Both the position numbers and the translations under genes were made by a program. The notes under the pieces were generated by a model. The model made no database searches, was not told the DNA's origin, and saw only the letters and a list, made by a program, of their open reading frames with translations. Below are positions 1 to 64,000 of a stretch of DNA of 64,000 nucleotides, piece by piece. This stretch comes from an uncultured Ignavibacteriaceae bacterium (lineage in GTDB: Bacteria > Bacteroidota > Ignavibacteria > UBA10030): contig CAYYOV010000002.1 of the NCBI GenBank assembly GCA_964473365.1, positions 97,576 to 161,575 of the forward strand, given 5' to 3'. The stretch's first letter is position 1. The number at the start of each line of letters is the position of its first letter.

Positions 1-441
1 GCCCAGCCGGAGTTCTTCCCCGCACTTATCTTTGCGTCGATCTTTCGGTACCAGGATGGCGACCAGGCCCAGGCCGAGGCGTACCTGCGCCGTGCGGCCG
101 AGGTACAGGGCGCGAATCCACTCGTCACGACCATGCGACTTGTGCTGGATGAAGAGGCGCAGTGGACTCAGGCGAAGAATGCTGATCAGCGTGCCGACGT
201 TCGCAGGCGGCAGGCGCAAGCATTCATGATGGTCACGATGCGAGAGGACGCCGTCGACGCGTGGCTTGCCGTGCTCGAGCAGCGTCCGGAAGACCAAGGA
301 GCGCTCGCCAGTCTGTATCAACTCATGCTGGACAAGAGGCGGTTTGGTCCTGCCCGGGAGTATGCCCGAAGGTGGTTGGCAGCGTCTCCCGGAAATCTCC
401 AGGCCGCTGAAGCGTTGGCCGATCTGGAGCGACGCTGGTAG
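1..441 (+). CDS. TPR-like repeat protein, C-terminal fragment (5' end outside the window)
   Basis: Frame 1 is open from base 1 to the TAG at 439-441; track ORF 133..441 is its tail. Helical Ala/Leu/Glu/Arg-rich repeats (AWLAVLEQRPEDQGALASLYQLMLDK, ARRWLAASPGNLQAAEALADLE) look TPR-like. No catalytic motif seen. Confidence 0.4.
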   Translation, partial: AQPEFFPALIFASIFRYQDGDQAQAEAYLRRAAEVQGANPLVTTMRLVLDEEAQWTQAKNADQRADVRRRQAQAFMMVTMREDAVDAWLAVLEQRPEDQGALASLYQLMLDKRRFGPAREYARRWLAASPGNLQAAEALADLERRW

Positions 442-444
442 GCC

Positions 445-2619
445 TTACGGTTCTGCAGTCCCAACAGTAATGCTGAGTAGAACATTCCGAGGGAGACCCG
501 GTTCCCGGTAGGCCGGAAGGAGGGTGGGGTCGGCCGAACCCGAGCTGACCCGCGAGGTTGGATTGATGAATGCTCCTGCAGTGTATCTGGCGTTTAGAAG
601 GTTTCGGACCTCCACCCGCGCGCGAACGTCGAATCCGCCCGCCGTCACGCGGTATGCCGCTGCAGCATCGATCACCGTCGACGCGGGTATTCCGAGCGTG
701 TTCGCATCGTCAACCAACATGGCCCCCACCTGACGGCCGCTGATCTCCAAGGCCACTCCCTCTCCCCACGCAGAGACGACCTTCGCCGAGACGACGTACT
801 CTGGTATGCCCGGAATGGTCATTCCAGTGAACGACCCGGCCGTCGATGCGAACTCCTGATACCGTCCTCTCAAGAAAGTCGCTGATATGATGGCCTCTGC
901 CCCACGAGTCGTCTGGAGAGCGGCGGCAAGCTCAGCGCCGTTCCGTTCCGACCGTCCAGCGGAAAGGAACCAGGACCCGTCGTTGAAGGGGACGATCTCG
1001 TCCCGCACCTGGATGTGGAAGACCGCCGCTGACGCTGACAATCTCCAATCGTTGGACATCGATGTGCGGAAGCGGTGTCCAACCTCGAAGGTCGTAGAGA
1101 CCATTGGCTTTAGCAGCGGGTTCAGATCAGCCGCTCCGATACCGGGAGGCGGATCCACTTCATTGAAAGCGGGCACCTCGAGTCCGCCGCTCACCGATGC
1201 GAAGGTCGTATGCCGTTCACTGTGGCGCCATGAGGCGCCGAGGTGGGGCGTGAGATGTTCGAACGTCAGTTCTTCGAAGCGTGGGACCAGCGTGACACCG
1301 GCGGGGAAGACGGACGAGCGATACAGCTGTCGGTCGTATCGCAGTCCTGCCGAAATGGACCACTGATCGGTCAGATCCATCGCACCCTCCGCAAATGCTC
1401 CGAGGCTCATCGCCCGCTCGGACTTGTTCGTCCGAAGTGAGTCTCCTCGCTCTCCGCGGACGAGGGAATAGAACTGGCTGCCCCCGTCCTGCATGGAGGC
1501 ATCGACCCCGACAGTCAACGACGACGTTGGGTTCACGAACCATCGCCAGACGGCTCCGCCCCCGCCAACCCATCGTTGGAACTCCCGATACGTGTTCCGC
1601 TCGGATCGGATCAGAGACTTCGGCCCAAGATAGGCGGAAGCCGAGACGGAGTGGATGCCGTCGAAGGATCGGATAACCTGGATGGAAGAGAGGCCGACGA
1701 GGTTGTCGCGTCGCTCACGCCGGAGGAGATAGAGCGGGTCTGCCATGGATGGGTCAGCTTCGTCTTCGGTGTAGGTCAGCGCGCCCGGGACGCCAAAGCG
1801 ATGTCTCGTCAGTCCCATCGTGGCGCGGATCCGGAGATCCGCCGTCGGACGGATGACGGCCACGGCGTAGAGGCTTGCCGCATCGACGCTCGAATTCTGG
1901 CGCCATCCAGCGAACGTGAGTCGACCCCCTGAAAGGGTGAGACTGCCGCCAGCGAAGGGCATACCAAGCTGCCCAATGATCTTCCGCCCTCCGAAGGATC
2001 CCGCAGAGCCGGAGAGTGACCAGGCCGTTTCTTCGCCGGGTTCGGCGGACTCGATGTTGACAATGCCGCCCGACGCGTTGCCGAACAGGACGGAAGCGTT
2101 CGTGCGAACCACCTCCAACCGGCCGACTTGGAGAAAGGTCAACAGGTCGGGCGACGTGCGTCCGTCCGGCTCGGTCACAGGGATGCCGTCGAGGAGGACC
2201 TTGACGCCGCGGATCGTTCCGGAATTGGAACGGTCGCCATTTCCGCGCGCGCCGAATCCCCGGATTGTCAGTCGCAGGTCGGTACCGCCCGAACGGCTCG
2301 AGGTGAAGACCCCGGGGACGGATTCGAGCGCACTGGCGAGGGCATCGGTTCGGGCTGAAGGACCGGGACCGATGTTTAGGACCGTCGCCGAGTAGGGGAT
2401 CCGCGCGGGGTCCAAGCCGGCCCTGGTTTTGATGACCGTGACCTCGTCCGCTTGGTACGTTCGGGTCGTATCGACCCGGTCCTGAGATACGGCCGGGTTG
2501 GCAATCGCACACATGACAATCACGACCCAAACGCCTGGAAACGGATGGGAGTGTCGAACGATTGAGTGCCAGTCGAGATGAGCGGGCCCGACAGTGTCCG
2601 CCACAGGTTCTTGTTTCAT
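445..2619 (-). CDS. TonB-dependent outer-membrane receptor
   Basis: 724-aa ORF. Plug-domain motifs are present (DEVTVIKTRAG, GGTDLRLTIRGFG, VKVLLDGIPVTEPDGRT). A long Gly/Ser/Tyr/Arg-rich region of alternating amphipathic strands follows, typical of a 22-strand barrel. Substrate cannot be inferred. Confidence 0.85.
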   Translation of the reverse strand: MKQEPVADTVGPAHLDWHSIVRHSHPFPGVWVVIVMCAIANPAVSQDRVDTTRTYQADEVTVIKTRAGLDPARIPYSATVLNIGPGPSARTDALASALESVPGVFTSSRSGGTDLRLTIRGFGARGNGDRSNSGTIRGVKVLLDGIPVTEPDGRTSPDLLTFLQVGRLEVVRTNASVLFGNASGGIVNIESAEPGEETAWSLSGSAGSFGGRKIIGQLGMPFAGGSLTLSGGRLTFAGWRQNSSVDAASLYAVAVIRPTADLRIRATMGLTRHRFGVPGALTYTEDEADPSMADPLYLLRRERRDNLVGLSSIQVIRSFDGIHSVSASAYLGPKSLIRSERNTYREFQRWVGGGGAVWRWFVNPTSSLTVGVDASMQDGGSQFYSLVRGERGDSLRTNKSERAMSLGAFAEGAMDLTDQWSISAGLRYDRQLYRSSVFPAGVTLVPRFEELTFEHLTPHLGASWRHSERHTTFASVSGGLEVPAFNEVDPPPGIGAADLNPLLKPMVSTTFEVGHRFRTSMSNDWRLSASAAVFHIQVRDEIVPFNDGSWFLSAGRSERNGAELAAALQTTRGAEAIISATFLRGRYQEFASTAGSFTGMTIPGIPEYVVSAKVVSAWGEGVALEISGRQVGAMLVDDANTLGIPASTVIDAAAAYRVTAGGFDVRARVEVRNLLNARYTAGAFINPTSRVSSGSADPTLLPAYREPGLPRNVLLSITVGTAEP

Positions 2620-3158
2620 GCAGGTGTGTTCAGGGGCCGGAAACGATCACGATCGAGTGCGTTGCCGGTTCATCGAAGGGTTCGAGCGCAAGCATCAGCA
2701 GTGGTTCGGGATGTCAATGTACCATCATCTGACCACATCTGTTGCATCGAGGCGAGTAGCCATGATCGTTTTGATGGCCGATCTCGTCCTTCCTCCGGGC
2801 GAAGCAATCTGTCGGCATGACCGAGCGCTGAAGAAGTTGCTGCGCTGCGAAACGGCCGACGTTGCAACTGCCTCGTGAACACACGCCGGCGCCGTGTATC
2901 GCATTTCGCAGATCCGCCGCCGGGCCCCTTCCCCGATTCGGGAACCCGCAAATACCTATCAGTCTGGATTCGTCCGAACTTCGGTTTATGCCCGAACTTG
3001 ATCATGGTGCTCATATCTGATTCCACCCATTCTTTTCGCATTCATGAGAACAGTCCGCGCTTGAACATTCCGTCTCTACCGAAATTTCTCGAAAACGGCC
3101 AATGGACTGTTCAACGTTCTCGATCATGCGACTTGCCGTTCGCCATGCTGGGAAATTG

Positions 3159-3187
3159 TTGACTCTCGATGTCGCGGAGATGATATT
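3159..3187 (+). promoter_or_regulatory. Candidate sigma70-type promoter (TTGACT-N17-GATATT) upstream of the activase gene
   Basis: TTGACT at 3159..3164, a 17-nt spacer, then GATATT at 3182..3187. It lies in the AT-richer part of an ~810-nt intergenic region and implies a ~300-nt leader before ATG 3499. Confidence 0.35.
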
Positions 3188-3498
3188 TGCGCTGAGCGAG
3201 TTTGCAGCGGAAGATGGTGAAGTTTCGAACAATACGAATCCCACCTTTGCGACATGACGCGCTCGTCAATCATGAGTAAGCATCCCCCTTCCTAACCTCG
3301 ACGAAACCTTGCGTACGTCGCGAATCGCCAACCCCGAACGAATCGATCGGATGGAGTTCAACAAGATGACATCCGATTGACTCTGCCAAGTCCTTCGGTC
3401 CGGTTGCCCGGATCGACCTGAGCGTCAGTCCATTGCGCGATCGTTCCCCAGATGATCGCTTCCACGAGCGTTTGAGTCCCAGCACAGCGGGAGGTCCT

Positions 3499-6400
3499 AT
3501 GATAGGTGGTTCCCTCGGGATCTGCGTAGGAGCGTCAACGGTCTCATTTGTTCGGATGGCCGTCGACGGCTCGCTGGTCGAAGAGAAGTGCTGTTCAGTC
3601 GCGCACAACGCGGACCCGAAGGCCGTCATTCGCACCTACCTTGCGGAGCATCCTTCAGATGGTCTCTCGGTGGTCGTCACGGGACGGCGGCTTCGCCATT
3701 TGGTGGAGGCGCGGACCGTCTCCGAGCCAGAGGCTGTTGAGAAGGCGTTCCGTTCGCTCGGTCTTGCCGGCCAGTATCATGCACTGGCTAGTTTGGGGGG
3801 AGAGACGTTTCTCGTCTATTGCATGGATGACAACGGCAATATCGTCCAGGTGCTTTCGGGGAACAAGTGCGCATCTGGTACCGGTGAATTCTTCCTGCAG
3901 CAAATCAGGCGGATGAACCTCTCCGTCGAAGAGGCCGCCGCGATGGCAGAAGGGCAGACACCCTACGGCGTATCCGGGCGCTGCAGCGTCTTCTGCAAGA
4001 GCGATTGCACACATGCACTGAACAAAGGGGTCTCCAAGCCGACCGTCGTAGCGGGATTGTGTCGTATGATCGCGGCCAAGATCATCGAGCTCCTGGCCAA
4101 GCAACCGTCGACCCACGTTGCGGTCATTGGCGGCGTATCGATGAACGGCAGCGTATTGCGCTTCATCCGCGAACAGTATCCGGCCCTCACAGTGGTCCCT
4201 CATGCAACGTGCTTCGAGGCATATGGGGCAGCCCTCATTGGCCTTGAGCGGCATGCCGCCTTCGATGCGGAGCGGATGTTCAAGCACGGCGCCCACCGTT
4301 TTTCCTTCCATCCCCCGATCGAGTGCGGCAGGTCACGAGTGATCTTCAAGGAGATCGAGCGGGCTCAGCCCGAGCCGTTCGATGAGTGTCTTCTTGGACT
4401 TGATGTCGGATCGACGACGACAAAGGCCGTGCTCCTTCGCCGCCGGGACACCGCGCTCCTCGCTTCGGCATACCTCCGCACGAACGGAAGCCCGGTGCAA
4501 GCCTCCCTCGACTGCTATGCGGCGATCAGGTCACAGGTCACGACACCGATCCGCATCACAGGCCTTGGGACCACAGGTTCCGGACGTCATATCGCCGGGC
4601 TTCACGCGCTGACCAAAGGGGTGATCAACGAGATCATCGCCCACGCCGTCGCGGCAGCGTATTTCGACCCCGATGTAGACACGATCTTCGAGATCGGGGG
4701 ACAGGATGCGAAGTACACGTATCTGACGAACGGTGTGGCAAGCGACTATGCGATGAACGAAGCATGTTCGGCGGGAACGGGTTCGTTCCTGGAGGAGGCG
4801 GCGCGGGAATCCCTTTCGATCGATTATCGTGATATCGCCGAGATCGCGCTCCGTGCTGAGCGACCCCCGAATTTCAACGATCAGTGCGCTGCGTTCATCT
4901 CGAGTGATATCAAGACCGCTGCACAGGAAGGCATCTCGCAGGACGACGTGGTTGCCGGGTTGGTGTACTCCATCTGCCTCAACTATGTGAACAGGGTCAA
5001 GGGCAATCGTTCGGTAGGCGACCGGATCTTCATGCAAGGCGGCGTCTGCTACAACCGTGCGGTTCCGATGGCCATGGCGACCCTCATCAATAAAGAGATC
5101 GTCGTTCCGCCCGAGCCCGGATTGATGGGTGCCTTCGGCGTCGCGCTCGAGGTCCGCCGACGCCTCGACCTAGGTCTGATGGAGCCTCAGACGTTCGACT
5201 TGGAAGAACTGATGCAGAGGACCTTTTCCTACGGGAAATCCTTCGTCTGCGCCGGGGGCGAGGAGAAATGCGACCGGAAGTGCCCCATCAGCATCATCGA
5301 GGTAGAGGAAAAGAAGTATCCGTTCGGAGGAGCCTGCAACCGATTCTATGACCAACGGCTCAAGGAGAAGAAGCGCTCTTCGGGCAAAGACTACGTGCAC
5401 CTTCGGGAGGAGATGGTCTTCCGAACCTTTGCCGACGGTACGCCCGAACGACCCAACGGAAAGACGGTCGGAATTCTCAAGTCCTTCTCGACGAACGTCC
5501 TCTATCCGCTGTTTCACGGGTTCTTCACCCGCCTTGGGTTCCGCGTCGTCCTCGCAAACCAGGTCGACCCGCGTGGGTTGGAGAAGATGAACTCCTCATT
5601 CTGTTTTCCAGTTGAGCTTTCGCACGGAATGTTCGAAAACCTGCTCCGTCAGAATGTCGACCTGATCTTCCTCCCCCATATACAGGAGATGGAGGCAGCG
5701 GCTGACCAGTCGTACCACCGGCTGTGTGTGTTCGCTCAGGCTGAACCGTACTACTTGCAGAACGCGTTTCGCGACAAGGCCCTGCCTCCCGTCTTGTCCC
5801 CCGTTATCAACTTTGCCCGCGGCATCGATGAAGTGGAAAAGACATTCACCTCCATGGCGAAGGAATTGGGCGTCTCAGCGGGAGATGCGCGGGAGGCTTT
5901 TCGACGTGGATACGCACGCTACGCGGAGATGCGGGCTGCATTCAAGGAACTCGGCCGCGAGGCCCTTGAGGAGGTCGCGAGCGACCGGCACCGGTTCGGC
6001 ATCATCCTCTTCGGACGTCCGTATAATACGTTCGCGAGCGAAGCGAACCTTGGTATCCCGCACAAGATCGCAACGAAGGACCTTGTCGTCATTCCGCACG
6101 ATCTCCTTCCGTCCGACCATCTCCCCAGCTACGAGAACATGTACTGGGCCAATGGTCAGCAGATCATTCGAGGAACCAGGTTCGTCAAGCAGCACCCGAA
6201 GCTGTTCGGCGTCTTCGTAACCAACTTCTCCTGCGGGCCCGATTCCTTCATCGTCTCCTATTTCCGACGGCTCATGGGTTCGAAACCATCGCTGACGTTG
6301 GAGCTCGACAGCCACTCGGCTGACGTCGGGATCAATACGCGAATCGAGGCTGCTCTGGATATCATGTCCAACTACATGGAGCTTTCGAGGCGCGGAATGA

Positions 6401-7821
6401 TACGGGAGGCCAAGCCGGCCTCGCACGCACTCCAGGTCTTTGAAACTGCTGATGGTATCTCCGTACAAGGCCAGGACGGCCAGGTCTCAGATCTTCGGTC
6501 CGGTGACACTGAGGTCATCATGCCGTCCGTCGGGCATTTTGGTGCTTCTGCGCTGGCAGCGGGCCTGCGGTCCGCCGGCATCCCGACGATCGCGATGCCC
6601 ATACCGACGGCGACGACCCTGAAAGAAGGGAGAGGGCATTCGACGTGCAAGGAGTGCCTCCCATACATCCTCACGACGGGCCAGATGGTCGAACATCTGG
6701 CGAAGAAACAAGCGAACGGTGACAACCGTAGGTCGCTGTTCTTCATGCCGGGAGGATGCGGCCCCTGTCGGCAGGGACAGTACAACGTGAAAATGAAGGA
6801 TGTGATCGATGAGAAGGGATACCGGAATGCCGGAGTTCTGGCACTCCGGGAAGAATCGTCGTACGGAGGTTTGGGTGGGGACTTCTTCCGAAAGTCATGG
6901 GTGGGACTCCTTGCATCGGACTTTGTGGCCGACATTGAAAACGCGTTGAAGGTGCTGGCTGACCGGCCCGCGGAGGCGTTGGAGGTTGTGAACGCCGCCT
7001 GGAAGACGGTGGAGTGCCAGATCGAAAAGGGAACGATCGATTCGATCTACGAAGCCCTTGAGCAAATGACGGAGGAGGTGCTGAAGATTCCGCTGCGCAC
7101 ACGGCCTGAAGATGCAAAGACTGTGTCGCTCATCGGAGAGATCTACGTCCGGCGAGAAGAGTTTTCCGCGCACGAATTGATGGAGATGCTCATCTCCAAC
7201 GGATTCGTCGTCCGCACGACACCAGTTGCGGAGTTCGTCTACTACACGAACTACCTGGGCGCCATCAACGGTGCCCATCGGAACACCTGGAAAGAGCGCC
7301 TCGGTCTTCGGCTCAAGAATGCCTATCAGTGGCGCACAGAACGAAGGATGCGCAAGATCCTCTCCAGGACCGGCATGGTGGGGGAGGAGATGCTGGACAT
7401 TCGAAAGACCATTCGCCATGCCACCCACCTCCTCTCCGATGATCTGATCGGTGAAGCCGTGCTCACCGTTGGCACGGCCATGCGAGAGATCCTCGAATCG
7501 GCCTCGGGAATTGTCTCCATCGGTCCGTTTGCTTGCATGCCGGGACGGCTTGCGGAGGCAATCCTGGTCAAAGAGATGACCATCGAAGGCAAGCGCCGCA
7601 GCAACGGGTCACGCGCTCATACCTATCCACACGGTGTGACAACGTTGCCGTACTTGCACGTCGAAACGGATGGGAACACCTTCCCGCAAATCACCCGGTC
7701 GAAGATCGAGATCTTCATGCTGCAGGCTGATAAACTGCACCGTCAAATGATGGAGCATCGGCGTCGAACGAATGGCCGCGCGCATGTCGAGGCCCGTGCC
7801 ATTGCTGCCCTTGCACCATAG
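3499..7821 (+). CDS. Double BcrAD/BadFG-type ATPase fused to a DUF2229/2-hydroxyacyl-CoA-dehydratase-like region ('CoA-substrate-specific enzyme activase' family)
   Basis: Two acetate/sugar-kinase-fold activase modules: GICVGASTVSF...SGNKCASGTGEFF...GRCSVFCKSDC and GLDVGSTTTKAVLL...MNEACSAGTGSFLEEAA...NDQCAAFISSDI. About 800 further residues resemble the C-terminal part of ~1400-aa activase fusion proteins. Preferred start is ATG 3499 (GGGAGG 4 nt upstream); the track ORF starts at 3433. Confidence 0.8.
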   Translation: MIGGSLGICVGASTVSFVRMAVDGSLVEEKCCSVAHNADPKAVIRTYLAEHPSDGLSVVVTGRRLRHLVEARTVSEPEAVEKAFRSLGLAGQYHALASLGGETFLVYCMDDNGNIVQVLSGNKCASGTGEFFLQQIRRMNLSVEEAAAMAEGQTPYGVSGRCSVFCKSDCTHALNKGVSKPTVVAGLCRMIAAKIIELLAKQPSTHVAVIGGVSMNGSVLRFIREQYPALTVVPHATCFEAYGAALIGLERHAAFDAERMFKHGAHRFSFHPPIECGRSRVIFKEIERAQPEPFDECLLGLDVGSTTTKAVLLRRRDTALLASAYLRTNGSPVQASLDCYAAIRSQVTTPIRITGLGTTGSGRHIAGLHALTKGVINEIIAHAVAAAYFDPDVDTIFEIGGQDAKYTYLTNGVASDYAMNEACSAGTGSFLEEAARESLSIDYRDIAEIALRAERPPNFNDQCAAFISSDIKTAAQEGISQDDVVAGLVYSICLNYVNRVKGNRSVGDRIFMQGGVCYNRAVPMAMATLINKEIVVPPEPGLMGAFGVALEVRRRLDLGLMEPQTFDLEELMQRTFSYGKSFVCAGGEEKCDRKCPISIIEVEEKKYPFGGACNRFYDQRLKEKKRSSGKDYVHLREEMVFRTFADGTPERPNGKTVGILKSFSTNVLYPLFHGFFTRLGFRVVLANQVDPRGLEKMNSSFCFPVELSHGMFENLLRQNVDLIFLPHIQEMEAAADQSYHRLCVFAQAEPYYLQNAFRDKALPPVLSPVINFARGIDEVEKTFTSMAKELGVSAGDAREAFRRGYARYAEMRAAFKELGREALEEVASDRHRFGIILFGRPYNTFASEANLGIPHKIATKDLVVIPHDLLPSDHLPSYENMYWANGQQIIRGTRFVKQHPKLFGVFVTNFSCGPDSFIVSYFRRLMGSKPSLTLELDSHSADVGINTRIEAALDIMSNYMELSRRGMIREAKPASHALQVFETADGISVQGQDGQVSDLRSGDTEVIMPSVGHFGASALAAGLRSAGIPTIAMPIPTATTLKEGRGHSTCKECLPYILTTGQMVEHLAKKQANGDNRRSLFFMPGGCGPCRQGQYNVKMKDVIDEKGYRNAGVLALREESSYGGLGGDFFRKSWVGLLASDFVADIENALKVLADRPAEALEVVNAAWKTVECQIEKGTIDSIYEALEQMTEEVLKIPLRTRPEDAKTVSLIGEIYVRREEFSAHELMEMLISNGFVVRTTPVAEFVYYTNYLGAINGAHRNTWKERLGLRLKNAYQWRTERRMRKILSRTGMVGEEMLDIRKTIRHATHLLSDDLIGEAVLTVGTAMREILESASGIVSIGPFACMPGRLAEAILVKEMTIEGKRRSNGSRAHTYPHGVTTLPYLHVETDGNTFPQITRSKIEIFMLQADKLHRQMMEHRRRTNGRAHVEARAIAALAP

Positions 7822-7985
7822 GGCAGGACCCTTCATCTCCGTGGAGGATGTCAACCCCACGCGTTTCCCCGCAGCGACCTTTGGAGGTTCGAATCCCTTC
7901 GGTCACGCGTGCTGTGGATGGGCGATGTGACCCGGTTACCTTTCCGACCAATCCGATTGACCGGCCAATAGTGTCCGACGCGATC

Positions 7986-8555
7986 ATGCCGATCAGGTCC
8001 ATCGTCCCTTCACGGCCTGCAAAGAACCTCGGAATTGCCCTTGTGTGTGTCCTGGTCCACCTGATGCCGCTTCGACCACAGGAGGCAGCCGAGCAGGTTC
8101 GACCCATCTTCTGGTTTCAGGTCGGAGGCGATCCCGGGATCTCGATGCCTGCCTTCAGCGGGGAAGCGGGTGCATACGTCTGCCCGGTCAGTGCATGTGT
8201 GGTCGGAATTCGTATCACCGGGACGGCGCATCCGGGGGATGACCTGCCCAAGGATCTGTCGACCAAAGATCTCATGGTCGGGTATCAGGCCCAAACGGGC
8301 ATGGGCGCGCTCACGGTGTCTGCTGGCGTCAGTGCCATTGCGTCCACAAGGTGGGAGGTCACGGGTGTCTTCCTGTCCCCAGGCTATACGGCGACGAAGG
8401 TTGAAGAAACAGGCGTCGGCGTGCCGCTGGAGCTTGCTCTTTCGCTCCGTCCATTTCGGTTCCTCGGCATCGGGATCAGGGCCTTCAAGGTGTTCAACCG
8501 CTTCCAGACCTATGAGGGCGTTCACGGTGTGGTGCAATTCGGCATCGTCCGCTGA
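7986..8555 (+). CDS. Hypothetical protein, possibly a small outer-membrane beta-barrel
   Basis: Track ORF is 7848..8555. Internal Met at 7986 gives a signal-peptide-like N-terminus (MPIRSIVPSRPAKNLGIALVCVLVHL). The C-terminal half has alternating hydrophobic strands (GVPLELALSLRPFRFLGIGIRAFKVF...GVVQFGIVR). No family recognised. The antisense ORF 8010..8537 looks like noise. Confidence 0.3.
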   Translation: MPIRSIVPSRPAKNLGIALVCVLVHLMPLRPQEAAEQVRPIFWFQVGGDPGISMPAFSGEAGAYVCPVSACVVGIRITGTAHPGDDLPKDLSTKDLMVGYQAQTGMGALTVSAGVSAIASTRWEVTGVFLSPGYTATKVEETGVGVPLELALSLRPFRFLGIGIRAFKVFNRFQTYEGVHGVVQFGIVR

Positions 8556-8711
8556 TTGCCACCGATCATCCGGGCACGGCGTGAACAGAGGTCAGGTCCA
8601 CCTTTGGGGGCGTCATTCCCATCAAAACCGGGTTAGGCGCACCATGTATGCTGAACTTCAGTGAGCATGGATCCCGGTCTTACATCCATGGTTCCTCCGT
8701 CCTGGCCTCAG

Positions 8712-8740
8712 TTGAAGCCCTCCCCATTATTCGCTAGATT
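8712..8740 (+). promoter_or_regulatory. Candidate sigma70-type promoter (TTGAAG-N17-TAGATT) for the tRNA
   Basis: TTGAAG at 8712..8717, a 17-nt spacer, then TAGATT at 8735..8740. It lies ~43 nt upstream of the mature tRNA 5' end. The same TCGCTAGATT string recurs upstream of the cyclase gene at 53485..53494. Confidence 0.45.
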
Positions 8741-8782
8741 TGCACGCTCGCTCCTCTAGTGCTTTACGTTCTTCCATTTTCC

Positions 8783-8856
8783 GGGCCCTTAGCTCAGCTG
8801 GTTAGAGCGGCGGACTCATAATCCGTTGGTCGCAGGTTCAAGTCCTGCAGGGCCCA
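8783..8856 (+). tRNA. tRNA with CAT anticodon; strongly resembles the lysidine-dependent tRNA-Ile2 (E. coli ileX type), could alternatively be elongator tRNA-Met
   Basis: Cloverleaf read by hand. The 7-bp acceptor stem is GGGCCCT/AGGGCCC. The D arm is AGCTCAGCTGGTTAGAGC. The anticodon stem is GCGGA/TCCGT with loop CTCATAA (anticodon CAT). The T arm is GGTTCAAGTCC, and the discriminator is A at 8856. 3' CCA is not encoded (next bases are CTCC). The sequence is near-identical in the D arm, anticodon loop and T arm to my recollection of E. coli ileX. Confidence 0.9.
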
Positions 8857-9027
8857 CTCCGCAGGCGCGAGAGAGATGGGATTGCAATGCGGTACAGTAG
8901 GTGGTCAGAAGTCAACGGTGGGAGGGGAGTGGAGGGCAGTCTGCCTCAGGACCCGCTTGCGTGGGCCAAGGGGAGAACTACAGGCTCGGTTGATCACCGA
9001 AATCCCGCCTGCTGGGAGGATGGTGAG

Positions 9028-9056
9028 TTGACAGAATAGCCGAAAAGAAGTAAACT
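9028..9056 (+). promoter_or_regulatory. Candidate sigma70-type promoter (TTGACA-N17-TAAACT) for pilC-pilB
   Basis: Consensus -35 TTGACA at 9028..9033, a 17-nt spacer, then TAAACT at 9051..9056. It lies ~50 nt upstream of ATG 9110. Confidence 0.5.
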
Positions 9057-9109
9057 CTGTTACTCTGACATGTCTTGAGCAATCCTGCTCAAGTATTTGG
9101 TGAGGTTGT

Positions 9110-10480
9110 ATGCCCGAATTTCGTGTGGAAGGTCTGACTCCTTCCGGCAAGGCCATTTCCGGCGTGATCAACGCTGATAATAAGAAACTGGCCAAGAAAC
9201 GCGCCGAAGAGATGGCCAGGGAAAAGAAGTTCAAGATTACGGCCGTCCACGAGCGTGTGTCATTCCTCTATCGTGTCCAGAAGGGGAAGGACAAACCGAT
9301 CGATGGTGAGCAAAAGGCCTTTACGCCCGACGAGGTGCGCATTGCCCTCGAGAAAATGGGCTACAAGGTCCAGTATGTTCGCAAAAAGCTCTTCGGCAAC
9401 AAGCTCAAACCGGCCCCCCCTGTCGAAGTGATCTCCTTCGTCCGAATCAGCACCGACCTGATGCGACAGAAGCTGCCATTCAACGAGGTCATGCAGCTTC
9501 TGATCAACGACATCCCAAATCCGATCCTGCGCGATTGTCTCAAGGAAATTAATCTCGAACTGAAGCAGGGAAAGGACTCAGAAAAGGTCTTCCTCAAGCA
9601 CTCAGTCGTCCTCGGTAAGTTTACTGCGAACATGCTCGGCCTCGCCTCGAAGAGCGGCAACATGGTGGAGATCTATGAGAGCACGGCCAAGTTTCTCGAG
9701 CGCAACGCTCAGTTCAAGAAGTCCGTGCGACAAGCCCTGATCATGCCGTTGGTCACCTTGTTCGTTCTGTTCCTTGCGGTCATGTTCTATGTTGCCTATA
9801 TCTTCCCCGCAACGGCGGAGATGTTCGTGAAGTTCAAGATCGAGCTGCCGCCGATGACGAAGGCGACGCTTCAGTTCAGCAACTGGCTCATGGACAACGC
9901 CCTTGTCGTGAGCCTCGCGTTCATCATCCCCATGGTTGCCGCGGCCCGCTTCTTTGCGACGGAGAAGGGCCAGTTCATGCTCGACCAATATATGCTCAAG
10001 GTGCCGGTCGTCGGGGCGTTGTTCCACAAGACCGCGATCGAGATCTTTTGCCGCGTCTTCTATGCGCTGTACAGCGGTTCGGGCGAGAATATCGAGGTCA
10101 TCCGGATGGCGTCCGAAGCATGCGGCAATAAATACATGGACCAACGGATCAGAACGATCGCGATCCCGCTCATGCTGGAGAAAGGGAAGAGTCTCACCGA
10201 GGCATTCCAGGCCAGCGGTGTTTTCACGGAGACGGCCATCTCCCGTTTGAGTTCCGGCGCCGAGACCGGAACGGTCAAGAATACTGCGATCCAGCTGGCC
10301 GAATACTATGAGAAGGAAACCACGTATCGCCTGGCGAACGTGGTACAGCTGATCGAGTTGTCCGTGCAGATGGTCATCATGATCGTCCTGACGGCCCTGA
10401 CGCTCGTCTCGTCGGAGACGGCGACGGTAAAGCCGAAGGCGCCCGGCGGGTTCCTGTCATTGTTCGCCGGATGGTTCTGA
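9110..10480 (+). CDS. pilC: Type IV pilus / T2SS platform protein (GspF/PilC family)
   Basis: 456 aa with two T2SS-F-type repeats and three hydrophobic segments (LIMPLVTLFVLFLAVMFYVAYIF, ALVVSLAFIIPMVAAARFF, VQMVIMIVLTALTLV). Typical GspF strings are present (LGLASKSGNMVEIYESTAKFLE; LSSGAETGTVKNTAIQLAEYYE). Confidence 0.85.
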   Translation: MPEFRVEGLTPSGKAISGVINADNKKLAKKRAEEMAREKKFKITAVHERVSFLYRVQKGKDKPIDGEQKAFTPDEVRIALEKMGYKVQYVRKKLFGNKLKPAPPVEVISFVRISTDLMRQKLPFNEVMQLLINDIPNPILRDCLKEINLELKQGKDSEKVFLKHSVVLGKFTANMLGLASKSGNMVEIYESTAKFLERNAQFKKSVRQALIMPLVTLFVLFLAVMFYVAYIFPATAEMFVKFKIELPPMTKATLQFSNWLMDNALVVSLAFIIPMVAAARFFATEKGQFMLDQYMLKVPVVGALFHKTAIEIFCRVFYALYSGSGENIEVIRMASEACGNKYMDQRIRTIAIPLMLEKGKSLTEAFQASGVFTETAISRLSSGAETGTVKNTAIQLAEYYEKETTYRLANVVQLIELSVQMVIMIVLTALTLVSSETATVKPKAPGGFLSLFAGWF

Positions 10481-10512
10481 CAGCGCCCCCGCGGGCGCAC
10501 GGAGGATGAGGC

Positions 10513-12306
10513 ATGCCAGAGATCGACATTACTGATAAGATCGGCTATACACTCCTGAAGAAGGGCATCATCGATTTCGAGACCCTCGAGAAATCGTTGA
10601 AGCTGAAGGACTCCGAGGAGAACAAGAAGAACCGGAAGAACCTCGGCCAGATCCTCGTCTCGGAGTTCGGCGCCGACCACGACGCCGTGTTCCGCGAAGT
10701 GGCGAATCTCTACGCCTTCCGCGAGATCTTCCTGAACGACGAAAAGATCGACGAGGCACGTATCGCCTTCGTCAAGAAGTTCGTCGACGCCCTGTCCGAT
10801 CAGCAGCGCGAGATGATGACGGCCGCGAAGATGCTGCCGTTCAAGTGGGACGAGCGACAAACGGACAAGCTGATCATCGTTGCCGCAGACCCGACCGACC
10901 GGAACCTGCCGGTGGTCGCCCGATCGTTCAACGTCAAGAAATACGAGATCTGCTACGTCCGTCTGAAGGACCTGCAGAACCTTCTCGAGAAGGTCGCCCC
11001 GAAGCAGAACGAGTTCCTGAAGATGCTCGATTCGAGCGAGACGATCGAAGAAGGCTCGATGAGCAAGGACGACGTCGAGGTCGACGAAGACGCGCTCGAA
11101 GCCGAGATCAACAAGAGCGCCCTCGTCAACCTCTTCGAAGGTTGCATCGTGGAGGCGGTCCGTCGGGACGTGTCCGATATTCACATCGTCGCGGCCGAAG
11201 GGAACAAGACCAACTTCATGTTCCGCGTCGACGGCAACCTGCAGGTCTGGCATTGCCAGGAGAATACGCTCCCCGAGGCCGTCATGGCGGTCATTAAGGA
11301 CCGCACGAAGAACGTGGACCGGTTCGAGCGTGAGATGTCGCAGGACGGATTCATCCAACGCGTCATCGACGGCCACCAGCTCCGGTTCCGCGTGTCGATC
11401 ATGCCGATCGTCACGACGGAATTCAAGCACAAATTCGAGAGCGTCGTCATCCGCGTTCTGGACGACCGGAAGGTCATCACGGACCTGAACAAGCTCGGGT
11501 TGCAGGGGCCCGCGAAGAACTTCTTCTACAAGGCCATTGGCAAGCCGCAAGGGATCGTCATCCTGACGGGCCCGACAGGGTCCGGCAAGTCGACCACGCT
11601 GATCGCCGCACTCTACCAGGTGATCGACCCGACCGTCAACGTTCTGACGATCGAAGAGCCCGTCGAGTACATCATCAAGGGCGCGCGACAGCTCAAGATC
11701 GGCCCGAAGATGGGGTTCGAACAGGCCATCCGCGGTATTCTGCGTCACGACCCCGACATCGTGCTCGTCGGTGAAATGCGCGATAAGGTCACGGCTGAGA
11801 CGGCCATCAAACTGGCCAACACAGGTCACTTGGTCTTCTCCACCCTGCACACGAACGATGCTCCCAGCGCGGTGGCACGTCTGTACAAGATGGGCATCGA
11901 GCCGTTCCTGATCGCATACGCCATCAACATCATCGTCGCCCAGCGGCTCATCCGTACGCTCTGCAAGGTCTGTAAGTCTCCCATCGATGAGGATGAGAAG
12001 GGAGACCTGCTGAAGTTCGGTTTCACGGAAGAGGACCTGGCCCAGCACACCTTCTACAAACCGGTCGGTTGCGACAAGTGTAACGGCGGATGGAAGGGGC
12101 GCGCGGCCATCCACGAGGCGCTCTTCTTCAGCAAGGCAATCAAGGACATCGTCCTGAATGCCGGCGACAAGGTCGATGAGAATGCCATCCGCGATCAAGC
12201 GTCGAAGGACGGCATGTGGACGCTCCGACGTTCTGGTATGGAGCGGATGAAGGAGGGGATGACAGCCCTTGAAGAGGTCATCGCGTCGACGGTCGAGGAC
12301 GAGTGA
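10513..12306 (+). CDS. pilB: Type IV pilus assembly ATPase (GspE/PilB family)
   Basis: 597 aa. N-terminal GSPII_E_N-like region (LGQILVSEFGADHDAVFREVANLYAF). Walker A GPTGSGKSTT, Asp box LTIEEPVEY, Walker B DPDIVLVGEMRD, His box GHLVFSTLHTNDA. Tetracysteine motif CKVCKSP...CDKCNGGWKGR. Confidence 0.92.
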   Translation: MPEIDITDKIGYTLLKKGIIDFETLEKSLKLKDSEENKKNRKNLGQILVSEFGADHDAVFREVANLYAFREIFLNDEKIDEARIAFVKKFVDALSDQQREMMTAAKMLPFKWDERQTDKLIIVAADPTDRNLPVVARSFNVKKYEICYVRLKDLQNLLEKVAPKQNEFLKMLDSSETIEEGSMSKDDVEVDEDALEAEINKSALVNLFEGCIVEAVRRDVSDIHIVAAEGNKTNFMFRVDGNLQVWHCQENTLPEAVMAVIKDRTKNVDRFEREMSQDGFIQRVIDGHQLRFRVSIMPIVTTEFKHKFESVVIRVLDDRKVITDLNKLGLQGPAKNFFYKAIGKPQGIVILTGPTGSGKSTTLIAALYQVIDPTVNVLTIEEPVEYIIKGARQLKIGPKMGFEQAIRGILRHDPDIVLVGEMRDKVTAETAIKLANTGHLVFSTLHTNDAPSAVARLYKMGIEPFLIAYAINIIVAQRLIRTLCKVCKSPIDEDEKGDLLKFGFTEEDLAQHTFYKPVGCDKCNGGWKGRAAIHEALFFSKAIKDIVLNAGDKVDENAIRDQASKDGMWTLRRSGMERMKEGMTALEEVIASTVEDE

Positions 12307-12335
12307 CCGTATCACAGCAGGGCAGCACGTACAAC

Positions 12336-12365
12336 GCAACGGGCGCTTCTTGGAGCGCCCGTTGC
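12336..12365. terminator. Bidirectional stem-loop between convergent pilB and the pilin-like operon
   Basis: Perfect 12-bp stem GCAACGGGCGCT (12336..12347) / AGCGCCCGTTGC (12354..12365) with a 6-nt loop. The flanking T/A tracts are weak. Confidence 0.55.
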
Positions 12366-12402
12366 TGTTCACTGACCTTCGTGCCCCAGTTACGCCGGGG
12401 CG

Positions 12403-13428
12403 CTATTCATACCATTCCACCACGCTGTAATACAACAACCTTCCGATCCGCTTTGCCTGGTCGAGAGCCTCGCTGCTATATTTCACCTTTCCTCCCGAAC
12501 CAGTACCCTTCAAGGTTAGGTGGACTTCCTCGCCCGCGACCATCACGCCGCCGACGATTTGTGGGTTTCCGAGAGCTTCGAAACTAATCACATTCTCCTC
12601 CCCGTACGCCATCACAAGGCCATACCATGTGAAGGAACCCGAGAACTTCACGTTCCCGTTGATGGCCAGGATCCCCCAGCCAACGACGCTGCCGGTGAAC
12701 CGGATTGAAAAGTTTGTGTCGGCCGTGCCGACGTTGCATACCACGATCACGGGGTTTGCGGCGCTTCCAAAGACCCAATCGCCCGCCACGTTGCCCGGTG
12801 TGTTGAATGTGTAGTGAGCACTCTGTTCATACTCCGGGATGAATGATGCGGGGCTGAGGGCGGTGGGGTCGGTCCCTACTTTGATCGAACCGGTGAGGTA
12901 CGGGGCCACTGAGGCATCGTTGATGATCTCGGCTGAATCTGATGGATTGCTTACTGTGATGGCCGGAAGATCCCCGCTGCCAGTCAATGCCGACCCGTCC
13001 GCGGTCCAGTTGCGGCCGTCCACGGAAGCCTTTCCGCTGATGTCCATTTCGGCGTCGTTGCTGATCATGCCGATGGCCGACTTCGACGTCGGGAACGGTT
13101 TCGGCGTAAAGAGCAGCTTGACACGCATGACGTAGGTCGATTCTGCGTAGACACCGCGTGAGACGATCCGGAGTGTATCCCCGACGGACGTTGCGGTGAC
13201 GGCGTAGGAGCCGCCTTGAAAGCTTGCGGTCGTCGGGGGCGTGATACCCCGGTCAATATACCTGAGGTGTCGGTTGACGGCGAGTCGGGCCATGTTCCGC
13301 GCAAACGAGTACTTGTAGTAGCCGACCTGGGCGCCGGTGAGCGTTTCGGCCGACTCTCGAAGGCTGCCGCCGATGAACCCGAAGGCGACCGCCATCCCCA
13401 TCACCAGAAACATCGCAGCTCGTCCCAT
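12403..13428 (-). CDS. PilX-N-like pilus-associated protein (putative minor pilin / tip protein)
   Basis: 341 aa. The N-terminus MGRAAMFLVMGMAVAFGFIGGSL resembles the PilX_N hydrophobic helix. The C-terminal part has a Gly-rich beta pattern (GWGILAINGNVKFSGSFTWYGLVMAYGEENV...IVGGVMVAG) seen in PilX-like proteins. No Gly-1/Glu+5 prepilin motif. Confidence 0.45.
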   Translation of the reverse strand: MGRAAMFLVMGMAVAFGFIGGSLRESAETLTGAQVGYYKYSFARNMARLAVNRHLRYIDRGITPPTTASFQGGSYAVTATSVGDTLRIVSRGVYAESTYVMRVKLLFTPKPFPTSKSAIGMISNDAEMDISGKASVDGRNWTADGSALTGSGDLPAITVSNPSDSAEIINDASVAPYLTGSIKVGTDPTALSPASFIPEYEQSAHYTFNTPGNVAGDWVFGSAANPVIVVCNVGTADTNFSIRFTGSVVGWGILAINGNVKFSGSFTWYGLVMAYGEENVISFEALGNPQIVGGVMVAGEEVHLTLKGTGSGGKVKYSSEALDQAKRIGRLLYYSVVEWYE

Positions 13429-13437
13429 GATTGGCCT

Positions 13438-14040
13438 CTACTTGGACAGATTGAGTTGATTGAGATTACGCGGGAAGATCAGCTTCTGCCATGTCACAAG
13501 CGAATACGTCGTATCACCCTGGGGCGTGAGGACCGGCTCAGGACTTGCTACCATGAAATAGACATTGATCCCGCGGATCTTAGCAAGTGTATCGACCTGG
13601 TTCGTCGGAACACCGATCCGAACGTTGTTTGAATCGAAGTACGAGATCCGAAAGTCGATCAAGCCGAAATTCTGTCGCAGGGCTGTTCCCGCCTGTATAC
13701 GGAACAGCGGAAAGTCGGTCGGGTTTGGCGTGTTCGCGGATTGGGCGATGGTGCCTGTCTGATACCGGTAGAGTGCCGTGTCCATATTGTTCGACACATC
13801 CGCCCGATAGTCGATGCGGCGCTCCGCTGCGTAAAAGATCCGCTGACCGCGTACGTGGTGGCCGATCTTCAGAAAATCGAATTCCACCTGGCGCGCGAGT
13901 TCAACGGCATTCCCCTGGGTGATGACCGTGAACGTGTTTTGATAGAGAGTGGCGTTGATGTTCGTCTGTACCCGGGCGACTGCCAGGACGAGGACACCAA
14001 AGATGATCGCGGAGGCGATATAATCCAGCATTGCCGACAT
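13438..14040 (-). CDS. Pilin-like protein with N-terminal hydrophobic helix (no prepilin leader)
   Basis: 200 aa. The N-terminus is MSAMLDYIASAIIFGVLVLAVARV. An in-frame TAG five codons upstream of the ATG excludes a longer leader. It is 9 nt from the next gene in the operon. No family recognised. Confidence 0.4.
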   Translation of the reverse strand: MSAMLDYIASAIIFGVLVLAVARVQTNINATLYQNTFTVITQGNAVELARQVEFDFLKIGHHVRGQRIFYAAERRIDYRADVSNNMDTALYRYQTGTIAQSANTPNPTDFPLFRIQAGTALRQNFGLIDFRISYFDSNNVRIGVPTNQVDTLAKIRGINVYFMVASPEPVLTPQGDTTYSLVTWQKLIFPRNLNQLNLSK

Positions 14041-14112
14041 GAAGAACCTCGCCTAGGGCCGTTCAGGATGGTCGATCGTGATCACGTAATCCGGGACTTT
14101 GCCAGACAGACA

Positions 14113-14664
14113 CTAATAGTACTTTCGGTAGACGGCGATATCATGCATCCGGTAGGGAATGACGTTCCCCGCGTCGTCCTTGATCATCGAAAAGTTCTGC
14201 ACGTTGACCATGATCCGCTTGTGCCACGTCTGGCTGGTTTGCACGGTCAAGTTGTCCTCGTGGACATACTCGATCGAATCCCGGACGATGAACCATCCGA
14301 GCCGTGGATTCCACACCCAACGGACGTATCCGTGATAGTCGTCGACGTCGTCAAATCGCCATTGGGAACGGAAGACTCCTGTTCGGGATGAATCGGGTGG
14401 AGTGATCGTCTCGCCACCGTCTGGCCCGAACGAGCCGCGGGATGTCATCCCAGCATTCGTGAATACGCGTCGATTGTTTGTCGTGTTTTCGTCGAAGCTC
14501 TTCGTGAGCACTTCGTCGAGCATTGACTGAGCGTACGACAAGGCGTTCAGGTTCGCCTCCATTTCAAGGCCCATGTTCGAGGTCTGAATGATCGTGGCGT
14601 TGACCGCTAGCGTCAGTGTCGAGAGGAGCGTGAACGCGCCGATCGTGAGCATCGCTTGTCCCAT
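14113..14664 (-). CDS. Pilin-like protein with N-terminal hydrophobic helix (no prepilin leader)
   Basis: 183 aa. The N-terminus is MGQAMLTIGAFTLLSTLTLAV, and GGAG lies ~12 nt upstream of the ATG. It is the first gene of the three-gene minus-strand operon. No family recognised. Confidence 0.4.
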   Translation of the reverse strand: MGQAMLTIGAFTLLSTLTLAVNATIIQTSNMGLEMEANLNALSYAQSMLDEVLTKSFDENTTNNRRVFTNAGMTSRGSFGPDGGETITPPDSSRTGVFRSQWRFDDVDDYHGYVRWVWNPRLGWFIVRDSIEYVHEDNLTVQTSQTWHKRIMVNVQNFSMIKDDAGNVIPYRMHDIAVYRKYY

Positions 14665-14970
14665 GGTGAACGTACTCCTGCTGGAATACCCATTCGTTGA
14701 ATGACGGGGTTGCTACCTCCGACCCAGAACACGTTAGCGGTTCCGGGTCCCCGGCCCTATGTGCCATATCACAGTTTCGTACGCGGCTATGACCGATCTT
14801 CGCAAGCCGTGAGACGACCCACCGGGCCACAACGGGTGGCGTGAGGCACAACTCTTTGTTGACTCCGGCCGGAGCGAAGGAGGTTTTCGACCTTGGCCTG
14901 AAATCCCGTTGACCGGTTATCTATTGATGCAACAATCCGTCCACAAACGCAAAAGGCAAATCAGCCGAAT

Positions 14971-14984
14971 TTCGAAGCTTCGAA
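14971..14984. promoter_or_regulatory. Perfect 14-bp palindrome TTCGAAGCTTCGAA in the divergent pil control region (candidate operator)
   Basis: The sequence equals its own reverse complement. It sits in the 584-bp non-coding gap between the minus-strand pilin-like operon and pilT, ~175 nt upstream of the pilT candidate promoter. Confidence 0.35.
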
Positions 14985-15158
14985 TGGTGAAGCCTGTATC
15001 GATTTGGTCCTGGGTGCTCAATTATGGGTAATAATGACACACCAGACCAAACGCCCCCACTGGCTGGCGCCAAGAATGTACGAAAACCTGCGGCCGAAAC
15101 ACAATATGATGTTGTAGCAGAAGATGGTGGAAAGAGCGCAACAAAGACTTTAAGCAAG

Positions 15159-15187
15159 TTGCAATTTACTGTGGCCTTCCGTATACT
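15159..15187 (+). promoter_or_regulatory. Candidate sigma70-type promoter (TTGCAA-N17-TATACT) for pilT and downstream genes
   Basis: TTGCAA at 15159..15164, a 17-nt spacer, then TATACT at 15182..15187. It lies ~60 nt upstream of ATG 15249. Confidence 0.5.
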
Positions 15188-15248
15188 CTACCGACTTAGT
15201 GGAGAAGAGACGGCTCGTACGAACAATACCTAAGACTCCAGAGTCCGC

Positions 15249-16556
15249 ATGCCCCCAACTTCGCCACCGCCAGCGCCAATGTCCAGACCGGGCAATGCTG
15301 CTGCTGCCGAGTTGTCTCCCGTTATTCTTGAAGGCCACAAGGTCCTGAAGGAAGTGGCGGCCACGTTGCCGCAGACCGTCACTGGCCTTGAGCGTCAGAT
15401 GATGATTGGCGATACCTTGTCGCGCGTCGATGAGACGTCGAAGATGAAGCTTCTGACGCTGATGAACCATCTTCTGTCAAAGATGTTCACGATCAATGCG
15501 TCAGACATCGACATGGGAGGCTATGGGTCCCAAGGATTTATTTGGTACCGGATCTATGGGTCAAAGAAGCCTGATCCGACGCTCGGGAAATACAGTCCCG
15601 ACGAGATGAATGTTCTCGTCCAGAGCGTTATTGGAGACCGTCAGCGCACGTTCCTCTACGAGAATCGGAACCTCGACTTCTCTCATATGCTGTACCTCGA
15701 GGGGGGTGAGTTCCGACGGTTCCGAGCCGACGCCTACTTCGACCTGGATCAGCTTGCGCTGAACATGAGGGCCATCAACAATACTGTCCGGCCCTACAAA
15801 TTGCTCGAGCTCCATCCGAGCGTGACGAAGATGGTCAGTCTGGCGCAGACGAAGGAAGGGCTCTGTCTTGTCACGGGCATCACAGGCTCCGGCAAGAGCT
15901 CGACGCTGGACGCCATCATCGATGCGAACAACCATTCCGTCGACGGCCACATCGTCATCATTGCGTCGCCGATCGAGTACGTGCACCGCTCCGATCGATG
16001 CATCATTCGTCACCGGGAGGTCGGGCGAGACGTCTTGTCGTTCAAGGAAGGGGCCATTCAGGCCCTGCGGCAGGATCCTGACATCATCATGCTCGGCGAA
16101 TTGCGCGATCCTGAGACAATCATGACGGCGCTCGAGATCACGGACTCGGGCCATAAGGTCTTCTCGACGCTTCACACCGCCTCGGCCGTGGAAAGTATCG
16201 ACCGGATCATCGGTGAAATTCCCCCCATCGAGCAGGAGCGCGTCCGGAATCGCCTGGGCGAAACGTTGCGGGCCGTGATCTCCCAAAAGCTCGTTCCCAG
16301 CCTCGACGGCAAGCGCGTCCTGGCGAAGGAGATCATGATCGCCACGCCGTCGGTCAGGGCCGCGATCAAGAACAACAACACGACCGAGATCTATCAGATG
16401 ATCTCTGAAGGTCTCGAGCAGGGGATGAATACGATGGAGCAGGATCTGAAACGCCTCTATCTGGCGAAGAAGATCTCGCTCGAGAACGCGATCAACTACG
16501 CCAACAACAAGCGTCGTCTACAGCAGTTGCTGCAGATCACTCCGTCGGACAACTAG
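15249..16556 (+). CDS. pilT: Twitching-motility (retraction) ATPase, PilT/PilU family, with N-terminal extension
   Basis: 435 aa. Walker A GITGSGKSST, Asp box IIASPIEYVH, Walker B DPDIIMLGELRD, His box GHKVFSTLHTASA, and a degenerate AIRNLIRE-type helix (SVRAAIKNNNTTEIYQMI). About 70-80 extra N-terminal residues begin with a Pro/Ala-rich stretch (MPPTSPPPAPMSRPGNAAAAE). Confidence 0.85.
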   Translation: MPPTSPPPAPMSRPGNAAAAELSPVILEGHKVLKEVAATLPQTVTGLERQMMIGDTLSRVDETSKMKLLTLMNHLLSKMFTINASDIDMGGYGSQGFIWYRIYGSKKPDPTLGKYSPDEMNVLVQSVIGDRQRTFLYENRNLDFSHMLYLEGGEFRRFRADAYFDLDQLALNMRAINNTVRPYKLLELHPSVTKMVSLAQTKEGLCLVTGITGSGKSSTLDAIIDANNHSVDGHIVIIASPIEYVHRSDRCIIRHREVGRDVLSFKEGAIQALRQDPDIIMLGELRDPETIMTALEITDSGHKVFSTLHTASAVESIDRIIGEIPPIEQERVRNRLGETLRAVISQKLVPSLDGKRVLAKEIMIATPSVRAAIKNNNTTEIYQMISEGLEQGMNTMEQDLKRLYLAKKISLENAINYANNKRRLQQLLQITPSDN

Positions 16557-16598
16557 CTCCGCGGACGAACCACCCGGCCGCAGTCAGACGGTGGCCGG

Positions 16599-18290
16599 AT
16601 GCCGCACATCGTTACCCCGCCGCTGACAGGCAGGCGGGTTGCTCCAGCGATCCACCACGTCGGAGACACCGGACCCCGTATGACTATCCAAAAAGGTGAT
16701 GGAAAGACCGCCGTCTCGCTGTTCGTCGACGGTCTGTCGCTGAAGTTCATTCAGCTCTCCTTGAAGGGTGGGAAGGTCGTTCTGCGCGATTTCAAGACCG
16801 TCGCGCTCGTGAAGAAGTTCGAGGAGAAGGAGCTCGCCGCCGAGAACGAGGAGTCGGGGGGGTTCGGCGAGACTCCCGCGCCTGGCGACGCCTTTGGAGG
16901 CGGCGCGGCAACACTCGATGGGGGACAAGAAGAGGAGGCGAACTCCAATTCTACTGTCCTCTTGGGTCTGCTATCCGATCTTGGGGCGAGATTTTCGCTC
17001 AACTATGCGCTCTCCGAGCCTGCAGTCACCTACCAGGAATTCGAATCGGACTTTGGCCTGAAGGGGACGGCGCTCCGCAAGCGGATCATCGAAGAACTGG
17101 CAACGTCTCGTGCCACACCGCCGGTGATGGACTCATTCGCGGTGATCCCACACGCCAACGGCGGGATCCTGACGGTGATCCGCGAGGACGGGCTGAACCT
17201 GTACGACCTGCTGACCGAGATCAAGAGTTTCCTCGGCAACCGGGCACCGAACCTGGAGTACATCGACAGCGCTGACGTGGCCCTCATTGAGATGATCCGG
17301 ACGGGCTACGAGGTCCAGGACGAAGAGGTGACGGTCGTTGTGTACGTCGGCCACGATTTCAGCCGCATCATCTTCATGCAGGGCAAGGAATATCTCCACT
17401 TCGCCCCGATCATCAGCGAAGGGCACGAATCGCCGAATCTGGAGAACACGCTCTACTCGCGCATCCTGCTCGAACAGGACAATATCGCCCTCGCCCGGAT
17501 GGACCGCATTATCCTGGCGGGTGAGGCGCACAAGGTGAACCTGCTCGAATCTTTGGCTCCGCAATTCTCCTCCGCACAGGTCGAGTACGCGCATATCCCC
17601 GACGTCGACCTGACACCGTTCGACGGATCGGTGGGCGAGGCGCTGTCGGAATATGCCATTCCGATCATGAATGCCTGGAAGGCGCTGGAGCCCAAGCGGA
17701 AGACCTTCTATTCTACGAACCTGATCCCGGGCGCGATCATCGAGGCCCAGAAGGTCTTCAAGCTGGCCTGGCACGGCTGGGTTACGGCGCTGGGCATCAT
17801 CGCGGCGATCGTTTTCTTTTACAATGCGATCCTCGAGCAGAGCGTCGATATTCGCCGGGCGAAAGAAGAACTCGCGCAGAAGCAGCTTCGCCTGGCCGAC
17901 CTCGACCTGTTCAGGTCCCGAAAGGACGTGCTCCAAGGCGATATCAACCGGTACATCAACGCGACGACGACGTACGACTCGATCGCGCCAGGCGGTGACC
18001 GCTGGAGCCGGATCCTCCACTATGTCGCAACGAGCGTCGAGGATCTGAACTCCATGTGGATCTACAATATGCGGCCCGATCCACAGAACAAATCGATCAT
18101 CATCCTCTCCGGTCGCTCGATCTACCGAACGCGGATTCCGCGCATCGCCAGCATCTTCGAGAAGGCCACACTGCGCGAGGTGCGGACGACAACGGTCCGG
18201 AACAAGATCGTGTATGAATTCGACATCGTCATCGAGCGGGTCGACAAACATGATATTCCCGAGCGGCCGTACGACGCCGCCCGGCGATAA
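16599..18290 (+). CDS. Apparent PilM-PilN fusion (actin-like cytoplasmic domain + TM helix + periplasmic coiled-coil domain)
   Basis: 563 aa. PilM-like strings: VSLFVDGLSLKFIQL, VVVYVGHDFSRIIFMQG, RIILAGEAHKVNLLESL. A single TM helix follows (WVTALGIIAAIVFFYNAIL, ~17769..17835), then a coiled-coil/PilN-like tail. An alternative start at ATG 16680 would give a more typical PilM N-terminus. Confidence 0.6.
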   Translation: MPHIVTPPLTGRRVAPAIHHVGDTGPRMTIQKGDGKTAVSLFVDGLSLKFIQLSLKGGKVVLRDFKTVALVKKFEEKELAAENEESGGFGETPAPGDAFGGGAATLDGGQEEEANSNSTVLLGLLSDLGARFSLNYALSEPAVTYQEFESDFGLKGTALRKRIIEELATSRATPPVMDSFAVIPHANGGILTVIREDGLNLYDLLTEIKSFLGNRAPNLEYIDSADVALIEMIRTGYEVQDEEVTVVVYVGHDFSRIIFMQGKEYLHFAPIISEGHESPNLENTLYSRILLEQDNIALARMDRIILAGEAHKVNLLESLAPQFSSAQVEYAHIPDVDLTPFDGSVGEALSEYAIPIMNAWKALEPKRKTFYSTNLIPGAIIEAQKVFKLAWHGWVTALGIIAAIVFFYNAILEQSVDIRRAKEELAQKQLRLADLDLFRSRKDVLQGDINRYINATTTYDSIAPGGDRWSRILHYVATSVEDLNSMWIYNMRPDPQNKSIIILSGRSIYRTRIPRIASIFEKATLREVRTTTVRNKIVYEFDIVIERVDKHDIPERPYDAARR

Positions 18291-18307
18291 CCAACTGCGG
18301 AGGCCTC

Positions 18308-19204
18308 GTGACCTATAAGATCCGCAATACGATCGCACTTGCCGTGGTCCTGCTGCTCTTCAGCGGTGGCGGTGCTTTCTGGTACTACTACTGGCAGCCG
18401 CGCGAGCTGAAAGCGCTCGTCAAGCAGATCCAGGCGATCGACAAGGAGCTCGACAATCTTCCGATCCTGACGGAAGAGGTCCAGCGGCTGACGGTACAAT
18501 TCCAGGACGTGAAGCGCCGGTACGATTCCCGGAGCAAAGAGATCCCCGAGTTCGACGTCTCCTCACAAACTTACGGCTATATGAGCCGGGGCATCGACGT
18601 TGCCGGGTTCCTGAAGTTTGATATGAAGTTTCTCGGAACGCAGGAAAGCCCCGGTTACGGATTCAACGCCTACAGGCTCGAGCAAGGGGAGGCCCAGTTC
18701 GACAACCTGTACCGCTTCGTCTACTTCCTGGAGAACGGCCGGCGGCTCTACAAGATCTCGACGCTCGCGCTTGAGTACAAGGATGCGGTCGATTCTGAGA
18801 CGAAGGAAACGAAGAAATGGATCGCATTCGACATGGAGCTCCATGCGTACTACGTGCGGGGCATTCCGGAGCTCGGTTCGTCGCTTGCGGCCCGCAGTTT
18901 GACCGTGGTACCGGCGCCATTTGACCCGTTCGATCCGCTCATCGTGCCGACGATCGCGGCGGAGGCGCCAATGGGCGAACTGAACCCGCGCAACGTCGAG
19001 ATCAAGGCGGTCCTGCCGGGCAAAGCATTTGTGTTGTATGAGAACGAGCTTATCGTCCTGCAGCTCGGCGATCGCGTATGGCGCGGCGCCGTCAGCGCGA
19101 TCGACCCGCGGACCAGCTCGGTGGAATTCACGCTCAACGAAGGTGGCGTGATCACGAAGGTGTCCAAGCAGATCCAATTTGACCGTCGAAGGAGGCTCCG
19201 GTGA
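18308..19204 (+). CDS. Apparent PilO-PilP fusion
   Basis: 298 aa. An N-terminal TM helix (IALAVVLLLFSGGGAFWYYYW), a coiled coil and an alpha/beta region are PilO-like. The C-terminus has a PFDPFDP motif and a beta-domain string (VEIKAVLPGKAFVLYENELIVLQLGDRVWRGAVSAIDP) that is PilP-like. Its stop overlaps the secretin GTG start (GTGA). Confidence 0.5.
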   Translation: MTYKIRNTIALAVVLLLFSGGGAFWYYYWQPRELKALVKQIQAIDKELDNLPILTEEVQRLTVQFQDVKRRYDSRSKEIPEFDVSSQTYGYMSRGIDVAGFLKFDMKFLGTQESPGYGFNAYRLEQGEAQFDNLYRFVYFLENGRRLYKISTLALEYKDAVDSETKETKKWIAFDMELHAYYVRGIPELGSSLAARSLTVVPAPFDPFDPLIVPTIAAEAPMGELNPRNVEIKAVLPGKAFVLYENELIVLQLGDRVWRGAVSAIDPRTSSVEFTLNEGGVITKVSKQIQFDRRRRLR

Positions 19205-20514
19205 ACCTCAAACGTGGAATGACCCTGTTGCTCATCGCCGTGCTGATGTCGGTGTCGGCGTTGGCCCAAACCGAGTCCCAGCTGCGACGCGCAGCCCAAG
19301 GGAAATCGGGAGCGGCTCCCGACGAGATCGTCTCGTTCCGTGCGGATGTACCGTATTCGCAGGCGATCAAATCGCTCGGAGATCTCTGGAAGACAAAGGG
19401 CGGGAAGATCGTCATCGACCGGTCGGGCACCAAAGAAGGGGACAAATCGATCGGCGTGAATATCGAGGCGATGTACTGGAAGGACGCCTTCGAGCTCATC
19501 CTGCGCTCGAACAAGCTCTGGTACAACCAGTATGAAGAGCACGTCGAAGTGGTTCCGATGGAGGAGGCCGGCAGGTCGGCCCAGGTTGACACGAAGACAG
19601 TCGAGCAGGCCAAGACGGGAGGCGCTCCTGTGACGACCCCCACAGCGAGCCAGATGCCGATGAACGAACTTCCGATGAAGGTCGACTCGGCCGAGTACTA
19701 CTTCAAGGATCGAGAGATCACGATCTCCAGCGTGTTCTTCGAGGTAGACCGGACAAAGCTGGCTCAGACCGGCATCGGCTTTTCCATCTTCCGGGGCAAA
19801 GGTCTCAACCTCGGCGTCGAGTTCAGCGGAGCGGACCGGATCACGACACCGATCCTCAATGCGACGGTCAGTCCGCGCGACAAGCGGCTGGCGGTGGACG
19901 TCGATGCGGCCCTACGCGTCTTCGAAAGCGAGCAGCTCGGCGAAGTGATCGCTCGTCCCCAGATCACGGTACGGAACGGCACATCGTCGAAGCTTCAGAG
20001 TGGCCAGAATTTTTCGGTGCAGTTGCGCGATTTTTCGGGCAACGTCGTCAACCAGTTCTACGAGACGGGCACGATCCTGACGGTCACGCCCAAGGTCTGG
20101 AAATTCCAAGAGAAGGAATTCATCAGCCTTAACTACAAGATCGAACGCAGCACGCTCCTCCCGTCAGCGACCACCATCCTGATCAACAAGACGGAGGCGA
20201 GCGGGACTCTCATGCTGCTGGACGGGGAAGAGGCGTACGTCGGTGGCCTGTACTCGACCGACGAATCGGTTACGCGCGAAGGTGTGCCGGTGCTCAAGGA
20301 CCTGCCGTGGTGGGTGCTCGGTCTGCGTTACTTGTTCGGCTTCGATGCAACCAGCTACAAGAAGAAGGAGCTCGTCGTCCTCATGCGCGCGCAGATGGTG
20401 CCGCTGCTCGAGGACCGGCTCAAGGCGGCCCCGGTGCAGCAGGGGTTGGACAACGTCCTGAAGGACATGAACCAGGACCTCCAGAAGCGGACGACACAAA
20501 AGAAGGTCCAGTAG
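19201..20514 (+). CDS. pilQ: Secretin (PilQ/GspD family), short form
   Basis: 437 aa. Signal peptide MNLKRGMTLLLIAVLMSVSALAQ. Secretin core strings ARPQITVRNGTSSKLQSGQNF, GTILTVTPKV and VPVLKDLPWWVLGLRYLFG. Only short N-terminal domains precede the secretin core. Confidence 0.8.
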   Translation: MNLKRGMTLLLIAVLMSVSALAQTESQLRRAAQGKSGAAPDEIVSFRADVPYSQAIKSLGDLWKTKGGKIVIDRSGTKEGDKSIGVNIEAMYWKDAFELILRSNKLWYNQYEEHVEVVPMEEAGRSAQVDTKTVEQAKTGGAPVTTPTASQMPMNELPMKVDSAEYYFKDREITISSVFFEVDRTKLAQTGIGFSIFRGKGLNLGVEFSGADRITTPILNATVSPRDKRLAVDVDAALRVFESEQLGEVIARPQITVRNGTSSKLQSGQNFSVQLRDFSGNVVNQFYETGTILTVTPKVWKFQEKEFISLNYKIERSTLLPSATTILINKTEASGTLMLLDGEEAYVGGLYSTDESVTREGVPVLKDLPWWVLGLRYLFGFDATSYKKKELVVLMRAQMVPLLEDRLKAAPVQQGLDNVLKDMNQDLQKRTTQKKVQ

Positions 20515-20689
20515 CCCCCGAAAGGGTTCGCGATACATCCACGAAGGTCACGAGGCACACGAGGTCGGTTCGGTCTTCAGACGAGGACACAGGTCGCATT
20601 CGTGTCGCTTCGTGCGCTTTGTGGATTTTGTTTCTTGTTCTGAGCCAGTTCGAGCTGGCATTCAATGAGATCGGTCACGGGAGGATGGT

Positions 20690-23600
20690 ATGACGTACGG
20701 TCAAGCGATTACGCGCCTGCTTACGGCTTCGCTGTTGTTGGTGATGGCGTGCCAGAACCCGGAGGAAGAAGGCCCGGGCGGAGGGACCACGGTCTCGACG
20801 ATCCTCAGCGGAAGGGTCCTCAGAAGCGACAACGGCACGGCCGTCCCAGGGGCCTACGTGCGGGACATCTCGAATGCGAGCAAGGTCGACACGACCGACG
20901 CGAACGGGACGTTTGCGCTGAGCTACGACCTGGCCGCGGGCCAGTCGTACGCGACCACCATCTATGCCACACGCACGCCCGGTTTTGGCAACGATTCGGC
21001 GTCGGTGACGTTGCAGTCAGGGACCAATCAGTCCGTCGACCTCATCCTCGTGGCCGACAGCACGAGCCCTCCGACCAATCCCGGGCAAACGTCCGGCCAG
21101 CCGGCCAGCGTCGTGCTCGTGGGGACAGAGGCAACGACCATTTCTATCCGCGGGACCGGATATAACGAATCATCCCTCCTCACGTTCGAAGTACGCGACT
21201 CGCTCGGGAATGCGATCCTCGGCGCGAATGGACCAAACGTGAAATTCGCGATCGTGGGTGGGCCGAATGGAGGCGAATATGTCTATCCGACGGTGGCACA
21301 GGTGGTCGCGGGGACAGGTCGGATCTCCACGCGGCTGAATGCGGGCACCAAGCCCGGTGTCATCCAGATCCAGGCGAGCACGCGGAACGATTCCGTCCTC
21401 TCTGCCCCTGCGCGTGTGACGATCGCGAGTGGTCTCCCGTATGGACCCAATGCTTCTATCGGACGCAGCAAGGCAAACGTAGCAGGTGGGTTGTTCGACA
21501 ACGAACGCGTTCGTATCACGGTCTTCCTGGGTGACCGATACCAGAACCCGGTCCCGCCAGGTACAGCCGTTTACTTCACGACCACGGGCGGCATCATTCA
21601 GCCGACTGCGTTCACGGACCAAGATGGCCAGGCGAGCGTCGATCTGATCACGGCCAATCCACGGCCGGCAGGGGGCGTCGCCATCATCACGGCCCGAACC
21701 ATTGGTGATACGGCTGCCCGTAAAGCAGATAGCCTCATCCAATTGCAGACGCAGGTAGTGTTCTCGGGCGCGACTATCATCACGGCTCCGACGGCAGCGT
21801 TCGGCGTTCCTGACAGCGGTTCGTACAGCTTCGCGTATTCCGTGCTCGACGCCAACGGCAACCCGTTGGTCGCCGGGACGACCATCCTCGTCACGCTCGA
21901 CGGCCCGGGGGCCGCAGACCTGGAGGCGCAGGGCGATGTTGATGTGACGATGAAGGATTCTCCGAATCCGGCAGACGGGAACTTCAACGTGAAGATCGTC
22001 GACAAGACCCGAGGTGGGACCGGAGGGTTCTTCGCGGTCAATATTAAGGTCAAGGGTCAGAATGGCGAGGCCTTCCACACCTTCAATGGATTGGCCCTGA
22101 CGACCGGTGGCGGTGGTGGATCCGTTTCTTCAACGAGCACCCCTCGTAGCATCGCACTGAGCTCGATCAGTTCTCGTACGTTGTCGGTCAAAGGGACCGG
22201 TGCGGGTGAAACAGCGCGCCTGACGTTCATCGTTCGGGATTCGCTCGGCAATCCGGTCGGCAACCCGTTGGATCCCTCCGTGAAGTCGTTCGTAACTTTC
22301 TCGATCAATCCATCGAGCGGTCTGGGCGGAGCGTTCGTGTACCCGTCGGGCGATTCGACGGACGTCAATGGACAAGTTGGAGTGAACTTCAATTCAGGTA
22401 CGCAGGCCGGTGTCGTGCAGGTCGTGGCAAGCACCGTGACCGCCGCTGGAACGATTACGGCTTCACCGGTGCAAATCACGATCCAGGGTGGTCTGCCTGA
22501 TTCGAACAGGTTCGTCGTAACGCTGGACCAGACGAACATGCCGGGCCTCGTCAAGACGGGTACGCTGGGCCAGGTGGCCGTCCAAGCGGCCGACGAATTC
22601 GGCAATGCCGTGCAACCCGGTACGGCGATCTACTTCACGACCAACATCGGCCTCATCAAGGCGTCCTCGGTTACGAATGAATCGGGCGTCGCGACCGCCC
22701 CGCTGAGCGGAGGCGTCGTTGGTGCTTCGACCGGACAGGGGACGGTTACTGTTCAGACGCTTGGTAAGAGTGGAGAAACTGTCCAGAAACAGCTGCCGTT
22801 CTTGTTCACGGGCGCTCCGGTCATTTCAAATGTCCCTGCGAGCGGCTTCAGCATTCCGGACAGCGGATTCTACAGCTTCTCGTTCACCGTGGCCGATGCG
22901 AACGGCAATCCGCTTTCAAAGGGTGCGACGATCACCGTCACAAAGGACGGAGCCGGATCGTCCGACCTGTCGCTCACGGGCGACGTCAATCGTACGATGA
23001 TCGATACGCGCTCGGTCGCTGCGACGACGTTCAACGTGACGGCGACGGACAAGTCGAATGGCGGGCCATCGGGTCCGGTCACCTTCACGATCAGCGTCTC
23101 CGGCCCCAATGGTGAAGCTACCGCAAGCTTCACGGGCTCGCAGCTTGTCACCGGACAACCCGGTACGGGTGGCTCAGGTTCTGGATTCGCTTCGAGCATC
23201 GAATTCCTCGGTTCACAAGGCAATGTGCGCACGCTGTCTGTGCGAGGCACGGGAGCGAATGAGGCGGTCATCGTCCGCTTTGTAGTCAAGGATTCGCTCG
23301 GGAGCCCTGTCGACCTGAACCATCGTGCGACAGTAACGCTGAGCATCCAGGGAGGTCCGGGAGGAGGGGAGTTCCTCTCGCCGACGCCGACGTCACTCTT
23401 AACGGACGCCAGCGGTCAGGTCTATGCGACATTGAATTCTGGGACGAAAGCCGGCGTGTTGCAGTTGCTGGCAACAGCGATCGTGAACGGCCGGACCATC
23501 ACGTCGGCTCCGATCGCCTTCACGATCTACGGTGGTCTGCCCTATGCGGGCGGTATGACCGTCTGGACGGACGTTTCGAATGTCCCGGGTCTGGTCGTGA

Positions 23601-25306
23601 GTGGCACACCGTTAGCCACAGTCAACGTTCAGTTGGCCGATGCCTACGGAAACCCGGTCCAACCAGGTACATCAATCTACTTCAGCACAACAGGCGGTTT
23701 GATTACGCCCTCGGCCGTGACCGATGCGACGGGTAAAGCGAACGCGACGCTCTTCGGCGGCCTCCCGTACCCTGTGAGTGGGATCGATACCGTCACTGTT
23801 ACGACCGTCGGAGCGAACAACGCGACTGTATCGAAGCAGATTGCGCTGACGTTCTCGGGTGCGCCCGTGTTGACAGTCCTGAATGTGCCGACGGATACGC
23901 TGACGATTCTGGACGGCGGATACTTCGACCTCGATTTCCGCTTGGCCGACGCTGCCGGGAATCCATTGGCGCAGGGCAATTCGGCCTCGGTGACCATCTC
24001 ATCGCTCGGGAACGCTGCAACAAGCGTGACCTTGGCCGGAGATATCACGACGACTACGATCGATACGCGTCTCGCAAGTACAACGTCGCGACGCGTCCGG
24101 TTGACGGATGCGGTAGCCAACGGCGGGAACTATGGTCCGTTCACGATCAGGATACGATCAACCGGACCCAATGGAACGGCAGAGAAGGTGCTGGGTGGCA
24201 TTCTGGGAGCGCCGTCGTCCATCACGCCTCCTTCGGCGACGGTCAAGAACCCGGCGCAGATCGCATTCATCGGTGTCTCCGCTTCGGACGTCTATGTGTC
24301 TGGTGTTGGAGCCCTCGAGAATTCTGTTATCACGTATGAGGTACGCGATTCGCTGGGCAACGCTATCGAAGCCAACCCGCGCGCGTATGTGAATTTCTCC
24401 ATCACCTTCTTCCCGAATACATTTGTACCGGGTGGCACGAGCCCGGTCCTCATTCCAGGTTCTGACAGTACGGATAATGCCGGGCGAGCCCGCGTCTCGA
24501 TGTCGTCAGGGACTCGTGCTGGTGTTGTGCAGATCGTCGCCAGCACGGTCGTGGGCATCAAGACCATCACGTCGCTTCCGGTGAAGATCACGATCCATGC
24601 CGGTTTCCCCGATCAACGGCACTTCACCATGGCACCCGACCGGTACAACTTCCCGGGTCTTGATAAGGCCTTCGTGACACAAAAGGTGACGGTCCAAGTG
24701 GCCGACAAGTATAGCAATCCTGTCCAGGCCGGGACGGCCGTCTATTTCTACAGCACGCATGGTACGATGCAGACCGGCGGAGGATCGCCTGGCCTCACAG
24801 ACCTGAACGGATTCGTCTCGCAGACGCTGTATTCCGCGAATCCGTATCCGGAGGGCGTTGATTCGCTCGCGATCGGCAAAGGGTTCACCTACATCTATTC
24901 ACAGACCCTCGGTGAGTCCGGCGCGCAGGTGATCGATTCGCTCGAGATACTTTGGACCGGTCAGCCTATCATTACCCGGACCTCCGGACCGAGCAGCTTC
25001 ACGATAATCAATGGCGGGAGTGGAGGCCCGTGGACCTTCTCTGTTGTCGATCGGTTCGGTCATCCGATGTCGGGCGGTACATCCATTAGTGTCTCCGCCG
25101 GCGACGGAACCGTGAACGGCGATGCTGATGCCACCATCACTGACACCAAGGTCGGCGGTGCGGGCGTCACAGACTTCACGATTACCGTGGATGATTCGGA
25201 TCCGGCAGATACTGATCCTCCGGCGAATGTGTTGCTGACAGTCGTCGTGACTCATCCGGTCTACGGTACCTACAAGAAAATCATCGCGACGGGTACCATC
25301 GACTAG
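20690..25306 (+). CDS. Giant surface lipoprotein built from bacterial Ig-like (Big_1/invasin-type) domains
   Basis: 1538 aa. Lipoprotein signal MTYGQAITRLLTASLLLVMAC (Cys21 codon 20750..20752). A CarboxypepD_reg-like segment follows (LSGRVLRSDNGTAVPGAYV...TDANGTFAL). Repeated Big_1-type strings are present (e.g. VFLGDRYQNPVPPGTAVYFTTTGG...TDQDGQASV). No T9SS-type C-terminal sorting domain is recognisable. Confidence 0.75.
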   Translation: MTYGQAITRLLTASLLLVMACQNPEEEGPGGGTTVSTILSGRVLRSDNGTAVPGAYVRDISNASKVDTTDANGTFALSYDLAAGQSYATTIYATRTPGFGNDSASVTLQSGTNQSVDLILVADSTSPPTNPGQTSGQPASVVLVGTEATTISIRGTGYNESSLLTFEVRDSLGNAILGANGPNVKFAIVGGPNGGEYVYPTVAQVVAGTGRISTRLNAGTKPGVIQIQASTRNDSVLSAPARVTIASGLPYGPNASIGRSKANVAGGLFDNERVRITVFLGDRYQNPVPPGTAVYFTTTGGIIQPTAFTDQDGQASVDLITANPRPAGGVAIITARTIGDTAARKADSLIQLQTQVVFSGATIITAPTAAFGVPDSGSYSFAYSVLDANGNPLVAGTTILVTLDGPGAADLEAQGDVDVTMKDSPNPADGNFNVKIVDKTRGGTGGFFAVNIKVKGQNGEAFHTFNGLALTTGGGGGSVSSTSTPRSIALSSISSRTLSVKGTGAGETARLTFIVRDSLGNPVGNPLDPSVKSFVTFSINPSSGLGGAFVYPSGDSTDVNGQVGVNFNSGTQAGVVQVVASTVTAAGTITASPVQITIQGGLPDSNRFVVTLDQTNMPGLVKTGTLGQVAVQAADEFGNAVQPGTAIYFTTNIGLIKASSVTNESGVATAPLSGGVVGASTGQGTVTVQTLGKSGETVQKQLPFLFTGAPVISNVPASGFSIPDSGFYSFSFTVADANGNPLSKGATITVTKDGAGSSDLSLTGDVNRTMIDTRSVAATTFNVTATDKSNGGPSGPVTFTISVSGPNGEATASFTGSQLVTGQPGTGGSGSGFASSIEFLGSQGNVRTLSVRGTGANEAVIVRFVVKDSLGSPVDLNHRATVTLSIQGGPGGGEFLSPTPTSLLTDASGQVYATLNSGTKAGVLQLLATAIVNGRTITSAPIAFTIYGGLPYAGGMTVWTDVSNVPGLVVSGTPLATVNVQLADAYGNPVQPGTSIYFSTTGGLITPSAVTDATGKANATLFGGLPYPVSGIDTVTVTTVGANNATVSKQIALTFSGAPVLTVLNVPTDTLTILDGGYFDLDFRLADAAGNPLAQGNSASVTISSLGNAATSVTLAGDITTTTIDTRLASTTSRRVRLTDAVANGGNYGPFTIRIRSTGPNGTAEKVLGGILGAPSSITPPSATVKNPAQIAFIGVSASDVYVSGVGALENSVITYEVRDSLGNAIEANPRAYVNFSITFFPNTFVPGGTSPVLIPGSDSTDNAGRARVSMSSGTRAGVVQIVASTVVGIKTITSLPVKITIHAGFPDQRHFTMAPDRYNFPGLDKAFVTQKVTVQVADKYSNPVQAGTAVYFYSTHGTMQTGGGSPGLTDLNGFVSQTLYSANPYPEGVDSLAIGKGFTYIYSQTLGESGAQVIDSLEILWTGQPIITRTSGPSSFTIINGGSGGPWTFSVVDRFGHPMSGGTSISVSAGDGTVNGDADATITDTKVGGAGVTDFTITVDDSDPADTDPPANVLLTVVVTHPVYGTYKKIIATGTID
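21101..25303 (+). repeat. Four tandem, diverged ~1.05-kb (~350-aa) super-repeats inside the giant lipoprotein gene
   Basis: The anchor motif (F/V/I)(E/I/V)V(R/K)DSLG(N/S) occurs at ~21184, ~22225, ~23276 and ~24335, giving periods of ~1041, ~1051 and ~1059 nt. Each unit repeats the same order of three to four Ig-like domains: ...RGTG..E...TF.VRDSLGN; ...NSGT.AGVVQ.VAS; ...D.YGNPVQPGTA.YF.TT.G; ...FSGAP....P...F.I.D.G...F...V.DANGNPL. Confidence 0.7.
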
Positions 25307-25332
25307 ACCTCGCACGCTCTTGCGTTGATCCA

Positions 25333-25368
25333 GACCCCGTTCTCGAGAAGAGGACGGGGTTTGGTGTT
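25333..25368 (+). terminator. Intrinsic terminator after the giant lipoprotein gene
   Basis: 7-bp stem ACCCCGT (25334..25340) / ACGGGGT (25354..25360) with a 13-nt loop, followed by TTGGTGTTT. Confidence 0.55.
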
Positions 25369-25371
25369 TCT

Positions 25372-25425
25372 AGAAGAGAACTCAGAGAGGAGAAAGAAGA
25401 AGAGAGAGGCCAGAAGTCAGGAGCA
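25372..25425 (+). repeat. Polypurine (AG) tract
   Basis: There is an uninterrupted 26-nt purine run at 25384..25409 (AGAGAGGAGAAAGAAGAAGAGAGAGG). It sits inside a ~55-nt purine-rich stretch in the convergent intergenic gap. Track ORF 25325..25567 is just its Lys/Arg/Glu-rich translation. Confidence 0.6.
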
Positions 25426-25586
25426 AGCCCCGAGCGAAGCCGCGCGCGAGCTTCGAGTCGAGGGGTCGGAGCTCAGATGGCAGAAGCCACGGGGCAAAGG
25501 TCGACTGCGTCGTGCTTTGGGACGTGAGGGGTGCCGCTATTCGCTACGGGGGCCACTGAAGCGATGAGGGAATATCTGCGGCAATG

Positions 25587-26567
25587 CTACAAAAGCCCTT
25601 CGCTCCTGAACCACGCGACTGTCTCGCGCACCGTTTGCCTCAGAAATCGTGGCTCATAGCCGAGTTCGCAGACGGCTTTCTCGGAGGAGTACCTCCGATC
25701 CCGGCCGATCCCAGAAGTCAATTCTCGCGTCACCCACGGCTTGACTCGTAGAATAGCCGCGCAGACCTCGACGGTGGCTGCGATGCCGCGTACCAGCAGA
25801 GTTGGTACGACGAATCGTGGCGCCATGCCGCCCGTTTCCTCTGCCACAATCTGGAAGATCTCTCGGAACGTTCGGTTCTCGCCCGCAAGAATGTACCGCT
25901 CACCTATGCGGCCACGCTCCGCGGCTGCAATATGGCCTGCGACAACATCGTCCACCGATACGATATTGGTTCCCCCTTCGGTTGCGTAGAAGATGCGCCG
26001 ACGTGCGACATCCCGGACAATACGCCCGCCGTGTACACGATGGTCGCGAGGTCCCAGGATGACGGCCGGATTGACCACAACGGCGGGTAGTCCAAGCCGA
26101 ACGGCCCGGAGGACGATACGCTCCGACTCCCACTTGCTCATCCGATATCCGACTGGCCGCGGGCCTGGAACAAATGGCGTCGATTCGGTCATGATACCAT
26201 CGTCCGGGTCGGGCCCGATGGTGGCGATCGAACTGGTGTGGATGAACCGCTTCACTCCTGTGCGGATCGCGGCGTCGACGACAGTTTGGGTTCCTGCGAC
26301 GTTGACGGCATACATTCGGTCTCGGTCACGGGACCAATGGGAGATGATGGCGGCCGTGTGGAAGACGGTGTCGCAACCGTTCATCGCCCGACGGACTGCG
26401 TCAGGGTCGCGTACGTCACCACGGATGATCTCGGCCGTGGCGTCAGAAAGGCCCCGCTCGTTCGTCCCCCGCGCGAGGACACGAACCTGCACACCTCGCT
26501 GAACGAGCGAGTGGACAAGATTCGCGCCGACGAGGCCGCTACCACCCGTGACGAGAGCGGTCCTCAT
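25587..26567 (-). CDS. NAD(P)-dependent epimerase/dehydratase family (SDR) protein
   Basis: 326 aa. N-terminal Rossmann motif ALVTGGSGLVGANLVHSL. It shows overall similarity to dihydroflavonol-reductase/HpnA-like sugar epimerases. Substrate unknown. Confidence 0.8.
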   Translation of the reverse strand: MRTALVTGGSGLVGANLVHSLVQRGVQVRVLARGTNERGLSDATAEIIRGDVRDPDAVRRAMNGCDTVFHTAAIISHWSRDRDRMYAVNVAGTQTVVDAAIRTGVKRFIHTSSIATIGPDPDDGIMTESTPFVPGPRPVGYRMSKWESERIVLRAVRLGLPAVVVNPAVILGPRDHRVHGGRIVRDVARRRIFYATEGGTNIVSVDDVVAGHIAAAERGRIGERYILAGENRTFREIFQIVAEETGGMAPRFVVPTLLVRGIAATVEVCAAILRVKPWVTRELTSGIGRDRRYSSEKAVCELGYEPRFLRQTVRETVAWFRSEGLL

Positions 26568-26644
26568 GAGGAAGCAGGGAGCAACGCGACATGCGACAAT
26601 CTAACCCAAAGCATGAGAGAACGGAGACTGGAAAGGGCGGACAT

Positions 26645-29017
26645 TCATGGAAGATTTCGGTAGCGGTCTGCGCCGGCGGTTCGGCCGGTATTCGTCAGGA
26701 TTTCAACTGTTCGCGTGCGAGCGTCCTGTGGCAAGGCCATCCACGCACGGTCAGCCATGTCGAGAGCCTCTTCGGGAAGGCCGATGCGCTCATAGACGCG
26801 CGAGATATCCAGCAGTCGTATAGCCCGAGCCTCAGGGGCCGATGTTTTGGGAAGAAGCCCGGAAAGCGAATCGATCGCCACGAATCCACGGACAACGGGA
26901 TTCTCCGGGTCGATAGCTCTGAGGGTGGCCAAACAACTTCGGGCGGCGACGCTGTCTCCTGCTTGATATCGATAATGCATGTTCCAGAGCAACGACTCAA
27001 AATGCCGGGGATCGGCCTCCAGGGCGGAGTCGCTGAATGCGATCGCCTGTTCGCCATATCCAAGGTCCCAGGCCATGCGACTCGCCTGGAAGAACCAGTG
27101 TGCCCGGTCAGCACCGACGCCGCCACCGGCGGCGGCGTTCAGGGCCTGAGCAAGCGACAGCAGTACGCGGCCGGGCGGGGTGTACGAAGTGGACCGCGGA
27201 GTCGAGAACAACCGTTGCTGCGCGGCGACAGCCTCTTCGAGCGAACCTCCGAGGGCCGCTGCAACGACACGTTGATAGGCGACCTCCACATTGACGGGAT
27301 CGATGCCGTTGGCCATCGCCAGAAGGGAATCCGCAACATGGAACCGGCCGCGGTGGATCGCCGTTCGGGCGTCATGAACGAGGCTGAGGACTCCCTCCAG
27401 CGGATCGGGCGCCGTGTGTCGCTCCGATAATCCCTCTCGAGCACGATTTCGAACGCGATAGGCTGTGAGCCATCCGGCCGCAGCGATCGTGTCGAACCTG
27501 AATCGATGCGATTCAGCAAGTTGGATCTCGTGCGACCGTATACCCGACCGAACTTGCTGGACCAATAGTACGTGTACGTCGAACTCACGAAGCATCGACT
27601 CGAACATCGGCAGCGGCACGGCCCGGTTGACTTCGAGTACGCTCCGGCCCCGGACGAACGGAACGATCTCCTTCGACGCACTGGCGATCACAATGCCGGG
27701 TTCGGTGACTGACATGAGCGCATCGCCCGCCAACTGCCACGGAGTGGCGTAATAGCCTGTCGCATGGAATGGTGCGCCTCCCTCTCGATGCGCTTCGACG
27801 GCGTTTCGGTACTGGACGTTCGACCCGAGAAGCTCGGCCACGGCAGACGCATTGAGGATCACGAGTAGAGATGTGGCAACCGCGGCGAACGCCGCTCCTC
27901 CCTTCGGAAGGGCCGCCACAAGTCGCGAAACGCCCATTGCCACCCAGATCAGGAGGAACGGGATGGCGGGGAGGAAGAAGCGAATATCCTGCAACGGATA
28001 CAGGAGGATGATCCCTGCATAGAAGCAGAAAAACAAGATGCGGATTAGCGCCGTTTGGGATGTGCGAATGTCGCTCCAGATACCTGCGGCAACGAGCGGA
28101 AGGAAGATCAGGGCCGTCCAACCTTTCACGAGATTCAGGAGGGACACCATACCGACGAAGATATCGGTCGGATTGCGGATCAAGTTGAGGGGAAAGGGCA
28201 CCAGAGCCATGCCGCTCAGCTCGAACTGGTACGACCGAATGTTGATGACAAAGCGCTGCAACCATTCCTGCCAGATCGGTGCGGATGACGGCGTGACGAA
28301 ATGTTCGAAGATGAACTGAATGTTCGTGGATTGAGATGATTCTGGGACGCCGACGATCACCATGTTCCGGAGTGTCCACAGTCCGACTGCAGCGATCATC
28401 GCTACGGCAAGCGTTACGGCGAAACGATAGTGACGTCGGACAACAGCATCGATCACGAATGCAGCGACGACGGCCACACTGATCTCCCGGAGGAGCGGCA
28501 TGAGGGCCAGCGCTGCGACGACCAGGACGGTCTCAGCGACGGTCCACAGACGCTGGGTCGCCCGTTCACGCATCCATAATGCGAAGAATACGAGCATGAA
28601 GAAGGGGGCTTCGGACAGCGCCTCTGTGAAGATCACGAGGGTGAGCGGCGTAATGGCGAAGAGCCACACAACGATGTGTGCTGTTCGGACCGGAAGCCAG
28701 GTGCGGAGCCAGAGCAGGAAAAGCGCGAGTGCGGTCAGCCCGTAGAGGAGGGTCATCGTCTTTGCAGCCAGAAGTGAACCACCTGCGATCCACTGTGTTG
28801 GGATGATCCAGACCGGATACAACGGCGCGTTGACGACGTAGGCCTCAGGGACCGGTTGTGTTGCATCGACCCACCCAAGCCCACGACTGAGGCTCTCGGC
28901 CCAGATAAGATAGCGCGTGGAATCCGTGTAGAGCGAAAGGTCGTTCATCCGCGTCCAGCCGGCCAGCGCGAACAGCGACAGAACGAGGATGAGTGAAAGG
29001 CGTTCGCTTCGGGTCAT
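26645..29017 (-). CDS. Polytopic ArnT/PMT-like (GT39/GT83-type) glycosyltransferase fused to C-terminal TPR-like repeats
   Basis: 790 aa. The N-terminal ~400 aa have 10 or more hydrophobic segments in the pattern of dolichyl/undecaprenyl-phosphate-sugar transferases. The C-terminal ~300 aa are helical repeats ([43 protein letters not shown]). Its ATG overlaps the stop of the upstream UDG gene (ATGA). Confidence 0.6.
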
Positions 29018-29721
29018 GGTCGGTCCAAAAGGGTCCTGATCCGGCGGAAGATCGCGTGGAACATCGGTCGCGTCAATCGTCCGGTGAAGGTGTTCTGCTG
29101 ACTTGGATGGTATGAGCCCAGGATCGTAAGACCGCTGGCCAGTCGCGCTTCGACTCCGTGCCCAAACGGTGGGACATGCAGCGGGGCATTCGTAGAATGC
29201 TTCCCCGAACCCACGGAAGCTGCAACGTTGCCCGCGTCATACCCGATCTTGCCCAGCCCCAAGATCACACGGACCCTTCGCAAATGCTCCATCTCCCATT
29301 CGAGGAAGGGGCGGCATGCGGCCAGTTCGTCAGGTGTTGGCTTGTTATCAGGAGGGGCGCAACGACAGGTGGCAGTGATGAAACAATCGGTGAGCGTGAG
29401 CCCGTCCGCACGATCGGTCGACGTTGGCTGACTTGCGAACCCGAACCGATGGAGTGCCTCCGTCAGCCAGTCCCCGCTCCGGTCGCCGGTGAACATGCGG
29501 CCAGTACGGTTGGCGCCGTGTGCCGCGGGCGCCAGGCCGATGATCAACAATCGGGCTTTCGTATCTCCGAATCCGGGGACCGGTCGGCCCCAGTATGCGT
29601 CTGAGCTGAACCTGCGGACCTTCACGGCTGCGACGTGCTCGCGCCACGAGACCAATCGTACGCACCGACGGCAGGATGTGATGGCGGCGTTGTGTCGCCG
29701 CCAGGAAGGGGAAGAGGTCAC
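29014..29721 (-). CDS. Uracil-DNA glycosylase superfamily protein, family 4/5 type (GLAPA motif suggests family 5, UdgB-like)
   Basis: 235 aa. Motif A is [23 protein letters not shown] and motif B is [10 protein letters not shown]. Cys residues (CRRC..., CFITATCRC) are consistent with the Fe-S cluster of family 4/5 UDGs. Its GTG start overlaps the stop of the hydrolase gene (GTGA). Confidence 0.7.
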
Positions 29722-30539
29722 ACCTGTTTCAAGAAGCCAACGATGGCCTGGTTGAACTCAGACTCGTTCTCGATGTTCGAGAGATGGCCCGCCCCGGCAA
29801 TGACTGTCAGGTGCGAACCCGGGATCGCCTTATGCATCGCTTCAGAAGCGGCCGGCGGAGTCAGCGTGTCATGCTCTCCGACAAGGATGAGGGTGGGCAC
29901 CGAGATCTTGCTGAGCGATGCCGTGGTGTCGGTGCGGGCTGCAAGGGCCACCAGGGTTCCGGCGATTCCCAGTTGCGTATTCCCCCGGATGAGCGACTTG
30001 ACAAACTCCACGGCTTGCGGTTGGCCGGCAAGGTTCTGCGGCGCGAAGACGGCCTTCACGAAGCTCTCTGCGAATGCGGGAACGCCCTCGCGCTTCACCG
30101 CCATGATCGATGCCGATCGCTTGATCTTTGCCTCGTTCGGGTCGGCTTCACTGCGCGTATCAGCGAGGATGAGGGCACGCACCCGTTCGGGAAATCGTTC
30201 GATGGCCCGCAGGGCCACATACCCTCCCATCGACAGTCCGCACAGTACGGCCTTGTCGATCACCAGATGGTCGAGCAACGCCATAAGGTCGTCGACGAGG
30301 AACTCGATCGTGTACTGGCCGTCGGCCACCTGGCTTTCGCCATGTCCGCGCAGGTCGTAGCTGATCGCGCGGATGCCGTGGGGGAGGGCCCGCATCTGGG
30401 CATCCCACATGCGGTGGCTGAATGGGAAGCCGTGAATGAACACCACGGGGAGCCCGGCAGGGGTGCCGCGCTCCACATAATTGATCGTGACACCACTCGG
30501 CAAGTAGACCTTCATCGTGACCTCCGATCCAATGACCAT
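29718..30539 (-). CDS. Alpha/beta-fold hydrolase
   Basis: 273 aa. Motifs: [14 protein letters not shown], the nucleophile elbow GLSMGG, and a C-terminal GAGHLSNIE (His). Confidence 0.8.
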
Positions 30540-30631
30540 TGGTGCTGATGATCAGCCATCGCAACGATCGGCCGTGGCCAGCTTCGGCGAACTGGTCCCG
30601 GGCGAGTATTGAACGGAGACCGTAGGGTCGC

Positions 30632-31924
30632 CTAGGCCTTCCGCTGTTCGATGTCCACCCACGAGCGCAAGACGTGGCCAGTGTAGATCTGGCGGGGTCG
30701 GGCGATCTTCTGCTCGGCATCCTGCACATGCTCGTTCCATTGAGCCAACCATCCGGCCGTTCTCGGAATGGCGAACAGCACCGGGAAGAAATCTGTCGGG
30801 AAGCCCATTGCCTGGTAGATCAAGCCCGAGTAGAAGTCCACGTTCGGATAGAGCTTCCGTTTCACAAAGTAGTCGTCCTGCAGTGCGATCCGCTCAAGCT
30901 CGAGCGCAATATCCAGCTTCGGATTCCTGCCCGTGACGGCGAAGACCTCGTCGGCCAGCCGCTTGATGACGCGCGCCCGCGGATCGTAGTTCTTGTAGAT
31001 GCGATGGCCAAAGCCCATGAGCCGGCCTTTTCCGTCCTTGACGGACTTGATGAACGCAGGGATCTTGTCGACCGATCCGATCTCATCGAGCATGCGCAAT
31101 ACCGCCTCATTCGCACCGCCATGGAGCGGACCCCATAACGCCGCTGCAGCAGCGGCGGTCGCCGAATACGGATCGACGTGCGACGAACCTACACCCCGCA
31201 TGGCGTTGGCGCTGCAATTCTGCTCATGATCGACGTGTAGAATAAAGAGGACGGTGAGGGCCCGCTCGAGGGCGGGATGGATCTGATACGGAGCATCACC
31301 GACCTTGAACATCATATGCAGAAAATTGCCCGCATAGGTAAATTCGTTCGAAGGATAGATGTACGGCATTCCCTTCGAATGGCGGTACGCAAACGCGGCG
31401 ATCGTGGGGACCTTGGCGATGAGGCGATAGATCTGCTTCATCCGGTTTTCGGGGTCGGAGATCTGGCCAGCTTCCGGGTAGAACGTCGAAAGAGCCGCGA
31501 TCGTGCTGATGAACATCCCCATCGGATGCGCGTCATATCGGAATCCGCGCATAAGGTGTTTGATGTTCTCGTGCACAAAGGTGTGGTGGCGAATGTTGCT
31601 CCGCCACTGGGCCCGCTGGGGCTCCGTCGGAAGGTCGCCACGGATGAGGAGGTAGGCCACTTCCAGGAACGATGTTGAATGTTCGGCCAGCTCTTCGATC
31701 GGATAGCCGCGATGGCGCAGGATGCCCTTGTCGCCGTCGATGAATGTGATGGCGCTCTTGACGGAGGCCGTGTTCATGTACGCGGGGTCGTACGACATCA
31801 ACCCGAAATCTTCTTCACTCGCCTTGATCTGTCGGAGGTCGGTCGCTCGGATCGTCCCGTTCTCGATCGGGATCTCGTAAGACTTGCCGGTTCGATTATC
31901 GGTCAGCGTCAACGTTTGAGGCAT
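30632..31924 (-). CDS. gltA: Citrate synthase (type II)
   Basis: Hallmark strings are present: GYPIEELAE, GPLHGGANE, GFGHRIYKNYDPRA and NVDFYSGLIY. Preferred start is ATG 31924 (GGAG 7 nt upstream); the track ORF extends to 31951. Confidence 0.92.
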   Translation of the reverse strand: MPQTLTLTDNRTGKSYEIPIENGTIRATDLRQIKASEEDFGLMSYDPAYMNTASVKSAITFIDGDKGILRHRGYPIEELAEHSTSFLEVAYLLIRGDLPTEPQRAQWRSNIRHHTFVHENIKHLMRGFRYDAHPMGMFISTIAALSTFYPEAGQISDPENRMKQIYRLIAKVPTIAAFAYRHSKGMPYIYPSNEFTYAGNFLHMMFKVGDAPYQIHPALERALTVLFILHVDHEQNCSANAMRGVGSSHVDPYSATAAAAAALWGPLHGGANEAVLRMLDEIGSVDKIPAFIKSVKDGKGRLMGFGHRIYKNYDPRARVIKRLADEVFAVTGRNPKLDIALELERIALQDDYFVKRKLYPNVDFYSGLIYQAMGFPTDFFPVLFAIPRTAGWLAQWNEHVQDAEQKIARPRQIYTGHVLRSWVDIEQRKA

Positions 31925-32118
31925 CACACATCTCCAGGTGGTGTCGTGCAAGCGCGGGAAAACGGTTCACCACAATGTAGGTGAAATTTTCCCTGAACCG
32001 CCACGGATTCCGGCAGCGGAAGGCGTGGTCTCCGGCCGTCGGTAATCCGCATCGTGCTTGATGGACAGGGGCTTTTTGCGCATATTCAATGGTCAACTGA
32101 ACATTTCACGGAACCCAA

Positions 32119-32583
32119 ATGTCCATTCTCACGATCCTGTTGGCCGGTCTGCTGACCCTTCCATCAGCCGGCACGCTCACGAAAGAAAAGAAATACGGCA
32201 AAGCCGTCACGGTCAAGGAGGTCACCCCGATCTCTGCGATCCAGGCCGATCCGGCCGCATATCATGGAAAGACGGTCCGCGTCGAAGGAGTCGTCGTAGA
32301 GGTCTGCGCGAAGAGGGGTTGCTGGATCAAGGTCGGTGGTACCCAGGATGGCGAAAGCATCACCTTCAAGGTTGAAGACGGCGTCATCGTCTTCCCGATG
32401 GAGGCCAAAGGCCAGAAGGCGATCGTTCAAGGTGTGGTGAACGCTACTGTCACCTCGGTCGAGGATCAGATCAAGCAGGGAGAGCACCAAGCTCAGGAAC
32501 AAGGGACGCCCTTCGACCCAGCGAGTGTCAAAGGTCCAAAGACGGTCATCCGGATCGACGGCGAAGGGGCTGTGATCCGATAA
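32119..32583 (+). CDS. DUF4920-family periplasmic protein
   Basis: 154 aa with a signal peptide. Characteristic strings: GKTVRVEGVVVEVCAKRGCWIKV ... ITFKVEDGVIVFPMEAKGQKAIVQGVV. Confidence 0.65.
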   Translation: MSILTILLAGLLTLPSAGTLTKEKKYGKAVTVKEVTPISAIQADPAAYHGKTVRVEGVVVEVCAKRGCWIKVGGTQDGESITFKVEDGVIVFPMEAKGQKAIVQGVVNATVTSVEDQIKQGEHQAQEQGTPFDPASVKGPKTVIRIDGEGAVIR

Positions 32584-33143
32584 TGCGGTGGTCTTGGCGG
32601 CGCCTGACGATCGCGACGCATCGTGACCTTGGGTACGCCCTGGTCGCGTTGGTGATAGTGTACAGCGTATCCGGGATCGCTGTCAATCATATAGAGCACT
32701 GGAACCCGAACTATCGGCGTTCGACGGAACGCCGGATCATCGAGCCGCTCGCCGATCTGCCGCGTGAAGCACAGGTCGGGCGGGCGGCTGCATTATTGGG
32801 GATCGAACCGGCCGCTGTCAAGAATTCCTACCGGCCTGACCCCGAGACCCTTCAACTCTTCGTCGAGGCATCCACGTACTCCGTCGACCTGCCCACCGGC
32901 AAAGTGGTCGTCGACGCGACGCGACGTCGTCCCGTCCTCTTCGAGTTCAATCAGCTGCATCTGAATACGATCCGGGGCATCTGGACGTATGTTGCCGATG
33001 CGTTCGCCCTCGCCCTGATCGTCCTCGCCGTGACCGGTCTCTTTATCGTGAAGGGTGAGCGCGGACCCCTCCGCCGTGGCAAATGGTTCCTCATGGCGGG
33101 TCTCGCCATACCGGCTCTCTTTTGGGTCCTCACCTTGATGTGA
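32583..33143 (+). CDS. PepSY-associated TM helix-like membrane protein
   Basis: 186 aa. The N-terminus RRLTIATHRDLGYALVALVIVYSVSGIAVNH and a C-terminal TM pair are typical of the PepSY_TM family. The start is adjacent to the previous stop (TAATG). Confidence 0.5.
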   Translation: MRWSWRRLTIATHRDLGYALVALVIVYSVSGIAVNHIEHWNPNYRRSTERRIIEPLADLPREAQVGRAAALLGIEPAAVKNSYRPDPETLQLFVEASTYSVDLPTGKVVVDATRRRPVLFEFNQLHLNTIRGIWTYVADAFALALIVLAVTGLFIVKGERGPLRRGKWFLMAGLAIPALFWVLTLM

Positions 33144-33168
33144 TCGCTCTCGTCGTGGGACGTGGCGA

Positions 33169-33771
33169 TCAGCGTGACCTCCGGTCAGCACCGGGCCTTC
33201 CAACGACCGCTTCCAACTCTCGCCGCTCCTGCTGCGTGACCTCTCTCCATTCGCCCGGCTCCAGACCTTCAAGCGTCAGAAACAGGATCCCCACGCGAAC
33301 AAGGCGCAGGGTGGGATGACCGACTGCCGCTGTCATGCGTCGTACCTGCCGGTTCTTTCCTTCGGAAAGCACCAGCTCGATCCAGCTGGTCGGCACATTC
33401 TTGCGGAATCGGATCGGCACCGCGCGTTCGGGGAGAACGGGCGGAGGTTCCAACGCCCGGACCTTCGCCGGCTTCGTCCGTGTCCCGCCGATCGACACCC
33501 CGCTTGCGAGCTGTGCCAACGAGGCAGTCGACGGGATCCGTTCAACCTGGGCCCAGTACGTACGCTCATGTCCGAATTTCGGTTCGGTCAGCCGGTGCTG
33601 GAGGTTGGGGTCGTTCGTCAGGAGGAGAAGTCCTTCGCTGTCGGCATCGAGCCGACCGACGGGATAGACGTCATGTGGAAATGGCCCAAAGTCAGCGAGC
33701 GTCTGATGACTGCCTTCGCGGCTGAACTGAGAAAGCACGCCGTACGGTTTGTAGAAGAGAATGGAGGTCAT
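33169..33771 (-). CDS. rluE: 23S rRNA pseudouridine synthase, RluE-like (RsuA/RluE family)
   Basis: Collinear with my recollection of E. coli RluE: ILFYKPYGVLSQF, the catalytic motif VGRLDADSEGLLLLTND, TSWIELVLSEGKNRQVRRMTAAVGHPTLRLVR, and GEWRE. Preferred start is ATG 33771; the track ORF starts at 33801. Confidence 0.85.
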   Translation of the reverse strand: MTSILFYKPYGVLSQFSREGSHQTLADFGPFPHDVYPVGRLDADSEGLLLLTNDPNLQHRLTEPKFGHERTYWAQVERIPSTASLAQLASGVSIGGTRTKPAKVRALEPPPVLPERAVPIRFRKNVPTSWIELVLSEGKNRQVRRMTAAVGHPTLRLVRVGILFLTLEGLEPGEWREVTQQERRELEAVVGRPGADRRSR

Positions 33772-33901
33772 GGGTGGATCGTCACGCGTCCGGAGGCACA
33801 ATATAACGGTCGCATTGCGACAATCAACGTCCCCGTCCGACGGGATGTGATCATCTCGTCAACGAAGCGTCGCGGTGCGCCCTTCTGTGCATCATGCCAA
33901 C

Positions 33902-33926
33902 AAAAAACCCCCGGTCATCCCGGGGG
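33902..33926 (-). terminator. Intrinsic terminator of clpC
   Basis: On the minus strand: CCCCCGG-GATGA-CCGGGGG followed by TTTTTT. On the plus strand this is AAAAAA at 33902..33907 with stems at 33908..33914 and 33920..33926. It lies 24 nt past the clpC stop. Confidence 0.85.
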
Positions 33927-33949
33927 TTCGTTGCGAGTATCGATCAGAC

Positions 33950-36469
33950 TTAGTTACTGTCGGCGATCTGCTCGCCTTCTTCCTTCATCTCATCGCCCTT
34001 GTCTTTCGACGATTCGACGAAGTCGAGTCCGTCCTTCTTCCGGTTCAGCTTCACTTTCACTCTACTGCCGTTCTGGAAGACTCCTTTGAGGATGTCCTCA
34101 GCGATCGGATCCTCGACGTACTTCTGCACGGCTCGCCGCAGTGGCCGCGCGCCGAAGGCAGGGTCGAAGCCCTTGTCGGCCAGGAATTCCTTCGCCCCCT
34201 TGGTCATCTCGATCGTGATGCCCATCGAGGTCATACGGCCGAACAACTCGCGGGCGGCGATGTCGATGATCTGGTGGAGGTGCTGACGCTCGAGCGAATG
34301 GAAGACGATCGTGTCGTCGACGCGGTTCAGGAACTCAGGGTTGAAGACCCGCTTGAGCGCGTCTTCGATGCTTCCCTTCATCGCCGCATACTTGTCCTTC
34401 TCAGTCCCTTGTGAGAAACCGATTCCGCCTCCGACCTTGATGTCCCGTGACCCAATGTTCGAGGTCATGATCAGGATGGTGTTCTTGAAGTCGACGCGTC
34501 GACCGAGGCTGTCCGTCAGGATGCCATCGTCCAGCACCTGGAGGAGGATGTTGAAGACGTCCGGATGTGCCTTCTCGATCTCGTCGAGCAGGACCACAGA
34601 ATACGGTTTTCGGCGGACCTTCTCGGTCAACTGCCCGCCTTCCTCGTAGCCGACATAGCCCGGAGGAGCCCCCACGAGACGCGACACGGAGAACTTCTCC
34701 ATGTACTCGCTCATGTCGATCCGGATGAGAGCCTCTTCGGAGTCGAACAGGTAGCGGGCCAGGGCCTTCGCGAGTTCGGTCTTGCCGACCCCGGTGGGGC
34801 CGAGGAAAATGAATGATCCGATCGGACGCTTGGGATCCTTGAGGCCGGCCCGAGCACGGCGGATGGCCTTCGTCAGCTTCTGCAACGCTTCATCCTGGCC
34901 GACGACCTGGCCCTTGAGCGCCTCTTCCATTTGCAACAGCTTGTTCGACTCGCTCTGGGCGACCTTCTGGACCGGGATGCTGGTCATCATGGCCACGACG
35001 GCGGCGCAATCCTCGTCCGACACGTCGTACACCGTGTCCTGGGCCTTCAGCTCCCATTCCCGCTTGGCGATCTCAAGGTCGCTGAGCAACTTCTTCTCGA
35101 GGTCGCGCAATCGGGCGGCCTCTTCAAAATTCTGCGTCTTGACCACCTGGTTCTTGGATTGCCGGATCTTCTCGACCTCTTCTTCGAGTGACACGACCTC
35201 CTTAGGGACCTTGATGTTGGCCAGGTGAACGCGCGATCCCGCCTCGTCGAGTACATCGATGGCCTTGTCCGGCAAGTAGCGGTCGGTGATGTACCGGTCG
35301 CTCAGCCGGACTGCGGCTTCGAGAGCTTGTGGTGTATAGCGGACCCCGTGGTGCTCTTCGTATTTCGACTTGATGTTGATGAGGATCTGAATCGTCTCGT
35401 CAACAGTCGTCGGATCGACCATGATCTTCTGGAAACGCCGGTCGAGGGCGCCGTCCTTTTCGATGAACTGCCGGTATTCGTCGAGCGTCGTAGCGCCGAT
35501 GCACTGCAGGTCACCTCTGGCGAGGGCCGGCTTGAACATGTTCGAGGCGTCAAGGGAGCCGCTGGCGCCACCAGCACCGACGATCGTGTGGAGCTCGTCG
35601 ATGAATAGGATGACGTCCTTGGCCTTCTCGAGCTCGTTCATCACCGCCTTCATCCGTTCCTCAAACTGCCCACGGTACTTGGTTCCGGCGACGAGAGCAG
35701 CCAGGTCGAGCGTAACGACCCGCTTCTCATGCAGGACCCGTGAAACCTTCTTCTGGACGATACGAAGCGCAAGCCCTTCGGCGATCGCCGACTTGCCGAC
35801 CCCAGGTTCTCCGATGAGGACCGGATTGTTCTTCTTGCGACGAGCCAGTACCTGGGCGACCCGCTCGATCTCCTTTTCACGACCCACGATGGGGTCGAGC
35901 TTGTCCTCGAGCGCAAGTTTCGTCAGATCGCGCCCAAAATTGTCCAGAACGGGCGTTTTGGACCGCTCGGCCTTCGGTTTCTCCTGTCCTGCTGGGGCCT
36001 TTTCGCCCGGGGCGGGAGGGGGTGTGCTTGGCTTCCCGGAGATGATGTTGTCGAGCTCGTTCCGCACGACGTCGTAGTGGACGTTGAATTGGTGCAGGAT
36101 CTGAGCCGCGATATTGTCGTCGTCACGGAGCAATGAAAGGAGGAGGTGCTCCGTCCCGATCACGTCAGACTTGTAGAGCTTGGCCTCTAGATACGTGATC
36201 TTGAGGACCTTTTCGGCCTGCTTGGTGAGGGGGATATTGCCGATCGTCAGCGTGCCGCCCGAGGTCCGGACAGTGTCCTCGATCGCTTTCTTCAGCTTGT
36301 ACAGGTCGACGCCCAAGTTCCTAAGGATCTTGACGGCGATCCCTTCTCCCTCGCGGATGATGCCCAACAGCAGGTGCTCGGTTCCGATGTAGTCATGGCC
36401 CAGCCGGAGAGCTTCCTCACGGCTCAGCCTGATCACATCTTGTACTCGGTTCGAGAAATTGCCTTCCAT
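33950..36469 (-). CDS. clpC: ATP-dependent Clp protease ATP-binding subunit ClpC (class I AAA+ with Clp_N and UVR motif)
   Basis: Clp_N repeats ([26 protein letters not shown]; [23 protein letters not shown]). Two Walker A motifs ([10 protein letters not shown]; [14 protein letters not shown]). A UVR-like linker ([14 protein letters not shown]). Preferred start is ATG 36469 (AAGGA 6 nt upstream); the track start 36487 is a TTG. Confidence 0.92.
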
Positions 36470-36490
36470 GTCTATCCTTAAAGTCAAAAT

Positions 36491-36553
36491 GGAACCTTGT
36501 CGCTGTCAGACCCGTCTCTCCGGTATTCAACACCCGCCGCGACACAAGGTTCC
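36491..36553 (-). promoter_or_regulatory. 5'-terminal stem-loop of the predicted clpC transcript
   Basis: Perfect 10-bp inverted repeat GGAACCTTGT (36491..36500) / ACAAGGTTCC (36544..36553). It is extendable by CGC/GCG across a 2-nt bulge. The predicted TSS (7 nt past the -10) falls on the first G of the outer arm. Confidence 0.5.
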
Positions 36554-36558
36554 ACGTC

Positions 36559-36587
36559 AATATACCATGAATTGGAGGGGCTGTCAA
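36559..36587 (-). promoter_or_regulatory. Candidate sigma70-type promoter (TTGACA-N17-TATATT) for clpC
   Basis: On the minus strand: TTGACA (36587..36582), a 17-nt spacer, then TATATT (36564..36559). Confidence 0.55.
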
Positions 36588-36643
36588 CAAGACGCACGGA
36601 GCGGGATTTTATTGCGTCGGCGCTGCTAACTCGTTGTGATTCT

Positions 36644-36672
36644 TTGACTTTCGTTCCATTTTGCTCTACTTT
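36644..36672 (+). promoter_or_regulatory. Candidate sigma70-type promoter (TTGACT-N17-TACTTT) for uppS-bamA operon
   Basis: TTGACT at 36644..36649, a 17-nt spacer, then TACTTT at 36667..36672. It lies ~45 nt upstream of the GTG at 36718. Confidence 0.4.
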
Positions 36673-36717
36673 TAACTTCTCTGTCCCTCTTCCAACGAGT
36701 CGCAGGAGCTTCTTTTC

Positions 36718-37551
36718 GTGCCTTTACCGATCGCCACAGGCCAGGACCGCAAACGCCAGGAGCGCCTCAAAGAGGCCCCGGGCGGTGTGCCGTCTCACAT
36801 CGCCATCATCATGGATGGGAATGGTCGTTGGGCCAAGCGCCGGGGCCTTCCACGGATCGCCGGACACAACGAAGGCGTCAACTCCGTGCGCGACATTGTC
36901 GAGGCCTGTGGACAACTCGGCGTCCAATACCTGACGCTGTATGCGTTCTCAACGGAGAACTGGAAGCGTCCGCAGGATGAAGTGTCGCTCTTGATGCGCC
37001 TGCTTCTCCGTGCATTGCGGGACGAGCGGGATCGCCTGCACCAGAATGAAGTGCGGCTCCAGGCGATCGGTGACATTGGTGCGCTCCCGCAGGACGTCCG
37101 CGACGAACTCGCAGACGCCATCGAAATGATGAAACACAACACCGGCCTGACCCTCGTCCTGGCGCTCTCCTACAGCGGACGTTGGGACCTCGCCGGTGCC
37201 ATGCGGAGGATTGCTCAGGACGTCAAGGCGGGCGTCATAGCGCCGGAACGCGTCGACGAACAGCTCGTGGGTCAGTACCTCTCGACGCGCGATCTGCCGG
37301 ATCCTGACCTTCTTATCCGCACAAGCTCGGAACGCCGGATCAGCAACTTTCTGCTGTGGGAGCTCGCATACAGCGAAATGGTCTTTGCTGATGACTATTG
37401 GCCGGCATTCCGGCGCAAGAACCTCTACGATGCCATCGCCGACTACCAACATCGTGAACGGCGCTTCGGCATGGTCAGTGAACAAGTCCGAACGTCGGTT
37501 TCCCGTGTCCATCCCCTTCAACGTGTTCTCAACAGTGTCGCGAAGCTGTAA
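36718..37551 (+). CDS. uppS: Undecaprenyl-diphosphate synthase (isoprenyl transferase)
   Basis: Hallmark strings HIAIIMDGNGRWAKRRGLPRIAGH, LTLYAFSTENWKRP and RTSSERRISNFLLWELAYSE are present. GTG start. Confidence 0.92.
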   Translation: MPLPIATGQDRKRQERLKEAPGGVPSHIAIIMDGNGRWAKRRGLPRIAGHNEGVNSVRDIVEACGQLGVQYLTLYAFSTENWKRPQDEVSLLMRLLLRALRDERDRLHQNEVRLQAIGDIGALPQDVRDELADAIEMMKHNTGLTLVLALSYSGRWDLAGAMRRIAQDVKAGVIAPERVDEQLVGQYLSTRDLPDPDLLIRTSSERRISNFLLWELAYSEMVFADDYWPAFRRKNLYDAIADYQHRERRFGMVSEQVRTSVSRVHPLQRVLNSVAKL

Positions 37552-39886
37552 GCTCCTCATTGCCCTCGGGTTGCTGGCGGCCGCAATGGTCGCCCAGCCG
37601 CGTCCCCAGGTCTACCGCATCCTCGGCATCACCGTCGAAGGTGAGACCTCGGCCGACCCCGCCGCCATCATTGCGAACACGGGACTGAAGGAAGGCGATG
37701 AGATCACCATCCCTGGTGAACAGACGCGCACGGCCATCGAACGTCTCCATCGGCTCCGGCTGTTCGACGATATCCAGATCTTCATCGAGAACCGTGTCCA
37801 GGACGGGATCTATCTCCTCATCCGCGTGAAAGAGAACCCGCGCCTCGAGAAGCCCGTCGTGAAGGGGAACGACGAGCTGAGCGAGGAAGATATTCTCAAG
37901 AAGATCAGCCTGCTGAAAGGGCAGCTCATCACCGCTCAGGACCTCTCGGCCGTGGTCAGGACGCTTCGAGCGGAGTATGAGAAGGAAGGGTATCTGAACG
38001 CAGTCATTACGCCAACCCTTGAGCCAGCATCCGACACGGTCAAGAATCGGGTGAATCTCGTCCTGACGATCGAGGAAGGACAAGCGGTCAAGGTCGACAA
38101 TATCCGCTTTCATGGGAATCAGAAGTTCAGCGACGGCGACCTGCGTGGTGAGATGAAGGAAACGAGCGAGCGAAAATGGTGGGCGTTCTGGGCGTCGAAC
38201 AAGTTCGACAAGAAGAAGTACAAAGAAGACAAAGAACTGATCCTGAAATACTACCGTAAGAACGGCTTCCGTGATGCTGAGATCCTCGCCGATTCGATCT
38301 CGTACGACGCCGAAAAGCGGTACATGTCCATCGACCTCTACGTCTTCGAAGGACCGCAATACTACGTCAGGAACATCACCTGGGAAGGGAACACGGTCTA
38401 TCCGTCGGAATTGCTCTCGGAGCGTCTTGGCTTCCGGACGGGGGACGTCTTCGACCAGCAGCGATTTCAGGAGAACCTCTACCGGAACGAGGCCGAATCG
38501 GACGTGACGTCGCTATACTCCGACAACGGCTACCTCTGGTTCCAGGTGGAACCGCAAGAGACCGTGGTAGGCGCTGACAGCCTCGACATCAAGCTTCGGG
38601 TGCGGGAACGGAATCAGTTCCGGATCGGCCGCGTCCACATCTCCGGCAACACGAAGACCTATGAAAAGGTCATTCGGCGGGAATTGCTTACGAAGCCGGG
38701 TGACTACTTCAGCCGTCAGCTGATCATTCGCTCGGTTCGTCAGCTGTCACAGCTGAACTACTTCAACCCTGAGAAGATCAAGCCCGACGTCCGGCCCGTC
38801 GACGACAAGACGGTCGATCTTGAGTATGCGGTCGAGGAACGATCGAGCGATACGTTCAACATGTCGGTCGGCTATAGCGGCGCGTTCGGGTTCAATGGCG
38901 GTCTCGGACTCGCCTTCAACAACTTTTCCCTCAGCGAGCCGCTCAAAGGCGGCGGTGGCCAGGTGCTCACGTTCGACTGGCAGTTCGGTGTGAGTACGGT
39001 CTACCGGACATTCTCGATCGGGTTCCAGGAACCGTGGATGTTCGATACGCCAACGCTGTTCGGGTTCAACATCTTCGACACGCAGCAGAAGTACTACGCG
39101 GACGTGCGTTACACCGGCGTCTCGGTTCGTGTCGGCCGACGGTTCCGCTGGCCCGATTATCTGTTCCGCGGCGACTGGACGGTCCGGTATCAACGCAATT
39201 TCTATCAGCCGTTCGCGGGTGAGACCGACCAGTTGTTCCTGACGGGCACATCCACGCAGTTCGGCGTGGCGCAGGTCATCTCGCGCAACAGCACAAACAG
39301 CCCGATCTTTCCTTCGGAAGGTTCGTCCTTCTCGCTCTCGACCGAAGTGTCGGGCGGACCGATCTTCCCCGGAACGGCGCGATTTCACAAGCACGTCTTC
39401 AGCGCCGATTGGTATATCCCGCTGTTCGGTTCGTCGCGTGTGACGCTGATGAGCGCCAACACGATCGGCATGATCTTCGGGTTCGAAGAAAATTCGTACA
39501 TCCCGTTCCAGGACCGATTCTTCATGGGAGGGACGGGCCTGGGCCAATTCGCCGTCACGCCGCTTCGAGGCTACGCCGAACGTGGCGTCGGTCCACGCAA
39601 CGGGGGTACGGGGATGATCAAACACACCGTTGAGCTGCGTTTTGCGCTCGCGCTCAATCCGATCCCGATCTACACGCTCTTGTTTGCCGAGGCGGGGAAC
39701 ACCTGGATCGCTCCAAAGTATATGGACCCGAACGAGCTGCGCCGATCGGCCGGCTTTGGCGTTCGACTTCTCGTGAACCCGCTTGGACTCATTGGATTTG
39801 ATTACGGCTACGGCCTCGATGGATCGGTGCCGGGCCAAGGCCGCCCGGGCTGGCAGTTCCACTTCCAGTTCGGCCGCGCCTTCTGA
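37535..39886 (+). CDS. bamA: Outer-membrane protein assembly factor BamA
   Basis: Five POTRA-like repeats (e.g. ILGITVEGETSADPAAIIANTGLKEGDEI; VDNIRFHGNQKFSDGDLRGEM; IGRVHISGNTKTYEKVIRREL). A C-terminal Omp85 barrel ends GWQFHFQFGRAF. The track ORF (37385) overlaps uppS by 167 nt. I prefer GTG 37535, which gives the signal peptide MSRSCKLLIALGLLAAAMVAQ; the start is uncertain. Confidence 0.85.
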   Translation: MSRSCKLLIALGLLAAAMVAQPRPQVYRILGITVEGETSADPAAIIANTGLKEGDEITIPGEQTRTAIERLHRLRLFDDIQIFIENRVQDGIYLLIRVKENPRLEKPVVKGNDELSEEDILKKISLLKGQLITAQDLSAVVRTLRAEYEKEGYLNAVITPTLEPASDTVKNRVNLVLTIEEGQAVKVDNIRFHGNQKFSDGDLRGEMKETSERKWWAFWASNKFDKKKYKEDKELILKYYRKNGFRDAEILADSISYDAEKRYMSIDLYVFEGPQYYVRNITWEGNTVYPSELLSERLGFRTGDVFDQQRFQENLYRNEAESDVTSLYSDNGYLWFQVEPQETVVGADSLDIKLRVRERNQFRIGRVHISGNTKTYEKVIRRELLTKPGDYFSRQLIIRSVRQLSQLNYFNPEKIKPDVRPVDDKTVDLEYAVEERSSDTFNMSVGYSGAFGFNGGLGLAFNNFSLSEPLKGGGGQVLTFDWQFGVSTVYRTFSIGFQEPWMFDTPTLFGFNIFDTQQKYYADVRYTGVSVRVGRRFRWPDYLFRGDWTVRYQRNFYQPFAGETDQLFLTGTSTQFGVAQVISRNSTNSPIFPSEGSSFSLSTEVSGGPIFPGTARFHKHVFSADWYIPLFGSSRVTLMSANTIGMIFGFEENSYIPFQDRFFMGGTGLGQFAVTPLRGYAERGVGPRNGGTGMIKHTVELRFALALNPIPIYTLLFAEAGNTWIAPKYMDPNELRRSAGFGVRLLVNPLGLIGFDYGYGLDGSVPGQGRPGWQFHFQFGRAF

Positions 39887-39926
39887 CGACTCTCACTGTC
39901 ACTTTTCCCCTGGAAGGAACCACCTC

Positions 39927-40475
39927 ATGAAGCAGTTTGCGATCATCACGCTGGCGCTCGTGCTCGGTCTCGTCGGGACGGCTACGGCACAGACAAAAGT
40001 AGCCTACGTCAACTCGGCGACGATCCTCCGCGAGCTTCCCGAAGCCCAGCAGGCGCAGAAGGAACTCGAAGACCAGATGAAGATCTGGCAGGATGAATTG
40101 GAGAAGATGGGGAAGCAGCTCCAGGACGACCTCGAGGACTATCAGAAGAAGCAGGCATTGCTCGACCCCGCTACGAAGGCCGCGCGAGAGAAGGCGCTCC
40201 AGGATTTGCAGCAGCGGGCACGCGAGTACCAAGCCTCAAAGTTCGATTCGCGCGAAGGCGAGGCCGTCAAGCTGCGCGAGAAGAAGCTTCAGCCGATCCA
40301 GGAGAAGGTCCTGAAGGCGATCGAAGGCGTTGCCCGCGAAGAAGGGGCCGCGTTCGTGCTCGACAAGATCAGCGAGGCGACGATCGTGCTCTACGCTGAC
40401 GCGAAGTTCGACCTGACATACAAGGTCATCGACCGCTTGAAGCGTGGCGGCACGGCTCCGAAGGGGAAGAACTAA
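39927..40475 (+). CDS. skp: Periplasmic chaperone Skp/OmpH, copy 1
   Basis: 182 aa from ATG 39927 (GGAAGGA upstream). Signal peptide MKQFAIITLALVLGLVGTATAQ. OmpH pattern KVAYVNSATILRELPEAQQAQKELE with a long Gln/Lys/Glu-rich coiled coil. The track ORF start 39783 overlaps bamA. Confidence 0.8.
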   Translation: MKQFAIITLALVLGLVGTATAQTKVAYVNSATILRELPEAQQAQKELEDQMKIWQDELEKMGKQLQDDLEDYQKKQALLDPATKAAREKALQDLQQRAREYQASKFDSREGEAVKLREKKLQPIQEKVLKAIEGVAREEGAAFVLDKISEATIVLYADAKFDLTYKVIDRLKRGGTAPKGKN

Positions 40476-40532
40476 CGCATTCGTCGTGAACGGCCGGCCG
40501 CGCGCGGTCGGGTCGCCAGAAGGAGACGGATC

Positions 40533-41084
40533 ATGAGGTACCGATGGATGGTCATCGCGTTGCTGCTGGTCTCCGGCCTTGCCGTCGGCCAGCAGAAGAT
40601 CGGCCATTTCAACTCCAAGGCCGTGCTGAAAGACCTCCCCGAGGCCATCGACGCCCAGAAGGCGCTCGACCAGCTCGTGTCGGACTGGCAGCAACAGCTT
40701 GCTGCGATGCAGGAGGAGTGGAAACGAAAGTTCGAAGATTACGACCGCAAGAAACTGATCATGACCGATCAGCGACGGGCCGAGACGGAGAAAGAGCTCC
40801 GGGAACTCGATCAGAAGATCATGGGATTTCGGAATCTCAAGTTCGGACAGAACGGGGAGCTCTTCCAGAAACAGAATGACCTGATGAAGCCTGTTCAGGA
40901 CCGGATCTTCAAGGCCGTGCAGGAAGTGGCGCGCGAAGAAGGGCTGGACTATGTCTTCGACAAGAGCGGTGAGATCCTCCTGATGTACTCGAATGAGAAG
41001 TATGACGTCACGCAGAAAGTGCTCGACCGTCTGAAGGAAGGAACGACGGTCGATCCAAACGCAGCACCGGCCCGGAGGAATTGA
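40533..41084 (+). CDS. skp: Periplasmic chaperone Skp/OmpH, copy 2
   Basis: 183 aa. Signal peptide followed by KIGHFNSKAVLKDLPEAIDAQKALDQL and a coiled coil. It is a paralogue of the preceding gene. Confidence 0.8.
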   Translation: MRYRWMVIALLLVSGLAVGQQKIGHFNSKAVLKDLPEAIDAQKALDQLVSDWQQQLAAMQEEWKRKFEDYDRKKLIMTDQRRAETEKELRELDQKIMGFRNLKFGQNGELFQKQNDLMKPVQDRIFKAVQEVAREEGLDYVFDKSGEILLMYSNEKYDVTQKVLDRLKEGTTVDPNAAPARRN

Positions 41085-41088
41085 AGCC

Positions 41089-42138
41089 GTGACGGTGCGC
41101 GAGATCGCCGACTGGCTTGGTGGAACGGTCGTCGGACCAGATAACGTGGACATTCTGCGGCCGGCGAAGATCGAAGAGGCCGGCCCGGGATCGATCACAT
41201 TCCTTGCCAATCCACGCTACGCGCGGTTCCTCGCCAGCACGAACGCATCTGCCGTGCTCGTCGGCCCGGCCGTTGACGTGGCTGCCGCCGGCCGGCCTTC
41301 GGTCAGTTTCGTCGTTGTGGCTGACCCCTACGTCGCCTTTGTGCGGCTCCTCGAACGGCTTCTTCCGCCGGCCGATCCCTTCGTACGCGGCATTCATCCG
41401 ACGGCTGTCATCGCTCCCACTGCGGTCCTCGGCGGGGATGTCTCCGTTGGCCCGCTCTCGTCGGTGGCGGACGGGGTGACGATCGGTGACGGGACGGTCC
41501 TCGGGGCCGGTGTGACTGTGGGACGCGGCGCGACGCTGGGTTCGCGATGCACGATCTATGACCGAGTGGCGATCTATCATGGATGTCGCCTGGGAGACCG
41601 CGTGGTGGTGCACAGCGGAGCCGTGATCGGCAGCGACGGCTTTGGGTTCGCGCCACGCGCTGACGGATCCTACGACAAGATCCCCCAGCTGGGCATCGTC
41701 CGTATCGAGGATGACTGCGAGGTGGGCGCCAATTCGACCATCGACCGTGCGACGCTCGGCGAGACACTCATCCGCCGCGGCACGAAGCTCGACAATCTCG
41801 TACAAGTAGCGCACAACGTCGTCATCGGCGAACACACGGTGATCGCGTCGCAAACGGGCATCAGCGGCAGTTCGAAGATCGGTTCGTACTGCCGCATCGC
41901 CGGCCAGGTCGGGATCAGCGGACATGTGGAGATCGCCGACCGCACGACCCTCCTTGGCCAGACGGGCGTCAGCAAGTCCATTGTTGAACCGGGGAAGACC
42001 TGGTTCGGAACGCCGCAACGAGAGCATGTGCGCTCCGGGCGGATCGAGGCGGTGCTGCGGCATTTGCCCGAACTCCGCCTCGAGCTTGACGACGTGCGGA
42101 AGAAACTGGAAGAAGTCCTTCGTTCGATTCCGAAGTAA
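41089..42138 (+). CDS. lpxD: UDP-3-O-acylglucosamine N-acyltransferase
   Basis: 349 aa. The LpxD N-terminal domain (ITFLANPRYARFL) is followed by long hexapeptide (left-handed beta-helix) repeats. Position in the skp-lpxD-lpxC/fabZ-lpxA synteny supports the call. Confidence 0.9.
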   Translation: MTVREIADWLGGTVVGPDNVDILRPAKIEEAGPGSITFLANPRYARFLASTNASAVLVGPAVDVAAAGRPSVSFVVVADPYVAFVRLLERLLPPADPFVRGIHPTAVIAPTAVLGGDVSVGPLSSVADGVTIGDGTVLGAGVTVGRGATLGSRCTIYDRVAIYHGCRLGDRVVVHSGAVIGSDGFGFAPRADGSYDKIPQLGIVRIEDDCEVGANSTIDRATLGETLIRRGTKLDNLVQVAHNVVIGEHTVIASQTGISGSSKIGSYCRIAGQVGISGHVEIADRTTLLGQTGVSKSIVEPGKTWFGTPQREHVRSGRIEAVLRHLPELRLELDDVRKKLEEVLRSIPK

Positions 42139-42150
42139 GAGGCCCCCTCC

Positions 42151-43563
42151 ATGTTGGTTCAACAGGTCACAATCAAGAAGCCGGTCGCGATGGCCGGAGT
42201 CGGACTCCACACCGGGGTCCACACGCACATGACGTTCAAACCGGCACCGGCGAACTACGGTGTGCGGTTCAAACGCGTCGATCTCGATGGCGCACCGGAG
42301 ATCCCGGCTGACGTCGATCACGTTGTGGAAGTGGCCCGCGGGACCACGCTGGCAGTAGGCAACGCGCGCGTCCACACGACGGAACATGTTCTCGCGGCCA
42401 TCTCGGGTCTTCAGGTCGACAACATCGTCATCGAGCTCGACAACATCGAGCCGCCGATCGGCGATGGGAGCGCCAAGCCGTTCGTCGACATGCTTCTCGA
42501 AGCGGGACTGGAAGAGCAGGACGAACCCAAGGACTACCTGATCATCGATCAGGTCATCCACTATCAGGACAGCGAAAAGGGGGTGGACATCGTCGCCCTC
42601 CCGACCAACGACTTTCGCCTGTCGGTGATGGTGGACTACAACAATCCCGCCCTCGGCAGCCAGCACACCGGCCTGTTCGACCTCGAAAAAGAATTCATAC
42701 CCGAATACGCGTCCGCCAGGACCTTCTGCTTCCTGCACGAAGTAGAGGTGCTGCGCGACCACGGCCTGATCAAGGGCGGGAATCTCGATAACGCCATCGT
42801 CATCGTCGACCGCGACCTGTCGAACGACGAATTGAAACGGCTGACCACGAAACTCGGGATCAGCCAGTCGATCATCCTGGGCAGCACGGGTACGCTTAAC
42901 GATAAGCAGCTGCACTACAGGAACGAGCCCGCTCGGCACAAGCTCGTCGACCTCATCGGCGACCTGGCCCTGATCGGGGCCCCGCTGAAGGCACAGATCC
43001 TGGCCGCACGCCCGGGCCATGCGAGCAACGTCGAATTCGCGCGAAAGGTACGTAAGCTCTACCAGCAGAAGAAGCTCGTCAAGAAATACCAGCATGAGAA
43101 GAAGCAGGGCGTTGTGTTCGATATCAACGCCATCATGCGGATCCTGCCGCATCGGTATCCGTTCCTGCTCGTCGACAAGATCGTCGACTTTGAGATCGAC
43201 AAGCGCGTCGTCGGCGTCAAGAGCGTGACAATCAACGAGCTCTTCTTCCAGGGGCATTTCCCCGGCCAGCCTGTCATGCCGGGCGTCCTGATCGTAGAGG
43301 CGATGGCCCAGGCCGGCGGTATCTTGCTCCTGAACGGGATCGAGAATCCGGGCACGAAGCTCGTCTATTTCACCTCGATCAACAATGTGAAATTCCGAAA
43401 GCCGGTCGTCCCGGGCGACCAGCTGTTCCTTGACGTCGAAATGGTACAGCGCCGGTCCAAGATCATCCAGATCCGGGGGCGCGCGTTTGTCGACGGCGGC
43501 CTCGTGGCCGAGGGCGACTTCACGGCCGCCCTTGTTGACCGCCAGGATGTGCAAGGTTCGTGA
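42151..43563 (+). CDS. lpxC/fabZ: Bifunctional UDP-3-O-acyl-GlcNAc deacetylase / 3-hydroxyacyl-ACP dehydratase (LpxC-FabZ fusion)
   Basis: 470 aa. The N-terminal ~300 aa are LpxC (GVGLHTG, TTEHVLAAISGLQVDN, HKLVDLIGDLALIG, GHASNVEFA). The C-terminal ~150 aa are FabZ (ILPHRYPFLLVDKI, FFQGHFPGQPVMPGVLIVEAMAQ). Confidence 0.93.
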   Translation: MLVQQVTIKKPVAMAGVGLHTGVHTHMTFKPAPANYGVRFKRVDLDGAPEIPADVDHVVEVARGTTLAVGNARVHTTEHVLAAISGLQVDNIVIELDNIEPPIGDGSAKPFVDMLLEAGLEEQDEPKDYLIIDQVIHYQDSEKGVDIVALPTNDFRLSVMVDYNNPALGSQHTGLFDLEKEFIPEYASARTFCFLHEVEVLRDHGLIKGGNLDNAIVIVDRDLSNDELKRLTTKLGISQSIILGSTGTLNDKQLHYRNEPARHKLVDLIGDLALIGAPLKAQILAARPGHASNVEFARKVRKLYQQKKLVKKYQHEKKQGVVFDINAIMRILPHRYPFLLVDKIVDFEIDKRVVGVKSVTINELFFQGHFPGQPVMPGVLIVEAMAQAGGILLLNGIENPGTKLVYFTSINNVKFRKPVVPGDQLFLDVEMVQRRSKIIQIRGRAFVDGGLVAEGDFTAALVDRQDVQGS

Positions 43564-43736
43564 ACTCCACGGCCCGCTGATTCGAGTTCGATCCATAAAG
43601 AGCACTGAGAGCCGGTAGTCGACGTTCGATCCACCCCACCGGTCGGGACGTCAAGCGTCAATCCTTGGTCCATCGTTTCGCGATGCAGTTCAATCTGATC
43701 CCCTGAGCCCACCTTCTCTATCCGAGATCTCCAGTC

Positions 43737-44531
43737 ATGTCAACGCAGATCGATCCCCGCGCCTCCGTATCACCCAAAGCTCAGCTCGGCTCCAATGTCA
43801 CTGTCGGTCCATTCGCCGTCATCGAAGACGATGTCATCATCGGCGACGGCACATCGGTCGGTCCGTCGTCATATGTCGCCAACGGTGCCCGGATCGGCCG
43901 AGACTGTCGCATTCACCCGTTCGCGTCTGTGGGTGGACCACCACAGGACCTGAAGTACAAGGGGGAACCGACCTTGTTCGAAATGGGGGACCGGTGCACG
44001 GTGCGTGAATATGTGACCCTCAATCGGGGCACGACCGAGAGTGGCAAAACCACAGTCGGCAGCGACTGTCTCTTCATGGCGAATGCGCACGTCGGACACG
44101 ATTGTCGCGTCGGCAATCGGGTTATCATGGCGAACAGCGTCGCCCTGGGCGGCCATGTTCATCTGGGCGATTGGGTCATCATTGGTGGCGGCACGCCGGT
44201 CCACCAGTTCTGCAAGATCGGCGACCATGCGATGATCGGTGGCGGCTTCCGCGTGGTCAAGGACGTTCCGCCCTTCATTCTGGCCGGTCAAGAGCCTCTT
44301 GTCTTCGAGGGTCTGAACTCCGTCGGGCTGAAGCGGCGCGGCTTCCAGCCGGCCACACTCGAGGTGCTCGAGACTGTGTACACCATCCTGTATCGTTCGA
44401 ACCTGAACGTCTCCCAGGCGGTGGCGCAGATCAAGGGCTCGGTCGATCTGACGCCCGAGGTCCACACCGTCCTTTCGTTCATCGCTTCGAGCAAACGCGG
44501 CATCATCTCCGGCAGGTCGAAACGCGCATGA
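43737..44531 (+). CDS. lpxA: Acyl-ACP--UDP-GlcNAc O-acyltransferase
   Basis: 264 aa. Hexapeptide repeats from the N-terminus (IDPRASVSPKAQLGSNVTVGPFAVIEDDVIIGDGT), then an LpxA C-terminal helical domain (GLNSVGLKRRGF...). Confidence 0.9.
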   Translation: MSTQIDPRASVSPKAQLGSNVTVGPFAVIEDDVIIGDGTSVGPSSYVANGARIGRDCRIHPFASVGGPPQDLKYKGEPTLFEMGDRCTVREYVTLNRGTTESGKTTVGSDCLFMANAHVGHDCRVGNRVIMANSVALGGHVHLGDWVIIGGGTPVHQFCKIGDHAMIGGGFRVVKDVPPFILAGQEPLVFEGLNSVGLKRRGFQPATLEVLETVYTILYRSNLNVSQAVAQIKGSVDLTPEVHTVLSFIASSKRGIISGRSKRA

Positions 44532-45298
44532 CCTGGCGGCTCGAAGCAAGCGGTCCTCGTTCCGGCGCATGGAACATGCAGCGCGACGAGTGGCTGGCGA
44601 CGGAACTCGCCGCGGGGCGCGGCGGTCCGGTGCTTCGGCTTTACCAGTGGGTTCCGCAGGCCGTCTCCCTCGGCTGGCATCAGCCGCCGAAGGATGTCGA
44701 CGAACGTCGGGCTGCAGAGCGGGGCATCGACGTCGTCAGGCGGCCGACCGGCGGACGAGCGATCCTGCACGCCGACGAACTGACCTACTGTGTCGTTTGT
44801 CCGGCCGAAGGTCGTTCGCTCCCGGCGATGTATGGAGCGGTCAACGCGTCATTGCTGCGTGCGCTGTCGCACCTTGGGATCCGCGCATCGCTCGAGGATA
44901 GCATGCCGAACCTGCGAGAACATTACCGGACCGCGGGGTCGGCGGTCTGCTTCAGCAGCACTGCGCGGAATGAAGTGAAAGTGGGGGGACGAAAGCTCAT
45001 CGGAAGCGCCCAGCGACGGTACGCGGGGATCGCCGGCGATGACGTGGTGCTGCAGCACGGTTCGATCCTGCTGGGCCCGGGGCATGAAGCGATCGTGGAC
45101 CTTCTTGCCGGGCTGACGGACAACGAGCGACAGCAGATGCGAGAGCAATTGCTCGCTCAAACGACGACATTGGCAGAGGTTGTATCGGGACCCATCCCAT
45201 CCGCCGAAGTCGCGTCGGCGGTCCGACGCGGGTTCGAGGAGATGTGGAACATTTCGTTCCAGGTGGAAGCGACTGAGACGGCGGAGATGATCGCATGA
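44528..45298 (+). CDS. Lipoate-protein ligase / octanoyltransferase family protein (BPL_LplA_LipB domain, LipM/LplA-like)
   Basis: 256 aa from ATG 44528, which overlaps the lpxA stop (ATGA). Strings LRLYQWVPQAVSLGWHQ, VVRRPTGGRAILHADELTYCVV and KVGGRKLIGSAQRR are present. The 5' part of track ORF 44102..45298 lies inside lpxA and is rejected. Confidence 0.7.
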   Translation: MTWRLEASGPRSGAWNMQRDEWLATELAAGRGGPVLRLYQWVPQAVSLGWHQPPKDVDERRAAERGIDVVRRPTGGRAILHADELTYCVVCPAEGRSLPAMYGAVNASLLRALSHLGIRASLEDSMPNLREHYRTAGSAVCFSSTARNEVKVGGRKLIGSAQRRYAGIAGDDVVLQHGSILLGPGHEAIVDLLAGLTDNERQQMREQLLAQTTTLAEVVSGPIPSAEVASAVRRGFEEMWNISFQVEATETAEMIA

Positions 45299-46119
45299 AG
45301 ATCAAGACGACAACGAGCGGCCCCAAGCGCGTCACGACGCGCACGATCGCCGAGATGCGCGCGCGGCGTGAACCGATCGCCTGCTTGACGGCGTACGACT
45401 ATTTGACCGCCCGGTTGCTCGATCAGGCGGGCGTCGACCTGTTGTTGGTCGGTGATTCGCTCGGCATGGTCTTCCAGGGGCACGAGACCACGATCCCCGT
45501 GACGCTCGACCAAATGATCTATCATGCGACCACGGTCGTGCGTGGCGTGGACCGTGCCATGGTGATCGTCGACATGCCCTTCATGTCGTACCAGGCGAAC
45601 CTTGAAGAAGGTTTCCGGAACGCAGGCCGGGTGATGAAAGAGACGGGAGCGGGTGGCGTGAAGTTCGAAGGGGGAGATCGGACGGTGGAATTGATCCGCC
45701 GCACCGTTGAAGCAGGCATTCCGGTCATGGGCCATCTTGGCCTGACGCCCCAATCCATCCATCAGTTCGGCGGGTACCAGCCCCGCGGAGCGACGCCCGA
45801 GGAGGCGAAGCGATTGCTGGTCGATGCTCGCTCGATCGCCGACGCCGGGGCCTTCGCGCTCGTGCTGGAGAAGATCCCTGCGGCGCTGGCGAAGAAAGTG
45901 ACGGCGGCGATCGGGATCCCGACGATCGGGATCGGAGCCGGCATCCACTGCAGCGGACAGATCCTGGTCACGCCGGATGTGCTCGGGCTCTACGAAGACT
46001 TCCAACCGAGGTTTGTCCGGAAGTACGCAAAGCTGGCCGATGAGATCCGCTCGTCGGTCGGAACGTACGTCAAGGACGTCAAGCAGCAAGGCTTTCCGGG
46101 GACCGCGGAGAGCTATTGA
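45295..46119 (+). CDS. panB: 3-methyl-2-oxobutanoate hydroxymethyltransferase
   Basis: 274 aa. Strings ACLTAYDYLTARLLDQAGVDLLLVGDSLGMVFQGHETTIPVTLDQMIYH, VKFEGG and PVMGHLGLTPQS are present. The ATG overlaps the previous stop (ATGA). Confidence 0.92.
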   Translation: MKIKTTTSGPKRVTTRTIAEMRARREPIACLTAYDYLTARLLDQAGVDLLLVGDSLGMVFQGHETTIPVTLDQMIYHATTVVRGVDRAMVIVDMPFMSYQANLEEGFRNAGRVMKETGAGGVKFEGGDRTVELIRRTVEAGIPVMGHLGLTPQSIHQFGGYQPRGATPEEAKRLLVDARSIADAGAFALVLEKIPAALAKKVTAAIGIPTIGIGAGIHCSGQILVTPDVLGLYEDFQPRFVRKYAKLADEIRSSVGTYVKDVKQQGFPGTAESY

Positions 46120-46230
46120 GCGGGGAATGATCGCGGACGGTCTGCCGCGGTTGCCTCGCGATCCTTACCAGATCGTCTCACCCGACTCTTCCCTCATTAC
46201 GTGCGAACCAGTTCCACCCACCTGAACACG

Positions 46231-47067
46231 ATGTCCAAACGACTCCAGATCCTGGTCTGCAATGACGACGGCATCGACGCCCCCGGTATTGCGGCTCTTG
46301 TCAAGGAGATGAAACGCCTCGGAGAGGTGACCGTCGTCGCTCCGCATCAGCAGCAGAGCGCGGTCGGGCACGCCATCACCATGAACTCGCCGCTGCGCGT
46401 CCGCAAATTCTACAAGCATGGCCGGTTCTTCGGGTACGCCGTGGCCGGCACGCCGGCCGATTGCGTCAAACTGGCGGTGCGCGCCGTTCTCAAGCGTCGG
46501 CCGGACCTTGTCGTCTCCGGGGTCAATCACGGGTCGAATACCGCGATCAGCGTGATCTACTCAGGAACGGTCTCTGCGGCAACGGAGGGGACGATCCTGG
46601 GCATCCCGTCGATCGCCGTATCATTGACGACCTATGCGCCCGCAGACTTCACGGTTGCGGCCCAATTCGCCAGGCAGATGGCTGCGGTGGTGATGCGGCG
46701 GGGCCTGCCCGAAGGGACGCTCCTCAATATTAACGTGCCGCCGCTGGCTGCAGGACGGATCAAAGGGGCGCGGATCACGAGGCAGGGGAAAGCGATCTGG
46801 AACGACACCTTTGACGCGCGCCGCGACCCTGCGAACAAAGAATACTACTGGCTGACGGGCGGACTGCAGAACGTCGACCGGGACCTGATGTTCGATGAAG
46901 CAGCCGTTCGTGCCGGCTACATTTCAGTGACGCCGATCCAGTACGATCTCACCGACGACAACATGATCGAAGTGATGAAGCGCTGGCCGGGATTCGAGAA
47001 AGGTGTACGGTCACGTCGAAGAGCGGCTGCGCCATCGCGCCGGACGAAGAGATATCCGCGATCCTGA
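46231..47067 (+). CDS. surE: 5'/3'-nucleotidase SurE
   Basis: The N-terminus is MSKRLQILVCNDDGIDAPGIAALV, followed by GVNHGSNTAISVIYSGTVSAATEG. A short Arg-rich C-terminal tail is present. The track ORF starts at GTG 46201. Confidence 0.88.
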   Translation: MSKRLQILVCNDDGIDAPGIAALVKEMKRLGEVTVVAPHQQQSAVGHAITMNSPLRVRKFYKHGRFFGYAVAGTPADCVKLAVRAVLKRRPDLVVSGVNHGSNTAISVIYSGTVSAATEGTILGIPSIAVSLTTYAPADFTVAAQFARQMAAVVMRRGLPEGTLLNINVPPLAAGRIKGARITRQGKAIWNDTFDARRDPANKEYYWLTGGLQNVDRDLMFDEAAVRAGYISVTPIQYDLTDDNMIEVMKRWPGFEKGVRSRRRAAAPSRRTKRYPRS

Positions 47068-47094
47068 CGAAGAGAGCTGCAGACGAAACGAAGA

Positions 47095-47126
47095 GGGCAG
47101 ACCATCACTGGTCTGCCCTTTGTGTT
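47095..47126 (+). terminator. Intrinsic (potentially bidirectional) terminator between surE and the convergent C39-like gene
   Basis: Perfect 9-bp stem GGGCAGACC (47095..47103) / GGTCTGCCC (47110..47118) with a 6-nt loop, then TTTGTGTT. An A-rich tract lies upstream. Confidence 0.8.
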
Positions 47127-47141
47127 ATCGGAGGGGAGGAT

Positions 47142-48122
47142 CTACCGTGCCGGCGCGCCGTGAGCGGGGGAGACGCCGTATTCCGCTGCTGCCCAGAGCG
47201 TGAGGATCGCTGTGAGCCCTGCGATCGCCCGTTTCTCGTCCTCGAGGTGGATGACGAGACCGTACGTATCTGCGACGAAATGAATATAGCCCAGCACGCG
47301 GCGGGCTCGTGATTTGTTGACCCATCCATGCCACAGGCTGACCTGATCGACGATCATGGCTTCATGGCGACGGAGGAATTCGCCGAGCGAGATGACGCGA
47401 GAGCTCTGTGGTGTGCGAGGCTTGCAAAGATTCATCAGGTCGGTGACGTACTGCTCCATATGGCGCGCAAGGAACCGGTTGCTACGCCGGCGGAGATACA
47501 ACGTCCGAGCGATTGAGAACCGGGCCTTTGTGCGAACGCGGAATCTGGGGACCACCGGGTGAAAATCGTAGATCGTCTGGACCGCCTTTCGATCCACCTC
47601 ATCTTCCTCGTGGTACACCCAGGCCTTGCTGAGCTCACGCCACGATTGGATCGTCAGGACCTCCTTCATGCGGCTATCGAGAACAATGTATCGTCCGCGC
47701 TCGACTTTGACGACGGTCACCCAGTGCTGCCATTCCTGGACGCAGAGCAGGCACGGAATGCCGCGCTTGAGGAACCTGTGCAATTCCTTCCGGGCACTTC
47801 CGGCTTCGAAGCGTCGAACAACGTTCAGCGAGGCATTGAACTGTCGGGCGGCCCGGGCCAATTGGATCTCATCGGTACCGTACCACCAGTTCGTGCCGGC
47901 GGCCTTCGAGATCTGTTTCTCATTGGCAAAGATGCCGAGGGTCGCCAGCGCATGCTTCAGGGCGAAGGGTCCGCACTGCCAGAGATTGGGTTGTGGGTAG
48001 AAGCCCATGGGTCTTGATGACGGGATGATGAACCTAGACAAACTTTCGCCGAAGGTCAACGCATGAACTTGTCTCGGAGCGCAAAAAGACCGAAATTCAA
48101 GCGATGACGACATCGCAGACAA
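47142..48122 (-). CDS. Cytoplasmic C39-like (papain-fold) cysteine peptidase domain protein with uncharacterised C-terminal domain
   Basis: 326 aa with no signal peptide or TM segment. The N-terminal ~160 aa read YPQPNLWQCGPFALKHALATLG ... IPCLLCVQEWQHWVTVVKVERGRYIVLDSR. That gives Gln44, Cys50 (codon 47973..47975), His133 (47724..47726) and Asp149 in C39-like order and spacing. The C-terminal ~170 aa are not recognised. The start is uncertain (Met1, Met4 or Met39). Confidence 0.5.
   Translation of the reverse strand: MSAMSSSLEFRSFCAPRQVHALTFGESLSRFIIPSSRPMGFYPQPNLWQCGPFALKHALATLGIFANEKQISKAAGTNWWYGTDEIQLARAARQFNASLNVVRRFEAGSARKELHRFLKRGIPCLLCVQEWQHWVTVVKVERGRYIVLDSRMKEVLTIQSWRELSKAWVYHEEDEVDRKAVQTIYDFHPVVPRFRVRTKARFSIARTLYLRRRSNRFLARHMEQYVTDLMNLCKPRTPQSSRVISLGEFLRRHEAMIVDQVSLWHGWVNKSRARRVLGYIHFVADTYGLVIHLEDEKRAIAGLTAILTLWAAAEYGVSPAHGAPAR
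48069..48097 (+). promoter_or_regulatory. Candidate promoter (TTGTCT-N17-GAAATT) ending 6 nt before the ATP-grasp ATG
   Basis: TTGTCT at 48069..48074, a 17-nt spacer, GAAATT at 48092..48097, then CAAGCG and ATG 48104. If real, the mRNA would be leaderless. Confidence 0.3.
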
Positions 48123-49195
48123 CGGTCGGGATCCTCTTCAATCTCACCGGCGAGGACGAATACGAGCGTCTCCGTGGTTTTGACCCGAAGTCGCTCGGCT
48201 TCACGCCTGAGTATCGGATCGAGGTTGCCACGGCCATAGAAGAATACGAGGCCCTGGCAACGGCGCTCGAGCGGGAAGGCTTTCGGGTACGGCTGCTGAA
48301 CATCGAGGACAATCTTTCTCGGATGCAGGAACTCCTGCGGCGGAACAAGGTGGATGTTGTCTTCAACCTCGTGGAGCACTTTCGGGAGGAATCGGGCCTG
48401 GAGTCGGCCGTCGCCGGCGTGCTGGAATTGCTCAACATTCCCTACACCGGTGCCACCCCGTTCGCCCTGACACTCTGTCAGCGGAAAGGACTGACCAAGC
48501 AGGTCCTACTAGCCAACGGCGTTCCCACGCCTCACTACCGGCTCTTGTATGAGCATTCCTTGCCTCAGCGGCATGGTCTGCGATACCCGGTGATCGTCAA
48601 ACCCGCGCGTGAAGATGCGAGCGCCGGGATCCATCCGCACTCGGTGGCTCGAACTTGGAAAGCTCTTCGGGCTGCGTTGAAAGGAGCGTTCAAGGAATTC
48701 CGTCCCCCCATCCTCGTCGAAGAGTTCATTGACGGCCGTGAACTGCATGTGAGCATTCTGGGGAATGATCCGCCGAAGGCACTCCCGGTGCTCGAGTACG
48801 ATTTCAGGGATCTTCCCGCGCGTCATCCCCGGATCCTGTCCTACGCGACAAAATGGGACCCTCTGCAGGAGGCATATCACCGGATCCACGCCGTGTGCCC
48901 CGCGCCCTTGAGTCCCTCCATGACGAAAGCCGTACAACGGATGGCCGTGCGCGCGTTCGAGCTGACCGGGTCACGGGATTATGCGCGGGTCGATCTCCGT
49001 CTCTCGACGACGCGAGGGATCCACGTACTCGAAGTGAATCCCAACCCGGATCTGACGGAAGGGGTCTCGTTCATGGACTCTGCCGAAAAGGCCGGCCTGT
49101 CATTTTCTGGGACGTTACGGCAGATCATCGAAATGGCGTTGGCCCGGCGTCCGCAGGTAGCCGCATTCCCCCCGAATTCGTTGAAGCAGACCTAA
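48104..49195 (+). CDS. ATP-grasp enzyme of the D-alanine--D-alanine ligase family (paralogue type; substrate unknown)
   Basis: 363 aa. Strings YPVIVKPAREDASAGI, LVEEFIDGRELHVSILGN and YARVDLRLSTTRGIHVLEVNPNPDL are present. I do not see the typical Ddl NT.PGfT ending, so I do not call it ddl. Confidence 0.7.
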   Translation: MTTSQTTVGILFNLTGEDEYERLRGFDPKSLGFTPEYRIEVATAIEEYEALATALEREGFRVRLLNIEDNLSRMQELLRRNKVDVVFNLVEHFREESGLESAVAGVLELLNIPYTGATPFALTLCQRKGLTKQVLLANGVPTPHYRLLYEHSLPQRHGLRYPVIVKPAREDASAGIHPHSVARTWKALRAALKGAFKEFRPPILVEEFIDGRELHVSILGNDPPKALPVLEYDFRDLPARHPRILSYATKWDPLQEAYHRIHAVCPAPLSPSMTKAVQRMAVRAFELTGSRDYARVDLRLSTTRGIHVLEVNPNPDLTEGVSFMDSAEKAGLSFSGTLRQIIEMALARRPQVAAFPPNSLKQT

Positions 49196-49258
49196 CGACT
49201 CACTGTCGACCCGACCAGAAGGGCGACGGTGATGTGACGACCTACTGATCGCACGGTT

Positions 49259-49290
49259 CCCGGTCCAGAGCGACCGGGATCGCTGTTCTT
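49259..49290 (+). terminator. Stem-loop terminator after the ATP-grasp gene
   Basis: 7-bp stem CCCGGTC (49259..49265) / GACCGGG (49272..49278) with a 6-nt loop, followed by ATCGCTGTTCTT. Confidence 0.5.
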
Positions 49291-49395
49291 GGCGCTTCGC
49301 CGTCTGCTCGGGGAAGTGTCAGGAAGACGCGGCAGACGTGTGCGTCACGAACCTATCCCCTCAATTCTTTGCACTTCCTTTCGTATGTTGTCCCC

Positions 49396-51993
49396 ATGTC
49401 CACCCCCCTGATGCGCCAATACCAGCAGGTCAAGGCGAAGCATCCCGAGACCGTCCTGTTGTTCAGGATGGGGGACTTCTTCGAGACGTTCGAAGAAGAT
49501 GCCAAGATCACGTCGCGGGTCCTGGGCATCACCTTGACGAAGCGTGGGAACGGAGCGGCAGGCGAAGTGCCGCTGGCAGGATTCCCGCACCACGCTCTGG
49601 ATGCATACTTACCGAAGCTCGTCCGCGCGGGGTATCGCGTTGCCGTGTGTGAACAGCTCGAAGATCCGAAATTCGCGAAGGGGATCGTCAAGCGTGACGT
49701 GATCGAGGTTGTCACCCCGGGCGTGTCCTTCTCCGAAAAGGTCCTTGACCGTTCGCAGAACAACTTCCTCGCGGCGGTGGCACTTTCCTCGCCCCTTGCT
49801 CAAGGCACCGATCTGGCGGGCTGTGCATGGGTGGACATCTCGACCGGAGAATTCTACGCGACTGAAGTTCCACTGGCGCGCCTCCCGGAGCATCTGGCTG
49901 GGCTTGGCGTTGCTGAAGTGTTGGTTCAAAAGCGGGATGACCAGGCACTTGCAACACTGTTGACGCCAGTCAACGCTCTTCGGACCCGCATGGATGATTG
50001 GGTATTCCACCGGGACTACGGGTACGAAGCGCTCATCACCCATTTCAAGACTCAGAGCCTCAAAGGATTCGGCCTCGAGGAGCTTTCTGTCGGGGTGATC
50101 GCTTCTGGCGCCGTCCTTCACTACCTGCAAGAGACCCAGCGTTCGAACCTTCCGCATCTTCGACGGGTCGTCGCAGTCGATCTGGCCGAGACCATTGTCC
50201 TCGATCCATCAACGAAGCGAAACCTCGAGATCACAGCTGCGATGTCGGGGGGCACGGATGGTTCGCTCTTCTCGGTGCTCGACCACACCCACACGCCCAT
50301 GGGTGGCCGCATGCTCAAGCAATGGGTGCATCATCCGCTGAAGCGGCTGGAGCCGATCGAACGACGGCTTGAGGCAGTTGCGGACCTGGTCAGTGCGGAC
50401 CGATCTCGAGAGGCACTGCAGGGCCTCCTGGCGAAGGTCGGCGACCTGGAGCGTCTGCTCGCGCGAATTGCCACCGGCCGGTCCGGACCGCGTGATGTAG
50501 TGGCTCTACGCCAATCGCTCGAGCACATTCCGGCGATCGCGAAGGCTGGCACCGCCTTCCAGGCGCCGCTCCTTGTCGAACTGGCCGACGCTCTCGATCC
50601 CCTTGGAGAGGTCGTTACGCGGATCGCGAATTCCATCGTGGACGAACCTCCGGCCACGCTGGCCGATGGAGGTGTCATCCGACCTGGGTTCAATGCCGAC
50701 CTCGACGAGTTGCGTTCGGTCGCGTTCGGTGCCAAGGACTGGATCGCACGCCTCCAGCAAACGGAGCGTGAGCGGACAGGCATATCGTCCCTCAAGGTCG
50801 GATTCAACAACGTGTTCGGATACTACCTGGAGATCACGAACACGCACAAGGACAAAGTGCCGGCGGATTATCTGCGCAAGCAGACGTTGGCCAACGCGGA
50901 GCGCTACATCACGCCCGCCCTGAAAGAGTACGAAGACAAGGTCATGCACGCCGAGGAGCGGATCCTGCAACTGGAGACGGAGCTCTTCCAGGAGATCCGC
51001 GCGGCCGTCGCGCTGTCTGCGGCGGCCATCCAGGAGAACGCCAGGCGCTTGGCCCAGCTGGATTGCCTCGCGTCGCTTGCGCAAACGGCTGTAGAGCAAC
51101 GATACGTGCGTCCGACCGTCGATGCTTCAATGACGCTTGAGATCGTTGGCGGACGGCATCCGGTCATTGAGCGATTCCTGCCCCCGGGGGAGACATACCA
51201 GGAGAACGATTGTCACCTTGACCCGGACGACGCTCAGATCCTGATCATCACCGGCCCGAATATGAGCGGCAAGTCGAGCTATTTGCGGCAGGTGGGTCTG
51301 ATCGTCCTCCTTGCCCATATCGGTAGTTTCGTGCCGGCGGCATCGGCACACGTGGGCTTGGTCGACCGGATCTACACCCGGGTCGGTGCGAGCGACAACA
51401 TTGCTGCCGGGGAAAGCACCTTCCTCGTCGAAATGCACGAAGCGGCGCATATCGTCAATACCGCTACGAAGCGGAGTCTGATCCTTCTGGACGAAGTGGG
51501 CCGCGGAACGAGCACCTTCGACGGCATCAGCATTGCGTGGGCGCTCACGGAGTACTTGCATGAACGCATCGGCGCCAAGACCCTGTTCGCGACGCACTAT
51601 CACGAGTTGAACGAATTGTCGCAGCTCCTGGCCCGGGTTCGGAACGTCAAAGTGGACGTGCGTGAATACGGCGACAAGGTGGTCTTCCTGCATCGGGTGG
51701 TTCCAGGGTTTGCCGACCATTCGTATGGCATTCAGGTAGCGCAGATGGCTGGACTACCGGCTGAACTGACGGTACGGGCAACCGAGATCCTAAAGAACCT
51801 GGAATCATCCGAGCTCGTGACCCATCGGAGCGCCCGACGAACAGCCCCGGAGGCCGCCCCGCAAATCAGCCTGTTCGAGATGCGGGAGGATCGACTACGA
51901 GAAGCCCTTCGCGGAGTCGATCCAAACTCGATCACGCCTCTGGACGCCTTGCAGATCATCGCCAAGCTTAAGAAGGACTTCGATATCGATTAG
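49396..51993 (+). CDS. mutS: DNA mismatch repair protein MutS
   Basis: The N-terminus is MSTPLMRQYQQVKAKHPETVLLFRMGDFFETF. Walker A is ITGPNMSGKSSYLRQ, followed by STFLVEMHEAA and DEVGRGTSTFDG. Preferred start is ATG 49396; the track start 49369 is a TTG. Confidence 0.94.
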   Translation: MSTPLMRQYQQVKAKHPETVLLFRMGDFFETFEEDAKITSRVLGITLTKRGNGAAGEVPLAGFPHHALDAYLPKLVRAGYRVAVCEQLEDPKFAKGIVKRDVIEVVTPGVSFSEKVLDRSQNNFLAAVALSSPLAQGTDLAGCAWVDISTGEFYATEVPLARLPEHLAGLGVAEVLVQKRDDQALATLLTPVNALRTRMDDWVFHRDYGYEALITHFKTQSLKGFGLEELSVGVIASGAVLHYLQETQRSNLPHLRRVVAVDLAETIVLDPSTKRNLEITAAMSGGTDGSLFSVLDHTHTPMGGRMLKQWVHHPLKRLEPIERRLEAVADLVSADRSREALQGLLAKVGDLERLLARIATGRSGPRDVVALRQSLEHIPAIAKAGTAFQAPLLVELADALDPLGEVVTRIANSIVDEPPATLADGGVIRPGFNADLDELRSVAFGAKDWIARLQQTERERTGISSLKVGFNNVFGYYLEITNTHKDKVPADYLRKQTLANAERYITPALKEYEDKVMHAEERILQLETELFQEIRAAVALSAAAIQENARRLAQLDCLASLAQTAVEQRYVRPTVDASMTLEIVGGRHPVIERFLPPGETYQENDCHLDPDDAQILIITGPNMSGKSSYLRQVGLIVLLAHIGSFVPAASAHVGLVDRIYTRVGASDNIAAGESTFLVEMHEAAHIVNTATKRSLILLDEVGRGTSTFDGISIAWALTEYLHERIGAKTLFATHYHELNELSQLLARVRNVKVDVREYGDKVVFLHRVVPGFADHSYGIQVAQMAGLPAELTVRATEILKNLESSELVTHRSARRTAPEAAPQISLFEMREDRLREALRGVDPNSITPLDALQIIAKLKKDFDID

Positions 51994-52110
51994 CGGCGGG
52001 GGCCGGTGGTGCGACGAGCGCCGACTACCACCAGGACCGCTTTGCGCTCTGAGTTGCGTTTCATCCGCAGGGGTGTGAATTCGCCCTGATCTTCCATCAA
52101 TTGTATTCCC

Positions 52111-52710
52111 GTGCTCATGATTCTGCTTCGTACGCATCGACTTTCCCATCTTCCGGCCCTCGAAGTGGATCCGGTATTGTTTGAACCCCGATTCGCGAGC
52201 CATTGCTCGATGACGAATTGCAACGCGCATTGCTGCCGGGACGGAGTCTGGGCCGATCCTACGGAGAAGGCCCGGATCCTGGACCATGCCGAAATGATCA
52301 TCCGCCACATGGATCCGGATCAACCGAAGGACCCGGCTAGGTGGTTCAGCGGAGAGGTCGAGGAAGATGCGGACTACCCGTCGGGACATTGCGTCGGAAC
52401 GGCCACGGCGGACCGAGGATGCGTCTTTCTCGACGGTCGAGGATGGTGTGTGCTTCAGAAAGCTGCGGCGGCCGAGGGGATGAACAAATTTGCCCTCAAG
52501 CCGTATTACTGTGTGGCATTCCCCTTGACGGTGTCTGACGGCGTGCTGACAGTCGACGATCCAGACTTCACCAACAGGACGACCTGCTGCAGCGTCGTCG
52601 AGAACGGTCACCATGCGCCGGCGGATGTTTGTCGCGAGGAACTGGAGTTCATGCTTGGCCCCGAGGGGATGAGCGAGCTGGATGAACTCAGAAAAGACCG
52701 TCAACGTTGA
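52111..52710 (+). CDS. DUF3109-like Cys-rich (putative Fe/Zn-binding) protein
   Basis: 199 aa. Strings CSMTNCNAHCCRDGVW, RGCVFLDGRGWCVLQKAA and KPYYCVAFPL are present. The start could be GTG 52111 or ATG 52117. The antisense ORF 51895..52737 is rejected. Confidence 0.6.
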   Translation: MLMILLRTHRLSHLPALEVDPVLFEPRFASHCSMTNCNAHCCRDGVWADPTEKARILDHAEMIIRHMDPDQPKDPARWFSGEVEEDADYPSGHCVGTATADRGCVFLDGRGWCVLQKAAAAEGMNKFALKPYYCVAFPLTVSDGVLTVDDPDFTNRTTCCSVVENGHHAPADVCREELEFMLGPEGMSELDELRKDRQR

Positions 52711-52776
52711 AGATGGAATGTCGAGAGGTCTGACCACCGTTCTTTCTGATACCTAAGGTCGCACTCACATACACAC

Positions 52777-53292
52777 TTGCCGGGGTCTACGATGGAATCG
52801 ACACCAGTCATCACCGCTGCACCGACTCCTCTGGTCTATGCCGGGTTCTGGAAACGTTTTGCCGCGTACCTGATCGATTCGATCGTGATCGGTATCGTCG
52901 CCATGATCATCCTTCTTCCGTTCTTCATCATGATGGGCTTCGGAATCGTGATGTCGGCAACCTCCGATGATGCCGAGCAGGTGATCCCGGCGGTCATTGG
53001 CGCGATCGTCGGATACCTGATGCTGGGACTCCTGGCGGCTATCGGTCAATGGCTCTACTTCGCGCTGATGGAATCCTCGAAGCATCAGGGAACGCTCGGC
53101 AAGATGGCGCTGGGCATTCGAGTCACCGATCTGGCCGGAAACCGCATAACGTTTGGGCGGGCTACGGGACGCTATTTTGCGAAGATCATCTCCGGCTTGA
53201 CCATGGGCGTCGGCTATGTGCTTGCTGCGTTCACGGAAAAGAAGCAGGCGCTGCACGATATGATCGCAGGGTGTCTGGTCGTGGATCGCTGA
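52777..53292 (+). CDS. RDD-family membrane protein
   Basis: 171 aa. Strings YAGFWKRFAAYLIDSIVIGIV, GKMALGIRVTD and HDMIAGCLVV are present, with three TM segments. Confidence 0.7.
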   Translation: MPGSTMESTPVITAAPTPLVYAGFWKRFAAYLIDSIVIGIVAMIILLPFFIMMGFGIVMSATSDDAEQVIPAVIGAIVGYLMLGLLAAIGQWLYFALMESSKHQGTLGKMALGIRVTDLAGNRITFGRATGRYFAKIISGLTMGVGYVLAAFTEKKQALHDMIAGCLVVDR

Positions 53293-53465
53293 CGTTACCG
53301 CGGGGAGCGAACGATTGAGGTGGCTTCCTCGCAGACCAGCAGTGACGACGGTAAGATCTGTGAACGAGACCGCGCTTGAGCACCCTTGGGCGCAGACTTC
53401 CTCGTGCTTGTCCACCGTGATCGTCCACTCCACGCATCGATGTGTTCCTCCGCACGTTCCCGGCC

Positions 53466-53494
53466 TTGAGAACCGGCTGACTTCTCGCTAGATT
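53466..53494 (+). promoter_or_regulatory. Candidate sigma70-type promoter (TTGAGA-N17-TAGATT) ending 5 nt before the cyclase GTG
   Basis: TTGAGA at 53466..53471, a 17-nt spacer, then TAGATT at 53489..53494. It shares TCGCTAGATT with the tRNA promoter. Confidence 0.4.
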
Positions 53495-53499
53495 AGTGC

Positions 53500-55662
53500 G
53501 TGCTGTCTGCCATCCGATCCCGTCTTGAGATCAAGGTCCTGCTTCTGATCATCGTCGTGTTGGTGATCGGGTTCGGGACCTATGTCATTCTGTCGATCCA
53601 GCGGGAATCCAGTGCCCTCGTCTCGCAGCAACGCGACCAGCTTCGCATCGCGACGGAAGCCTTGACGGCCGGGATCCGCAATGTCATGCTGACCGGCAAG
53701 TCGCCCTTTGCTGTCGAGTTGGTCAACGATATTCGCAGCAATGTTCGGTTCGTGGATGTCACGATCTACGATCGGTTTGGCCGCGAAGTCTTCCTGCGTG
53801 AAGGGGAAGGGGTCAATCGGGATGTGAATGACCCGATCGTACCCGACGTCCTCCGTTCAGGTCTGCTCCGGACGGCGATGATGCCGACGGACAGCGGAGC
53901 GGTCGCCACATGGTACGCGCCACTGCCGAACCGGCCAGAATGTTGGCGCTGTCATGACACGAAAGACCCTCTGCGAGGGGTCCTTCAGGTTGCGCTTCGG
54001 CCGTCGGTCGCTCAATCGATGGGAGAACGCGCGTCCGTTCGCGATGTGGCTGGAACGCTGACGAACGCGATCGCCATCGCCTTTCGCACGATCATGCTCG
54101 GCGGCCACGGGGACCAGATGGACACGTTGATCGCGGCGGCGGGACAGATCCCCGGTGTCCGGCGGGTCCAGGTCTACGACCGGCTGGGCTCGCTCCACTT
54201 CGGTCCGGAGGCGGAGGAGATCCCGGACACGCAGATCGTGGACATCCTGAAGCCGTTGTCGGCCGCGCACGTTCTTGAGGAACGGTCAGGTCGGGTACGG
54301 GTCTTCGCGCCGTTGGTCAATGAGGATCGGTGCCAGGTCTGCCACGGTGGCAAGTTCCCCATGCGGGGCGTGCTCGTGGTCGACTTCGATCGTCCCGCCT
54401 TGACCCGATGTGCGCGTGATCCCGAAGGTGAATTCACGGCGGCGCTTCAGTCCTCCATCATCGAGGGCTTTCGGAGCATCATGCTGGTCGGCCGGGCGAC
54501 GTCGGCCCGATTCTTCATGGACGAGTTGCGCGACCAGCAGGTGTTGCAGACGCTCCGCGTTTTCGATCGTCACGGTTACGAGCGTTTTCTGAACCCTCCG
54601 CCACGCACGCGTTCGGTCCTCGCACGCGTCATCGAGCAGCGGGACACGCTCGAGTTTCAGGAAGGAACGGGAGCAGACGAGCGCCTCGTTCGCATCGTCC
54701 AGATCCCGAACGAGAATCGATGCTACCCATGCCACGGATCAGCGCACAAGGTCCGGGCGGCCGTCGAGGTCTCGACGTCGATGGCGGCCATCAACGAGCT
54801 CGTGCGGGAGAATCAGATCCGGTCGGCTCTTATTGGGGCTCTGACGATCGTGTTGGTTTGGGGTACGCTGCGCATTTTCATGCGGCGGGTGGTGCTCCGG
54901 CCCGTGCAGGACATCGAACGCGTCGCGTCGCGAGTAGGTGCCGGGGATCTGTCGGTCGAGGCGCACATTCATTCGCTCGACGAGATCGGCACCCTGGCCC
55001 GACGCATCAACGAGATGGTCCAGGGTCTTCGGGAGCGTTTCCACCTTGAGCGATTCGTCTCGCAAGGCACAGTGGATGCAGTCCGGCGCAGCGATCTCGA
55101 CGGCGTTTCGTTGGGGGGAGTGAGAAAGAAGGCGACGGTGTTCTTTTCGGACATCCGGGGTTTCACGGCCTACGCTGAGCGGGTGGAGCCGGAACGGGTC
55201 GTGAGCATGCTCAATGCCATCCTGTCGGCGCAGGCTTCGATCGTCCGGAAATTCGGCGGCGATATCGACAAGTACGTGGGCGACGAATTGGTGGCGGTCT
55301 TTGAGGGGGACGACATGGTTGCTCGAGCCGTCCGTGCCGCCGTCGAGATCCAGGCAAGTGCATCCGGGGCACTCGAGGACGCAGATCGAGAGATCGTTTC
55401 GATCGGGATCGGTGTTCATATGGGTGAACTGATCATGGGAGCGATGGGGAGTGCTGAACGGATGGATTTCACGGTGATCGGCGATACCGTGAATCTTGGT
55501 GCACGGCTCTGCAGCGCCGCAGCGCCGGGACAGACCCTTCTCTCCGACGCGGCCGTCCGTGAGTTGTCTGATCCAGATTGGTGCCGCCTGACGGCCCTCG
55601 AACCGATCATCGTGAAAGGCAAGCGTTCACCGGTCAAGGTGTGGATGGTTGAAGGAGTCTGA
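53500..55662 (+). CDS. Membrane-bound class III adenylate cyclase with a triple CxxCH extracytoplasmic sensor region and HAMP linker
   Basis: 720 aa. TM1 is IKVLLLIIVVLVIGFGTYVILSI. The ~400-aa outside region carries CWRCH (53941..53955), CQVCH (54331..54345) and CYPCH (54721..54735). TM2 is ALIGALTIVLVWGTLRIF, followed by a HAMP-like segment (PVQDIERVASRVGAGDLSVEA...LDEIGTLARRINEMV). The cyclase domain reads ATVFFSDIRGFTAYAE, KYVGDELVAVF, GIGVHMGELIMG and FTVIGDTVNLGARL. The Lys/Asp pair suggests ATP specificity (inference). Confidence 0.8.
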   Translation: MLSAIRSRLEIKVLLLIIVVLVIGFGTYVILSIQRESSALVSQQRDQLRIATEALTAGIRNVMLTGKSPFAVELVNDIRSNVRFVDVTIYDRFGREVFLREGEGVNRDVNDPIVPDVLRSGLLRTAMMPTDSGAVATWYAPLPNRPECWRCHDTKDPLRGVLQVALRPSVAQSMGERASVRDVAGTLTNAIAIAFRTIMLGGHGDQMDTLIAAAGQIPGVRRVQVYDRLGSLHFGPEAEEIPDTQIVDILKPLSAAHVLEERSGRVRVFAPLVNEDRCQVCHGGKFPMRGVLVVDFDRPALTRCARDPEGEFTAALQSSIIEGFRSIMLVGRATSARFFMDELRDQQVLQTLRVFDRHGYERFLNPPPRTRSVLARVIEQRDTLEFQEGTGADERLVRIVQIPNENRCYPCHGSAHKVRAAVEVSTSMAAINELVRENQIRSALIGALTIVLVWGTLRIFMRRVVLRPVQDIERVASRVGAGDLSVEAHIHSLDEIGTLARRINEMVQGLRERFHLERFVSQGTVDAVRRSDLDGVSLGGVRKKATVFFSDIRGFTAYAERVEPERVVSMLNAILSAQASIVRKFGGDIDKYVGDELVAVFEGDDMVARAVRAAVEIQASASGALEDADREIVSIGIGVHMGELIMGAMGSAERMDFTVIGDTVNLGARLCSAAAPGQTLLSDAAVRELSDPDWCRLTALEPIIVKGKRSPVKVWMVEGV

Positions 55663-55770
55663 TGCTCACGCGCCCGGCACTCCAAGCGGCCAACAGTCGG
55701 GAAAGCCGTCTCCGCATGCTCGTATCGTCCAATTCTGCTGCTCAACGTACCTAACGCATATAGTCCTCCA

Positions 55771-57009
55771 TTGAATCTCCGCCGTCTCTACCGAACCATT
55801 GAGTCGTTTGCATCGGACCGATTCCGGACCGATAAGGAACTCCTGAAGCACGTCCTGAACGAGATCGTCAAGAGCCCCGATATCAAGATCAAGGGCGGGC
55901 GTATATGGGAGTTCGATCCGAAACAAGGATCGTTCAGGCTTGTGCACCAGATCGGCCAGATCGAACGGATCGAGCCGAAGTATCGCATTCCCGTCGACTA
56001 TCCGGCCTTCCAATGGCTGGGCGACCAGCGTTCGATCATCGCGAACGAGACCGACCCGACGCTACGGAGGATCGGGATCGTCAAGTTTGCGGCGACCGGC
56101 GTTGGCGAACGCCTGCCGTCGAAGCACGGCGAGTTTCCGCAATACGTACTGGCATTCAATGCCGATGAGCTCGACCAAAGCCTCCTGGCCGACCTGAATA
56201 TCATCTCGGTCGCGGTCACTTCGTCGCTGCGCGGGCAGAAGATCGAGCAGAAGGCCAAGGCGATGGCGAAGGACATCGACAAGGCCCGCGAGATCCAGCT
56301 CAGCATTCTGCCAGACTCGGCGAAACGCTTCTACCACTACGATATCTACGGCGTGTCCGAGGCGGCGCAGATCGTCGGAGGCGATTTCTTCGACTACGTC
56401 ACGTCGGATGACGATCCGGACCGGCTGTCGATCGTTGTCGGCGATGCAGCGAGCAAGGGTTTCTCCGCAGCTGCACAAGCGCTCTACGTGGTCGGAGCGC
56501 TCCGCATGGGGACGTCGTACCACATGAAGATCAGCGCGGTCATGAGCGGCATCAACCGGTTGCTGAACCGTACGTTCGCCGAAGAGCAGTTTGTGACGAT
56601 GGTCTATGCCGAGCTCACGGACAACGCCAAGGGGCTTCTGCTCTACTCGAACGCCGGTCACAACAGTCCGCTCGTGTATCACGAGGCGGCGGGGACCGTC
56701 GAGGAGCTTGAGCCGACCGGCCAGATCCTCGGTCCGTTCCCCGAGGAGACCTTCCGCGTCGAGAACACTATGGTCGCCCCCGGTGACATGGTCGTGATCT
56801 TTACGGACGGGTTGTCAGAGGCCCGTGATGCCGAGGGGAATTTCTACACTGAGGCCCGGGTCCGCGAGTTTCTCCAAACGAACCATCACCTCACGGCGCG
56901 CGAATTCTGCGACGCGCTCATGCGCGACGTGACGGCATTTGAAGGCTCGGCAGGTAGCTACGACGACAAGACGTTGGTGGTGATCAAGAGGCTGCACGAC
57001 ACGGCATGA
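55771..57009 (+). CDS. GAF-like sensor domain fused to PP2C/SpoIIE-family serine phosphatase
   Basis: 412 aa. The N-terminal ~170 aa are GAF-like. The C-terminal part is SpoIIE/PP2C (AREIQLSILP, VGGDFFDY, VVGDAASKGFSAAA, YSNAGHNSPL, IFTDGLSEA, DDKTLVVIKR). TTG start. Confidence 0.8.
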   Translation: MNLRRLYRTIESFASDRFRTDKELLKHVLNEIVKSPDIKIKGGRIWEFDPKQGSFRLVHQIGQIERIEPKYRIPVDYPAFQWLGDQRSIIANETDPTLRRIGIVKFAATGVGERLPSKHGEFPQYVLAFNADELDQSLLADLNIISVAVTSSLRGQKIEQKAKAMAKDIDKAREIQLSILPDSAKRFYHYDIYGVSEAAQIVGGDFFDYVTSDDDPDRLSIVVGDAASKGFSAAAQALYVVGALRMGTSYHMKISAVMSGINRLLNRTFAEEQFVTMVYAELTDNAKGLLLYSNAGHNSPLVYHEAAGTVEELEPTGQILGPFPEETFRVENTMVAPGDMVVIFTDGLSEARDAEGNFYTEARVREFLQTNHHLTAREFCDALMRDVTAFEGSAGSYDDKTLVVIKRLHDTA

Positions 57010-57125
57010 CGGCGAAGGCCCGCCTGGCGGGCGGATGGCAATCACGCGGTTGTTGGAATTCTCGCTGAGGGCTTCTACCTTTCCAGTGTCACTCAGTTTC
57101 ACACGCTGCTCTTCCTGAGGCGCTT

Positions 57126-58730
57126 ATGCTCGAGCAAAAATTCATCGGTGTCGTCCAACACGTTTCCACGGGCAATGTCGAGATCCTGATTGACGCCAAC
57201 GTCAAGACGCTCAAGCGGGACCTGAACGGCAAGACATACTTCATCGGCCAGATCGGGATGTATGTCCTGATCCCCATGGGAAGCCTTGTCCTCATCGGCA
57301 TGGTCACCGACTTCCTCAAGGTCGATGTGGTCATCAACGGCCAGTCGCTGCAGCGATATCGCATGACGGCTTCGCTCGTCGGCACGGTGAAGGGTGGCCG
57401 GTACGAACGCGGCATATCAATCTTTCCGGTCGTCGACTCGCCTGTATACTTGGCGGAAGACTCGGACCTCACCGTGGCCTTTTCGGTCTATCAGCGATAT
57501 GGGTTCTCGGTCGGCCAGGTCTCACTGTTCGAGAATCAGCGCGCATACCTCGACGCAAACCGATTCTTCGGAAAGCACATCTCCGTCCTCGGCTCCTCAG
57601 GCTCGGGCAAATCGTGTACGGTGGCGTCGATCCTTCAAAAGGTCACGCAATATCCCGATACGAACATCATCATCCTCGACATCCATAACGAATACAAAAA
57701 GGCGTTCGAAGCGGACTGCAACCACCTGGACATCGCCGAATTCGAACTTCCGTTCTGGCTAATGAACTTCGACGAACTGCGCGAGATGTTCGTCGACGAA
57801 AAGGACGAGAACGCCTCGACGCAGATCACGGTGCTGAAGGACCTTGTCATCGCGTCGAAGAAGGGGAAGAACCCGGAGATGTCGTCACTCATTACGATCG
57901 ATACGCCGGTCTTTTTCGACCTTGCCGAGATCCGGGCAAAGGTCCAGTACATGGACACCGAGAAGATCTCGATCGGAAGCACCTCAAAAGAAGGACCGTT
58001 CTACGGAAAGTTCACGCGGTTCCTTGTGCGCCTCGACGGCAAGCTGAACGACCCGCGGTATGCGTTTATGTTCCGGCCCAAGAAGTATGTCCAGTCGCAA
58101 TCTCTGAACGATCTGTTGGCCGCAATCCTAGGCGCAGACGGGGCGGCCAAGGTGACGATCCTCGACCTGAGCGGAGTACCGTTCGACATCGTGAATACGA
58201 TCGTCTCCCTCCTCGCCAGGACAATCTTCGACTTCAATTTTTGGAATCCCAACCGACGGGAATTCCCGATCCTGCTCGTGTTCGAGGAGGCGCACAACTA
58301 CCTTCCGCAAACTGGGACGAACACCACAGCGGCACGGCGGACCGTCGAGCGCATCGCAAAGGAAGGTCGCAAATACGGCGTCAGTATCATGGTCGTCAGC
58401 CAGCGCCCGGTCGAAGTGTCGGAAACGATCCTCTCGCAGTGCAACAACTACGTCATCCTGCGGCTGACGAACCCGCTCGACCAGAACTATGTCCGTCGTC
58501 TCGTTCCGGACACCTTCGCGAACCTCACCGATGTCCTGCCCTCGCTACGACAGGGCGAGGCGCTCATTGTTGGAGAGGCCATCTCGATGCCGCTCCGTGT
58601 GCAGATCGATTTCCCGAACCCGGAACCCGACTCGGCCGACATCAGATTCTATGACAAGTGGAAACAAAGCGAGGCCAAGACGCGGATCGAGGACGTCGTA
58701 ACGAGGTGGTGGAAGCAGGACAAGGTGTAG
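57126..58730 (+). CDS. HerA-like (FtsK/HerA superfamily, DUF87) ATPase with N-terminal HAS-barrel
   Basis: 534 aa. The barrel reads [17 protein letters not shown]...[26 protein letters not shown]...[26 protein letters not shown]. Walker A is [14 protein letters not shown] and Walker B is [15 protein letters not shown]. Further strings: [16 protein letters not shown] and [14 protein letters not shown]. Confidence 0.8.
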
Positions 58731-58732
58731 GA

Positions 58733-59665
58733 ATGGCCATCCTGAAGTTACCGCCTATTCCTTCTTCAGAGCTCACGCCTGAACCGTTGTACTACTCCCG
58801 TCGGTCCTGGCTATCCATGGTCGGTCTTGGTGGGCTGACAGCTCTGTGGGTTCCTCCGGTGGCCGCACAGGACCGCTGGCCACAGGGGAAGGTCGGTCCG
58901 TTCGATACGGACGAAAAACCGAGCACGTTCCGGGAGATCACGACCTACAACAATTTCTACGAGTTCGGGACGGACAAATCAGACCCTGCCGGCTACTCCG
59001 CCGATTTCAAGCCGAAGCCGTGGACCGTACGCGTCGACGGTCACGTGAAGAAGCCGGCGGACATCAATCTCGAGGAACTGCTCAAGCCCTTTGCGACGGA
59101 GGACCGGATCTACCGAATGCGATGCGTCGAGGGATGGTCGATGGTGATCCCATGGCGCGGCATCCCGCTGGCGAGCATCCTGAAACGAATCGAGCCGACG
59201 TCGAAGGCGAAGTATGTCGCGTTCCAGACCGTGCTGCGTCCCGAAGAGATGCCCGGACAACGGCGCCGCGTCCTCGACTGGCCGTACGTTGAAGGGCTGC
59301 GGCTTGACGAGGCGCTCCACCCGTTGACGTTCATGGCGACCGGACTGTACGGCCGCGATCTGCCGAATCAGAATGGGGCCCCGTTCCGACTGGTGGTGCC
59401 GTGGAAGTATGGTTTCAAGTCGATCAAGTCGATTGTGCGCATCACGCTGACGGCCACCGAACCGCCCACGACCTGGAACCTCTCCGCCCCGAACGAGTAT
59501 GGCTTCTACAGCAACGTCAATCCCGACGTCGACCATCCGCGCTGGAGTCAGAAATCCGAGCGACGCATCGGAGAGTTCGGGAAGCGCAAGACGCTTCCGT
59601 TCAACGGCTACGGAGAGCTCGTGGCAGGATTGTACTCGGGGATGGACCTGAAGAAATTCTACTAA
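58733..59665 (+). CDS. msrP: Protein-methionine-sulfoxide reductase catalytic subunit MsrP (YedY, molybdopterin)
   Basis: Collinear with my recollection of E. coli MsrP: Tat motif [81 protein letters not shown] and [15 protein letters not shown] 58733 lies 2 nt after the herA-like stop. The track ORF starts at 58658. Confidence 0.9.
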
Positions 59666-59765
59666 CGGCACAGCCGGAGAGGGTCGGGGAGAGGAAGGTC
59701 CGCAGCGGCGCCCCACATCCGTCCCCACAGAACGACCTCCTCCTCTACCACTCCCACGTCGCTTC

Positions 59766-60374
59766 GTGAAGCACGTCACCAAAGCCTTTGCTTTTTGCGT
59801 CGGCCTTCTGCCGTTTGTGGTCCTCGTCTACCGTTTCGCAACGGACCAGCTCTCCGTCAATCCACTGGACGACCTGACCGATGAGACGGGAACATGGACG
59901 CTCCGGTTCGTTCTGATCACGCTCGCGATAACTCCTTTGCGCGATCTCACCGGTTGGAGCTCGGTCGCCCGCTTTCGTCGTATGGCGGGATTGTATGCAT
60001 TCTTCTACGGTTCGCTCCATTTCTTCACCTATCTATACTTTGACAAGTTCTTCGAGTGGGCGGAGATCGTTCCTGACCTCACGACCCGGAGATTTGTGGT
60101 CGCAGGGTTTTCCGCGTGGCTTCTCATGCTCCCGCTGGCGATCACATCGCCTACCTTCATGACCCGATGGATGGGGGGCAAGGCATGGAAGCGGCTCCAC
60201 CGGGCGGTGTACGTCGTCGGGATACTGGGTGTCGTACACTACTTGTGGTTGGTCAAGTTCGACATCCAGCGACCGGTCATCTACGGAGCCATCGTGTCCG
60301 TTCTGCTTGGATATCGACTTTGGGCCTTCTGGAGAAAGAAGCGTCGCCAGGAAGCGGCGGTGAGAAGTGTGTAG
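59766..60374 (+). CDS. msrQ: Protein-methionine-sulfoxide reductase haem-binding membrane subunit MsrQ (YedZ)
   Basis: 202 aa with ~6 TM segments. Conserved His-containing helices are present (LYAFFYGSLHFFTY; WKRLHRAVYVVGILGVVHYLW). GTG start. Confidence 0.85.
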   Translation: MKHVTKAFAFCVGLLPFVVLVYRFATDQLSVNPLDDLTDETGTWTLRFVLITLAITPLRDLTGWSSVARFRRMAGLYAFFYGSLHFFTYLYFDKFFEWAEIVPDLTTRRFVVAGFSAWLLMLPLAITSPTFMTRWMGGKAWKRLHRAVYVVGILGVVHYLWLVKFDIQRPVIYGAIVSVLLGYRLWAFWRKKRRQEAAVRSV

Positions 60375-60486
60375 TGTGTAGACGCTCTCCCATCCGGATG
60401 GCCTCTCTGTGCGGGTCTCGGATCGTTCGAGTGCACACGAGCCTTTGATGGTCCGTTGAGAGCCTGTGGCAGTTGTCCGCCGGCAC

Positions 60487-60514
60487 TTGTGTTTATCGGC
60501 AGAATCCTTAGATT
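60487..60514 (+). promoter_or_regulatory. Candidate sigma70-type promoter (TTGTGT-N16-TAGATT)
   Basis: TTGTGT at 60487..60492, a 16-nt spacer, then TAGATT at 60509..60514, ~27 nt upstream of ATG 60541. This is the third TAGATT -10 element in the window. Confidence 0.35.
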
Positions 60515-60540
60515 CACGTTCGCACCAACGAGGATAACCC

Positions 60541-61005
60541 ATGAGAACTCTTTTTGCCGTGGCAATACTGGCGCTCGCCGGCTGCTCCACGCTCACGCTC
60601 GCGCCATCCGATTTCGCTTGGCCGGTCATGTCGGAGCTAACTGCCGACAAGAGCGGCACTGTACAAGAGGAACGGTATCACCTGAGCTTCAACGTCAAAC
60701 CTCTCCTGTTCGAAGAGCTGAAGGACTCGATCAACGTCGCCGGAAAGACCTTGAGCATCATCCGGGATCGTCAAGGATTCTATTTTGTGACTGGCCCCAA
60801 GTTCAAGAACGTCTATGTGTTCCAACACACCTCTGAGGGCCTTGGACTGGCCTCCACCATCGCCGTCCATCCGTCCGGGCTCTCCGGTCCTGAATTCGAG
60901 CAACGGCCTCCGCATATCCGGCTTCGCAGCGGACGCGAATCTTGGTTGCTGACACGCACGGGCGTCTACACACCGCCGGCCGCCCCGCAAGGGGGTGCCA
61001 AATGA
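60541..61005 (+). CDS. Hypothetical lipoprotein
   Basis: 154 aa. Lipobox MRTLFAVAILALAGC. No family recognised. The stop overlaps the next ATG (ATGA at 61002..61005). Confidence 0.45.
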   Translation: MRTLFAVAILALAGCSTLTLAPSDFAWPVMSELTADKSGTVQEERYHLSFNVKPLLFEELKDSINVAGKTLSIIRDRQGFYFVTGPKFKNVYVFQHTSEGLGLASTIAVHPSGLSGPEFEQRPPHIRLRSGRESWLLTRTGVYTPPAAPQGGAK

Positions 61006-62264
61006 CGACCCGGATCGGTCTGTCACTCCTGACGACAGTGATGTTCTTGGCGTCCTTGGCGGTTCCCGCTCTCGGACAAGAACGTTCTGACTTCCAGACG
61101 GTCAAAGCCTTCGAGGCAGAGACCAAGGCTATCGCGAAATCGATCGACGAGGTGCAGACCGTGCAGGAATGCGCCGACGTTTCGCTTGCGATCGATCGCA
61201 TCGCAGAGGAGTTCGCCCCGAGCAAAGAACTGCTCGATAAGGCTTTGTATGGCGAGAAGTTTGACGAACGGCTTGCGCGGCTACGGGTACAGCTCAAGCT
61301 AGCGCAGGACAAGCTAGGGATCATCGAATCACAGGTGACCCGGATCGCCGAATTGGAGGAACAGGTCCGCGTTCTCTCCGGAGAAGTTGAGCGTCTCTCG
61401 GGTGAGAACACGAGGCTGATGGGTGACGTGGAGCGGTTGTCGGGCAACATCAAGTCGTTGGGCGAGTCGAATGCCTCCACGGGCGCGCTCGTGGACTCGC
61501 TTCGCAAGGTCATCGGACAATTGCAGAAGGGCATCAAGGAGCGCGACCAGATGATCTTTGCGCTCGTCGATTCTCTGTTCCAGCAGTACGTGAAGCCGGT
61601 CGATCAGCTCGCAGACACCGAGAAGCGCGGTCTAGCCCTTCGCATGGACCGGAACAACATCGTCACGGGCGTCAAATCTTCGATCGAGAACAATCTCCGG
61701 TTCCTCGAACGGGCAGAGTTGAAGGGGGGAGACCTGGCGGCGGTTCTCCAGGAGCATCAGCGGTTCTCGTCACAGTGGAAGGGACTCGGCCCGAAGCTCG
61801 CCTCGATCTACTTGAGCAACAAACAAAAGGCAAAAGAGCTGGCCGCCGTTGACACACTCCTGGCAGCGTGGTCCGCGAAGGCGAACGATGCGTACTGGCG
61901 GGGCGTGAACGCCGCGTTCTCGTCGAAGCAGATCCCCGTCAAGCCGATCGCGTCGGGCAACGATCTCGTATCGAACTTGGCGGCGTACGTCAACGAGCAC
62001 ATGGCCGCGGAGGGCGCGGCAGACGAGAAGGCAAAGGAGTTCCAGAAATTCGACGGCGTGTGGCAGTCGGAGATGGTCAACGGATGGCTGCCGTTGATGG
62101 AAAGCCGTGGTGACTTGTCGGCCGATCAGCGCAAGCTCGTTGAAGCGAAGGTACAGGAGTGGCGCGAATCGTTCGAGGGAACGTCGCCGTTTACGTATGC
62201 ACTGCTGTTCATCGTCATTGTGGCCATCCTGGCGGCACTGTATGTCAGGATGAAGAAGAAGTAG
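61002..62264 (+). CDS. Hypothetical exported coiled-coil protein with C-terminal membrane anchor
   Basis: 420 aa from ATG 61002. Signal peptide MTTRIGLSLLTTVMFLASLAVPALGQ. A long coiled coil includes five heptads xxRLSGE at 61365..61469. The C-terminal TM segment is FTYALLFIVIVAILAALYV followed by RMKKK. The track ORF starts at 60942, inside the previous gene. Confidence 0.5.
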   Translation: MTTRIGLSLLTTVMFLASLAVPALGQERSDFQTVKAFEAETKAIAKSIDEVQTVQECADVSLAIDRIAEEFAPSKELLDKALYGEKFDERLARLRVQLKLAQDKLGIIESQVTRIAELEEQVRVLSGEVERLSGENTRLMGDVERLSGNIKSLGESNASTGALVDSLRKVIGQLQKGIKERDQMIFALVDSLFQQYVKPVDQLADTEKRGLALRMDRNNIVTGVKSSIENNLRFLERAELKGGDLAAVLQEHQRFSSQWKGLGPKLASIYLSNKQKAKELAAVDTLLAAWSAKANDAYWRGVNAAFSSKQIPVKPIASGNDLVSNLAAYVNEHMAAEGAADEKAKEFQKFDGVWQSEMVNGWLPLMESRGDLSADQRKLVEAKVQEWRESFEGTSPFTYALLFIVIVAILAALYVRMKKK

Positions 62265-62326
62265 GGGGGTGGGAGGTAAGTAGGTAGTAGGAAGCAGGTA
62301 GTAGGTAGTAGGAAGTATGTAGTAGC
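62262..62326 (+). repeat. C-poor, TAG-dense G/A/T tract with direct repeat GGTAGTAGGAAG x2
   Basis: The 65-nt tract starts at the stop codon and contains only two C. There are ten TAG triplets (62262, 62281, 62285, 62288, 62299, 62302, 62306, 62309, 62320, 62323) covering all three frames. GGTAGTAGGAAG occurs at 62283..62294 and 62304..62315. The tract opens with GGGGGGGTGGGAGG. Confidence 0.7.
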
Positions 62327-62333
62327 ACTTGGA

Positions 62334-62360
62334 GCGGCCCGGGGTGGTGCCTCGGGCCGC
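62334..62360 (+). terminator. GC-rich stem-loop after the TAG-rich tract
   Basis: 8-bp stem GCGGCCCG (62334..62341) / CGGGCCGC (62353..62360) with an 11-nt loop. The downstream T tract is weak (TGGCGTTCTATCT). Confidence 0.45.
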
Positions 62361-62609
62361 TGGCGTTCTATCTGCTCGTCCCGATGTTGAGGCGCGTCAC
62401 AAAATGTGATGCATTGTATATGCGAACTGGAAGAACTTCTCCATATCTTGTAGAAAGTCGGGGGACGAACTGGAGGGACGCGAGTTCCCCGCGCCAGTCG
62501 AATTGCAGAATTCGACAATATGTCCGTAGGCATGCCGTGAATTCTCCGGCATCCTCTTTGGACACGCCGCCTGCCTCCCTGAGTTCGATCCTCCGTCCAA
62601 CGAACTCGT

Positions 62610-64000
62610 ATGCGATCCATCCTCCCCCTGAGGTCCGTTCAACGGGCCGTGTCCCTAATCGTGACGCTTCTCCTGGCGATCCAAGTCGCCTGGGCGCAGG
62701 TGAGCACGTACTATCAGGGCATTGACACGGCATCTGCCACATTCGTTTCGGATCTGCACAATCTTGTGTATCCGCACACGAAGCTTTCCTATTCCATCAC
62801 GAAGGTTGCGGACATCGCCGCGCGTGACACGACCGGCGGTCAGAAGTACGTCGACTGTGTATACAGCGGTCATCGCGAGGTCTACACGCCACCGTGGTCT
62901 TGGGGAACATTTAGCCGCGAGCACACGTGGTGCCATTCCTGGATGCCGACCTATTCGTCCACATCCGGCCCGGAGTACTCAGACCTGCATCATCTCTTCC
63001 CAACGCACCAGAACAACGCCAACGGCCGCCGGAGTAATCACCCGCTTGGCGTTGTGGTCAATGTGTCGTACCAGTACCTCGATGGAAAACTGGGGACGAA
63101 TGCGGGTGGCCAGGTGGTCTACGAGCCACGGGATCAACAGAAGGGTGACGCAGCCCGTGCCCTCTTCTATATGGCGACGGCGTACCATGGCGTGAACGGA
63201 AACGACTGGTCGTTTGGCCACCTGAACACGGTGACGCTTCCCGCTCTGAGCGAGGCGCCGCAAGATGTCGAGTTGCTCAAGCAGTGGCACGCTCAAGATC
63301 CTCCCGATCCGGCCGAGGTAGCGAGAAACGACTCTGTGCAGAAATACCAAGGGAATCGAAATCCATTCGTGGACCATCCTGAGTACGCAAAGGTTGTCGA
63401 TTTTGTGACTATGACGAAATGGTCCGGTGGTCAGATCGACACCAGCAACTCAGGTGGAGGAACAGGCGGAAGCGGGAGTGGGGGAGCCGTACCGGGATCT
63501 GCACCGCAGGGCATGGCCGTCGTGGTGAACGAGTACTACAACACGTCGACAGCCGGATCGGTGGATGAGTGGGTGGAGCTGGTCGTCCTTCAGGACAACG
63601 TGGACCTCCGTGGTGTCCGCATCCGAGACCATTCGAACAGCGGCGTTCCGCAAACGCCTTTCCAGTTCTCTTCGTCAACCCTCTGGTCGTCCGTGGCGCA
63701 CGGGACCATCATCGTGCTTCTCCAGTCAGGCAGCGCGGTCCCCGAAGACACGGATCCGGCCGACAAGGTTCTGGTGGCCAAGACCAACAACAGCGCCCTC
63801 TTTGCCCCGACGGGTTCGTTCAGTATCGGTGCAACCTCGGACGCGATACAGATCCTCACTGCAGATAGTGTCCACATCCATGCGCTGGGCCATGGGACGG
63901 CTGTGGGCGCACTTCCGCTTCCGCGGGCGATCGCCTCTGGAACCCTGAGCGCTCCTGGGGTCGTCGCGTTCCTGGAGATATCTGACTCGGCTGATTTCAA
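62610..64000 (+). CDS. Secreted endonuclease I-family nuclease fused to a lamin-tail (LTD) domain; 3' end outside the window
   Basis: I translated this ORF by hand; it has no stop in the window and so is absent from the track. Signal peptide MRSILPLRSVQRAVSLIVTLLLAIQVAWAQ. Endonuclease_1 motifs: FSREHTWCHSW, DLHHLFPTHQNNANGRRSNHPLG, KGDAARALFYMATAY and GNRNPFVDH. A Gly/Ser linker is followed by LTD-like VVVNEYYNTSTAGSVDEWVELVVLQDNVDLRGVRIRD. Confidence 0.75.
   Translation, partial: MRSILPLRSVQRAVSLIVTLLLAIQVAWAQVSTYYQGIDTASATFVSDLHNLVYPHTKLSYSITKVADIAARDTTGGQKYVDCVYSGHREVYTPPWSWGTFSREHTWCHSWMPTYSSTSGPEYSDLHHLFPTHQNNANGRRSNHPLGVVVNVSYQYLDGKLGTNAGGQVVYEPRDQQKGDAARALFYMATAYHGVNGNDWSFGHLNTVTLPALSEAPQDVELLKQWHAQDPPDPAEVARNDSVQKYQGNRNPFVDHPEYAKVVDFVTMTKWSGGQIDTSNSGGGTGGSGSGGAVPGSAPQGMAVVVNEYYNTSTAGSVDEWVELVVLQDNVDLRGVRIRDHSNSGVPQTPFQFSSSTLWSSVAHGTIIVLLQSGSAVPEDTDPADKVLVAKTNNSALFAPTGSFSIGATSDAIQILTADSVHIHALGHGTAVGALPLPRAIASGTLSAPGVVAFLEISDSADF

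Follow-up and report, generated by a model that had tools for sequence, protein, structure and literature searches.

Genes and features at the locus

The window analyzed is a stretch of 64,000 nucleotides from an uncultured Ignavibacteriaceae bacterium. The six open reading frames (ORFs) assigned by the original prediction to a type IV filament machine were all present at the positions given, so that nucleotides 9110 to 20514 encode PilC, PilB, PilT, PilM-PilN, PilO-PilP, and a secretin. The features discussed below are as follows.

9028..9056, plus: sigma-70-like promoter match upstream of pilC, TTGACA-17-TAAACT (10/12 matches; weak evidence)
9110..10480, plus: PilC/GspF-type inner-membrane platform protein, 456 aa (Pfam T2SSF, E 3.6e-29, two stretches)
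10513..12306, plus: PilB-type extension ATPase, 597 aa, with tetracysteine motif (T2SSE, 1.7e-95)
12403..13428, minus: 341-aa protein (m341), N terminus MGR and then a hydrophobic helix (M1, G2, and R3 invariant)
13438..14040, minus: 200-aa protein (m200), N terminus MSAMLDYIASAIIFG (D6, S10, and F14 invariant in alignment A3)
14113..14664, minus: 183-aa protein (m183), N terminus MGQAMLTIGAF (alignment A4)
15249..16556, plus: PilT-type retraction ATPase, 435 aa (TIGR01420 PilT/PilU, 325.8 bits, residues 72-421)
16680..17699, plus: PilM-like actin-fold cytoplasmic domain of PilM-PilN (AlphaFold model and Foldseek)
17712..18290, plus: PilN part, with NLIP motif, one TM helix, coiled coil, and ferredoxin-like domain (family profile, model secondary structure)
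17718-17729, plus: NLIP motif retained in the PilN part
18308..18856, plus: PilO-like part, with TM helix, coiled coil (aa 3-74), and beta-beta-alpha-beta-beta core (aa 103-183) (Foldseek)
18917..18937, plus: conserved PFDPFDP motif in the linker joining the PilO-like and PilP-like domains
18998..19204, plus: C-terminal PilP/GspC-HR-like beta domain, aa 231-288 (Foldseek)
19201..20514, plus: short secretin, 437 aa, with signal peptide, N0-like region, and secretin core (Pfam Secretin, 2.7e-24, aa 242-400)
20690..25306, plus: 1,538-aa lipoprotein with an LLLVMA/C lipobox, a CarboxypepD_reg-like domain, and Ig-like (Invasin_D3) repeat modules (Pfam, sequence)
25330..25364, plus: strong intrinsic-terminator-like hairpin (stem of 15 base pairs, including 9 G-C, before a T-rich tail)

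Profile-HMM searches of the ORFs recovered the anticipated T2SSF, T2SSE, and Secretin domains; the two fusion ORFs are treated separately below. The platform protein, for which three TM segments are predicted, matched the NCBIfam PilC and GspF models at about 1e-36, below their equivalog cutoffs. The extension ATPase scored higher against the NCBIfam model of PilB (TIGR02538, 418 bits) than against that of GspE (374 bits), and its best PDB sequence matches were the Geobacter and Myxococcus PilB proteins (4e-85), followed by GspE (2e-79). Its Walker A motif lies at residue 353, and the predicted tetracysteine cluster is formed by CKVC at 484 and CDKC at 520. A sub-threshold Pfam match to MshEN (19.3 bits) at its N terminus points to a possible MshEN-like c-di-GMP motif. 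The assignment of the second ATPase to PilT was likewise sound, as its score exceeds the curated TIGR01420 cutoff of 319.1 bits; this protein has about 70 extra N-terminal residues and a Walker A motif at residue 210, and its gene lies directly upstream of pilMN in all loci.

The best NCBIfam model for the secretin was TIGR02515 (PilQ), and its best PDB sequence match was Pseudomonas aeruginosa PilQ (3.4e-10). Pfam returned neither AMIN nor Secretin_N within its 437 residues, and an N0-like region was recognized by eye. The original prediction was correct in calling this protein a short secretin, but the size is not unusual: it is also matched by NCBIfam HofQ models of 412 to 419 positions, and a 426-aa RcpA chain is among its PDB matches.

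The Ig-repeat lipoprotein gene 3' of the secretin gene was not part of the original prediction. In nearly all loci, the gene that follows the secretin gene encodes a homologue, and the same holds for Calditrichia and locus L059. The gap between the secretin and lipoprotein genes contained no terminator-like site, and pilT-pilMN-pilOP-pilQ-lipoprotein is probably one transcription unit ended by the hairpin at 25330..25364. Promoter-like sites in the region equaled shuffle expectation in total.

The two fusion proteins

Neither ORF 16599-18290 nor ORF 18308-19204 had any Pfam or NCBIfam match, even at an E value of 10; their domain reading was therefore tested by structure and by profile. The AlphaFold model of the PilM-PilN protein had a pLDDT of 89.7 and a pTM of 0.71. 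The best Foldseek PDB match of its PilM domain was P. aeruginosa PilM (5eou, E 1.8e-13), followed by Myxococcus xanthus 3jc8_Ma, Thermus thermophilus 2ych, and then FtsA, while the cytoplasmic domains of GspL ranked about 40 to 49 (E 1e-5, versus 1e-13 for PilM). Family profile A2 matched M. xanthus PilN (3jc8_Na) with an E value of 1.6e-11, profile positions 349-497 covering PilN 3-146 with INLLP aligned, and matched Thermus PilN at 0.0029. Pfam PilN was itself found in 26/92 members of the family. The predicted succession of PilM, TM helix, and PilN is thus upheld, but the ORF start at 16599 is probably not the true one: homologues are 530 to 537 aa long and cover 93 to 95% of the ORF, and their lengths indicate that translation probably begins at the ATG at 16680.

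For the 298-aa PilO-PilP protein, the model had a mean pLDDT of 67.9, with values of <50 in the linker (residues 190-215). The best Foldseek PDB matches of the PilO-like part were the PilO structures 3jc8_Oa, 2rjz, and 5uvr (E 2e-3 to 6e-3, probability 1.0). The C-terminal domain matched PilP 2y4y with a TM score of 0.70 and an rmsd of 2.1 Å over 72 columns, followed by 2ivw, 2lc4, and the GspC HR domain 3oss_C (TM 0.68); these matches have probabilities of about 1.0 but E values of 0.05 to 0.2. Among structures specific to such systems, PilO and PilP thus ranked first for this protein; at the sequence level, the PilO-like part had only weak similarity to the coiled coil of PilN (E 0.0085). 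Within the PFDPFDP motif, D206 and P207 are invariant in alignment A1, and P207 and F208 are invariant in A7. Given a model of this quality, we assign the protein with moderate confidence as the PilO-PilP fusion originally predicted. The GTGA stop/start overlap with the secretin gene (19201-19204) is real.

The four-protein alignment subcomplex is compressed into two polypeptides. In the first, actin-like PilM is covalently tied to PilN through PilN's own PilM-binding NL(I/L)P peptide, and this peptide is followed by PilN's TM helix, then its coiled coil and its ferredoxin-like domain. The second would run from a TM helix and coiled coil through the PilO core and a Pro/Asp-rich linker to the PilP beta domain. 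Pairing of the PilN and PilO parts is expected in the periplasm and would fix a 1:1:1:1 stoichiometry. The PilP-PilQ and GspC-GspD pairs suggest that the PilP domain would bind the short secretin at its N0-like region. PilC serves as the platform, with PilB driving extension and PilT retraction.

Neither fusion is new in kind, as published precedents exist for both. PilO-PilP fusions have been reported before, and in Pseudomonas putida Q88CU9 the two modules are joined in the same order, which Korotkov et al. (2011) took to imply a 1:1 stoichiometry (PMC3169554). The P. putida protein has canonical partners in a textbook T4aP operon, whereas sequence HMMs do not detect the present fusion, which occurs together with PilM-PilN. 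The counterpart of a PilM-PilN fusion is PulL/GspL of the T2SS (PMC10191384).

This last correspondence raises the possibility of a type II-secretion-like device, in which a short periplasmic pseudopilus would push cargo, e.g., the Ig-repeat lipoprotein, through the short secretin. The single-chain PilM-PilN has the PulL/GspL layout, but its PilM domain is far closer to PilM than to GspL. The PilP-like domain corresponds to the HR domain of GspC, a PilP homologue (PMC3169554); here, however, it is joined to a PilO/GspM-like protein, whereas GspC is a TM protein of its own with a PDZ domain. No PDZ domain, no GspL, GspM, or GspC Pfam match, and no GspG-like pseudopilin were found. That so-called Bacteroidetes T2SSs group with T4aP in phylogenies (PMC6668835) favors such a device, yet the ATPase here scores as PilB over GspE and a PilT above the curated cutoff is encoded immediately 5' of pilMN in all loci. 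The large surface-type lipoprotein gene 3' of the secretin gene in nearly all loci would suit a secretion role; Bacteroidota lipoproteins, however, normally reach the surface by other routes. T2SSs are not known to have PilT. We regard this explanation as improbable.

Candidate pilins with short leaders

Class III signal peptides were sought in six frames with the regular expression G-[FMLIVY]-[ST]-L-[IVL]-E combined with a hydrophobic stretch. No ORF of the window contained one, in line with the original prediction, and no canonical prepilin motif was present in 774 kb comprising 52 related loci and the window. The predicted lack of a prepilin peptidase in the window also held: none of its membrane ORFs has the GxGD-K motif of A24 peptidases, and the only polytopic ones are PilC, an 8-TM/TPR protein, a PepSY_TM protein, and a ferric-reductase-like protein. 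The A24 motif was also missing from the 774 kb, and canonical prepilin and A24 motifs were equally absent within about 10 kb of each of about 55 loci.

The further claim that there is no major pilin is correct for canonical prepilins but incomplete, in view of three pilin-like short-leader genes at this locus and an MGQQQLL family in relatives. The three minus-strand ORFs between pilB and pilT (12403-14664) lie inside the interval originally described and were not mentioned there. Their start codons are unambiguous, and their products have pilin-like hydrophobic N termini behind leaders of only 1 to 4 residues. For m183, a Gly-Gln pair is conserved 2 to 4 residues after Met (MGQ.ML or M..GQ.ML across 17 loci), as is an FDDVDDYHGY motif. 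The invariant Asp of m200 is residue 6, or residue 5 once the initiator Met is removed. Both have counterparts in KSB1 and L059, those of m200 beginning MSTLLD and MGTLLD, respectively, and both are candidate minor pilins; m200 has no PDB or Pfam match. Orthologues of m341 adjoin m200 and m183 in about 16 loci. This protein has no Pfam, NCBIfam, or PDB sequence match, and its position and size suggest a large, PilX/GspK-like minor pilin. The three products are likely minor or priming subunits.

In many relatives, a 127- to 145-aa protein with the invariant N terminus MGQQQLL is encoded just upstream of pilC; the present window lacks this gene. The family (2,931 clusters) has near-invariant first 60 residues, a variable C terminus, and tandem duplicates, and its genes have strong GGAGG sites. 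The protein is without Glu5. An hhalign comparison with the alpha-1 helix of Geobacter PilA gave a modest match to the hydrophobic helix (probability 62%, E 7.5e-5), and a few members are labeled "UPF0333 family" or "pseudopilin PulG" by JGI. This family is likely the major pilin subunit of the relatives. None of the four families (MGQQQ, m183, m200, and m341) significantly matched pilins in Pfam, NCBIfam, or PDB sequences; all four co-occur with the machine over phylum-level distances, and we infer a pilin role for them. The filament would then probably consist of non-canonical pilin-like proteins with 1- to 4-residue leaders and no Gly(-1)/Glu5 signature, its likely major subunit being the MGQQQLL protein, whose gene adjoins pilC in many relatives and lies outside this window.

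Archaeal EppA-type class III signal peptides (DUF361/UPF0333) have Gln at +1 and similarly place a Gly-Gln pair ahead of a hydrophobic helix. Unlike these, the present leaders are only "M" or "Mxx" and lack a basic residue, Glu is missing at +5, and the proteins belong to bacteria; neither an EppA nor a PilD homologue was found at the searched loci.

Alternatively, canonical prepilins and an A24 peptidase may be encoded elsewhere in the genome and serve this machine. The minus-strand and MGQQQ proteins would in that case be substrates with short leaders for this enzyme or else unrelated accessory proteins anchored in the membrane. Published surveys hold the peptidase to be near universal among type IV filament systems (PMC4471445), and one may therefore exist at another site. 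The genes for pilins and PilD often lie apart from those for the machinery. MSH loci, too, have no peptidase of their own and are considered to borrow one (PMC6668835), and in other Bacteroidota the T2SS-like cluster encodes an A24 peptidase (CHU_3197; PMC5553014). The genome paper on Melioribacter roseus, however, reported pilT, pilQ, pilB, and pilC but found neither pilA nor pilD (PMC3534657). The Gly-Gln of m183, conserved with either 1 or 3 residues before it (MGQ versus MNSGQ/MSLGQ), does resemble a Gly(-1) cleavage site; against unlinked prepilins stand the survey of about 55 loci and the four small-protein families that travel with the machine across phylum-level distances. We place this explanation at somewhat less than even odds.

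Conservation and relation to known systems

Whether the layout was lineage-typical or new had been left open. The fused layout is real, and it is lineage-typical rather than peculiar to one genome: the order pilC-pilB-(three small genes)-pilT-MN-OP-Q-lipoprotein is kept across 52 Ignavibacteria genome loci, and likewise in KSB1, in Calditrichia, and in one locus only about 31% identical. This conservation also bears on whether the locus is a decaying remnant that has lost its pilins and peptidase and builds nothing any more. Genome papers report no pili for these organisms, and the searched loci lack canonical pilin and PilD; all genes, however, are intact, order and sequence are maintained across 52 species-level genomes (PilB, 84 to 98% identity; PilMN, 53 to 90%) and in other phyla, and the fusion protein family comprises 544 representative clusters, mostly with full-length matches. 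Decay is thus very unlikely.

The locus has the same functional modules (PilB, PilT, PilC, and PilM to PilQ) as the T4aP of M. xanthus, P. aeruginosa, and T. thermophilus, a likeness seen by sequence for PilB, PilT, PilC, and PilQ, by fold for PilM, PilO, and PilP, and by profile for PilN, with the PilM-binding NL(I/L)P peptide retained. It departs from them in its two fused polypeptides, its secretin without AMIN or Secretin_N, the missing Gly(-1)/Glu5 prepilin and PilD at or near the locus, and the Ig-repeat lipoprotein within the conserved gene string. The "T2SS" of Cytophaga hutchinsonii (CHU_3191-3201) is also an FCB-group system with very divergent (pseudo)pilins that clusters with T4aP, and its platform proteins are PilM/N/O/P-like only by HHpred (PMC5553014, PMC6668835). 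It has the A24 peptidase and a recognizable GspG, with no PilT mentioned (PMC5553014), whereas PilT is the only one of these three at the present locus. The "incomplete" T4P set of M. roseus (Kadnikov et al. 2013) comes from a member of the same class and agrees with the present locus in the genes present and missing; neither fusion (PilMN or PilOP) was recognized in that paper, nor were the MGQQQ family and the three small genes (PMC3534657).

Component HMM matches, folds, and profile matches bear out a type IV filament machine with both fusions; of the original interpretation, the points on the pilin and on secretin size needed revision. We put at roughly 70% the probability that this chromosomal locus encodes the type IVa-pilus-like machine characteristic of Ignavibacteria and common to KSB1 and Calditrichia, with two fusions and probably non-canonical, short-leader pilin-like subunits. 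The machine is standard for Ignavibacteria and related phyla, yet unannotated, and would function in retractile adhesion, twitching, or uptake.

Motor, Platform, and Secretin Genes

All open reading frames (ORFs) named in the original prediction exist in the window, as does the GTGA stop/start overlap at 19201 to 19204. Domain and model matches bear out the platform protein, the PilT-type ATPase, and the secretin. The features of the locus are as follows.

9110-10480, plus strand: PilC/GspF platform protein (Pfam T2SSF in two stretches, E 3.6e-29)
10513-12306, plus strand: PilB-type ATPase (T2SSE, 1.7e-95)
12403-13428, minus strand: gene for m341 (341 aa), between pilB and pilT
13438-14040, minus strand: gene for m200 (200 aa), between pilB and pilT
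14113-14664, minus strand: gene for m183 (183 aa), between pilB and pilT
15249-16556, plus strand: PilT/PilU-family retraction ATPase (TIGR01420, 325.8 bits, above the curated cutoff of 319.1)
16599-18290, plus strand: PilMN, a PilM-PilN fusion
17718-17729: NLIP motif, the window counterpart of the PilN peptide INLLP
18308-19204, plus strand: PilOP (298 aa), read with moderate confidence as a PilO-PilP fusion
19201-20514, plus strand: secretin (Secretin domain at residues 242-400, 2.7e-24)
20690-25306: lipoprotein of 1538 aa with the lipobox LLLVMA↓C; it follows the secretin directly in almost all loci
25330-25364: terminator with a 15-bp stem, after the lipoprotein gene

As expected of a type IVa pilus (T4aP), the platform protein carries two T2SSF repeats, and the extension ATPase combines a Walker A motif (residue 353) with the tetracysteine cluster that had been predicted (CKVC-484 and CDKC-520). 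The best NCBIfam model for this ATPase is TIGR02538 PilB, at 418 bits versus 374 for GspE and under the TIGR02538 equivalog cutoff of 675 bits. Its nearest PDB relatives are the PilB proteins of Geobacter and Myxococcus (4e-85), followed by GspE (2e-79). The T4aP set further includes the PilT-family retraction ATPase that passes its model cutoff and a secretin whose closest match is PilQ; neither an AMIN nor a Secretin_N domain was detected in the secretin ORF. The PilM/PilN/PilO/PilP alignment subcomplex is present as two fusion proteins, its PilO and PilP part at moderate confidence. With respect to the MSH pilus, which has an MshE ATPase with an N-terminal c-di-GMP-binding MshEN domain and an MshL secretin, MshEN scores 19.3 bits (cutoff, 23.1) and the c-di-GMP motif NF053729 has an E value of 0.018 at the PilB N terminus (residues 9-60, window 10513-10700), both sub-threshold; the MshL model scores below PilQ for the secretin. 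These motif matches suggest that extension may be under c-di-GMP control.

Two Fusion Proteins of the Alignment Subcomplex

Neither PilMN nor PilOP retrieved a single Pfam or NCBIfam match, even at an E value of 10; thus, both fusion assignments required independent tests. An all-against-all HMMER search placed PilMN in a family of 544 representative clusters, with mostly full-length matches and identities down to ∼25%. Because the homologues are 530 to 537 aa long, translation probably begins at position 16680, with an ATG. The AlphaFold model computed from a 92-sequence alignment (mean pLDDT, 89.7; pTM, 0.71) has as its closest PDB folds the PilM proteins of P. aeruginosa (5eou; E 1.8e-13), M. 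xanthus (3jc8_Ma), and T. thermophilus (2ych). FtsA ranks next, and the cytoplasmic domains of GspL, EpsL, and PulL appear only at ranks ∼40 to 49. Used as a sequence profile, the same alignment matches M. xanthus PilN (E 1.6e-11), with profile positions 349 to 497 corresponding to PilN residues 3 to 146, including the N-terminal INLLP peptide. Pfam PilN is matched by 26/92 family members. The PilM fold and the PilN profile together confirm the predicted PilM-PilN fusion.

Some PilMN-family members reach 700 to 1000 aa (proteins P0266 to P0390). An interpretation of these as PilMN-PilOP super-fusions was rejected, as the extra C termini inspected look TPR rich. Pfam detects SPOR in one family member, and on visual inspection one tail resembles AMIN; such tails would be further envelope-binding modules fused onto the PilN end. 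We also note that PDB entry 3hrg (BT_3980 of Bacteroides thetaiotaomicron), an actin-like protein with no assigned function, resembles the PilM domain (E 4e-9, rank 14), and Bacteroides may contain a related, unrecognized PilM-like component.

The PilOP model was built from an alignment of close homologues only and is weaker than that of PilMN (mean pLDDT, 67.9). Residues 3-74 form a transmembrane (TM) helix with a coiled coil, and residues 103-183 form a beta-beta-alpha-beta-beta core. A disordered linker, in which the PFDPFDP motif (204-210) is conserved, leads to a beta domain of six strands (231-288). The best Foldseek matches of the model are PilO structures (3jc8_Oa, 2rjz, and 5uvr; E 2e-3 to 6e-3, probability 1.0), while the C-terminal domain resembles PilP (2y4y, TM 0.70 and rmsd 2.1 Å; also 2ivw and 2lc4) as well as the GspC HR domain (3oss_C). 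Against PDB sequences, the PilOP profiles (alignments A1 and A7) gave only a weak match to a PilN coiled coil (E 0.0085). The predicted PilO-PilP fusion is accepted on these fold matches with moderate confidence.

A T2SS-like secretory role would be an alternative, less likely function for such a machine. The conserved PilT and the PilB and PilM affinities of the locus speak against this role. Unlike a T2SS, the locus encodes PilT, and the PilMN fold is nearer to PilM than to GspL; Pfam matches to GspL, GspM, and GspC are absent, as are prepilin-type pseudopilins. A retractile T4aP-type machine is the best-supported reading. In such a machine, PilB and PilT would act on PilC, and PilM would be covalently tethered to PilN, with the usual PilM-docking peptide of PilN still in place. 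The PilN part would pair with PilO in the second fusion. Judging from the contacts published for PilP-PilQ and GspC-GspD (Korotkov et al., PMC3169554), the PilP domain of PilOP would extend to the N-terminal portion of the short secretin.

Distribution and Genomic Context of the Locus

With each species represented by one genome, a scan retrieved 52 loci, all in Ignavibacteria-type metagenome-assembled genomes (MAGs). By tblastn, essentially all of them contain the string pilC-pilB-pilT-pilMN-pilOP-secretin-large lipoprotein, and about half additionally have three small genes in the pilB-pilT interval. Identity to the window ranges from 84 to 98% for PilB and from 53 to 90% for PilMN. Candidate division KSB1 and Calditrichia contribute more distant PilMN-family members, which lie in the same gene string, and nearly all of these proteins are annotated publicly as hypothetical. 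This conservation speaks against the locus being a relic.

The original prediction left undecided whether its non-textbook layout is lineage-typical or new. The 52 loci, together with KSB1 and Calditrichia, make it lineage-typical; the fusions themselves held up, that of PilO and PilP with moderate confidence, and their novelty falls short of what was implied, since they are lineage-typical and precedent exists. Both fusions are variants of known themes. The combination of the two with PilT, invisible to HMMs, has not been described previously. Bacteroidetes "T2SS" have been reported to group with T4aP and to have a very divergent major pilin (Denise et al. 2019, PMC6668835), and both the I. 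album genome paper and a paper on subsurface Ignavibacteria are silent on I. album pili.

An additional PilMN-PilOP pair, diverged to 43% and 37% identity, lies at L045:10000-12422, in the same MAG as locus L032. Its surroundings were checked for a canonical pilin or peptidase; none of the adjacent genes encodes an ATPase, a secretin, or a pilin-like protein, and the neighbors are ExbB/ExbD/TonB genes and a sigma-54 two-component pair of histidine kinase and response regulator.

The lipoprotein comprises a CarboxypepD_reg-like domain and about four repeated Invasin_D3/Ig-like modules, and its gene is kept immediately downstream of the secretin gene in Ignavibacteria and Calditrichia. No terminator-like site was found by scanning between the two genes, which are probably cotranscribed. 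The overall counts in the promoter and terminator scan equal those expected by chance, the one exceptional site being the 15-bp terminator at 25330. The lipoprotein may act as an adhesin, as a partner of the secretin, or as cargo.

The rest of the window carries housekeeping genes (a Clp-type chaperone, an Omp85/POTRA protein of the BamA type, MutS, and citrate synthase); thus, the locus is chromosomal. Upstream of pilC, the ORF at 7848-8555 was rejected as part of the system, having neither a family match nor a homologue in related loci. The 1462-aa protein at 3433-7821 has BcrAD_BadFG ATPase and DUF2229 domains (CoA-enzyme activase type) and appears unrelated to the pilus genes. Elsewhere, the window encodes a 790-aa protein with ∼8 predicted TM segments, C-terminal TPR repeats, and no other family match (26645-29017, minus strand) and a membrane sensor with Mcp40H-20 sensor domains, HAMP, and an adenylate/guanylate cyclase domain (53500-55662).

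Candidate Filament Subunits and the Prepilin Peptidase

A six-frame regular-expression search found no canonical class III motif in the window, and related loci totaling 774 kb yielded no credible match either. The major pilin expected of a T4aP, marked by a class III signal peptide (Gly at -1, Phe/Met at +1, Glu at +5), is absent from both. The GxGD-K catalytic motif of A24 peptidases is likewise absent from the window and the related loci examined, and the genome paper on Melioribacter roseus reports no PilD (PMC3534657). The matches that the two patterns did give were discarded as false positives, located within large proteins or in a uracil-DNA glycosylase. The few polytopic membrane ORFs in the window are other proteins, and the predicted lack of a prepilin peptidase there stands. 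The companion claim that the window has no major pilin survives for the canonical motif, but it passes over three genes for likely minor pilins between pilB and pilT.

These three genes encode m183, m200, and m341, whose orthologues occur alongside the machine genes in ∼16 Ignavibacteria loci. In each protein, a hydrophobic helix of ∼20 residues follows after only 1 to 4 residues. The m183 family begins MGQ.ML or M..GQ.ML, keeping Gly-Gln whatever the leader length; the m200 family begins M-x-x-[ML]-[LFM]-D, with Asp invariant at residue 6; and the m341 family has an invariant MGR. The short N termini are real, because in nearly every case an in-frame stop precedes them by 1 to 27 codons and no other start is available. 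Neither Pfam nor NCBIfam returned anything useful for the three ORFs at E values up to 10, and family profiles gave nothing against PDB sequences. The only family link found for m341 is a near-threshold Pfam DUF4900 match (27.7 bits; cutoff, 29.4) in a counterpart from a distant locus (L059:7468-8715). By their sequence pattern, m183, m200, and m341 are candidate minor pilins.

The cassette lies on the minus strand in the window and in most Ignavibacteria loci that carry it, and on the machinery-gene (plus) strand in L049, KSB1 (L053), and L059; in about half of the loci, the pilB-pilT interval is without it. These differences suggest an invertible or relocatable module.

A candidate for the major subunit was found in relatives. 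In ∼18 loci, including KSB1 and the distant L059, a gene for a protein of 127 to 145 aa starting MGQQQLL (the MGQQQ family) is located directly upstream of pilC.

L009:1583-1981: MGQQQ gene just upstream of pilC
L053:2434-2838: MGQQQ gene just upstream of pilC (KSB1)
L059:2474-2911: MGQQQ gene just upstream of pilC (distant locus)
∼15 other loci: MGQQQ genes in the same position

The MGQQQLL start is invariant, the first 60 residues are nearly so, and the C terminus is variable. The genes have a strong GGAGG ribosome-binding site and are tandemly duplicated in some loci (L036 and L041). No Pfam or NCBIfam model covers the family. Clustering at 90% identity divides it into 2931 clusters, and JGI labels a few of them "pseudopilin PulG" or "UPF0333." With hhalign, MGQQQ residues 9 to 47 align with residues 6 to 44 of mature Geobacter PilA (alpha-1 helix; probability, 62%; E 7.5e-5), and one member has a sub-threshold match to the ComP pilin domain (ComP_DUS; E 0.014). 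Against PDB sequences, the profile retrieved only a nonsignificant Geopilin match (E 0.83). Database searches with the m183, m200, m341, and MGQQQ families yielded zero significant pilin matches, and profile-profile comparison showed no relationship of MGQQQ to the m183 or m200 family. The window contains no MGQQQ copy or remnant by tblastn, and the gene is also absent from the examined flanks of the window's closest relatives.

The type IV pilin pattern (an N-terminal hydrophobic alpha-1 of ∼20 residues, followed by an amphipathic helix and a beta-rich domain) would fit the short-leader families. For MGQQQ, the conserved N terminus, variable C terminus, small size, expression signal, and pilC adjacency hint at a major pilin, and we regard the family as a candidate noncanonical major pilin. 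Canonical pilins and PilD encoded elsewhere in the genome are a plausible alternative, and the conserved Gly-Gln pair does resemble a cleavage site. Most likely, the filament subunits are instead noncanonical short-leader proteins. In its full form, this proposal is tentative, with a probability of roughly 0.3: Ignavibacteria, KSB1, and Calditrichia may have a retractile type IV filament of nearly leaderless pilins with no A24 peptidase, or with a different peptidase that cuts between Gly and Gln. The filament would combine an MGQQQLL-type major subunit with three minor ones that have leaders of 1 to 4 residues and no Glu5.

The fusions are naturally occurring evidence that the PilM:N:O:P stoichiometry is 1:1:1:1, and as single chains they are convenient targets for structural studies. 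At least six families described here (PilMN, PilOP, and the four pilin-like families) lack a Pfam or NCBIfam model, and thousands of metagenomic proteins consequently stay "hypothetical."

The defining features of type IV filament machines are a dedicated peptidase and prepilins that bear class III signal peptides. The locus represents a widespread version in the FCB group that has every motor and scaffold part, the scaffold being hard-wired into two fusion proteins, yet no recognizable prepilin or peptidase nearby. A pathway of nearly leaderless pilins with no A24 peptidase, if true, would dispense with a processing step regarded as universal. Should the short-leader proteins be the subunits, the definition of a pilin would change, and this would explain why genome surveys score Ignavibacteria-type organisms as being without complete pili.

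Follow-up and report, generated by a model that had tools for sequence, protein, structure and literature searches.

What defines a type IV filament is a pilin with a class III signal peptide, together with the prepilin peptidase that removes the leader, and pilin finders such as PilFind and the Pfam family N_methyl depend on this signature. Pilins processed by EppA in the Euryarchaeota have clear basic leaders of at least 10 residues and a dedicated peptidase. In type II secretion systems (T2SS), the minor pseudopilins GspI, GspJ and GspK (XcpV-XcpW-XcpX; PDB 3ci0 and 5bw0) are the products of three consecutive genes that run from small through medium to large; all three have a long hydrophobic helix at the N-terminus, and the large last member, GspK, lacks an acidic residue at position 5. 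The minor pilins PilV, PilW and PilX (with FimU and PilY1; PMC7541494, PMC13759059) share this operon logic, have a proposed role that leads from priming of the filament to its tip, and include a distal PilX without Glu5. In Thermus thermophilus, ComZ, known with PilA2 (6qvi; PMC6561018), is not a predicted PilD substrate, has its hydrophobic helix at residues 5 to 27 and has a proposed position at the tip, where it would be bound to a neighboring minor pilin. Here we describe a three-gene operon of an uncultured Ignavibacteriaceae bacterium that probably encodes a PilV/W/X-like minor-pilin priming and tip complex of the Ignavibacteria type IV pilus, with leaders reduced to vestiges.

The operon lies in a 64,000-nucleotide stretch (hereafter the window) that also encodes a pilus machine on the plus strand. 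The machine genes begin with pilC (9110..10480), which encodes the platform protein (Pfam T2SSF, 3.6e-29), and pilB (10513..12306), which encodes the assembly ATPase (Pfam T2SSE, 1.7e-95; NCBIfam PilB, 4.4e-125, below the equivalog cut-off). They resume with pilT (15249..16556; PilT/PilU family, 3.3e-97, above the cut-off), a pilM-N-like gene (16599..18290) and a pilO-like gene (18308..19204), both lacking a Pfam match and named from position only, and the pilQ secretin gene (19201..20514; Secretin, 2.7e-24); the order of these last four is kept in relatives. A large gene for an Ig-repeat lipoprotein follows the secretin gene, here as well as in relatives.

Between pilB and pilT lie three minus-strand genes, which we call A (14113..14664, 183 amino acids), B (13438..14040, 200 amino acids) and C (12403..13428, 341 amino acids), with A first in the direction of reading and gaps of 72 nt between A and B and 9 nt between B and C. 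These are real genes, and a GGAG or GAGG motif stands 7 to 11 nt upstream of every ATG. A perfect 12-bp GC-rich stem (12336..12365) stands between the convergent pilB and gene C; the surrounding 111 nt fold with a z score of -3.7 against shuffled sequences, and the hairpin is probably a bidirectional terminator, which a simple terminator scan missed because it has no T-run. Coordinates, strand, gaps and hairpin were all reproduced from the sequence as the first-pass annotation had given them. On the other side, the 584 bp between the divergent genes A and pilT (14665..15248) contain no open reading frame with homologues and presumably hold the promoter region of the trio, although our scan for sigma-70 promoters and terminators is uninformative for this phylum. 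The only match in an Rfam scan was a tRNA upstream of pilC, and the public sequencing runs found to carry this stretch were all DNA metagenomes, with no RNA run among them.

Judged by its predicted fold, protein B is most likely a PilW/GspJ-like minor pilin. The AF2 model (pLDDT 85) has a helix at residues 2 to 57 followed by a beta-sheet, and the sole significant Foldseek match in the PDB was a chain of the minor pseudopilin complex XcpV-XcpW, 5bw0_C (E = 6.9e-4, probability 1.00, TM 0.57 on the target, 179 columns). We take this chain to be XcpW because its 159 residues are too long for XcpV, an assignment by chain length only, phmmer with E. coli GspJ having found no match in the PDB. The earlier statement that the 200-residue protein has no recognizable fold was therefore wrong as far as the model can tell. 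Across 26 homologues M1 and D6 are invariant, and the family start reads M-x(1-4)-hydrophobic-Asp, with the invariant Asp at residue 5 to 8 of the precursor and, in most members, at position 5 once Met1 is lost. An hhalign comparison with E. coli GspG, itself non-significant, sets Asp6 in register opposite Glu5 (residue 14), whose place it would take. In protein B the helix is preceded by no basic residue and followed by Arg23, so that the positive-inside rule gives no clear pilin topology. Its sequence gave no Pfam or NCBIfam GspJ or PilW match at E ≤ 1, and hhalign against E. coli GspJ returned a probability of 0.3%.

For protein C, the model points most likely to a ComZ/PilX-like cap minor pilin with a Gly-rich domain resembling a beta-solenoid. 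The AF2 prediction (pLDDT 86) contains a helix at residues 3 to 59, four strands between 67 and 109, a beta-rich region from 119 to 317 and a last strand at 332 to 340, an order that fits a pilin domain with a beta-solenoid placed before its last strand, although the global TM is low. The best PDB matches in Foldseek were to ComZ (6qvi, E = 4.9e-5 to 7.5e-4), a match that rests on local 3Di similarity (global TM 0.15 to 0.22, rmsd ~18 Å), followed by five or more ice-binding proteins, which are beta-solenoids. The same two relatives were reported for the two domains of ComZ itself (PMC6561018), and the helix of protein C, like that of ComZ, lies almost at the N-terminus. Cyanobacterial PilX has the same pilin plus beta-solenoid architecture and has been proposed to replace PilY1 as the cap (PMC13759059); no PilY1-like gene adjoins the trio at this locus. 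These models and matches support the PilX-like tip protein that the first-pass annotation had read in the 341-residue product. Protein C differs from ComZ in its length (341 residues against chains of ~500 to 520), in the absence of sequence similarity and in that nothing indicates DNA binding, and from GspK in that its extra domain is solenoid-like instead of an alpha-helical insert.

The C family comprises 79 homologues at 37 to 100% identity and begins with MGR, of which the first two residues (M1 and G2) never vary and R3 is conserved to at least 90%. No acidic residue occurs near the N-terminus of protein C, and the absence of Glu5 is as expected for a cap pilin. Neither protein C nor 32 homologues matched the Pfam families DUF7305 and DUF2572; a distant homologue of 384 residues at related locus L032 exceeds both cut-offs (30.1 against 27 and 24.4 against 23.8 bits, respectively) and aligns with the protein C family in hhalign at a probability of 98%. 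Our literature search found no paper on either DUF family.

Protein A is a candidate for the PilV/GspI-like third member on the strength of gene order and sequence pattern, and we infer a pilin fold for it from these. It begins MGQAMLTIGAF, and the hydrophobic start gives way to an amphipathic segment and to beta-type patterns. Its family is large, with 1,530 clusters (counted at 50% identity) at E ≤ 1e-3, every match beginning at residue 1, and it shares the motif M-x(0-3)-G-Q ahead of the hydrophobic segment. Where Glu5 would be expected there is a conserved Gln and no acidic residue. Searches of Pfam, NCBIfam and PDB sequences with protein A returned no match.

The minor-pilin or priming-complex reading advanced in the first-pass annotation gains nothing from sequence profiles, which tie none of A, B and C to a pilin family. 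Neither these proteins nor the 85 members of their alignments had a meaningful match in Pfam or NCBIfam, profile searches of the PDB sequences with the three family alignments (hmmsearch) gave nothing relevant, and hhalign against GspG, GspH, GspI, GspJ and GspK of E. coli K-12 gave no significant match. When the A, B and C families were aligned with each other and with candidate major pilins by hhalign, only the N-terminal helix or the GQ aligned, at low probability. The reading is supported by structural similarity and by linkage to pil genes: the models of B and C resemble minor pilins and pseudopilins and show the trait of the pilin superfamily, an N-terminal helix of ~50 residues on an antiparallel beta-sheet. 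The trio resembles GspI-GspJ-GspK in its three consecutive genes of rising size, in a hydrophobic N-terminal helix in each product, in the match of the middle protein to XcpW (5bw0) and in the missing acidic residue of the large last protein, but it has neither detectable sequence similarity to them nor a class III leader, and the machine around it, with PilT, is like that of type IVa pili (T4aP) and is not a T2SS. Unlike the PilV-PilW-PilX operons, it includes no FimU/GspH-like fourth member and bears no N_methyl signature.

The most unusual feature of the three proteins is how they begin. Each has a hydrophobic N-terminal segment, with the best 19-residue windows starting at residues 3 to 8, and only 0 to 4 residues precede the helix (MG-Q in A, M-S-A-M-L-D in B and MG-R in C). 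These N-termini are truly short, since in-frame stops lie close upstream both here and in relatives: 16 codons without ATG, GTG or TTG and then a TAG precede the start of A, a TAG stands five codons before the ATG of B (as had been pointed out before), the TAG stop of gene B is in frame four codons before the ATG of C, and in relatives the stops lie 1 to 12 codons upstream. With so few residues before the helix there is therefore no normal class III leader, in contrast to the Thermus system, whose ComZ has partner pilins with normal prepilin leaders, and to PilV-PilW-PilX, from which the trio also departs in having Gln (A) and Asp (B) at the Glu5 site. A regular-expression search of the window and 29 related loci found no canonical prepilin motif (G-[FM]-T-L-[IL]-E-like), and Pfam N_methyl (PF07963) matched none of the three proteins or 85 homologues. 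The start (G/S)xAM(L/F), earlier described as shared by the trio, is not conserved in relatives, which keep G-Q in A, Asp in B and MGR in C instead. Similarly, the claim that no leader with Gly-1 and Glu+5 is present holds insofar as there is no class III motif, but Gly directly precedes the helix in A and C, and B has an Asp.

A search with E. coli GspO (phmmer) found no A24-type peptidase in 524 kb, made up of the window and 32 Ignavibacteria loci; the test is weak, as it used one query sequence and genomes that are incomplete, and a GspE control gave 25 matches. No A24 peptidase appeared in the Pfam gene tables of loci L001 and L032, and we found no paper on a prepilin peptidase in Ignavibacteria. 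The genome paper of Melioribacter roseus reports pilT, pilQ, pilB and pilC, with neither pilA nor pilD found (PMC3534657). Because the trio is nearly leaderless, the pilus may do without the customary cutting of a leader. Processing might need no prepilin peptidase, with at most Met1 removed, or might consist in the cutting of a tiny leader after Gly.

The second of these options has a conventional form, in which the trio are minor pilins and normal substrates of a prepilin peptidase: a PilD-type enzyme encoded elsewhere would cut off a very short leader after Gly (M-G/Q, M-N-T-G/Q and M-G/R, with the slash marking the cut), and the new N-terminus might be modified, as from Gln to pyroglutamate. 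We consider this possible, if unlikely. The residues before G-Q vary in the A family in number (0 to 3) and identity while G-Q itself is kept, as is typical of cleavage sites, and Gly2 is invariant in protein C. Gln at +1 is found in euryarchaeal EppA-type pilins, and a Gly-Gln junction before the helix is shared by the A family and by the MGQQQ candidates of relatives, although the machine around the trio is bacterial, with a PilQ secretin and PilT. To our knowledge, however, leaders of 1 to 4 uncharged residues have not been described for any prepilin peptidase substrate. The wider A family, moreover, often has A, I, M, S or N before the Gln (MNGAQ, MNGIQ, MNSSQ, MGNNQ), the B family has no conserved Gly, and the peptidase searches and the reported lack of pilD in M. 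roseus also count against it. At the opposite end, we tentatively suggest that the whole Ignavibacteria pilus might be made of leaderless subunits translated more or less in mature form, the trio as well as the MGQQQLL... major pilins that adjoin pilC in relatives, with neither prepilin peptidase nor N-methylation, and that Asp6 in B and Gln in A and in the major pilin might take the place of Glu5.

Conservation of the trio bears on whether it belongs to a pilus. The order A-B-C is kept in every Ignavibacteria/Bacteroidota locus retrieved, namely in 26 of 26 related loci and in L001, L003, L030, L031 and L032. A trio between pilB and pilT was found in nine other genomes (L001, L004 to L008, L011, L014 and L020), which favors the co-conservation with the flanking ATPase genes that the first-pass annotation had asked about, and at L032 the trio and two adjacent pilin candidates are divergent, with pilC-B-T-MN-O-Q coming after the candidates. 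Some 18 other loci have it as a stand-alone operon far from pil genes, so linkage to pil genes is frequent and not obligatory, and several divergent sets of paralogues occur in some genomes. The antisense position between pilB and pilT, to which the first-pass annotation had drawn attention, is a lineage-specific arrangement and not a defining feature.

The many stand-alone operons and paralogous sets, together with the absence of a class III signal and of sequence homology to pilins, would also suit signal-anchored periplasmic parts of the machine or the envelope that stay in the inner membrane, their pilin shape being ancestral or convergent. We regard this as improbable. The predicted helix of ~55 residues joins the membrane segment to the globular domain without a break, as in pilins, the structural matches are specifically to minor pilins and pseudopilins of filament tips, and the progression of sizes (183, 200 and 341 residues) and the order of the genes parallel those of GspI-J-K and PilV-W-X. 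In known systems, furthermore, it is common for minor-pilin operons to lie apart from the machine genes (PMC13759059).

If the trio does belong to a filament, that filament might be a short pseudopilus for type II-like protein secretion, with the trio at its tip, and not a pilus for adhesion or motility. Protein B finds its closest fold match in a pseudopilin of type II secretion, what is called the T2SS in Bacteroidetes branches inside the T4aP (PMC6668835), and the Ig-repeat lipoprotein gene after the secretin gene could be read in the same direction. There is only a slim chance of this, in our estimation, as the cluster encodes a retraction ATPase of the PilT family that exceeds the cut-off for that family, we saw no GspC/L/M-type genes, and the minor pilins of the true pilus of Thermus are also most similar to T2SS pseudopilins (PMC6561018). 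The idea that the hydrophobic stretch of ~20 residues with which each protein begins is an ordinary Sec signal peptide, the mature proteins being soluble and unrelated to the pilus, was rejected as highly improbable: a basic n-region is lacking in A and B, the stretch is followed by neither a lipobox nor a conserved AxA site, AF2 predicts for B and C a single continuous helix from residue 2 or 3 to residues 57 to 59 that packs on the sheet, and the extreme N-termini are among the best-conserved parts, which would be surprising in a signal peptide that is thrown away.

Taking the trio as a minor-pilin priming and tip complex, we infer that A, B and C associate and propose the following course of assembly. 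The three N-terminal helices would form a bundle in the inner membrane, over the PilC platform, where the complex would seed the PilB-driven polymerization of a major pilin encoded elsewhere in the genome. Candidates for that subunit (MGQQQLL...) adjoin pilC in relatives and are absent from the window, in keeping with the earlier suggestion that the major subunit is encoded elsewhere. The complex would end up at the tip of the pilus, where the solenoid of protein C may cap the filament or act as an adhesin, and the fiber would be retracted by PilT.

On this reading, a widespread lineage carries subunits with a predicted pilin fold that PilFind and N_methyl do not see. The trio would supply "missing" subunits of the Ignavibacteria pilus, and three unannotated families would gain a testable role. 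Should a peptidase in fact cut leaders of 1 to 4 residues, the known substrate rules of prepilin peptidases would be extended. If, on the other hand, the pilus is leaderless throughout, it would be an exception to the rule by which no type IV filament can do without an A24 peptidase, and the reported lack of pilA and pilD in Melioribacter roseus would be explained. Whether a type IV pilus can be assembled without leader cleavage thereby becomes a testable question in cultured Melioribacter and Ignavibacterium.

The window holds a type IV pilus-like cluster on the plus strand, comprising pilC (9110..10480; Pfam T2SSF, 3.6e-29), pilB (10513..12306; Pfam T2SSE, 1.7e-95), pilT (15249..16556; PilT/PilU family, 3.3e-97, over the family cutoff), and a short secretin gene (19201..20514). 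Two further plus-strand genes, of 563 aa in the pilMN position (16599-18290) and 298 aa in the pilO position (18308-19204), are named by position only; their proteins have zero Pfam or NCBIfam matches and share 54-93 % identity with counterparts in relatives. The PilT-family match begins at residue 72, and the preceding ~70 residues form an extension that is Pro/Ala-rich at its start. The secretin gene is followed by a gene for a 1538-aa repeat-rich protein (20690-25306, plus strand); homologues also come after pilQ in the related loci L005-L008 and L014, making it a conserved neighbor of the pilus machine, and the protein may function as an adhesin or substrate.

The interval between pilB and pilT contains three genes of the opposite strand (the trio), which encode proteins A (183 aa, 14113..14664), B (200 aa, 13438..14040), and C (341 aa, 12403..13428). 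Every detail of the first-pass annotation is borne out; it had described three codirectional minus-strand genes with gaps of 72 nt (A-B) and 9 nt (B-C), a 12-bp hairpin, which is a perfect stem at 12336..12365 between the convergent pilB and C, and an in-frame stop five codons ahead of B. C likewise has an in-frame stop 4 codons upstream, and none of the 16 codons preceding A is a start codon, which rules out longer leaders for B and C and makes one improbable for A. At the B-C junction (13429-13440, minus strand), the TAG of B is in frame with the ATG of C (TAG AGG CCA ATC ATG), with three codons and a GAGG motif in between, a layout that fits translational coupling.

The three genes form a conserved module with linkage to a retractile type IV pilus machine. 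We scanned one genome per species and recovered 26 loci, all of which (26/26) have the order A-B-C by tblastn with the window proteins, as do 5 further loci fetched via exact protein matches. Co-conservation with the flanking ATPase genes holds in nine genomes, where the trio lies between pilB and pilT, antiparallel to them as in the window in L004-L008, L011, L014, and L020 and codirectional in L001. In L032, which is more distantly related, pilC, pilB, and pilT directly follow one another and the trio is divergent, upstream of two small pilin candidates, while in ~18 loci it forms a stand-alone operon with unrelated neighbors. Given this varying position, the trio is a mobile, self-contained module whose several arrangements include the one between pilB and pilT. 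C has 79 homologues (37-100 % identity), unnamed or annotated as hypothetical, and those with a named source come from Ignavibacteria/Bacteroidota MAGs. When the A alignment was used as query in an exhaustive HMMER search, 1530 clusters matched at E <= 1e-3 (734 at E <= 1e-10), the few named members being Ignavibacteriaceae hypothetical proteins.

Some genomes (L008, L018, L024, and L027) carry two trio copies or extra divergent paralogous sets. The latter sets are much more divergent and stand beside a standard trio (L018:4401-8264, minus; L024:11100-15000, minus; L027:5934-7085, plus; L008:11571-13523, plus) and encode A-like (166-182 aa), B-like (193-209 aa), and C-like (400 aa, with a DUF4900 trace) proteins, which suggests that a single cell has several tip sets that can replace one another. 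Directly upstream of one stand-alone trio are a histidine kinase (CHASE8-HAMP-HisKA_3) and a GerE-type response regulator (L003:6146-8353, plus), recalling how FimS-AlgR controls the minor-pilin operon of Pseudomonas. Two loci have a divergent PilB-like ATPase, distinct from the main pilB, after the trio (L019:11251-12480, minus; L025:3001-4722, plus; 33 % and 47 % identity to the window PilB, respectively), which hints at a second type IV filament system.

The N termini are the unusual feature of the trio. None of A, B, and C has a basic leader or an N_methyl match, and the starts are short across relatives because in-frame stops sit 1-12 codons upstream of the start codon; the leaders of the trio are vestigial. 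The short starts are nevertheless conserved. A and its relatives begin M-x(0-3)-G-Q-x-M/F-L (MGQ, MNTGQ, MNSGQ, MQTGQ), and in the wider family the Gln is constant but can follow a residue other than Gly (MNGAQ, MNSSQ). B carries an Asp that is invariant and lies at precursor position 5-8; in most members this becomes position 5 after Met1 removal, and hhalign, at a low score, aligns it in register with the Glu5 of E. coli GspG. C has an invariant M-G followed by R/K and lacks an acidic residue, as expected for a GspK/PilX/ComZ-type cap.

A phmmer search with E. coli GspO gave 0 matches in 524 kb (the window together with 32 Ignavibacteria loci, about a dozen pil clusters among them), where a control search with GspE found 25 ORFs, and no A24 peptidase appears among the Pfam-annotated genes of L001 and L032. 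The Melioribacter roseus genome was reported to encode pilT, pilQ, pilB, and pilC and neither pilA nor pilD (PMC3534657). These observations fit a peptidase-independent system, short of proof, and that the pilus system truly works without a prepilin peptidase is a tentative reading that we hold to be somewhat improbable. The trio may instead be cleaved after Gly by a peptidase acting on a mini-leader, and the variable stretch ahead of the conserved G-Q in family A is what such a cleavage site would look like. The trio may be left unprocessed, lose only its Met residues, or be cleaved after Gly.

A, B, C, and all 85 aligned homologues were unrecognized by Pfam and NCBIfam, profile searches against PDB sequences did not recognize their identity, and hhalign of the trio families against E. 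coli GspG-K gave no recognition. Predicted structures were more informative. The B model (pLDDT 85, 26-sequence alignment) has a single helix at residues 2 to 57 followed by a beta-sheet, and its sole significant PDB match was 5bw0 chain C (E 6.9e-4, TM 0.57 on target, 179 columns). The 5bw0 structure is that of the minor pseudopilin complex XcpV-XcpW from the type II secretion system of Pseudomonas, and from its length of 159 residues we take chain C to be the GspJ-type XcpW. In the C model (pLDDT 86, 33 sequences), a helix spanning residues 3-59 precedes a four-stranded sheet (67-109), which leads into an extended beta-rich region containing many invariant glycines (119-317) and a last strand (332-340). 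The top PDB matches of C were the three chains of ComZ, the proposed tip pilin of the Thermus competence pilus (E 4.9e-5 to 7.5e-4), and after these came several ice-binding beta-solenoid proteins. Because global TM-scores to ComZ are low (0.15-0.22), the modeled fold is good but not conclusive evidence for a ComZ/PilX-like cap. The window's own C falls below the Pfam DUF7305 and DUF2572 cutoffs, and its distant homologue in L032 (98 % hhalign probability) exceeds both. From its fixed first-gene position, size, and sequence pattern (a hydrophobic start leading into an amphipathic stretch that ends near residue 60, with beta-type repeats beyond it), we infer A to be a PilV/GspI-like member; the sizes and order 183-200-341 mirror GspI-J-K and PilV-W-X.

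The first-pass annotation had suggested minor pilins or priming components for the trio and a PilX-like tip protein for C. The former gains support from the pilin-type predicted folds of B (GspJ-like) and C (ComZ/PilX-like cap) and from linkage to pil genes, the latter from the predicted fold of C and its matches to ComZ and ice-binding solenoids, and we consider it likely that these proteins are the minor-pilin tip and priming trio of an Ignavibacteria pilus. They may instead be membrane-anchored proteins with a nonfilament role, which leaves the specific matches to tip (pseudo)pilins unexplained, and a role in a secretion pseudopilus is possible but disfavored by the PilT gene. Ordinary Sec signal peptides are an unlikely explanation of the hydrophobic N termini, since A and B have no basic n-region, a conserved cleavage site is absent, the models predict one continuous helix, and the extreme N terminus is strongly conserved.

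A minor-pilin priming/tip complex with a solenoid-bearing cap is a known kind of system. ComZ has been described as a GspK-like pilin domain into which a solenoid is inserted, the closest relative of the solenoid being the ice-binding protein FfIBP, and it is not a predicted PilD substrate, its helix starting at residue 5 (PMC6561018); cyanobacterial PilX cap pilins share this pilin-plus-solenoid architecture (2026 paper, PMC13759059). The best structural matches of C point to this same combination, and ComZ is a precedent for a short N terminus in the cap subunit only. Unlike every described minor-pilin complex, the trio lacks a class III leader in all members, not only the cap, and has Asp or Gln in place of Glu5; our literature search found no description of an all-leaderless minor-pilin trio with these substitutions.

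Directly upstream of pilC in three relatives are genes for pilin-sized proteins of 126-133 aa starting MGQQQLL (L001:4569-4970, plus; L011:10957-11340, minus; L032:8874-9263 and 9319-9699, minus). These have a hydrophobic helix after the start, a conserved GGG loop, zero Pfam matches, and no Glu5, and we regard them as candidate major pilins of the pilus machine; their starts indicate that the N-terminal style of the trio probably extends to the major subunit. The 64-kb window contains no gene of this type, and a tRNA gene (8783-8856, plus strand; Rfam, 74.9 bits) takes the slot directly upstream of pilC.

We hypothesize that the N-terminal helices of A, B, and C would bundle within the inner membrane, seated on PilC as the platform, with C topping the complex and the Asp of B pairing with the N terminus of a neighboring subunit. 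The complex would prime PilB-driven polymerization of a major pilin encoded elsewhere and pass through PilQ at the fiber tip, where the solenoid of C would cap the fiber or bind surfaces in place of PilY1, and the fiber would then be retracted by PilT.

Follow-up and report, generated by a model that had tools for sequence, protein, structure and literature searches.

The gene directly downstream of the secretin gene in the window (the whole stretch of 64,000 nucleotides that we analysed, from an uncultured Ignavibacteriaceae bacterium) encodes a lipoprotein of 1538 amino acids (20690..25306, plus strand). By sequence comparison this protein is a four-fold enlarged form of a lipoprotein of ~470 residues whose gene lies next to pilQ. 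Given this conserved place behind pilQ, we take it to be a probable partner or cargo of the type IVa pilus machine that has not been described before. Few envelope nanomachines have been studied as well as type IV pilus machines, yet we know of no Ig-repeat lipoprotein in their textbook parts list.

The gene cluster upstream of the lipoprotein gene

The lipoprotein gene is the last of a run of plus-strand genes that begins with a pilT-family ATPase gene (15249..16556; Pfam T2SSE; NCBIfam TIGR01420 pilT_fam, 325.8 bits with the cut-off at 319.1). It is followed by genes for a 563-aa protein with one internal membrane helix (16599..18290, plus strand) and for a 298-aa protein with an N-terminal membrane helix (18308..19204, plus strand). 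Neither protein had a match in Pfam or NCBIfam, and we assigned them by their place in the cluster to the PilM-PilN and the PilO-PilP positions, respectively. A gene for 509-535 aa occupies the PilM-PilN position in all relatives examined (eight homologue loci), and a gene for 279-303 aa is kept at the PilO-PilP position in relatives. The stop of the 298-aa gene overlaps the start of pilQ (19201..19204). The pilQ gene itself (19201..20514, plus strand) encodes a short PilQ-type secretin of 437 aa (Pfam Secretin, E = 2.7e-24), whose top NCBIfam match, TIGR02515 IV_pilus_PilQ (E = 1e-21), was below the cut-off of that model. Pilin-like genes were observed at 12403..14664.

The upstream machine is a type IVa pilus system (PilC, PilB, PilT, PilMN, PilOP and a short PilQ) and not a type II secretion system (T2SS). 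Searches of the cluster proteins with Pfam and NCBIfam revealed neither a GspN-like gene nor a gene for a TPR-type pilotin. We also asked whether the long, charged C-terminal tail of PilQ might serve, in the manner of an S-domain, to dock this lipoprotein in particular. After the DLPWW motif, this tail comprises 67-76 aa in loci where the lipoprotein gene follows and 74-96 aa (with an outlier of 247 aa) in loci where it does not; as the tail is present either way, this candidate was rejected.

The lipoprotein consists of an N-terminal domain and four Ig-like units

The open reading frame is exactly as described in an earlier note on this DNA, which had been made from the letters alone; its codon-position GC content is gene-like (GC3 0.71 versus GC2 0.53), and we found 180 homologues of its product. 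The lipoprotein signal peptide (20690..20752) ends in the lipobox ..LLLVMAC (VMAC, with Cys21) that the note had pointed out. Cys21 is invariant in an alignment of 30 homologues. Among 120 database homologues, at least 77 have a lipobox, and many of those without one are N-terminally cut. After a short linker, an N-terminal beta-sandwich of the CarboxypepD_reg or SusC-NTE type follows (20789..21049, aa 34-120). Its match to Pfam PF13715 (CarbopepD_reg_2, aa 39-120, E = 4.9e-4) is weak, below the gathering score, and is backed by two further results: the family profile matched NTE domains of SusC homologues (9hfj_A, 5.1e-5; 6ytc_A, 9.8e-5; 5t3r_D, 6.2e-4), and an AF2 model placed strands over aa 34-120 at a pLDDT of ~90, forming an 87-aa beta-sandwich. 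The CarboxypepD_reg-like segment of the earlier note was thus confirmed. This domain is the least conserved region of the family alignment.

The remainder of the protein is made of four units of ~350 aa, all encoded on the plus strand. Unit 1 (21089..22129, aa 134-480) is the membrane-proximal 'first' unit, assigned by the unit alignment and its place in a 'first unit' clade. Units 2 (22130..23182, aa 481-831; AF2 model, Foldseek and unit tree) and 3 (23183..24238, aa 832-1183; unit alignment and unit tree) are 'middle' units, and unit 4 (24239..25306 including the stop codon, aa 1184-1538) is the membrane-distal 'last' unit, which falls in a 'last unit' clade. The V(R/K)DSLG anchors of the four units are at aa 169, 516, 867 and 1219 (nucleotides 21194, 22235, 23288 and 24344), within ~12 nt of the positions claimed before. 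When the units were delimited by anchored cutting and then aligned with MAFFT, they proved collinear, with 33-45% identity between copies, so that the four diverged copies of the earlier note stand. Tandem Repeats Finder detected no super-repeat in the gene at the DNA level, indicating that the copies are too diverged, and self-BLAST of the 1538-aa protein returned only the full-length self-match and no internal repeat.

Pfam Invasin_D3 matched six stretches of the lipoprotein (E = 1.2e-24). The AF2 model of unit 2 (pLDDT 93.8) contains three Ig-like domains, and every unit is predicted to consist of three Big_1-type Ig domains; the Big_1/invasin type had been recognised correctly, and the number of three to four per unit is to be replaced by three. 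In Foldseek the best match of unit 2 was FdeC (4e9l, E = 4e-11, TM 0.55/0.60). FdeC, invasin and intimin (the last through D0-D1) were the best bacterial fold matches, and no pilus-related structure was among the fold matches. In all, the lipoprotein is a rod of 13 beta-sandwich domains held by a lipid anchor, in which the NTE-like domain is followed by four Ig triplets. With Pfam we found no T9SS C-terminal sorting domain (Por_Secre_tail), in agreement with the earlier note; the chain ends in the final strand of an Ig domain. Pfam revealed no barrel family in the lipoprotein and the models hold sandwich domains only; nor was a catalytic domain recognised with Pfam or NCBIfam. There is no separate tip domain (e.g. 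a lectin), the C-terminal 355 aa being the fourth three-Ig unit.

The lipoprotein gene is linked to the secretin gene in distant relatives

The lipoprotein gene directly follows the secretin gene in 8/8 homologue loci and in 59 of the 76 PilQ-orthologue loci with enough downstream sequence. These 76 usable loci were drawn from the best 80 of 573 PilQ relatives and were found with a secretin alignment (A2) of eight orthologues; a locus search with the single lipoprotein yielded four close relatives only. The linkage is found in Ignavibacteria, Kryptonia and Calditrichaceae, the two genes lying 11-50 nt apart or overlapping. Their distance has a median of 34 nt and is 11-18 nt in Kryptonia and Calditrichaceae; in two loci the genes overlap, by 4 and 19 nt. 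Judged by their length, the gaps are often operon-like. Seventeen of the 76 secretin loci, mostly those with the most distant secretins, have no lipoprotein gene, which means that the pilus machine can exist without the lipoprotein. The conserved synteny is strong support for the view that the lipoprotein gene belongs with the secretin machine. The earlier note had likewise suggested that it may not be an unrelated neighbour of this machine and had named missing linkage in relatives as a refutation; as the pil loci of relatives carry a similar gene in conserved linkage, this refutation does not apply.

In the window, the gap between pilQ and the lipoprotein gene measures 175 nt (20515..20689), as reported before. 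It contains an imperfect hairpin of ~90 nt (20537..20627) followed by AUUUUGUUUCUUGUU, with the U-rich tail at 20628..20642, and a GGGAGG ribosome-binding site (20679..20684); the fold energy of the gap is -70.7 kcal/mol (z = -3.2). The hairpin could be a terminator or an attenuator, which makes the earlier statement that the gap has no convincing terminator doubtful, and possible termination after pilQ at this hairpin and U-rich tail counts against a reading that links the lipoprotein to the pilus. The corresponding gaps of the closest relatives are 105 and 234 nt long, and the sole part conserved in them is the last 19 nt, including the ribosome-binding site. That the hairpin is a regulatory element kept in evolution, or one copy of a dispersed repeat, was rejected, since it is missing in the closest relatives, elsewhere in the window and in the loci.

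As the earlier note had stated, there is no promoter to be seen in the gap: it gave no sigma-70-like and no TAnnTTTG match, the latter, Bacteroidetes-type motif being also not found upstream of the eight plus-strand genes checked. Upstream of the pilT-family gene, the top sigma-70-like match was TTGCAA-17-TATACT (15159..15187). The absence of a promoter from the gap, together with the conserved ribosome-binding site, counts for a transcriptional link to pilQ. After the lipoprotein gene we located an intrinsic terminator (25330..25374, plus strand) with a 15-bp stem containing 9 GC pairs (25330..25364) and then TGTTTCT (fold energy -35.5 kcal/mol, z = -3.8). A strong terminator had been predicted at 25333..25368; it exists, and its coordinates are corrected to 25330..25364 plus the T tail. 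RNA runs were sought and none was found; the sequence occurs only in two bioreactor metagenome DNA runs.

The family varies in the number of middle units

At E <= 1e-30, a profile search for the family returned 1763 cluster representatives, which include some generic Big_1 proteins. In the sources, family members are named only 'hypothetical' or 'Ig-like domain-containing'. The family ranges from 1 to 12 units: among 120 listed homologues there are 2-7 units per protein, the Kryptonia and Calditrichaceae form has one, and a member of 4280 aa has up to 12 matched unit stretches. The one-unit form of ~460-500 aa is the common form outside Ignavibacteria. A one-unit protein of ~470 aa is probably the ancestral form; it is a conserved component encoded next to pilQ in most of the Ignavibacteria, Kryptonia and Calditrichaceae that were sampled.

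The units have different histories depending on their position. Unit 1 shares 73% identity with the first unit in the closest relative. Unit 4 shares 88% with the last unit of the relative L001, compared to 61% for the whole protein, and the last units of L011, L013 and L009 also find their best match in unit 4. Unit 2 clusters with three paralogous middle units of L001, and unit 3 is orthologous to unit 5 of the 6 units in L001 (60% identity). In the unit tree, units group by position (first, middle, last) and duplications occur among middle units only. As the ends are kept while middle units are duplicated and lost, the middle units would act as a spacer of variable length. An Ig domain is ~4 nm long, and on this basis chains of 13 to ~37 domains would span ~50-150 nm, which is too long for an extended chain within a periplasm.

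Export signals of the lipoprotein

In Bacteroidota, the lipoprotein export signal (LES) comes immediately behind the lipidated cysteine and reads K-(D/E)2 or Q-A-(D/E)2 (PMC5080379). The window lipoprotein has C-QNPEEE, its acidic run starting at +5, and the family consensus after the cysteine is Q-N-P-T-G/E-P-E. Two or more D/E at +2..+5 are present in 13 of 77 homologues and at least one at +2..+9 in 67 of 77. The family therefore appears to fit the Bacteroidota surface-export signal loosely only, which speaks against surface display. The sorting motif of T2SS lipoproteins, GGG or ND(N/D) at P2'-P4' (PMC12802150), is absent from the window protein, which has Q-N-P at these positions; this rule was established in Acinetobacter and may not hold for other phyla. 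The missing motif and, within the cluster, the missing GspN-like gene weigh against a surface-displayed partner of the pilus machine. That the nearest solved sequence relatives of the N-domain are periplasmic SusC-like NTE domains also counts against surface display, and the lack of a separate tip domain, which gives no argument for a specific ligand, counts against an adhesin. If the protein is displayed on the surface, we regard export via the pilus machine, in the way that T2SSs export InvL and PulA, and export via a general Bacteroidota-type surface-lipoprotein pathway as about equally likely.

DISCUSSION

Lipoprotein display by secretin machines is so far known to us only for PulA and InvL. 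InvL of Acinetobacter baumannii is an invasin-like lipoprotein adhesin and a T2SS substrate, which has no barrel and needs the secretin machine to arrive at the surface (PMC9245377, PMC12802150). The protein described here is likewise a lipoprotein of intimin/invasin-type Ig-like domains without the beta-barrel of inverse autotransporters. However, InvL uses a T2SS with GspN and has GGG directly after the cysteine (PMC12802150), whereas here we find a type IVa pilus system with PilT and the residues QNPEEE; unlike InvL, the present family has its gene in the putative secretin operon and carries 1-12 three-domain super-repeats. PulA of Klebsiella is described as a lipoprotein encoded beside the secretin machine that displays it on the surface. 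PulA is an enzyme exported by a true T2SS with PulN, in contrast to the protein described here, which has no recognised catalytic domain and lies beside a pilus machine. The earlier note had been reminded of the T2SS-secreted pullulanase; this likeness is not supported for the machine, which is a type IVa pilus system with a PilT retraction ATPase, and the T2SS sorting motif is absent.

The stalks of invasin (1CWV), intimin (6TPL) and FdeC (4E9L) are also rods of Big_1-type Ig domains. Unlike these inverse autotransporters, the lipoprotein has a lipid anchor instead of an N-terminal 12-stranded beta-barrel or LysM domain, it has no C-terminal lectin-like tip for receptor binding, and its repeat is a triplet of diverged Ig domains. 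Among pilus proteins, PilF, PilW, Tgl and TsaP are lipoproteins or envelope proteins that are needed at the PilQ pore and are sometimes encoded with the pilus genes. Such pilotins and partners are small, have a fixed size and belong to the TPR or LysM proteins, and pilotins of type IVa pili and T2SSs in general are small outer-membrane lipoproteins with a TPR or a small helical or cracked-barrel fold, whereas the present protein is an all-beta Ig chain of variable length; at 1538 aa it has only the lipid anchor in common with pilotins, and its identification as a TPR pilotin was rejected. We also rejected a T9SS cargo, as Pfam gave no Por_Secre_tail match, and a PilY1/PilC tip adhesin, as neither the models nor Pfam contain a beta-propeller and the gene follows pilQ rather than lying by the pilin-like genes. 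The NTE domain of SusC is periplasmic, its role is unknown and it precedes the TonB box and the barrel (PMC7782687); here the NTE-like domain comes after the lipid anchor and before the Ig domains.

It is very improbable, in our judgement, that the lipoprotein gene is an unrelated surface or envelope gene that lies beside pilQ merely through gene-order conservation in the lineage. Some of the genes further downstream (epimerase, TPR protein, UDG, hydrolase and citrate synthase) keep their synteny in several relatives too, and the 175-nt gap of the window with its possible terminator would suit such a neighbour. However, the downstream flank differs in six loci (L004, L009, L010, L011, L012 and L013) while the junction between pilQ and the lipoprotein gene does not, the linkage spans three distant groups with short gaps or overlaps, and the gap holds no promoter of the lipoprotein gene's own. 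In L010, the pilin-like genes have been relocated downstream and the lipoprotein gene is still attached to pilQ. The adjacency to pilQ across very distant lineages, often tight, could reflect an accessory of PilQ that faces the periplasm and serves in targeting, assembly, gating or as a wall link, like pilotins, TsaP or plug proteins, with the extra units as tolerated decoration. The invariant lipid-anchor cysteine, the N-domain resembling the periplasmic NTE of SusC-like transporters and the lack of a TPR-type pilotin gene in the cluster agree with this, and the common form, having four domains only, could fit the periplasm. We nevertheless consider such an accessory unlikely, because 1 to 12 units with conserved distal units and a variable middle fit a machine of fixed size poorly, the all-beta Ig fold is unlike known pilotins and gave no pilus-related fold matches, the N-domain is the part least conserved in the family, and the charged tail of PilQ, which is independent of the lipoprotein gene, shows no sign of a dedicated docking site.

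The conserved ends and variable spacer, along with the absence of a separate tip domain, would also be compatible with an extracellular collar or fence of lipoprotein rods, one per PilQ subunit, that guides the pilus through an outer layer whose thickness the unit number matches. The pairing of the lipoprotein gene with a pore gene resembles the pairs of a barrel gene and a surface-lipoprotein gene that are typical of Bacteroidota, such as susC/susD. Yet both the contact with PilQ and the outer layer of these organisms are putative, and we know of no collar-like structure for any secretin, so that a collar of this kind seems to us distinctly improbable.

Our preferred reading, to which we give about an even chance, is that the lipoprotein is a surface-displayed, invasin-like rod, an adhesin or spacer, that is functionally tied to the pilus machine. 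Its gene would close the type IVa pilus run pilT - pilMN - pilOP - pilQ, and its membership in the operon would reflect a physical or export dependence on PilQ. The lipid anchor, the N-domain and the first unit would be fixed at the proximal end and the last unit at the distal end, with the middle units as a length spacer. Our analysis shows the architecture, the fold class, the linkage to pilQ, the variation in copy number and the positional orthology of the units, and we infer the localisation, adhesive role and export route: at the cell surface the rod would work together with the pilus, the pilus reaching and retracting and the short-range lipoprotein rod holding. A more far-reaching version, which is possible but which we regard as doubtful, is that the family is an unrecognised outer component of the type IVa pilus in the Ignavibacteria-Kryptonia-Calditrichaceae lineages that docks beside or on PilQ by its conserved proximal end and is either displayed by the pilus machine or surrounds the pilus exit as a ring of rods, its length being set by the number of middle units. 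To our knowledge, lipoprotein display of the T2SS kind is not known for type IVa pili.

If PilQ is needed for the arrival of the lipoprotein at the surface, type IVa pilus machines and T2SSs would both be able to display lipoproteins; if the lipoprotein is a structural partner, it would be a new part of pilus machines across a large group of environmental bacteria. A one-unit form in cultivable relatives would allow direct tests. With its fixed ends and variable middle, the series of 1-12 units would also be a clear natural example of how a fibrillar surface protein is tuned in length.

Domain architecture of the lipoprotein

The open reading frame directly after the secretin gene pilQ (20690..25306, + strand) is translated without a stop into 1538 amino acids and has a gene-like GC distribution over codon positions (GC3 0.71, GC2 0.53). 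As the earlier note had read it, the product begins with a lipoprotein signal peptide (MTYGQAITRLLTASLLLVMAC), whose Cys21 is invariant in an alignment of 30 homologues. We delimited repeat units by cutting at the V(R/K)DSLG anchors (aa 169, 516, 867 and 1219). This self-alignment recovered the four diverged ~350-aa units previously proposed around xVRDSLGN-type motifs: they are collinear, 347–355 aa long (aa 134–480, 481–831, 832–1183 and 1184–1538) and share 33–45% pairwise identity. A DNA-level repeat search of the gene detected none, the copies being too diverged. Pfam matched Invasin_D3 in six stretches (E 1.2e-24) and, below threshold, CarbopepD_reg_2 at aa 39–120; an NCBIfam search gave zero matches.

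An AlphaFold2 model of unit 2, built on a 44-unit alignment that drew on the window and eight related loci, contained three consecutive Ig-like beta-sandwiches (mean pLDDT 93.8, pTM 0.79). Thus, where three to four Ig domains per unit had been expected, three holds and four does not. The best Foldseek PDB match was the E. coli adhesin FdeC (4e9l, E 4e-11, TM 0.55/0.60), and intimin D0-D1 was also among the matches. The model of aa 1–480, made from a separate alignment (pLDDT 86.8), showed a signal helix, a disordered linker (aa 22–31), a beta-sandwich (the N-domain, aa 34–120) and the three Ig domains of unit 1. In the structure search it matched FdeC, invasin (1cwv) and intimin, in keeping with the proposed Big_1/invasin-type domains, and no pilus-related structures were among its matches. 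By sequence profile, the nearest solved relatives of the N-domain are NTE domains of SusC-like transporters (9hfj_A, 5.1e-5; 6ytc_A, 9.8e-5; 5t3r_D, 6.2e-4), which together with the Pfam match bears out the CarboxypepD_reg-like segment first noticed in the sequence. In SusC the NTE domain sits in the periplasm, with no known function (PMC7782687). The N-domain (20789..21049) and the SusC N-terminal extension belong to the same Pfam family, and its place right after a lipid anchor may be relevant to the ligand of NTE-type domains.

On the basis of the Pfam and profile matches and the models, the protein runs from a lipid anchor through a linker and an NTE-like domain to 4 × 3 Big_1-type Ig domains. 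Neither the domain searches nor the models revealed a barrel, a lectin-like tip or a T9SS C-terminal domain; the absence of the last had been anticipated.

The upstream machine and the linkage to pilQ

The genes upstream encode, on the + strand, a PilC/GspF-like platform protein (9110..10480), a PilB-like ATPase (10513..12306), a PilT-family ATPase above the NCBIfam cut-off (15249..16556), two proteins of 563 and 298 aa that match no family (16599..18290 and 18308..19204) and a short secretin of 437 aa (19201..20514); three pilin-like genes lie on the − strand (12403..14664). Because a retraction ATPase is present, the machine belongs to the type IVa pilus systems rather than the T2SS, so that the parallel to T2SS-secreted pullulanase drawn in the earlier note is not supported as regards the type of machine. 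The PilQ C-terminus (20285..20514) carries a charged tail of ~35 aa beyond the last conserved secretin motif. All 80 orthologues have this tail, with or without a lipoprotein gene downstream.

We found 180 lipoprotein homologues, from Ignavibacteria-type MAGs. In all eight loci inspected (32–61% identity to the query) the gene lay directly 3' of the secretin gene and in the same orientation, while the downstream neighbours varied (epimerase, aminotransferase, UDG or a set of small minus-strand genes). We also approached the linkage from the secretin side, with an alignment of nine PilQ orthologues that retrieved 573 relatives. The 80 best-scoring loci, which are not a random sample, were kept, and among the 76 of them with ≥600 nt of downstream sequence a unit HMM placed a homologue immediately 3' of the secretin in 59. 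The lipoprotein gene is thus very probably not an unrelated neighbour, and the similar gene sought in relatives' pil loci is indeed there in most of them. The 17 loci without a match mostly contain the most distant secretins (KSB1, Zixibacteria, Coatesbacteria and some Calditrichia labels), and most have unrelated genes after the secretin; one (L028) has a similar-style lipoprotein start ended by the contig edge.

With lipoboxes and start codons called by a simple rule, the median gap between the two genes was 34 nt (30 loci with a placeable start codon). Kryptonia and Calditrichaceae have gaps of 11–18 nt, and in two loci the genes overlap, by 4 and 19 nt. Given these short distances, the arrangement is operon-like.

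Several loci have peculiarities of their own. In locus L010 the pilB-pilT interval lacks small genes, and four small genes of similar size (164–338 aa, 13841..16720, minus strand) lie downstream of the lipoprotein gene; with the small genes so shifted, the pilin-like module appears mobile and the lipoprotein gene kept at pilQ. Two MAGs (SKW296, loci L021 and L024; PGF172224_bin_266, L075 and L080) each have, on separate contigs, two secretin genes with a family member after each: the pair was duplicated as a unit, or else two strains are mixed in the bin. In locus L004 the called gene (10001..17143) begins inside unit 1 and overlaps a 178-aa ORF in another frame (9520..10056); a frameshift or mis-called start probably hides the N-terminus.

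Transcription signals around the gene

Neither a sigma-70-like promoter nor a TAnnTTTG motif was found in the 175-nt gap after pilQ, and the nearest plausible promoter lies upstream of pilT. The view that the gap has no promoter therefore stands, but the view that it has no convincing terminator is doubtful: folding of the gap (z = −3.2) revealed an imperfect hairpin of ~90 nt (20537..20627) with a U-rich tail, AUUUUGUUUCUUGUU, reaching to 20642; a simple terminator scan did not pick up this element. The hairpin is absent from the gaps of the two closest relatives (105 and 234 nt), and the only stretch common to the closest relatives is the last 19 nt, with a GGGAGG ribosome-binding site. We read the hairpin as at most a lineage-specific attenuator or stabiliser; as an attenuator it may keep the giant gene less strongly expressed than pilQ. 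No RNA runs holding the window sequence were found, so we can only infer co-transcription. The strong terminator reported after the lipoprotein gene was seen again both in the terminator scan and by folding. Directly past it, where the lipoprotein and epimerase genes converge, lies an unbroken purine run, GAGAGGAGAAAGAAGAAGAGAGAGG (25384..25410).

Variation in unit number

A short form of 458–505 aa, made up of signal peptide, N-domain and a single unit, occurs in Kryptonia, Calditrichaceae and many Ignavibacteriales and aligns over its full length with the first 480 aa of the window lipoprotein. We regard this form as ancestral and the multi-unit proteins as an expansion. Among 120 homologues listed, two full units were present in 9 proteins, three in 49, four in 30, five in 20, six in 6 and seven in 6. 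When 1.84 billion representatives were searched with a profile, 1763 proteins scored E <= 1e-30; as some are generic Big_1 giants, this number is an upper limit on family size. One member is 4280 aa long, with 12 matched stretches. In locus L025 four consecutive unit-matching ORFs after the secretin (11349..21335) occupy all 10 kb of the flank, and represent either a very large gene with long-read frameshifts or several genes.

In the FastTree topology of the 44 units, read without support values, units sorted by position into a 'first unit' clade, a 'last unit' clade and a middle-unit group, with lineage-specific duplications confined to middle units; unit 2 of the window clustered with three units (2, 3 and 4) of the closest relative, which has six. 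The last unit of that relative shares 88% identity with unit 4 of the window, compared to 61% for the whole protein. By the positional tree and these identities, the ends are conserved and the middle is a spacer of variable length.

Possible role and export

The position after pilQ is conserved, and often tightly coupled, across very distant lineages while the flanks change, which argues for a functional dependence of the lipoprotein on the pilus machine; mere synteny with pilQ is very improbable. An extracellular collar around the PilQ pore is another reading, which we consider doubtful. The lipoprotein could also be a periplasmic partner of the machine, as the likeness of its N-domain to the periplasmic SusC NTE might suggest. 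However, an Ig domain measures ~4 nm, so that 4 to about 37 domains would give a rod of roughly 16 to 150 nm, which is hard to fit into a periplasmic complex of fixed geometry, and we regard such a partner as unlikely, if less so than the collar. Surface fibrillar adhesins typically vary in length in this way.

Among experimentally studied proteins, the nearest parallel is InvL of Acinetobacter baumannii, likewise invasin-like, lipid-anchored and barrel-less, whose arrival at the surface requires both GspN and the T2SS secretin (PMC9245377; PMC12802150). While InvL depends on a T2SS with GspN, the lipoprotein gene described here adjoins the genes of a type IVa pilus machine. It lacks the T2SS lipoprotein motif (GGG or ND(N/D) at P2'–P4'), the pilus gene cluster contains no GspN-like gene and the Bacteroidota export signal is matched only loosely; the published signals do not point to one export route. 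Given the conserved linkage to pilQ and the variation in rod length, we favour, with roughly even credence, a surface-displayed, invasin-like lipoprotein that would act together with the pilus.
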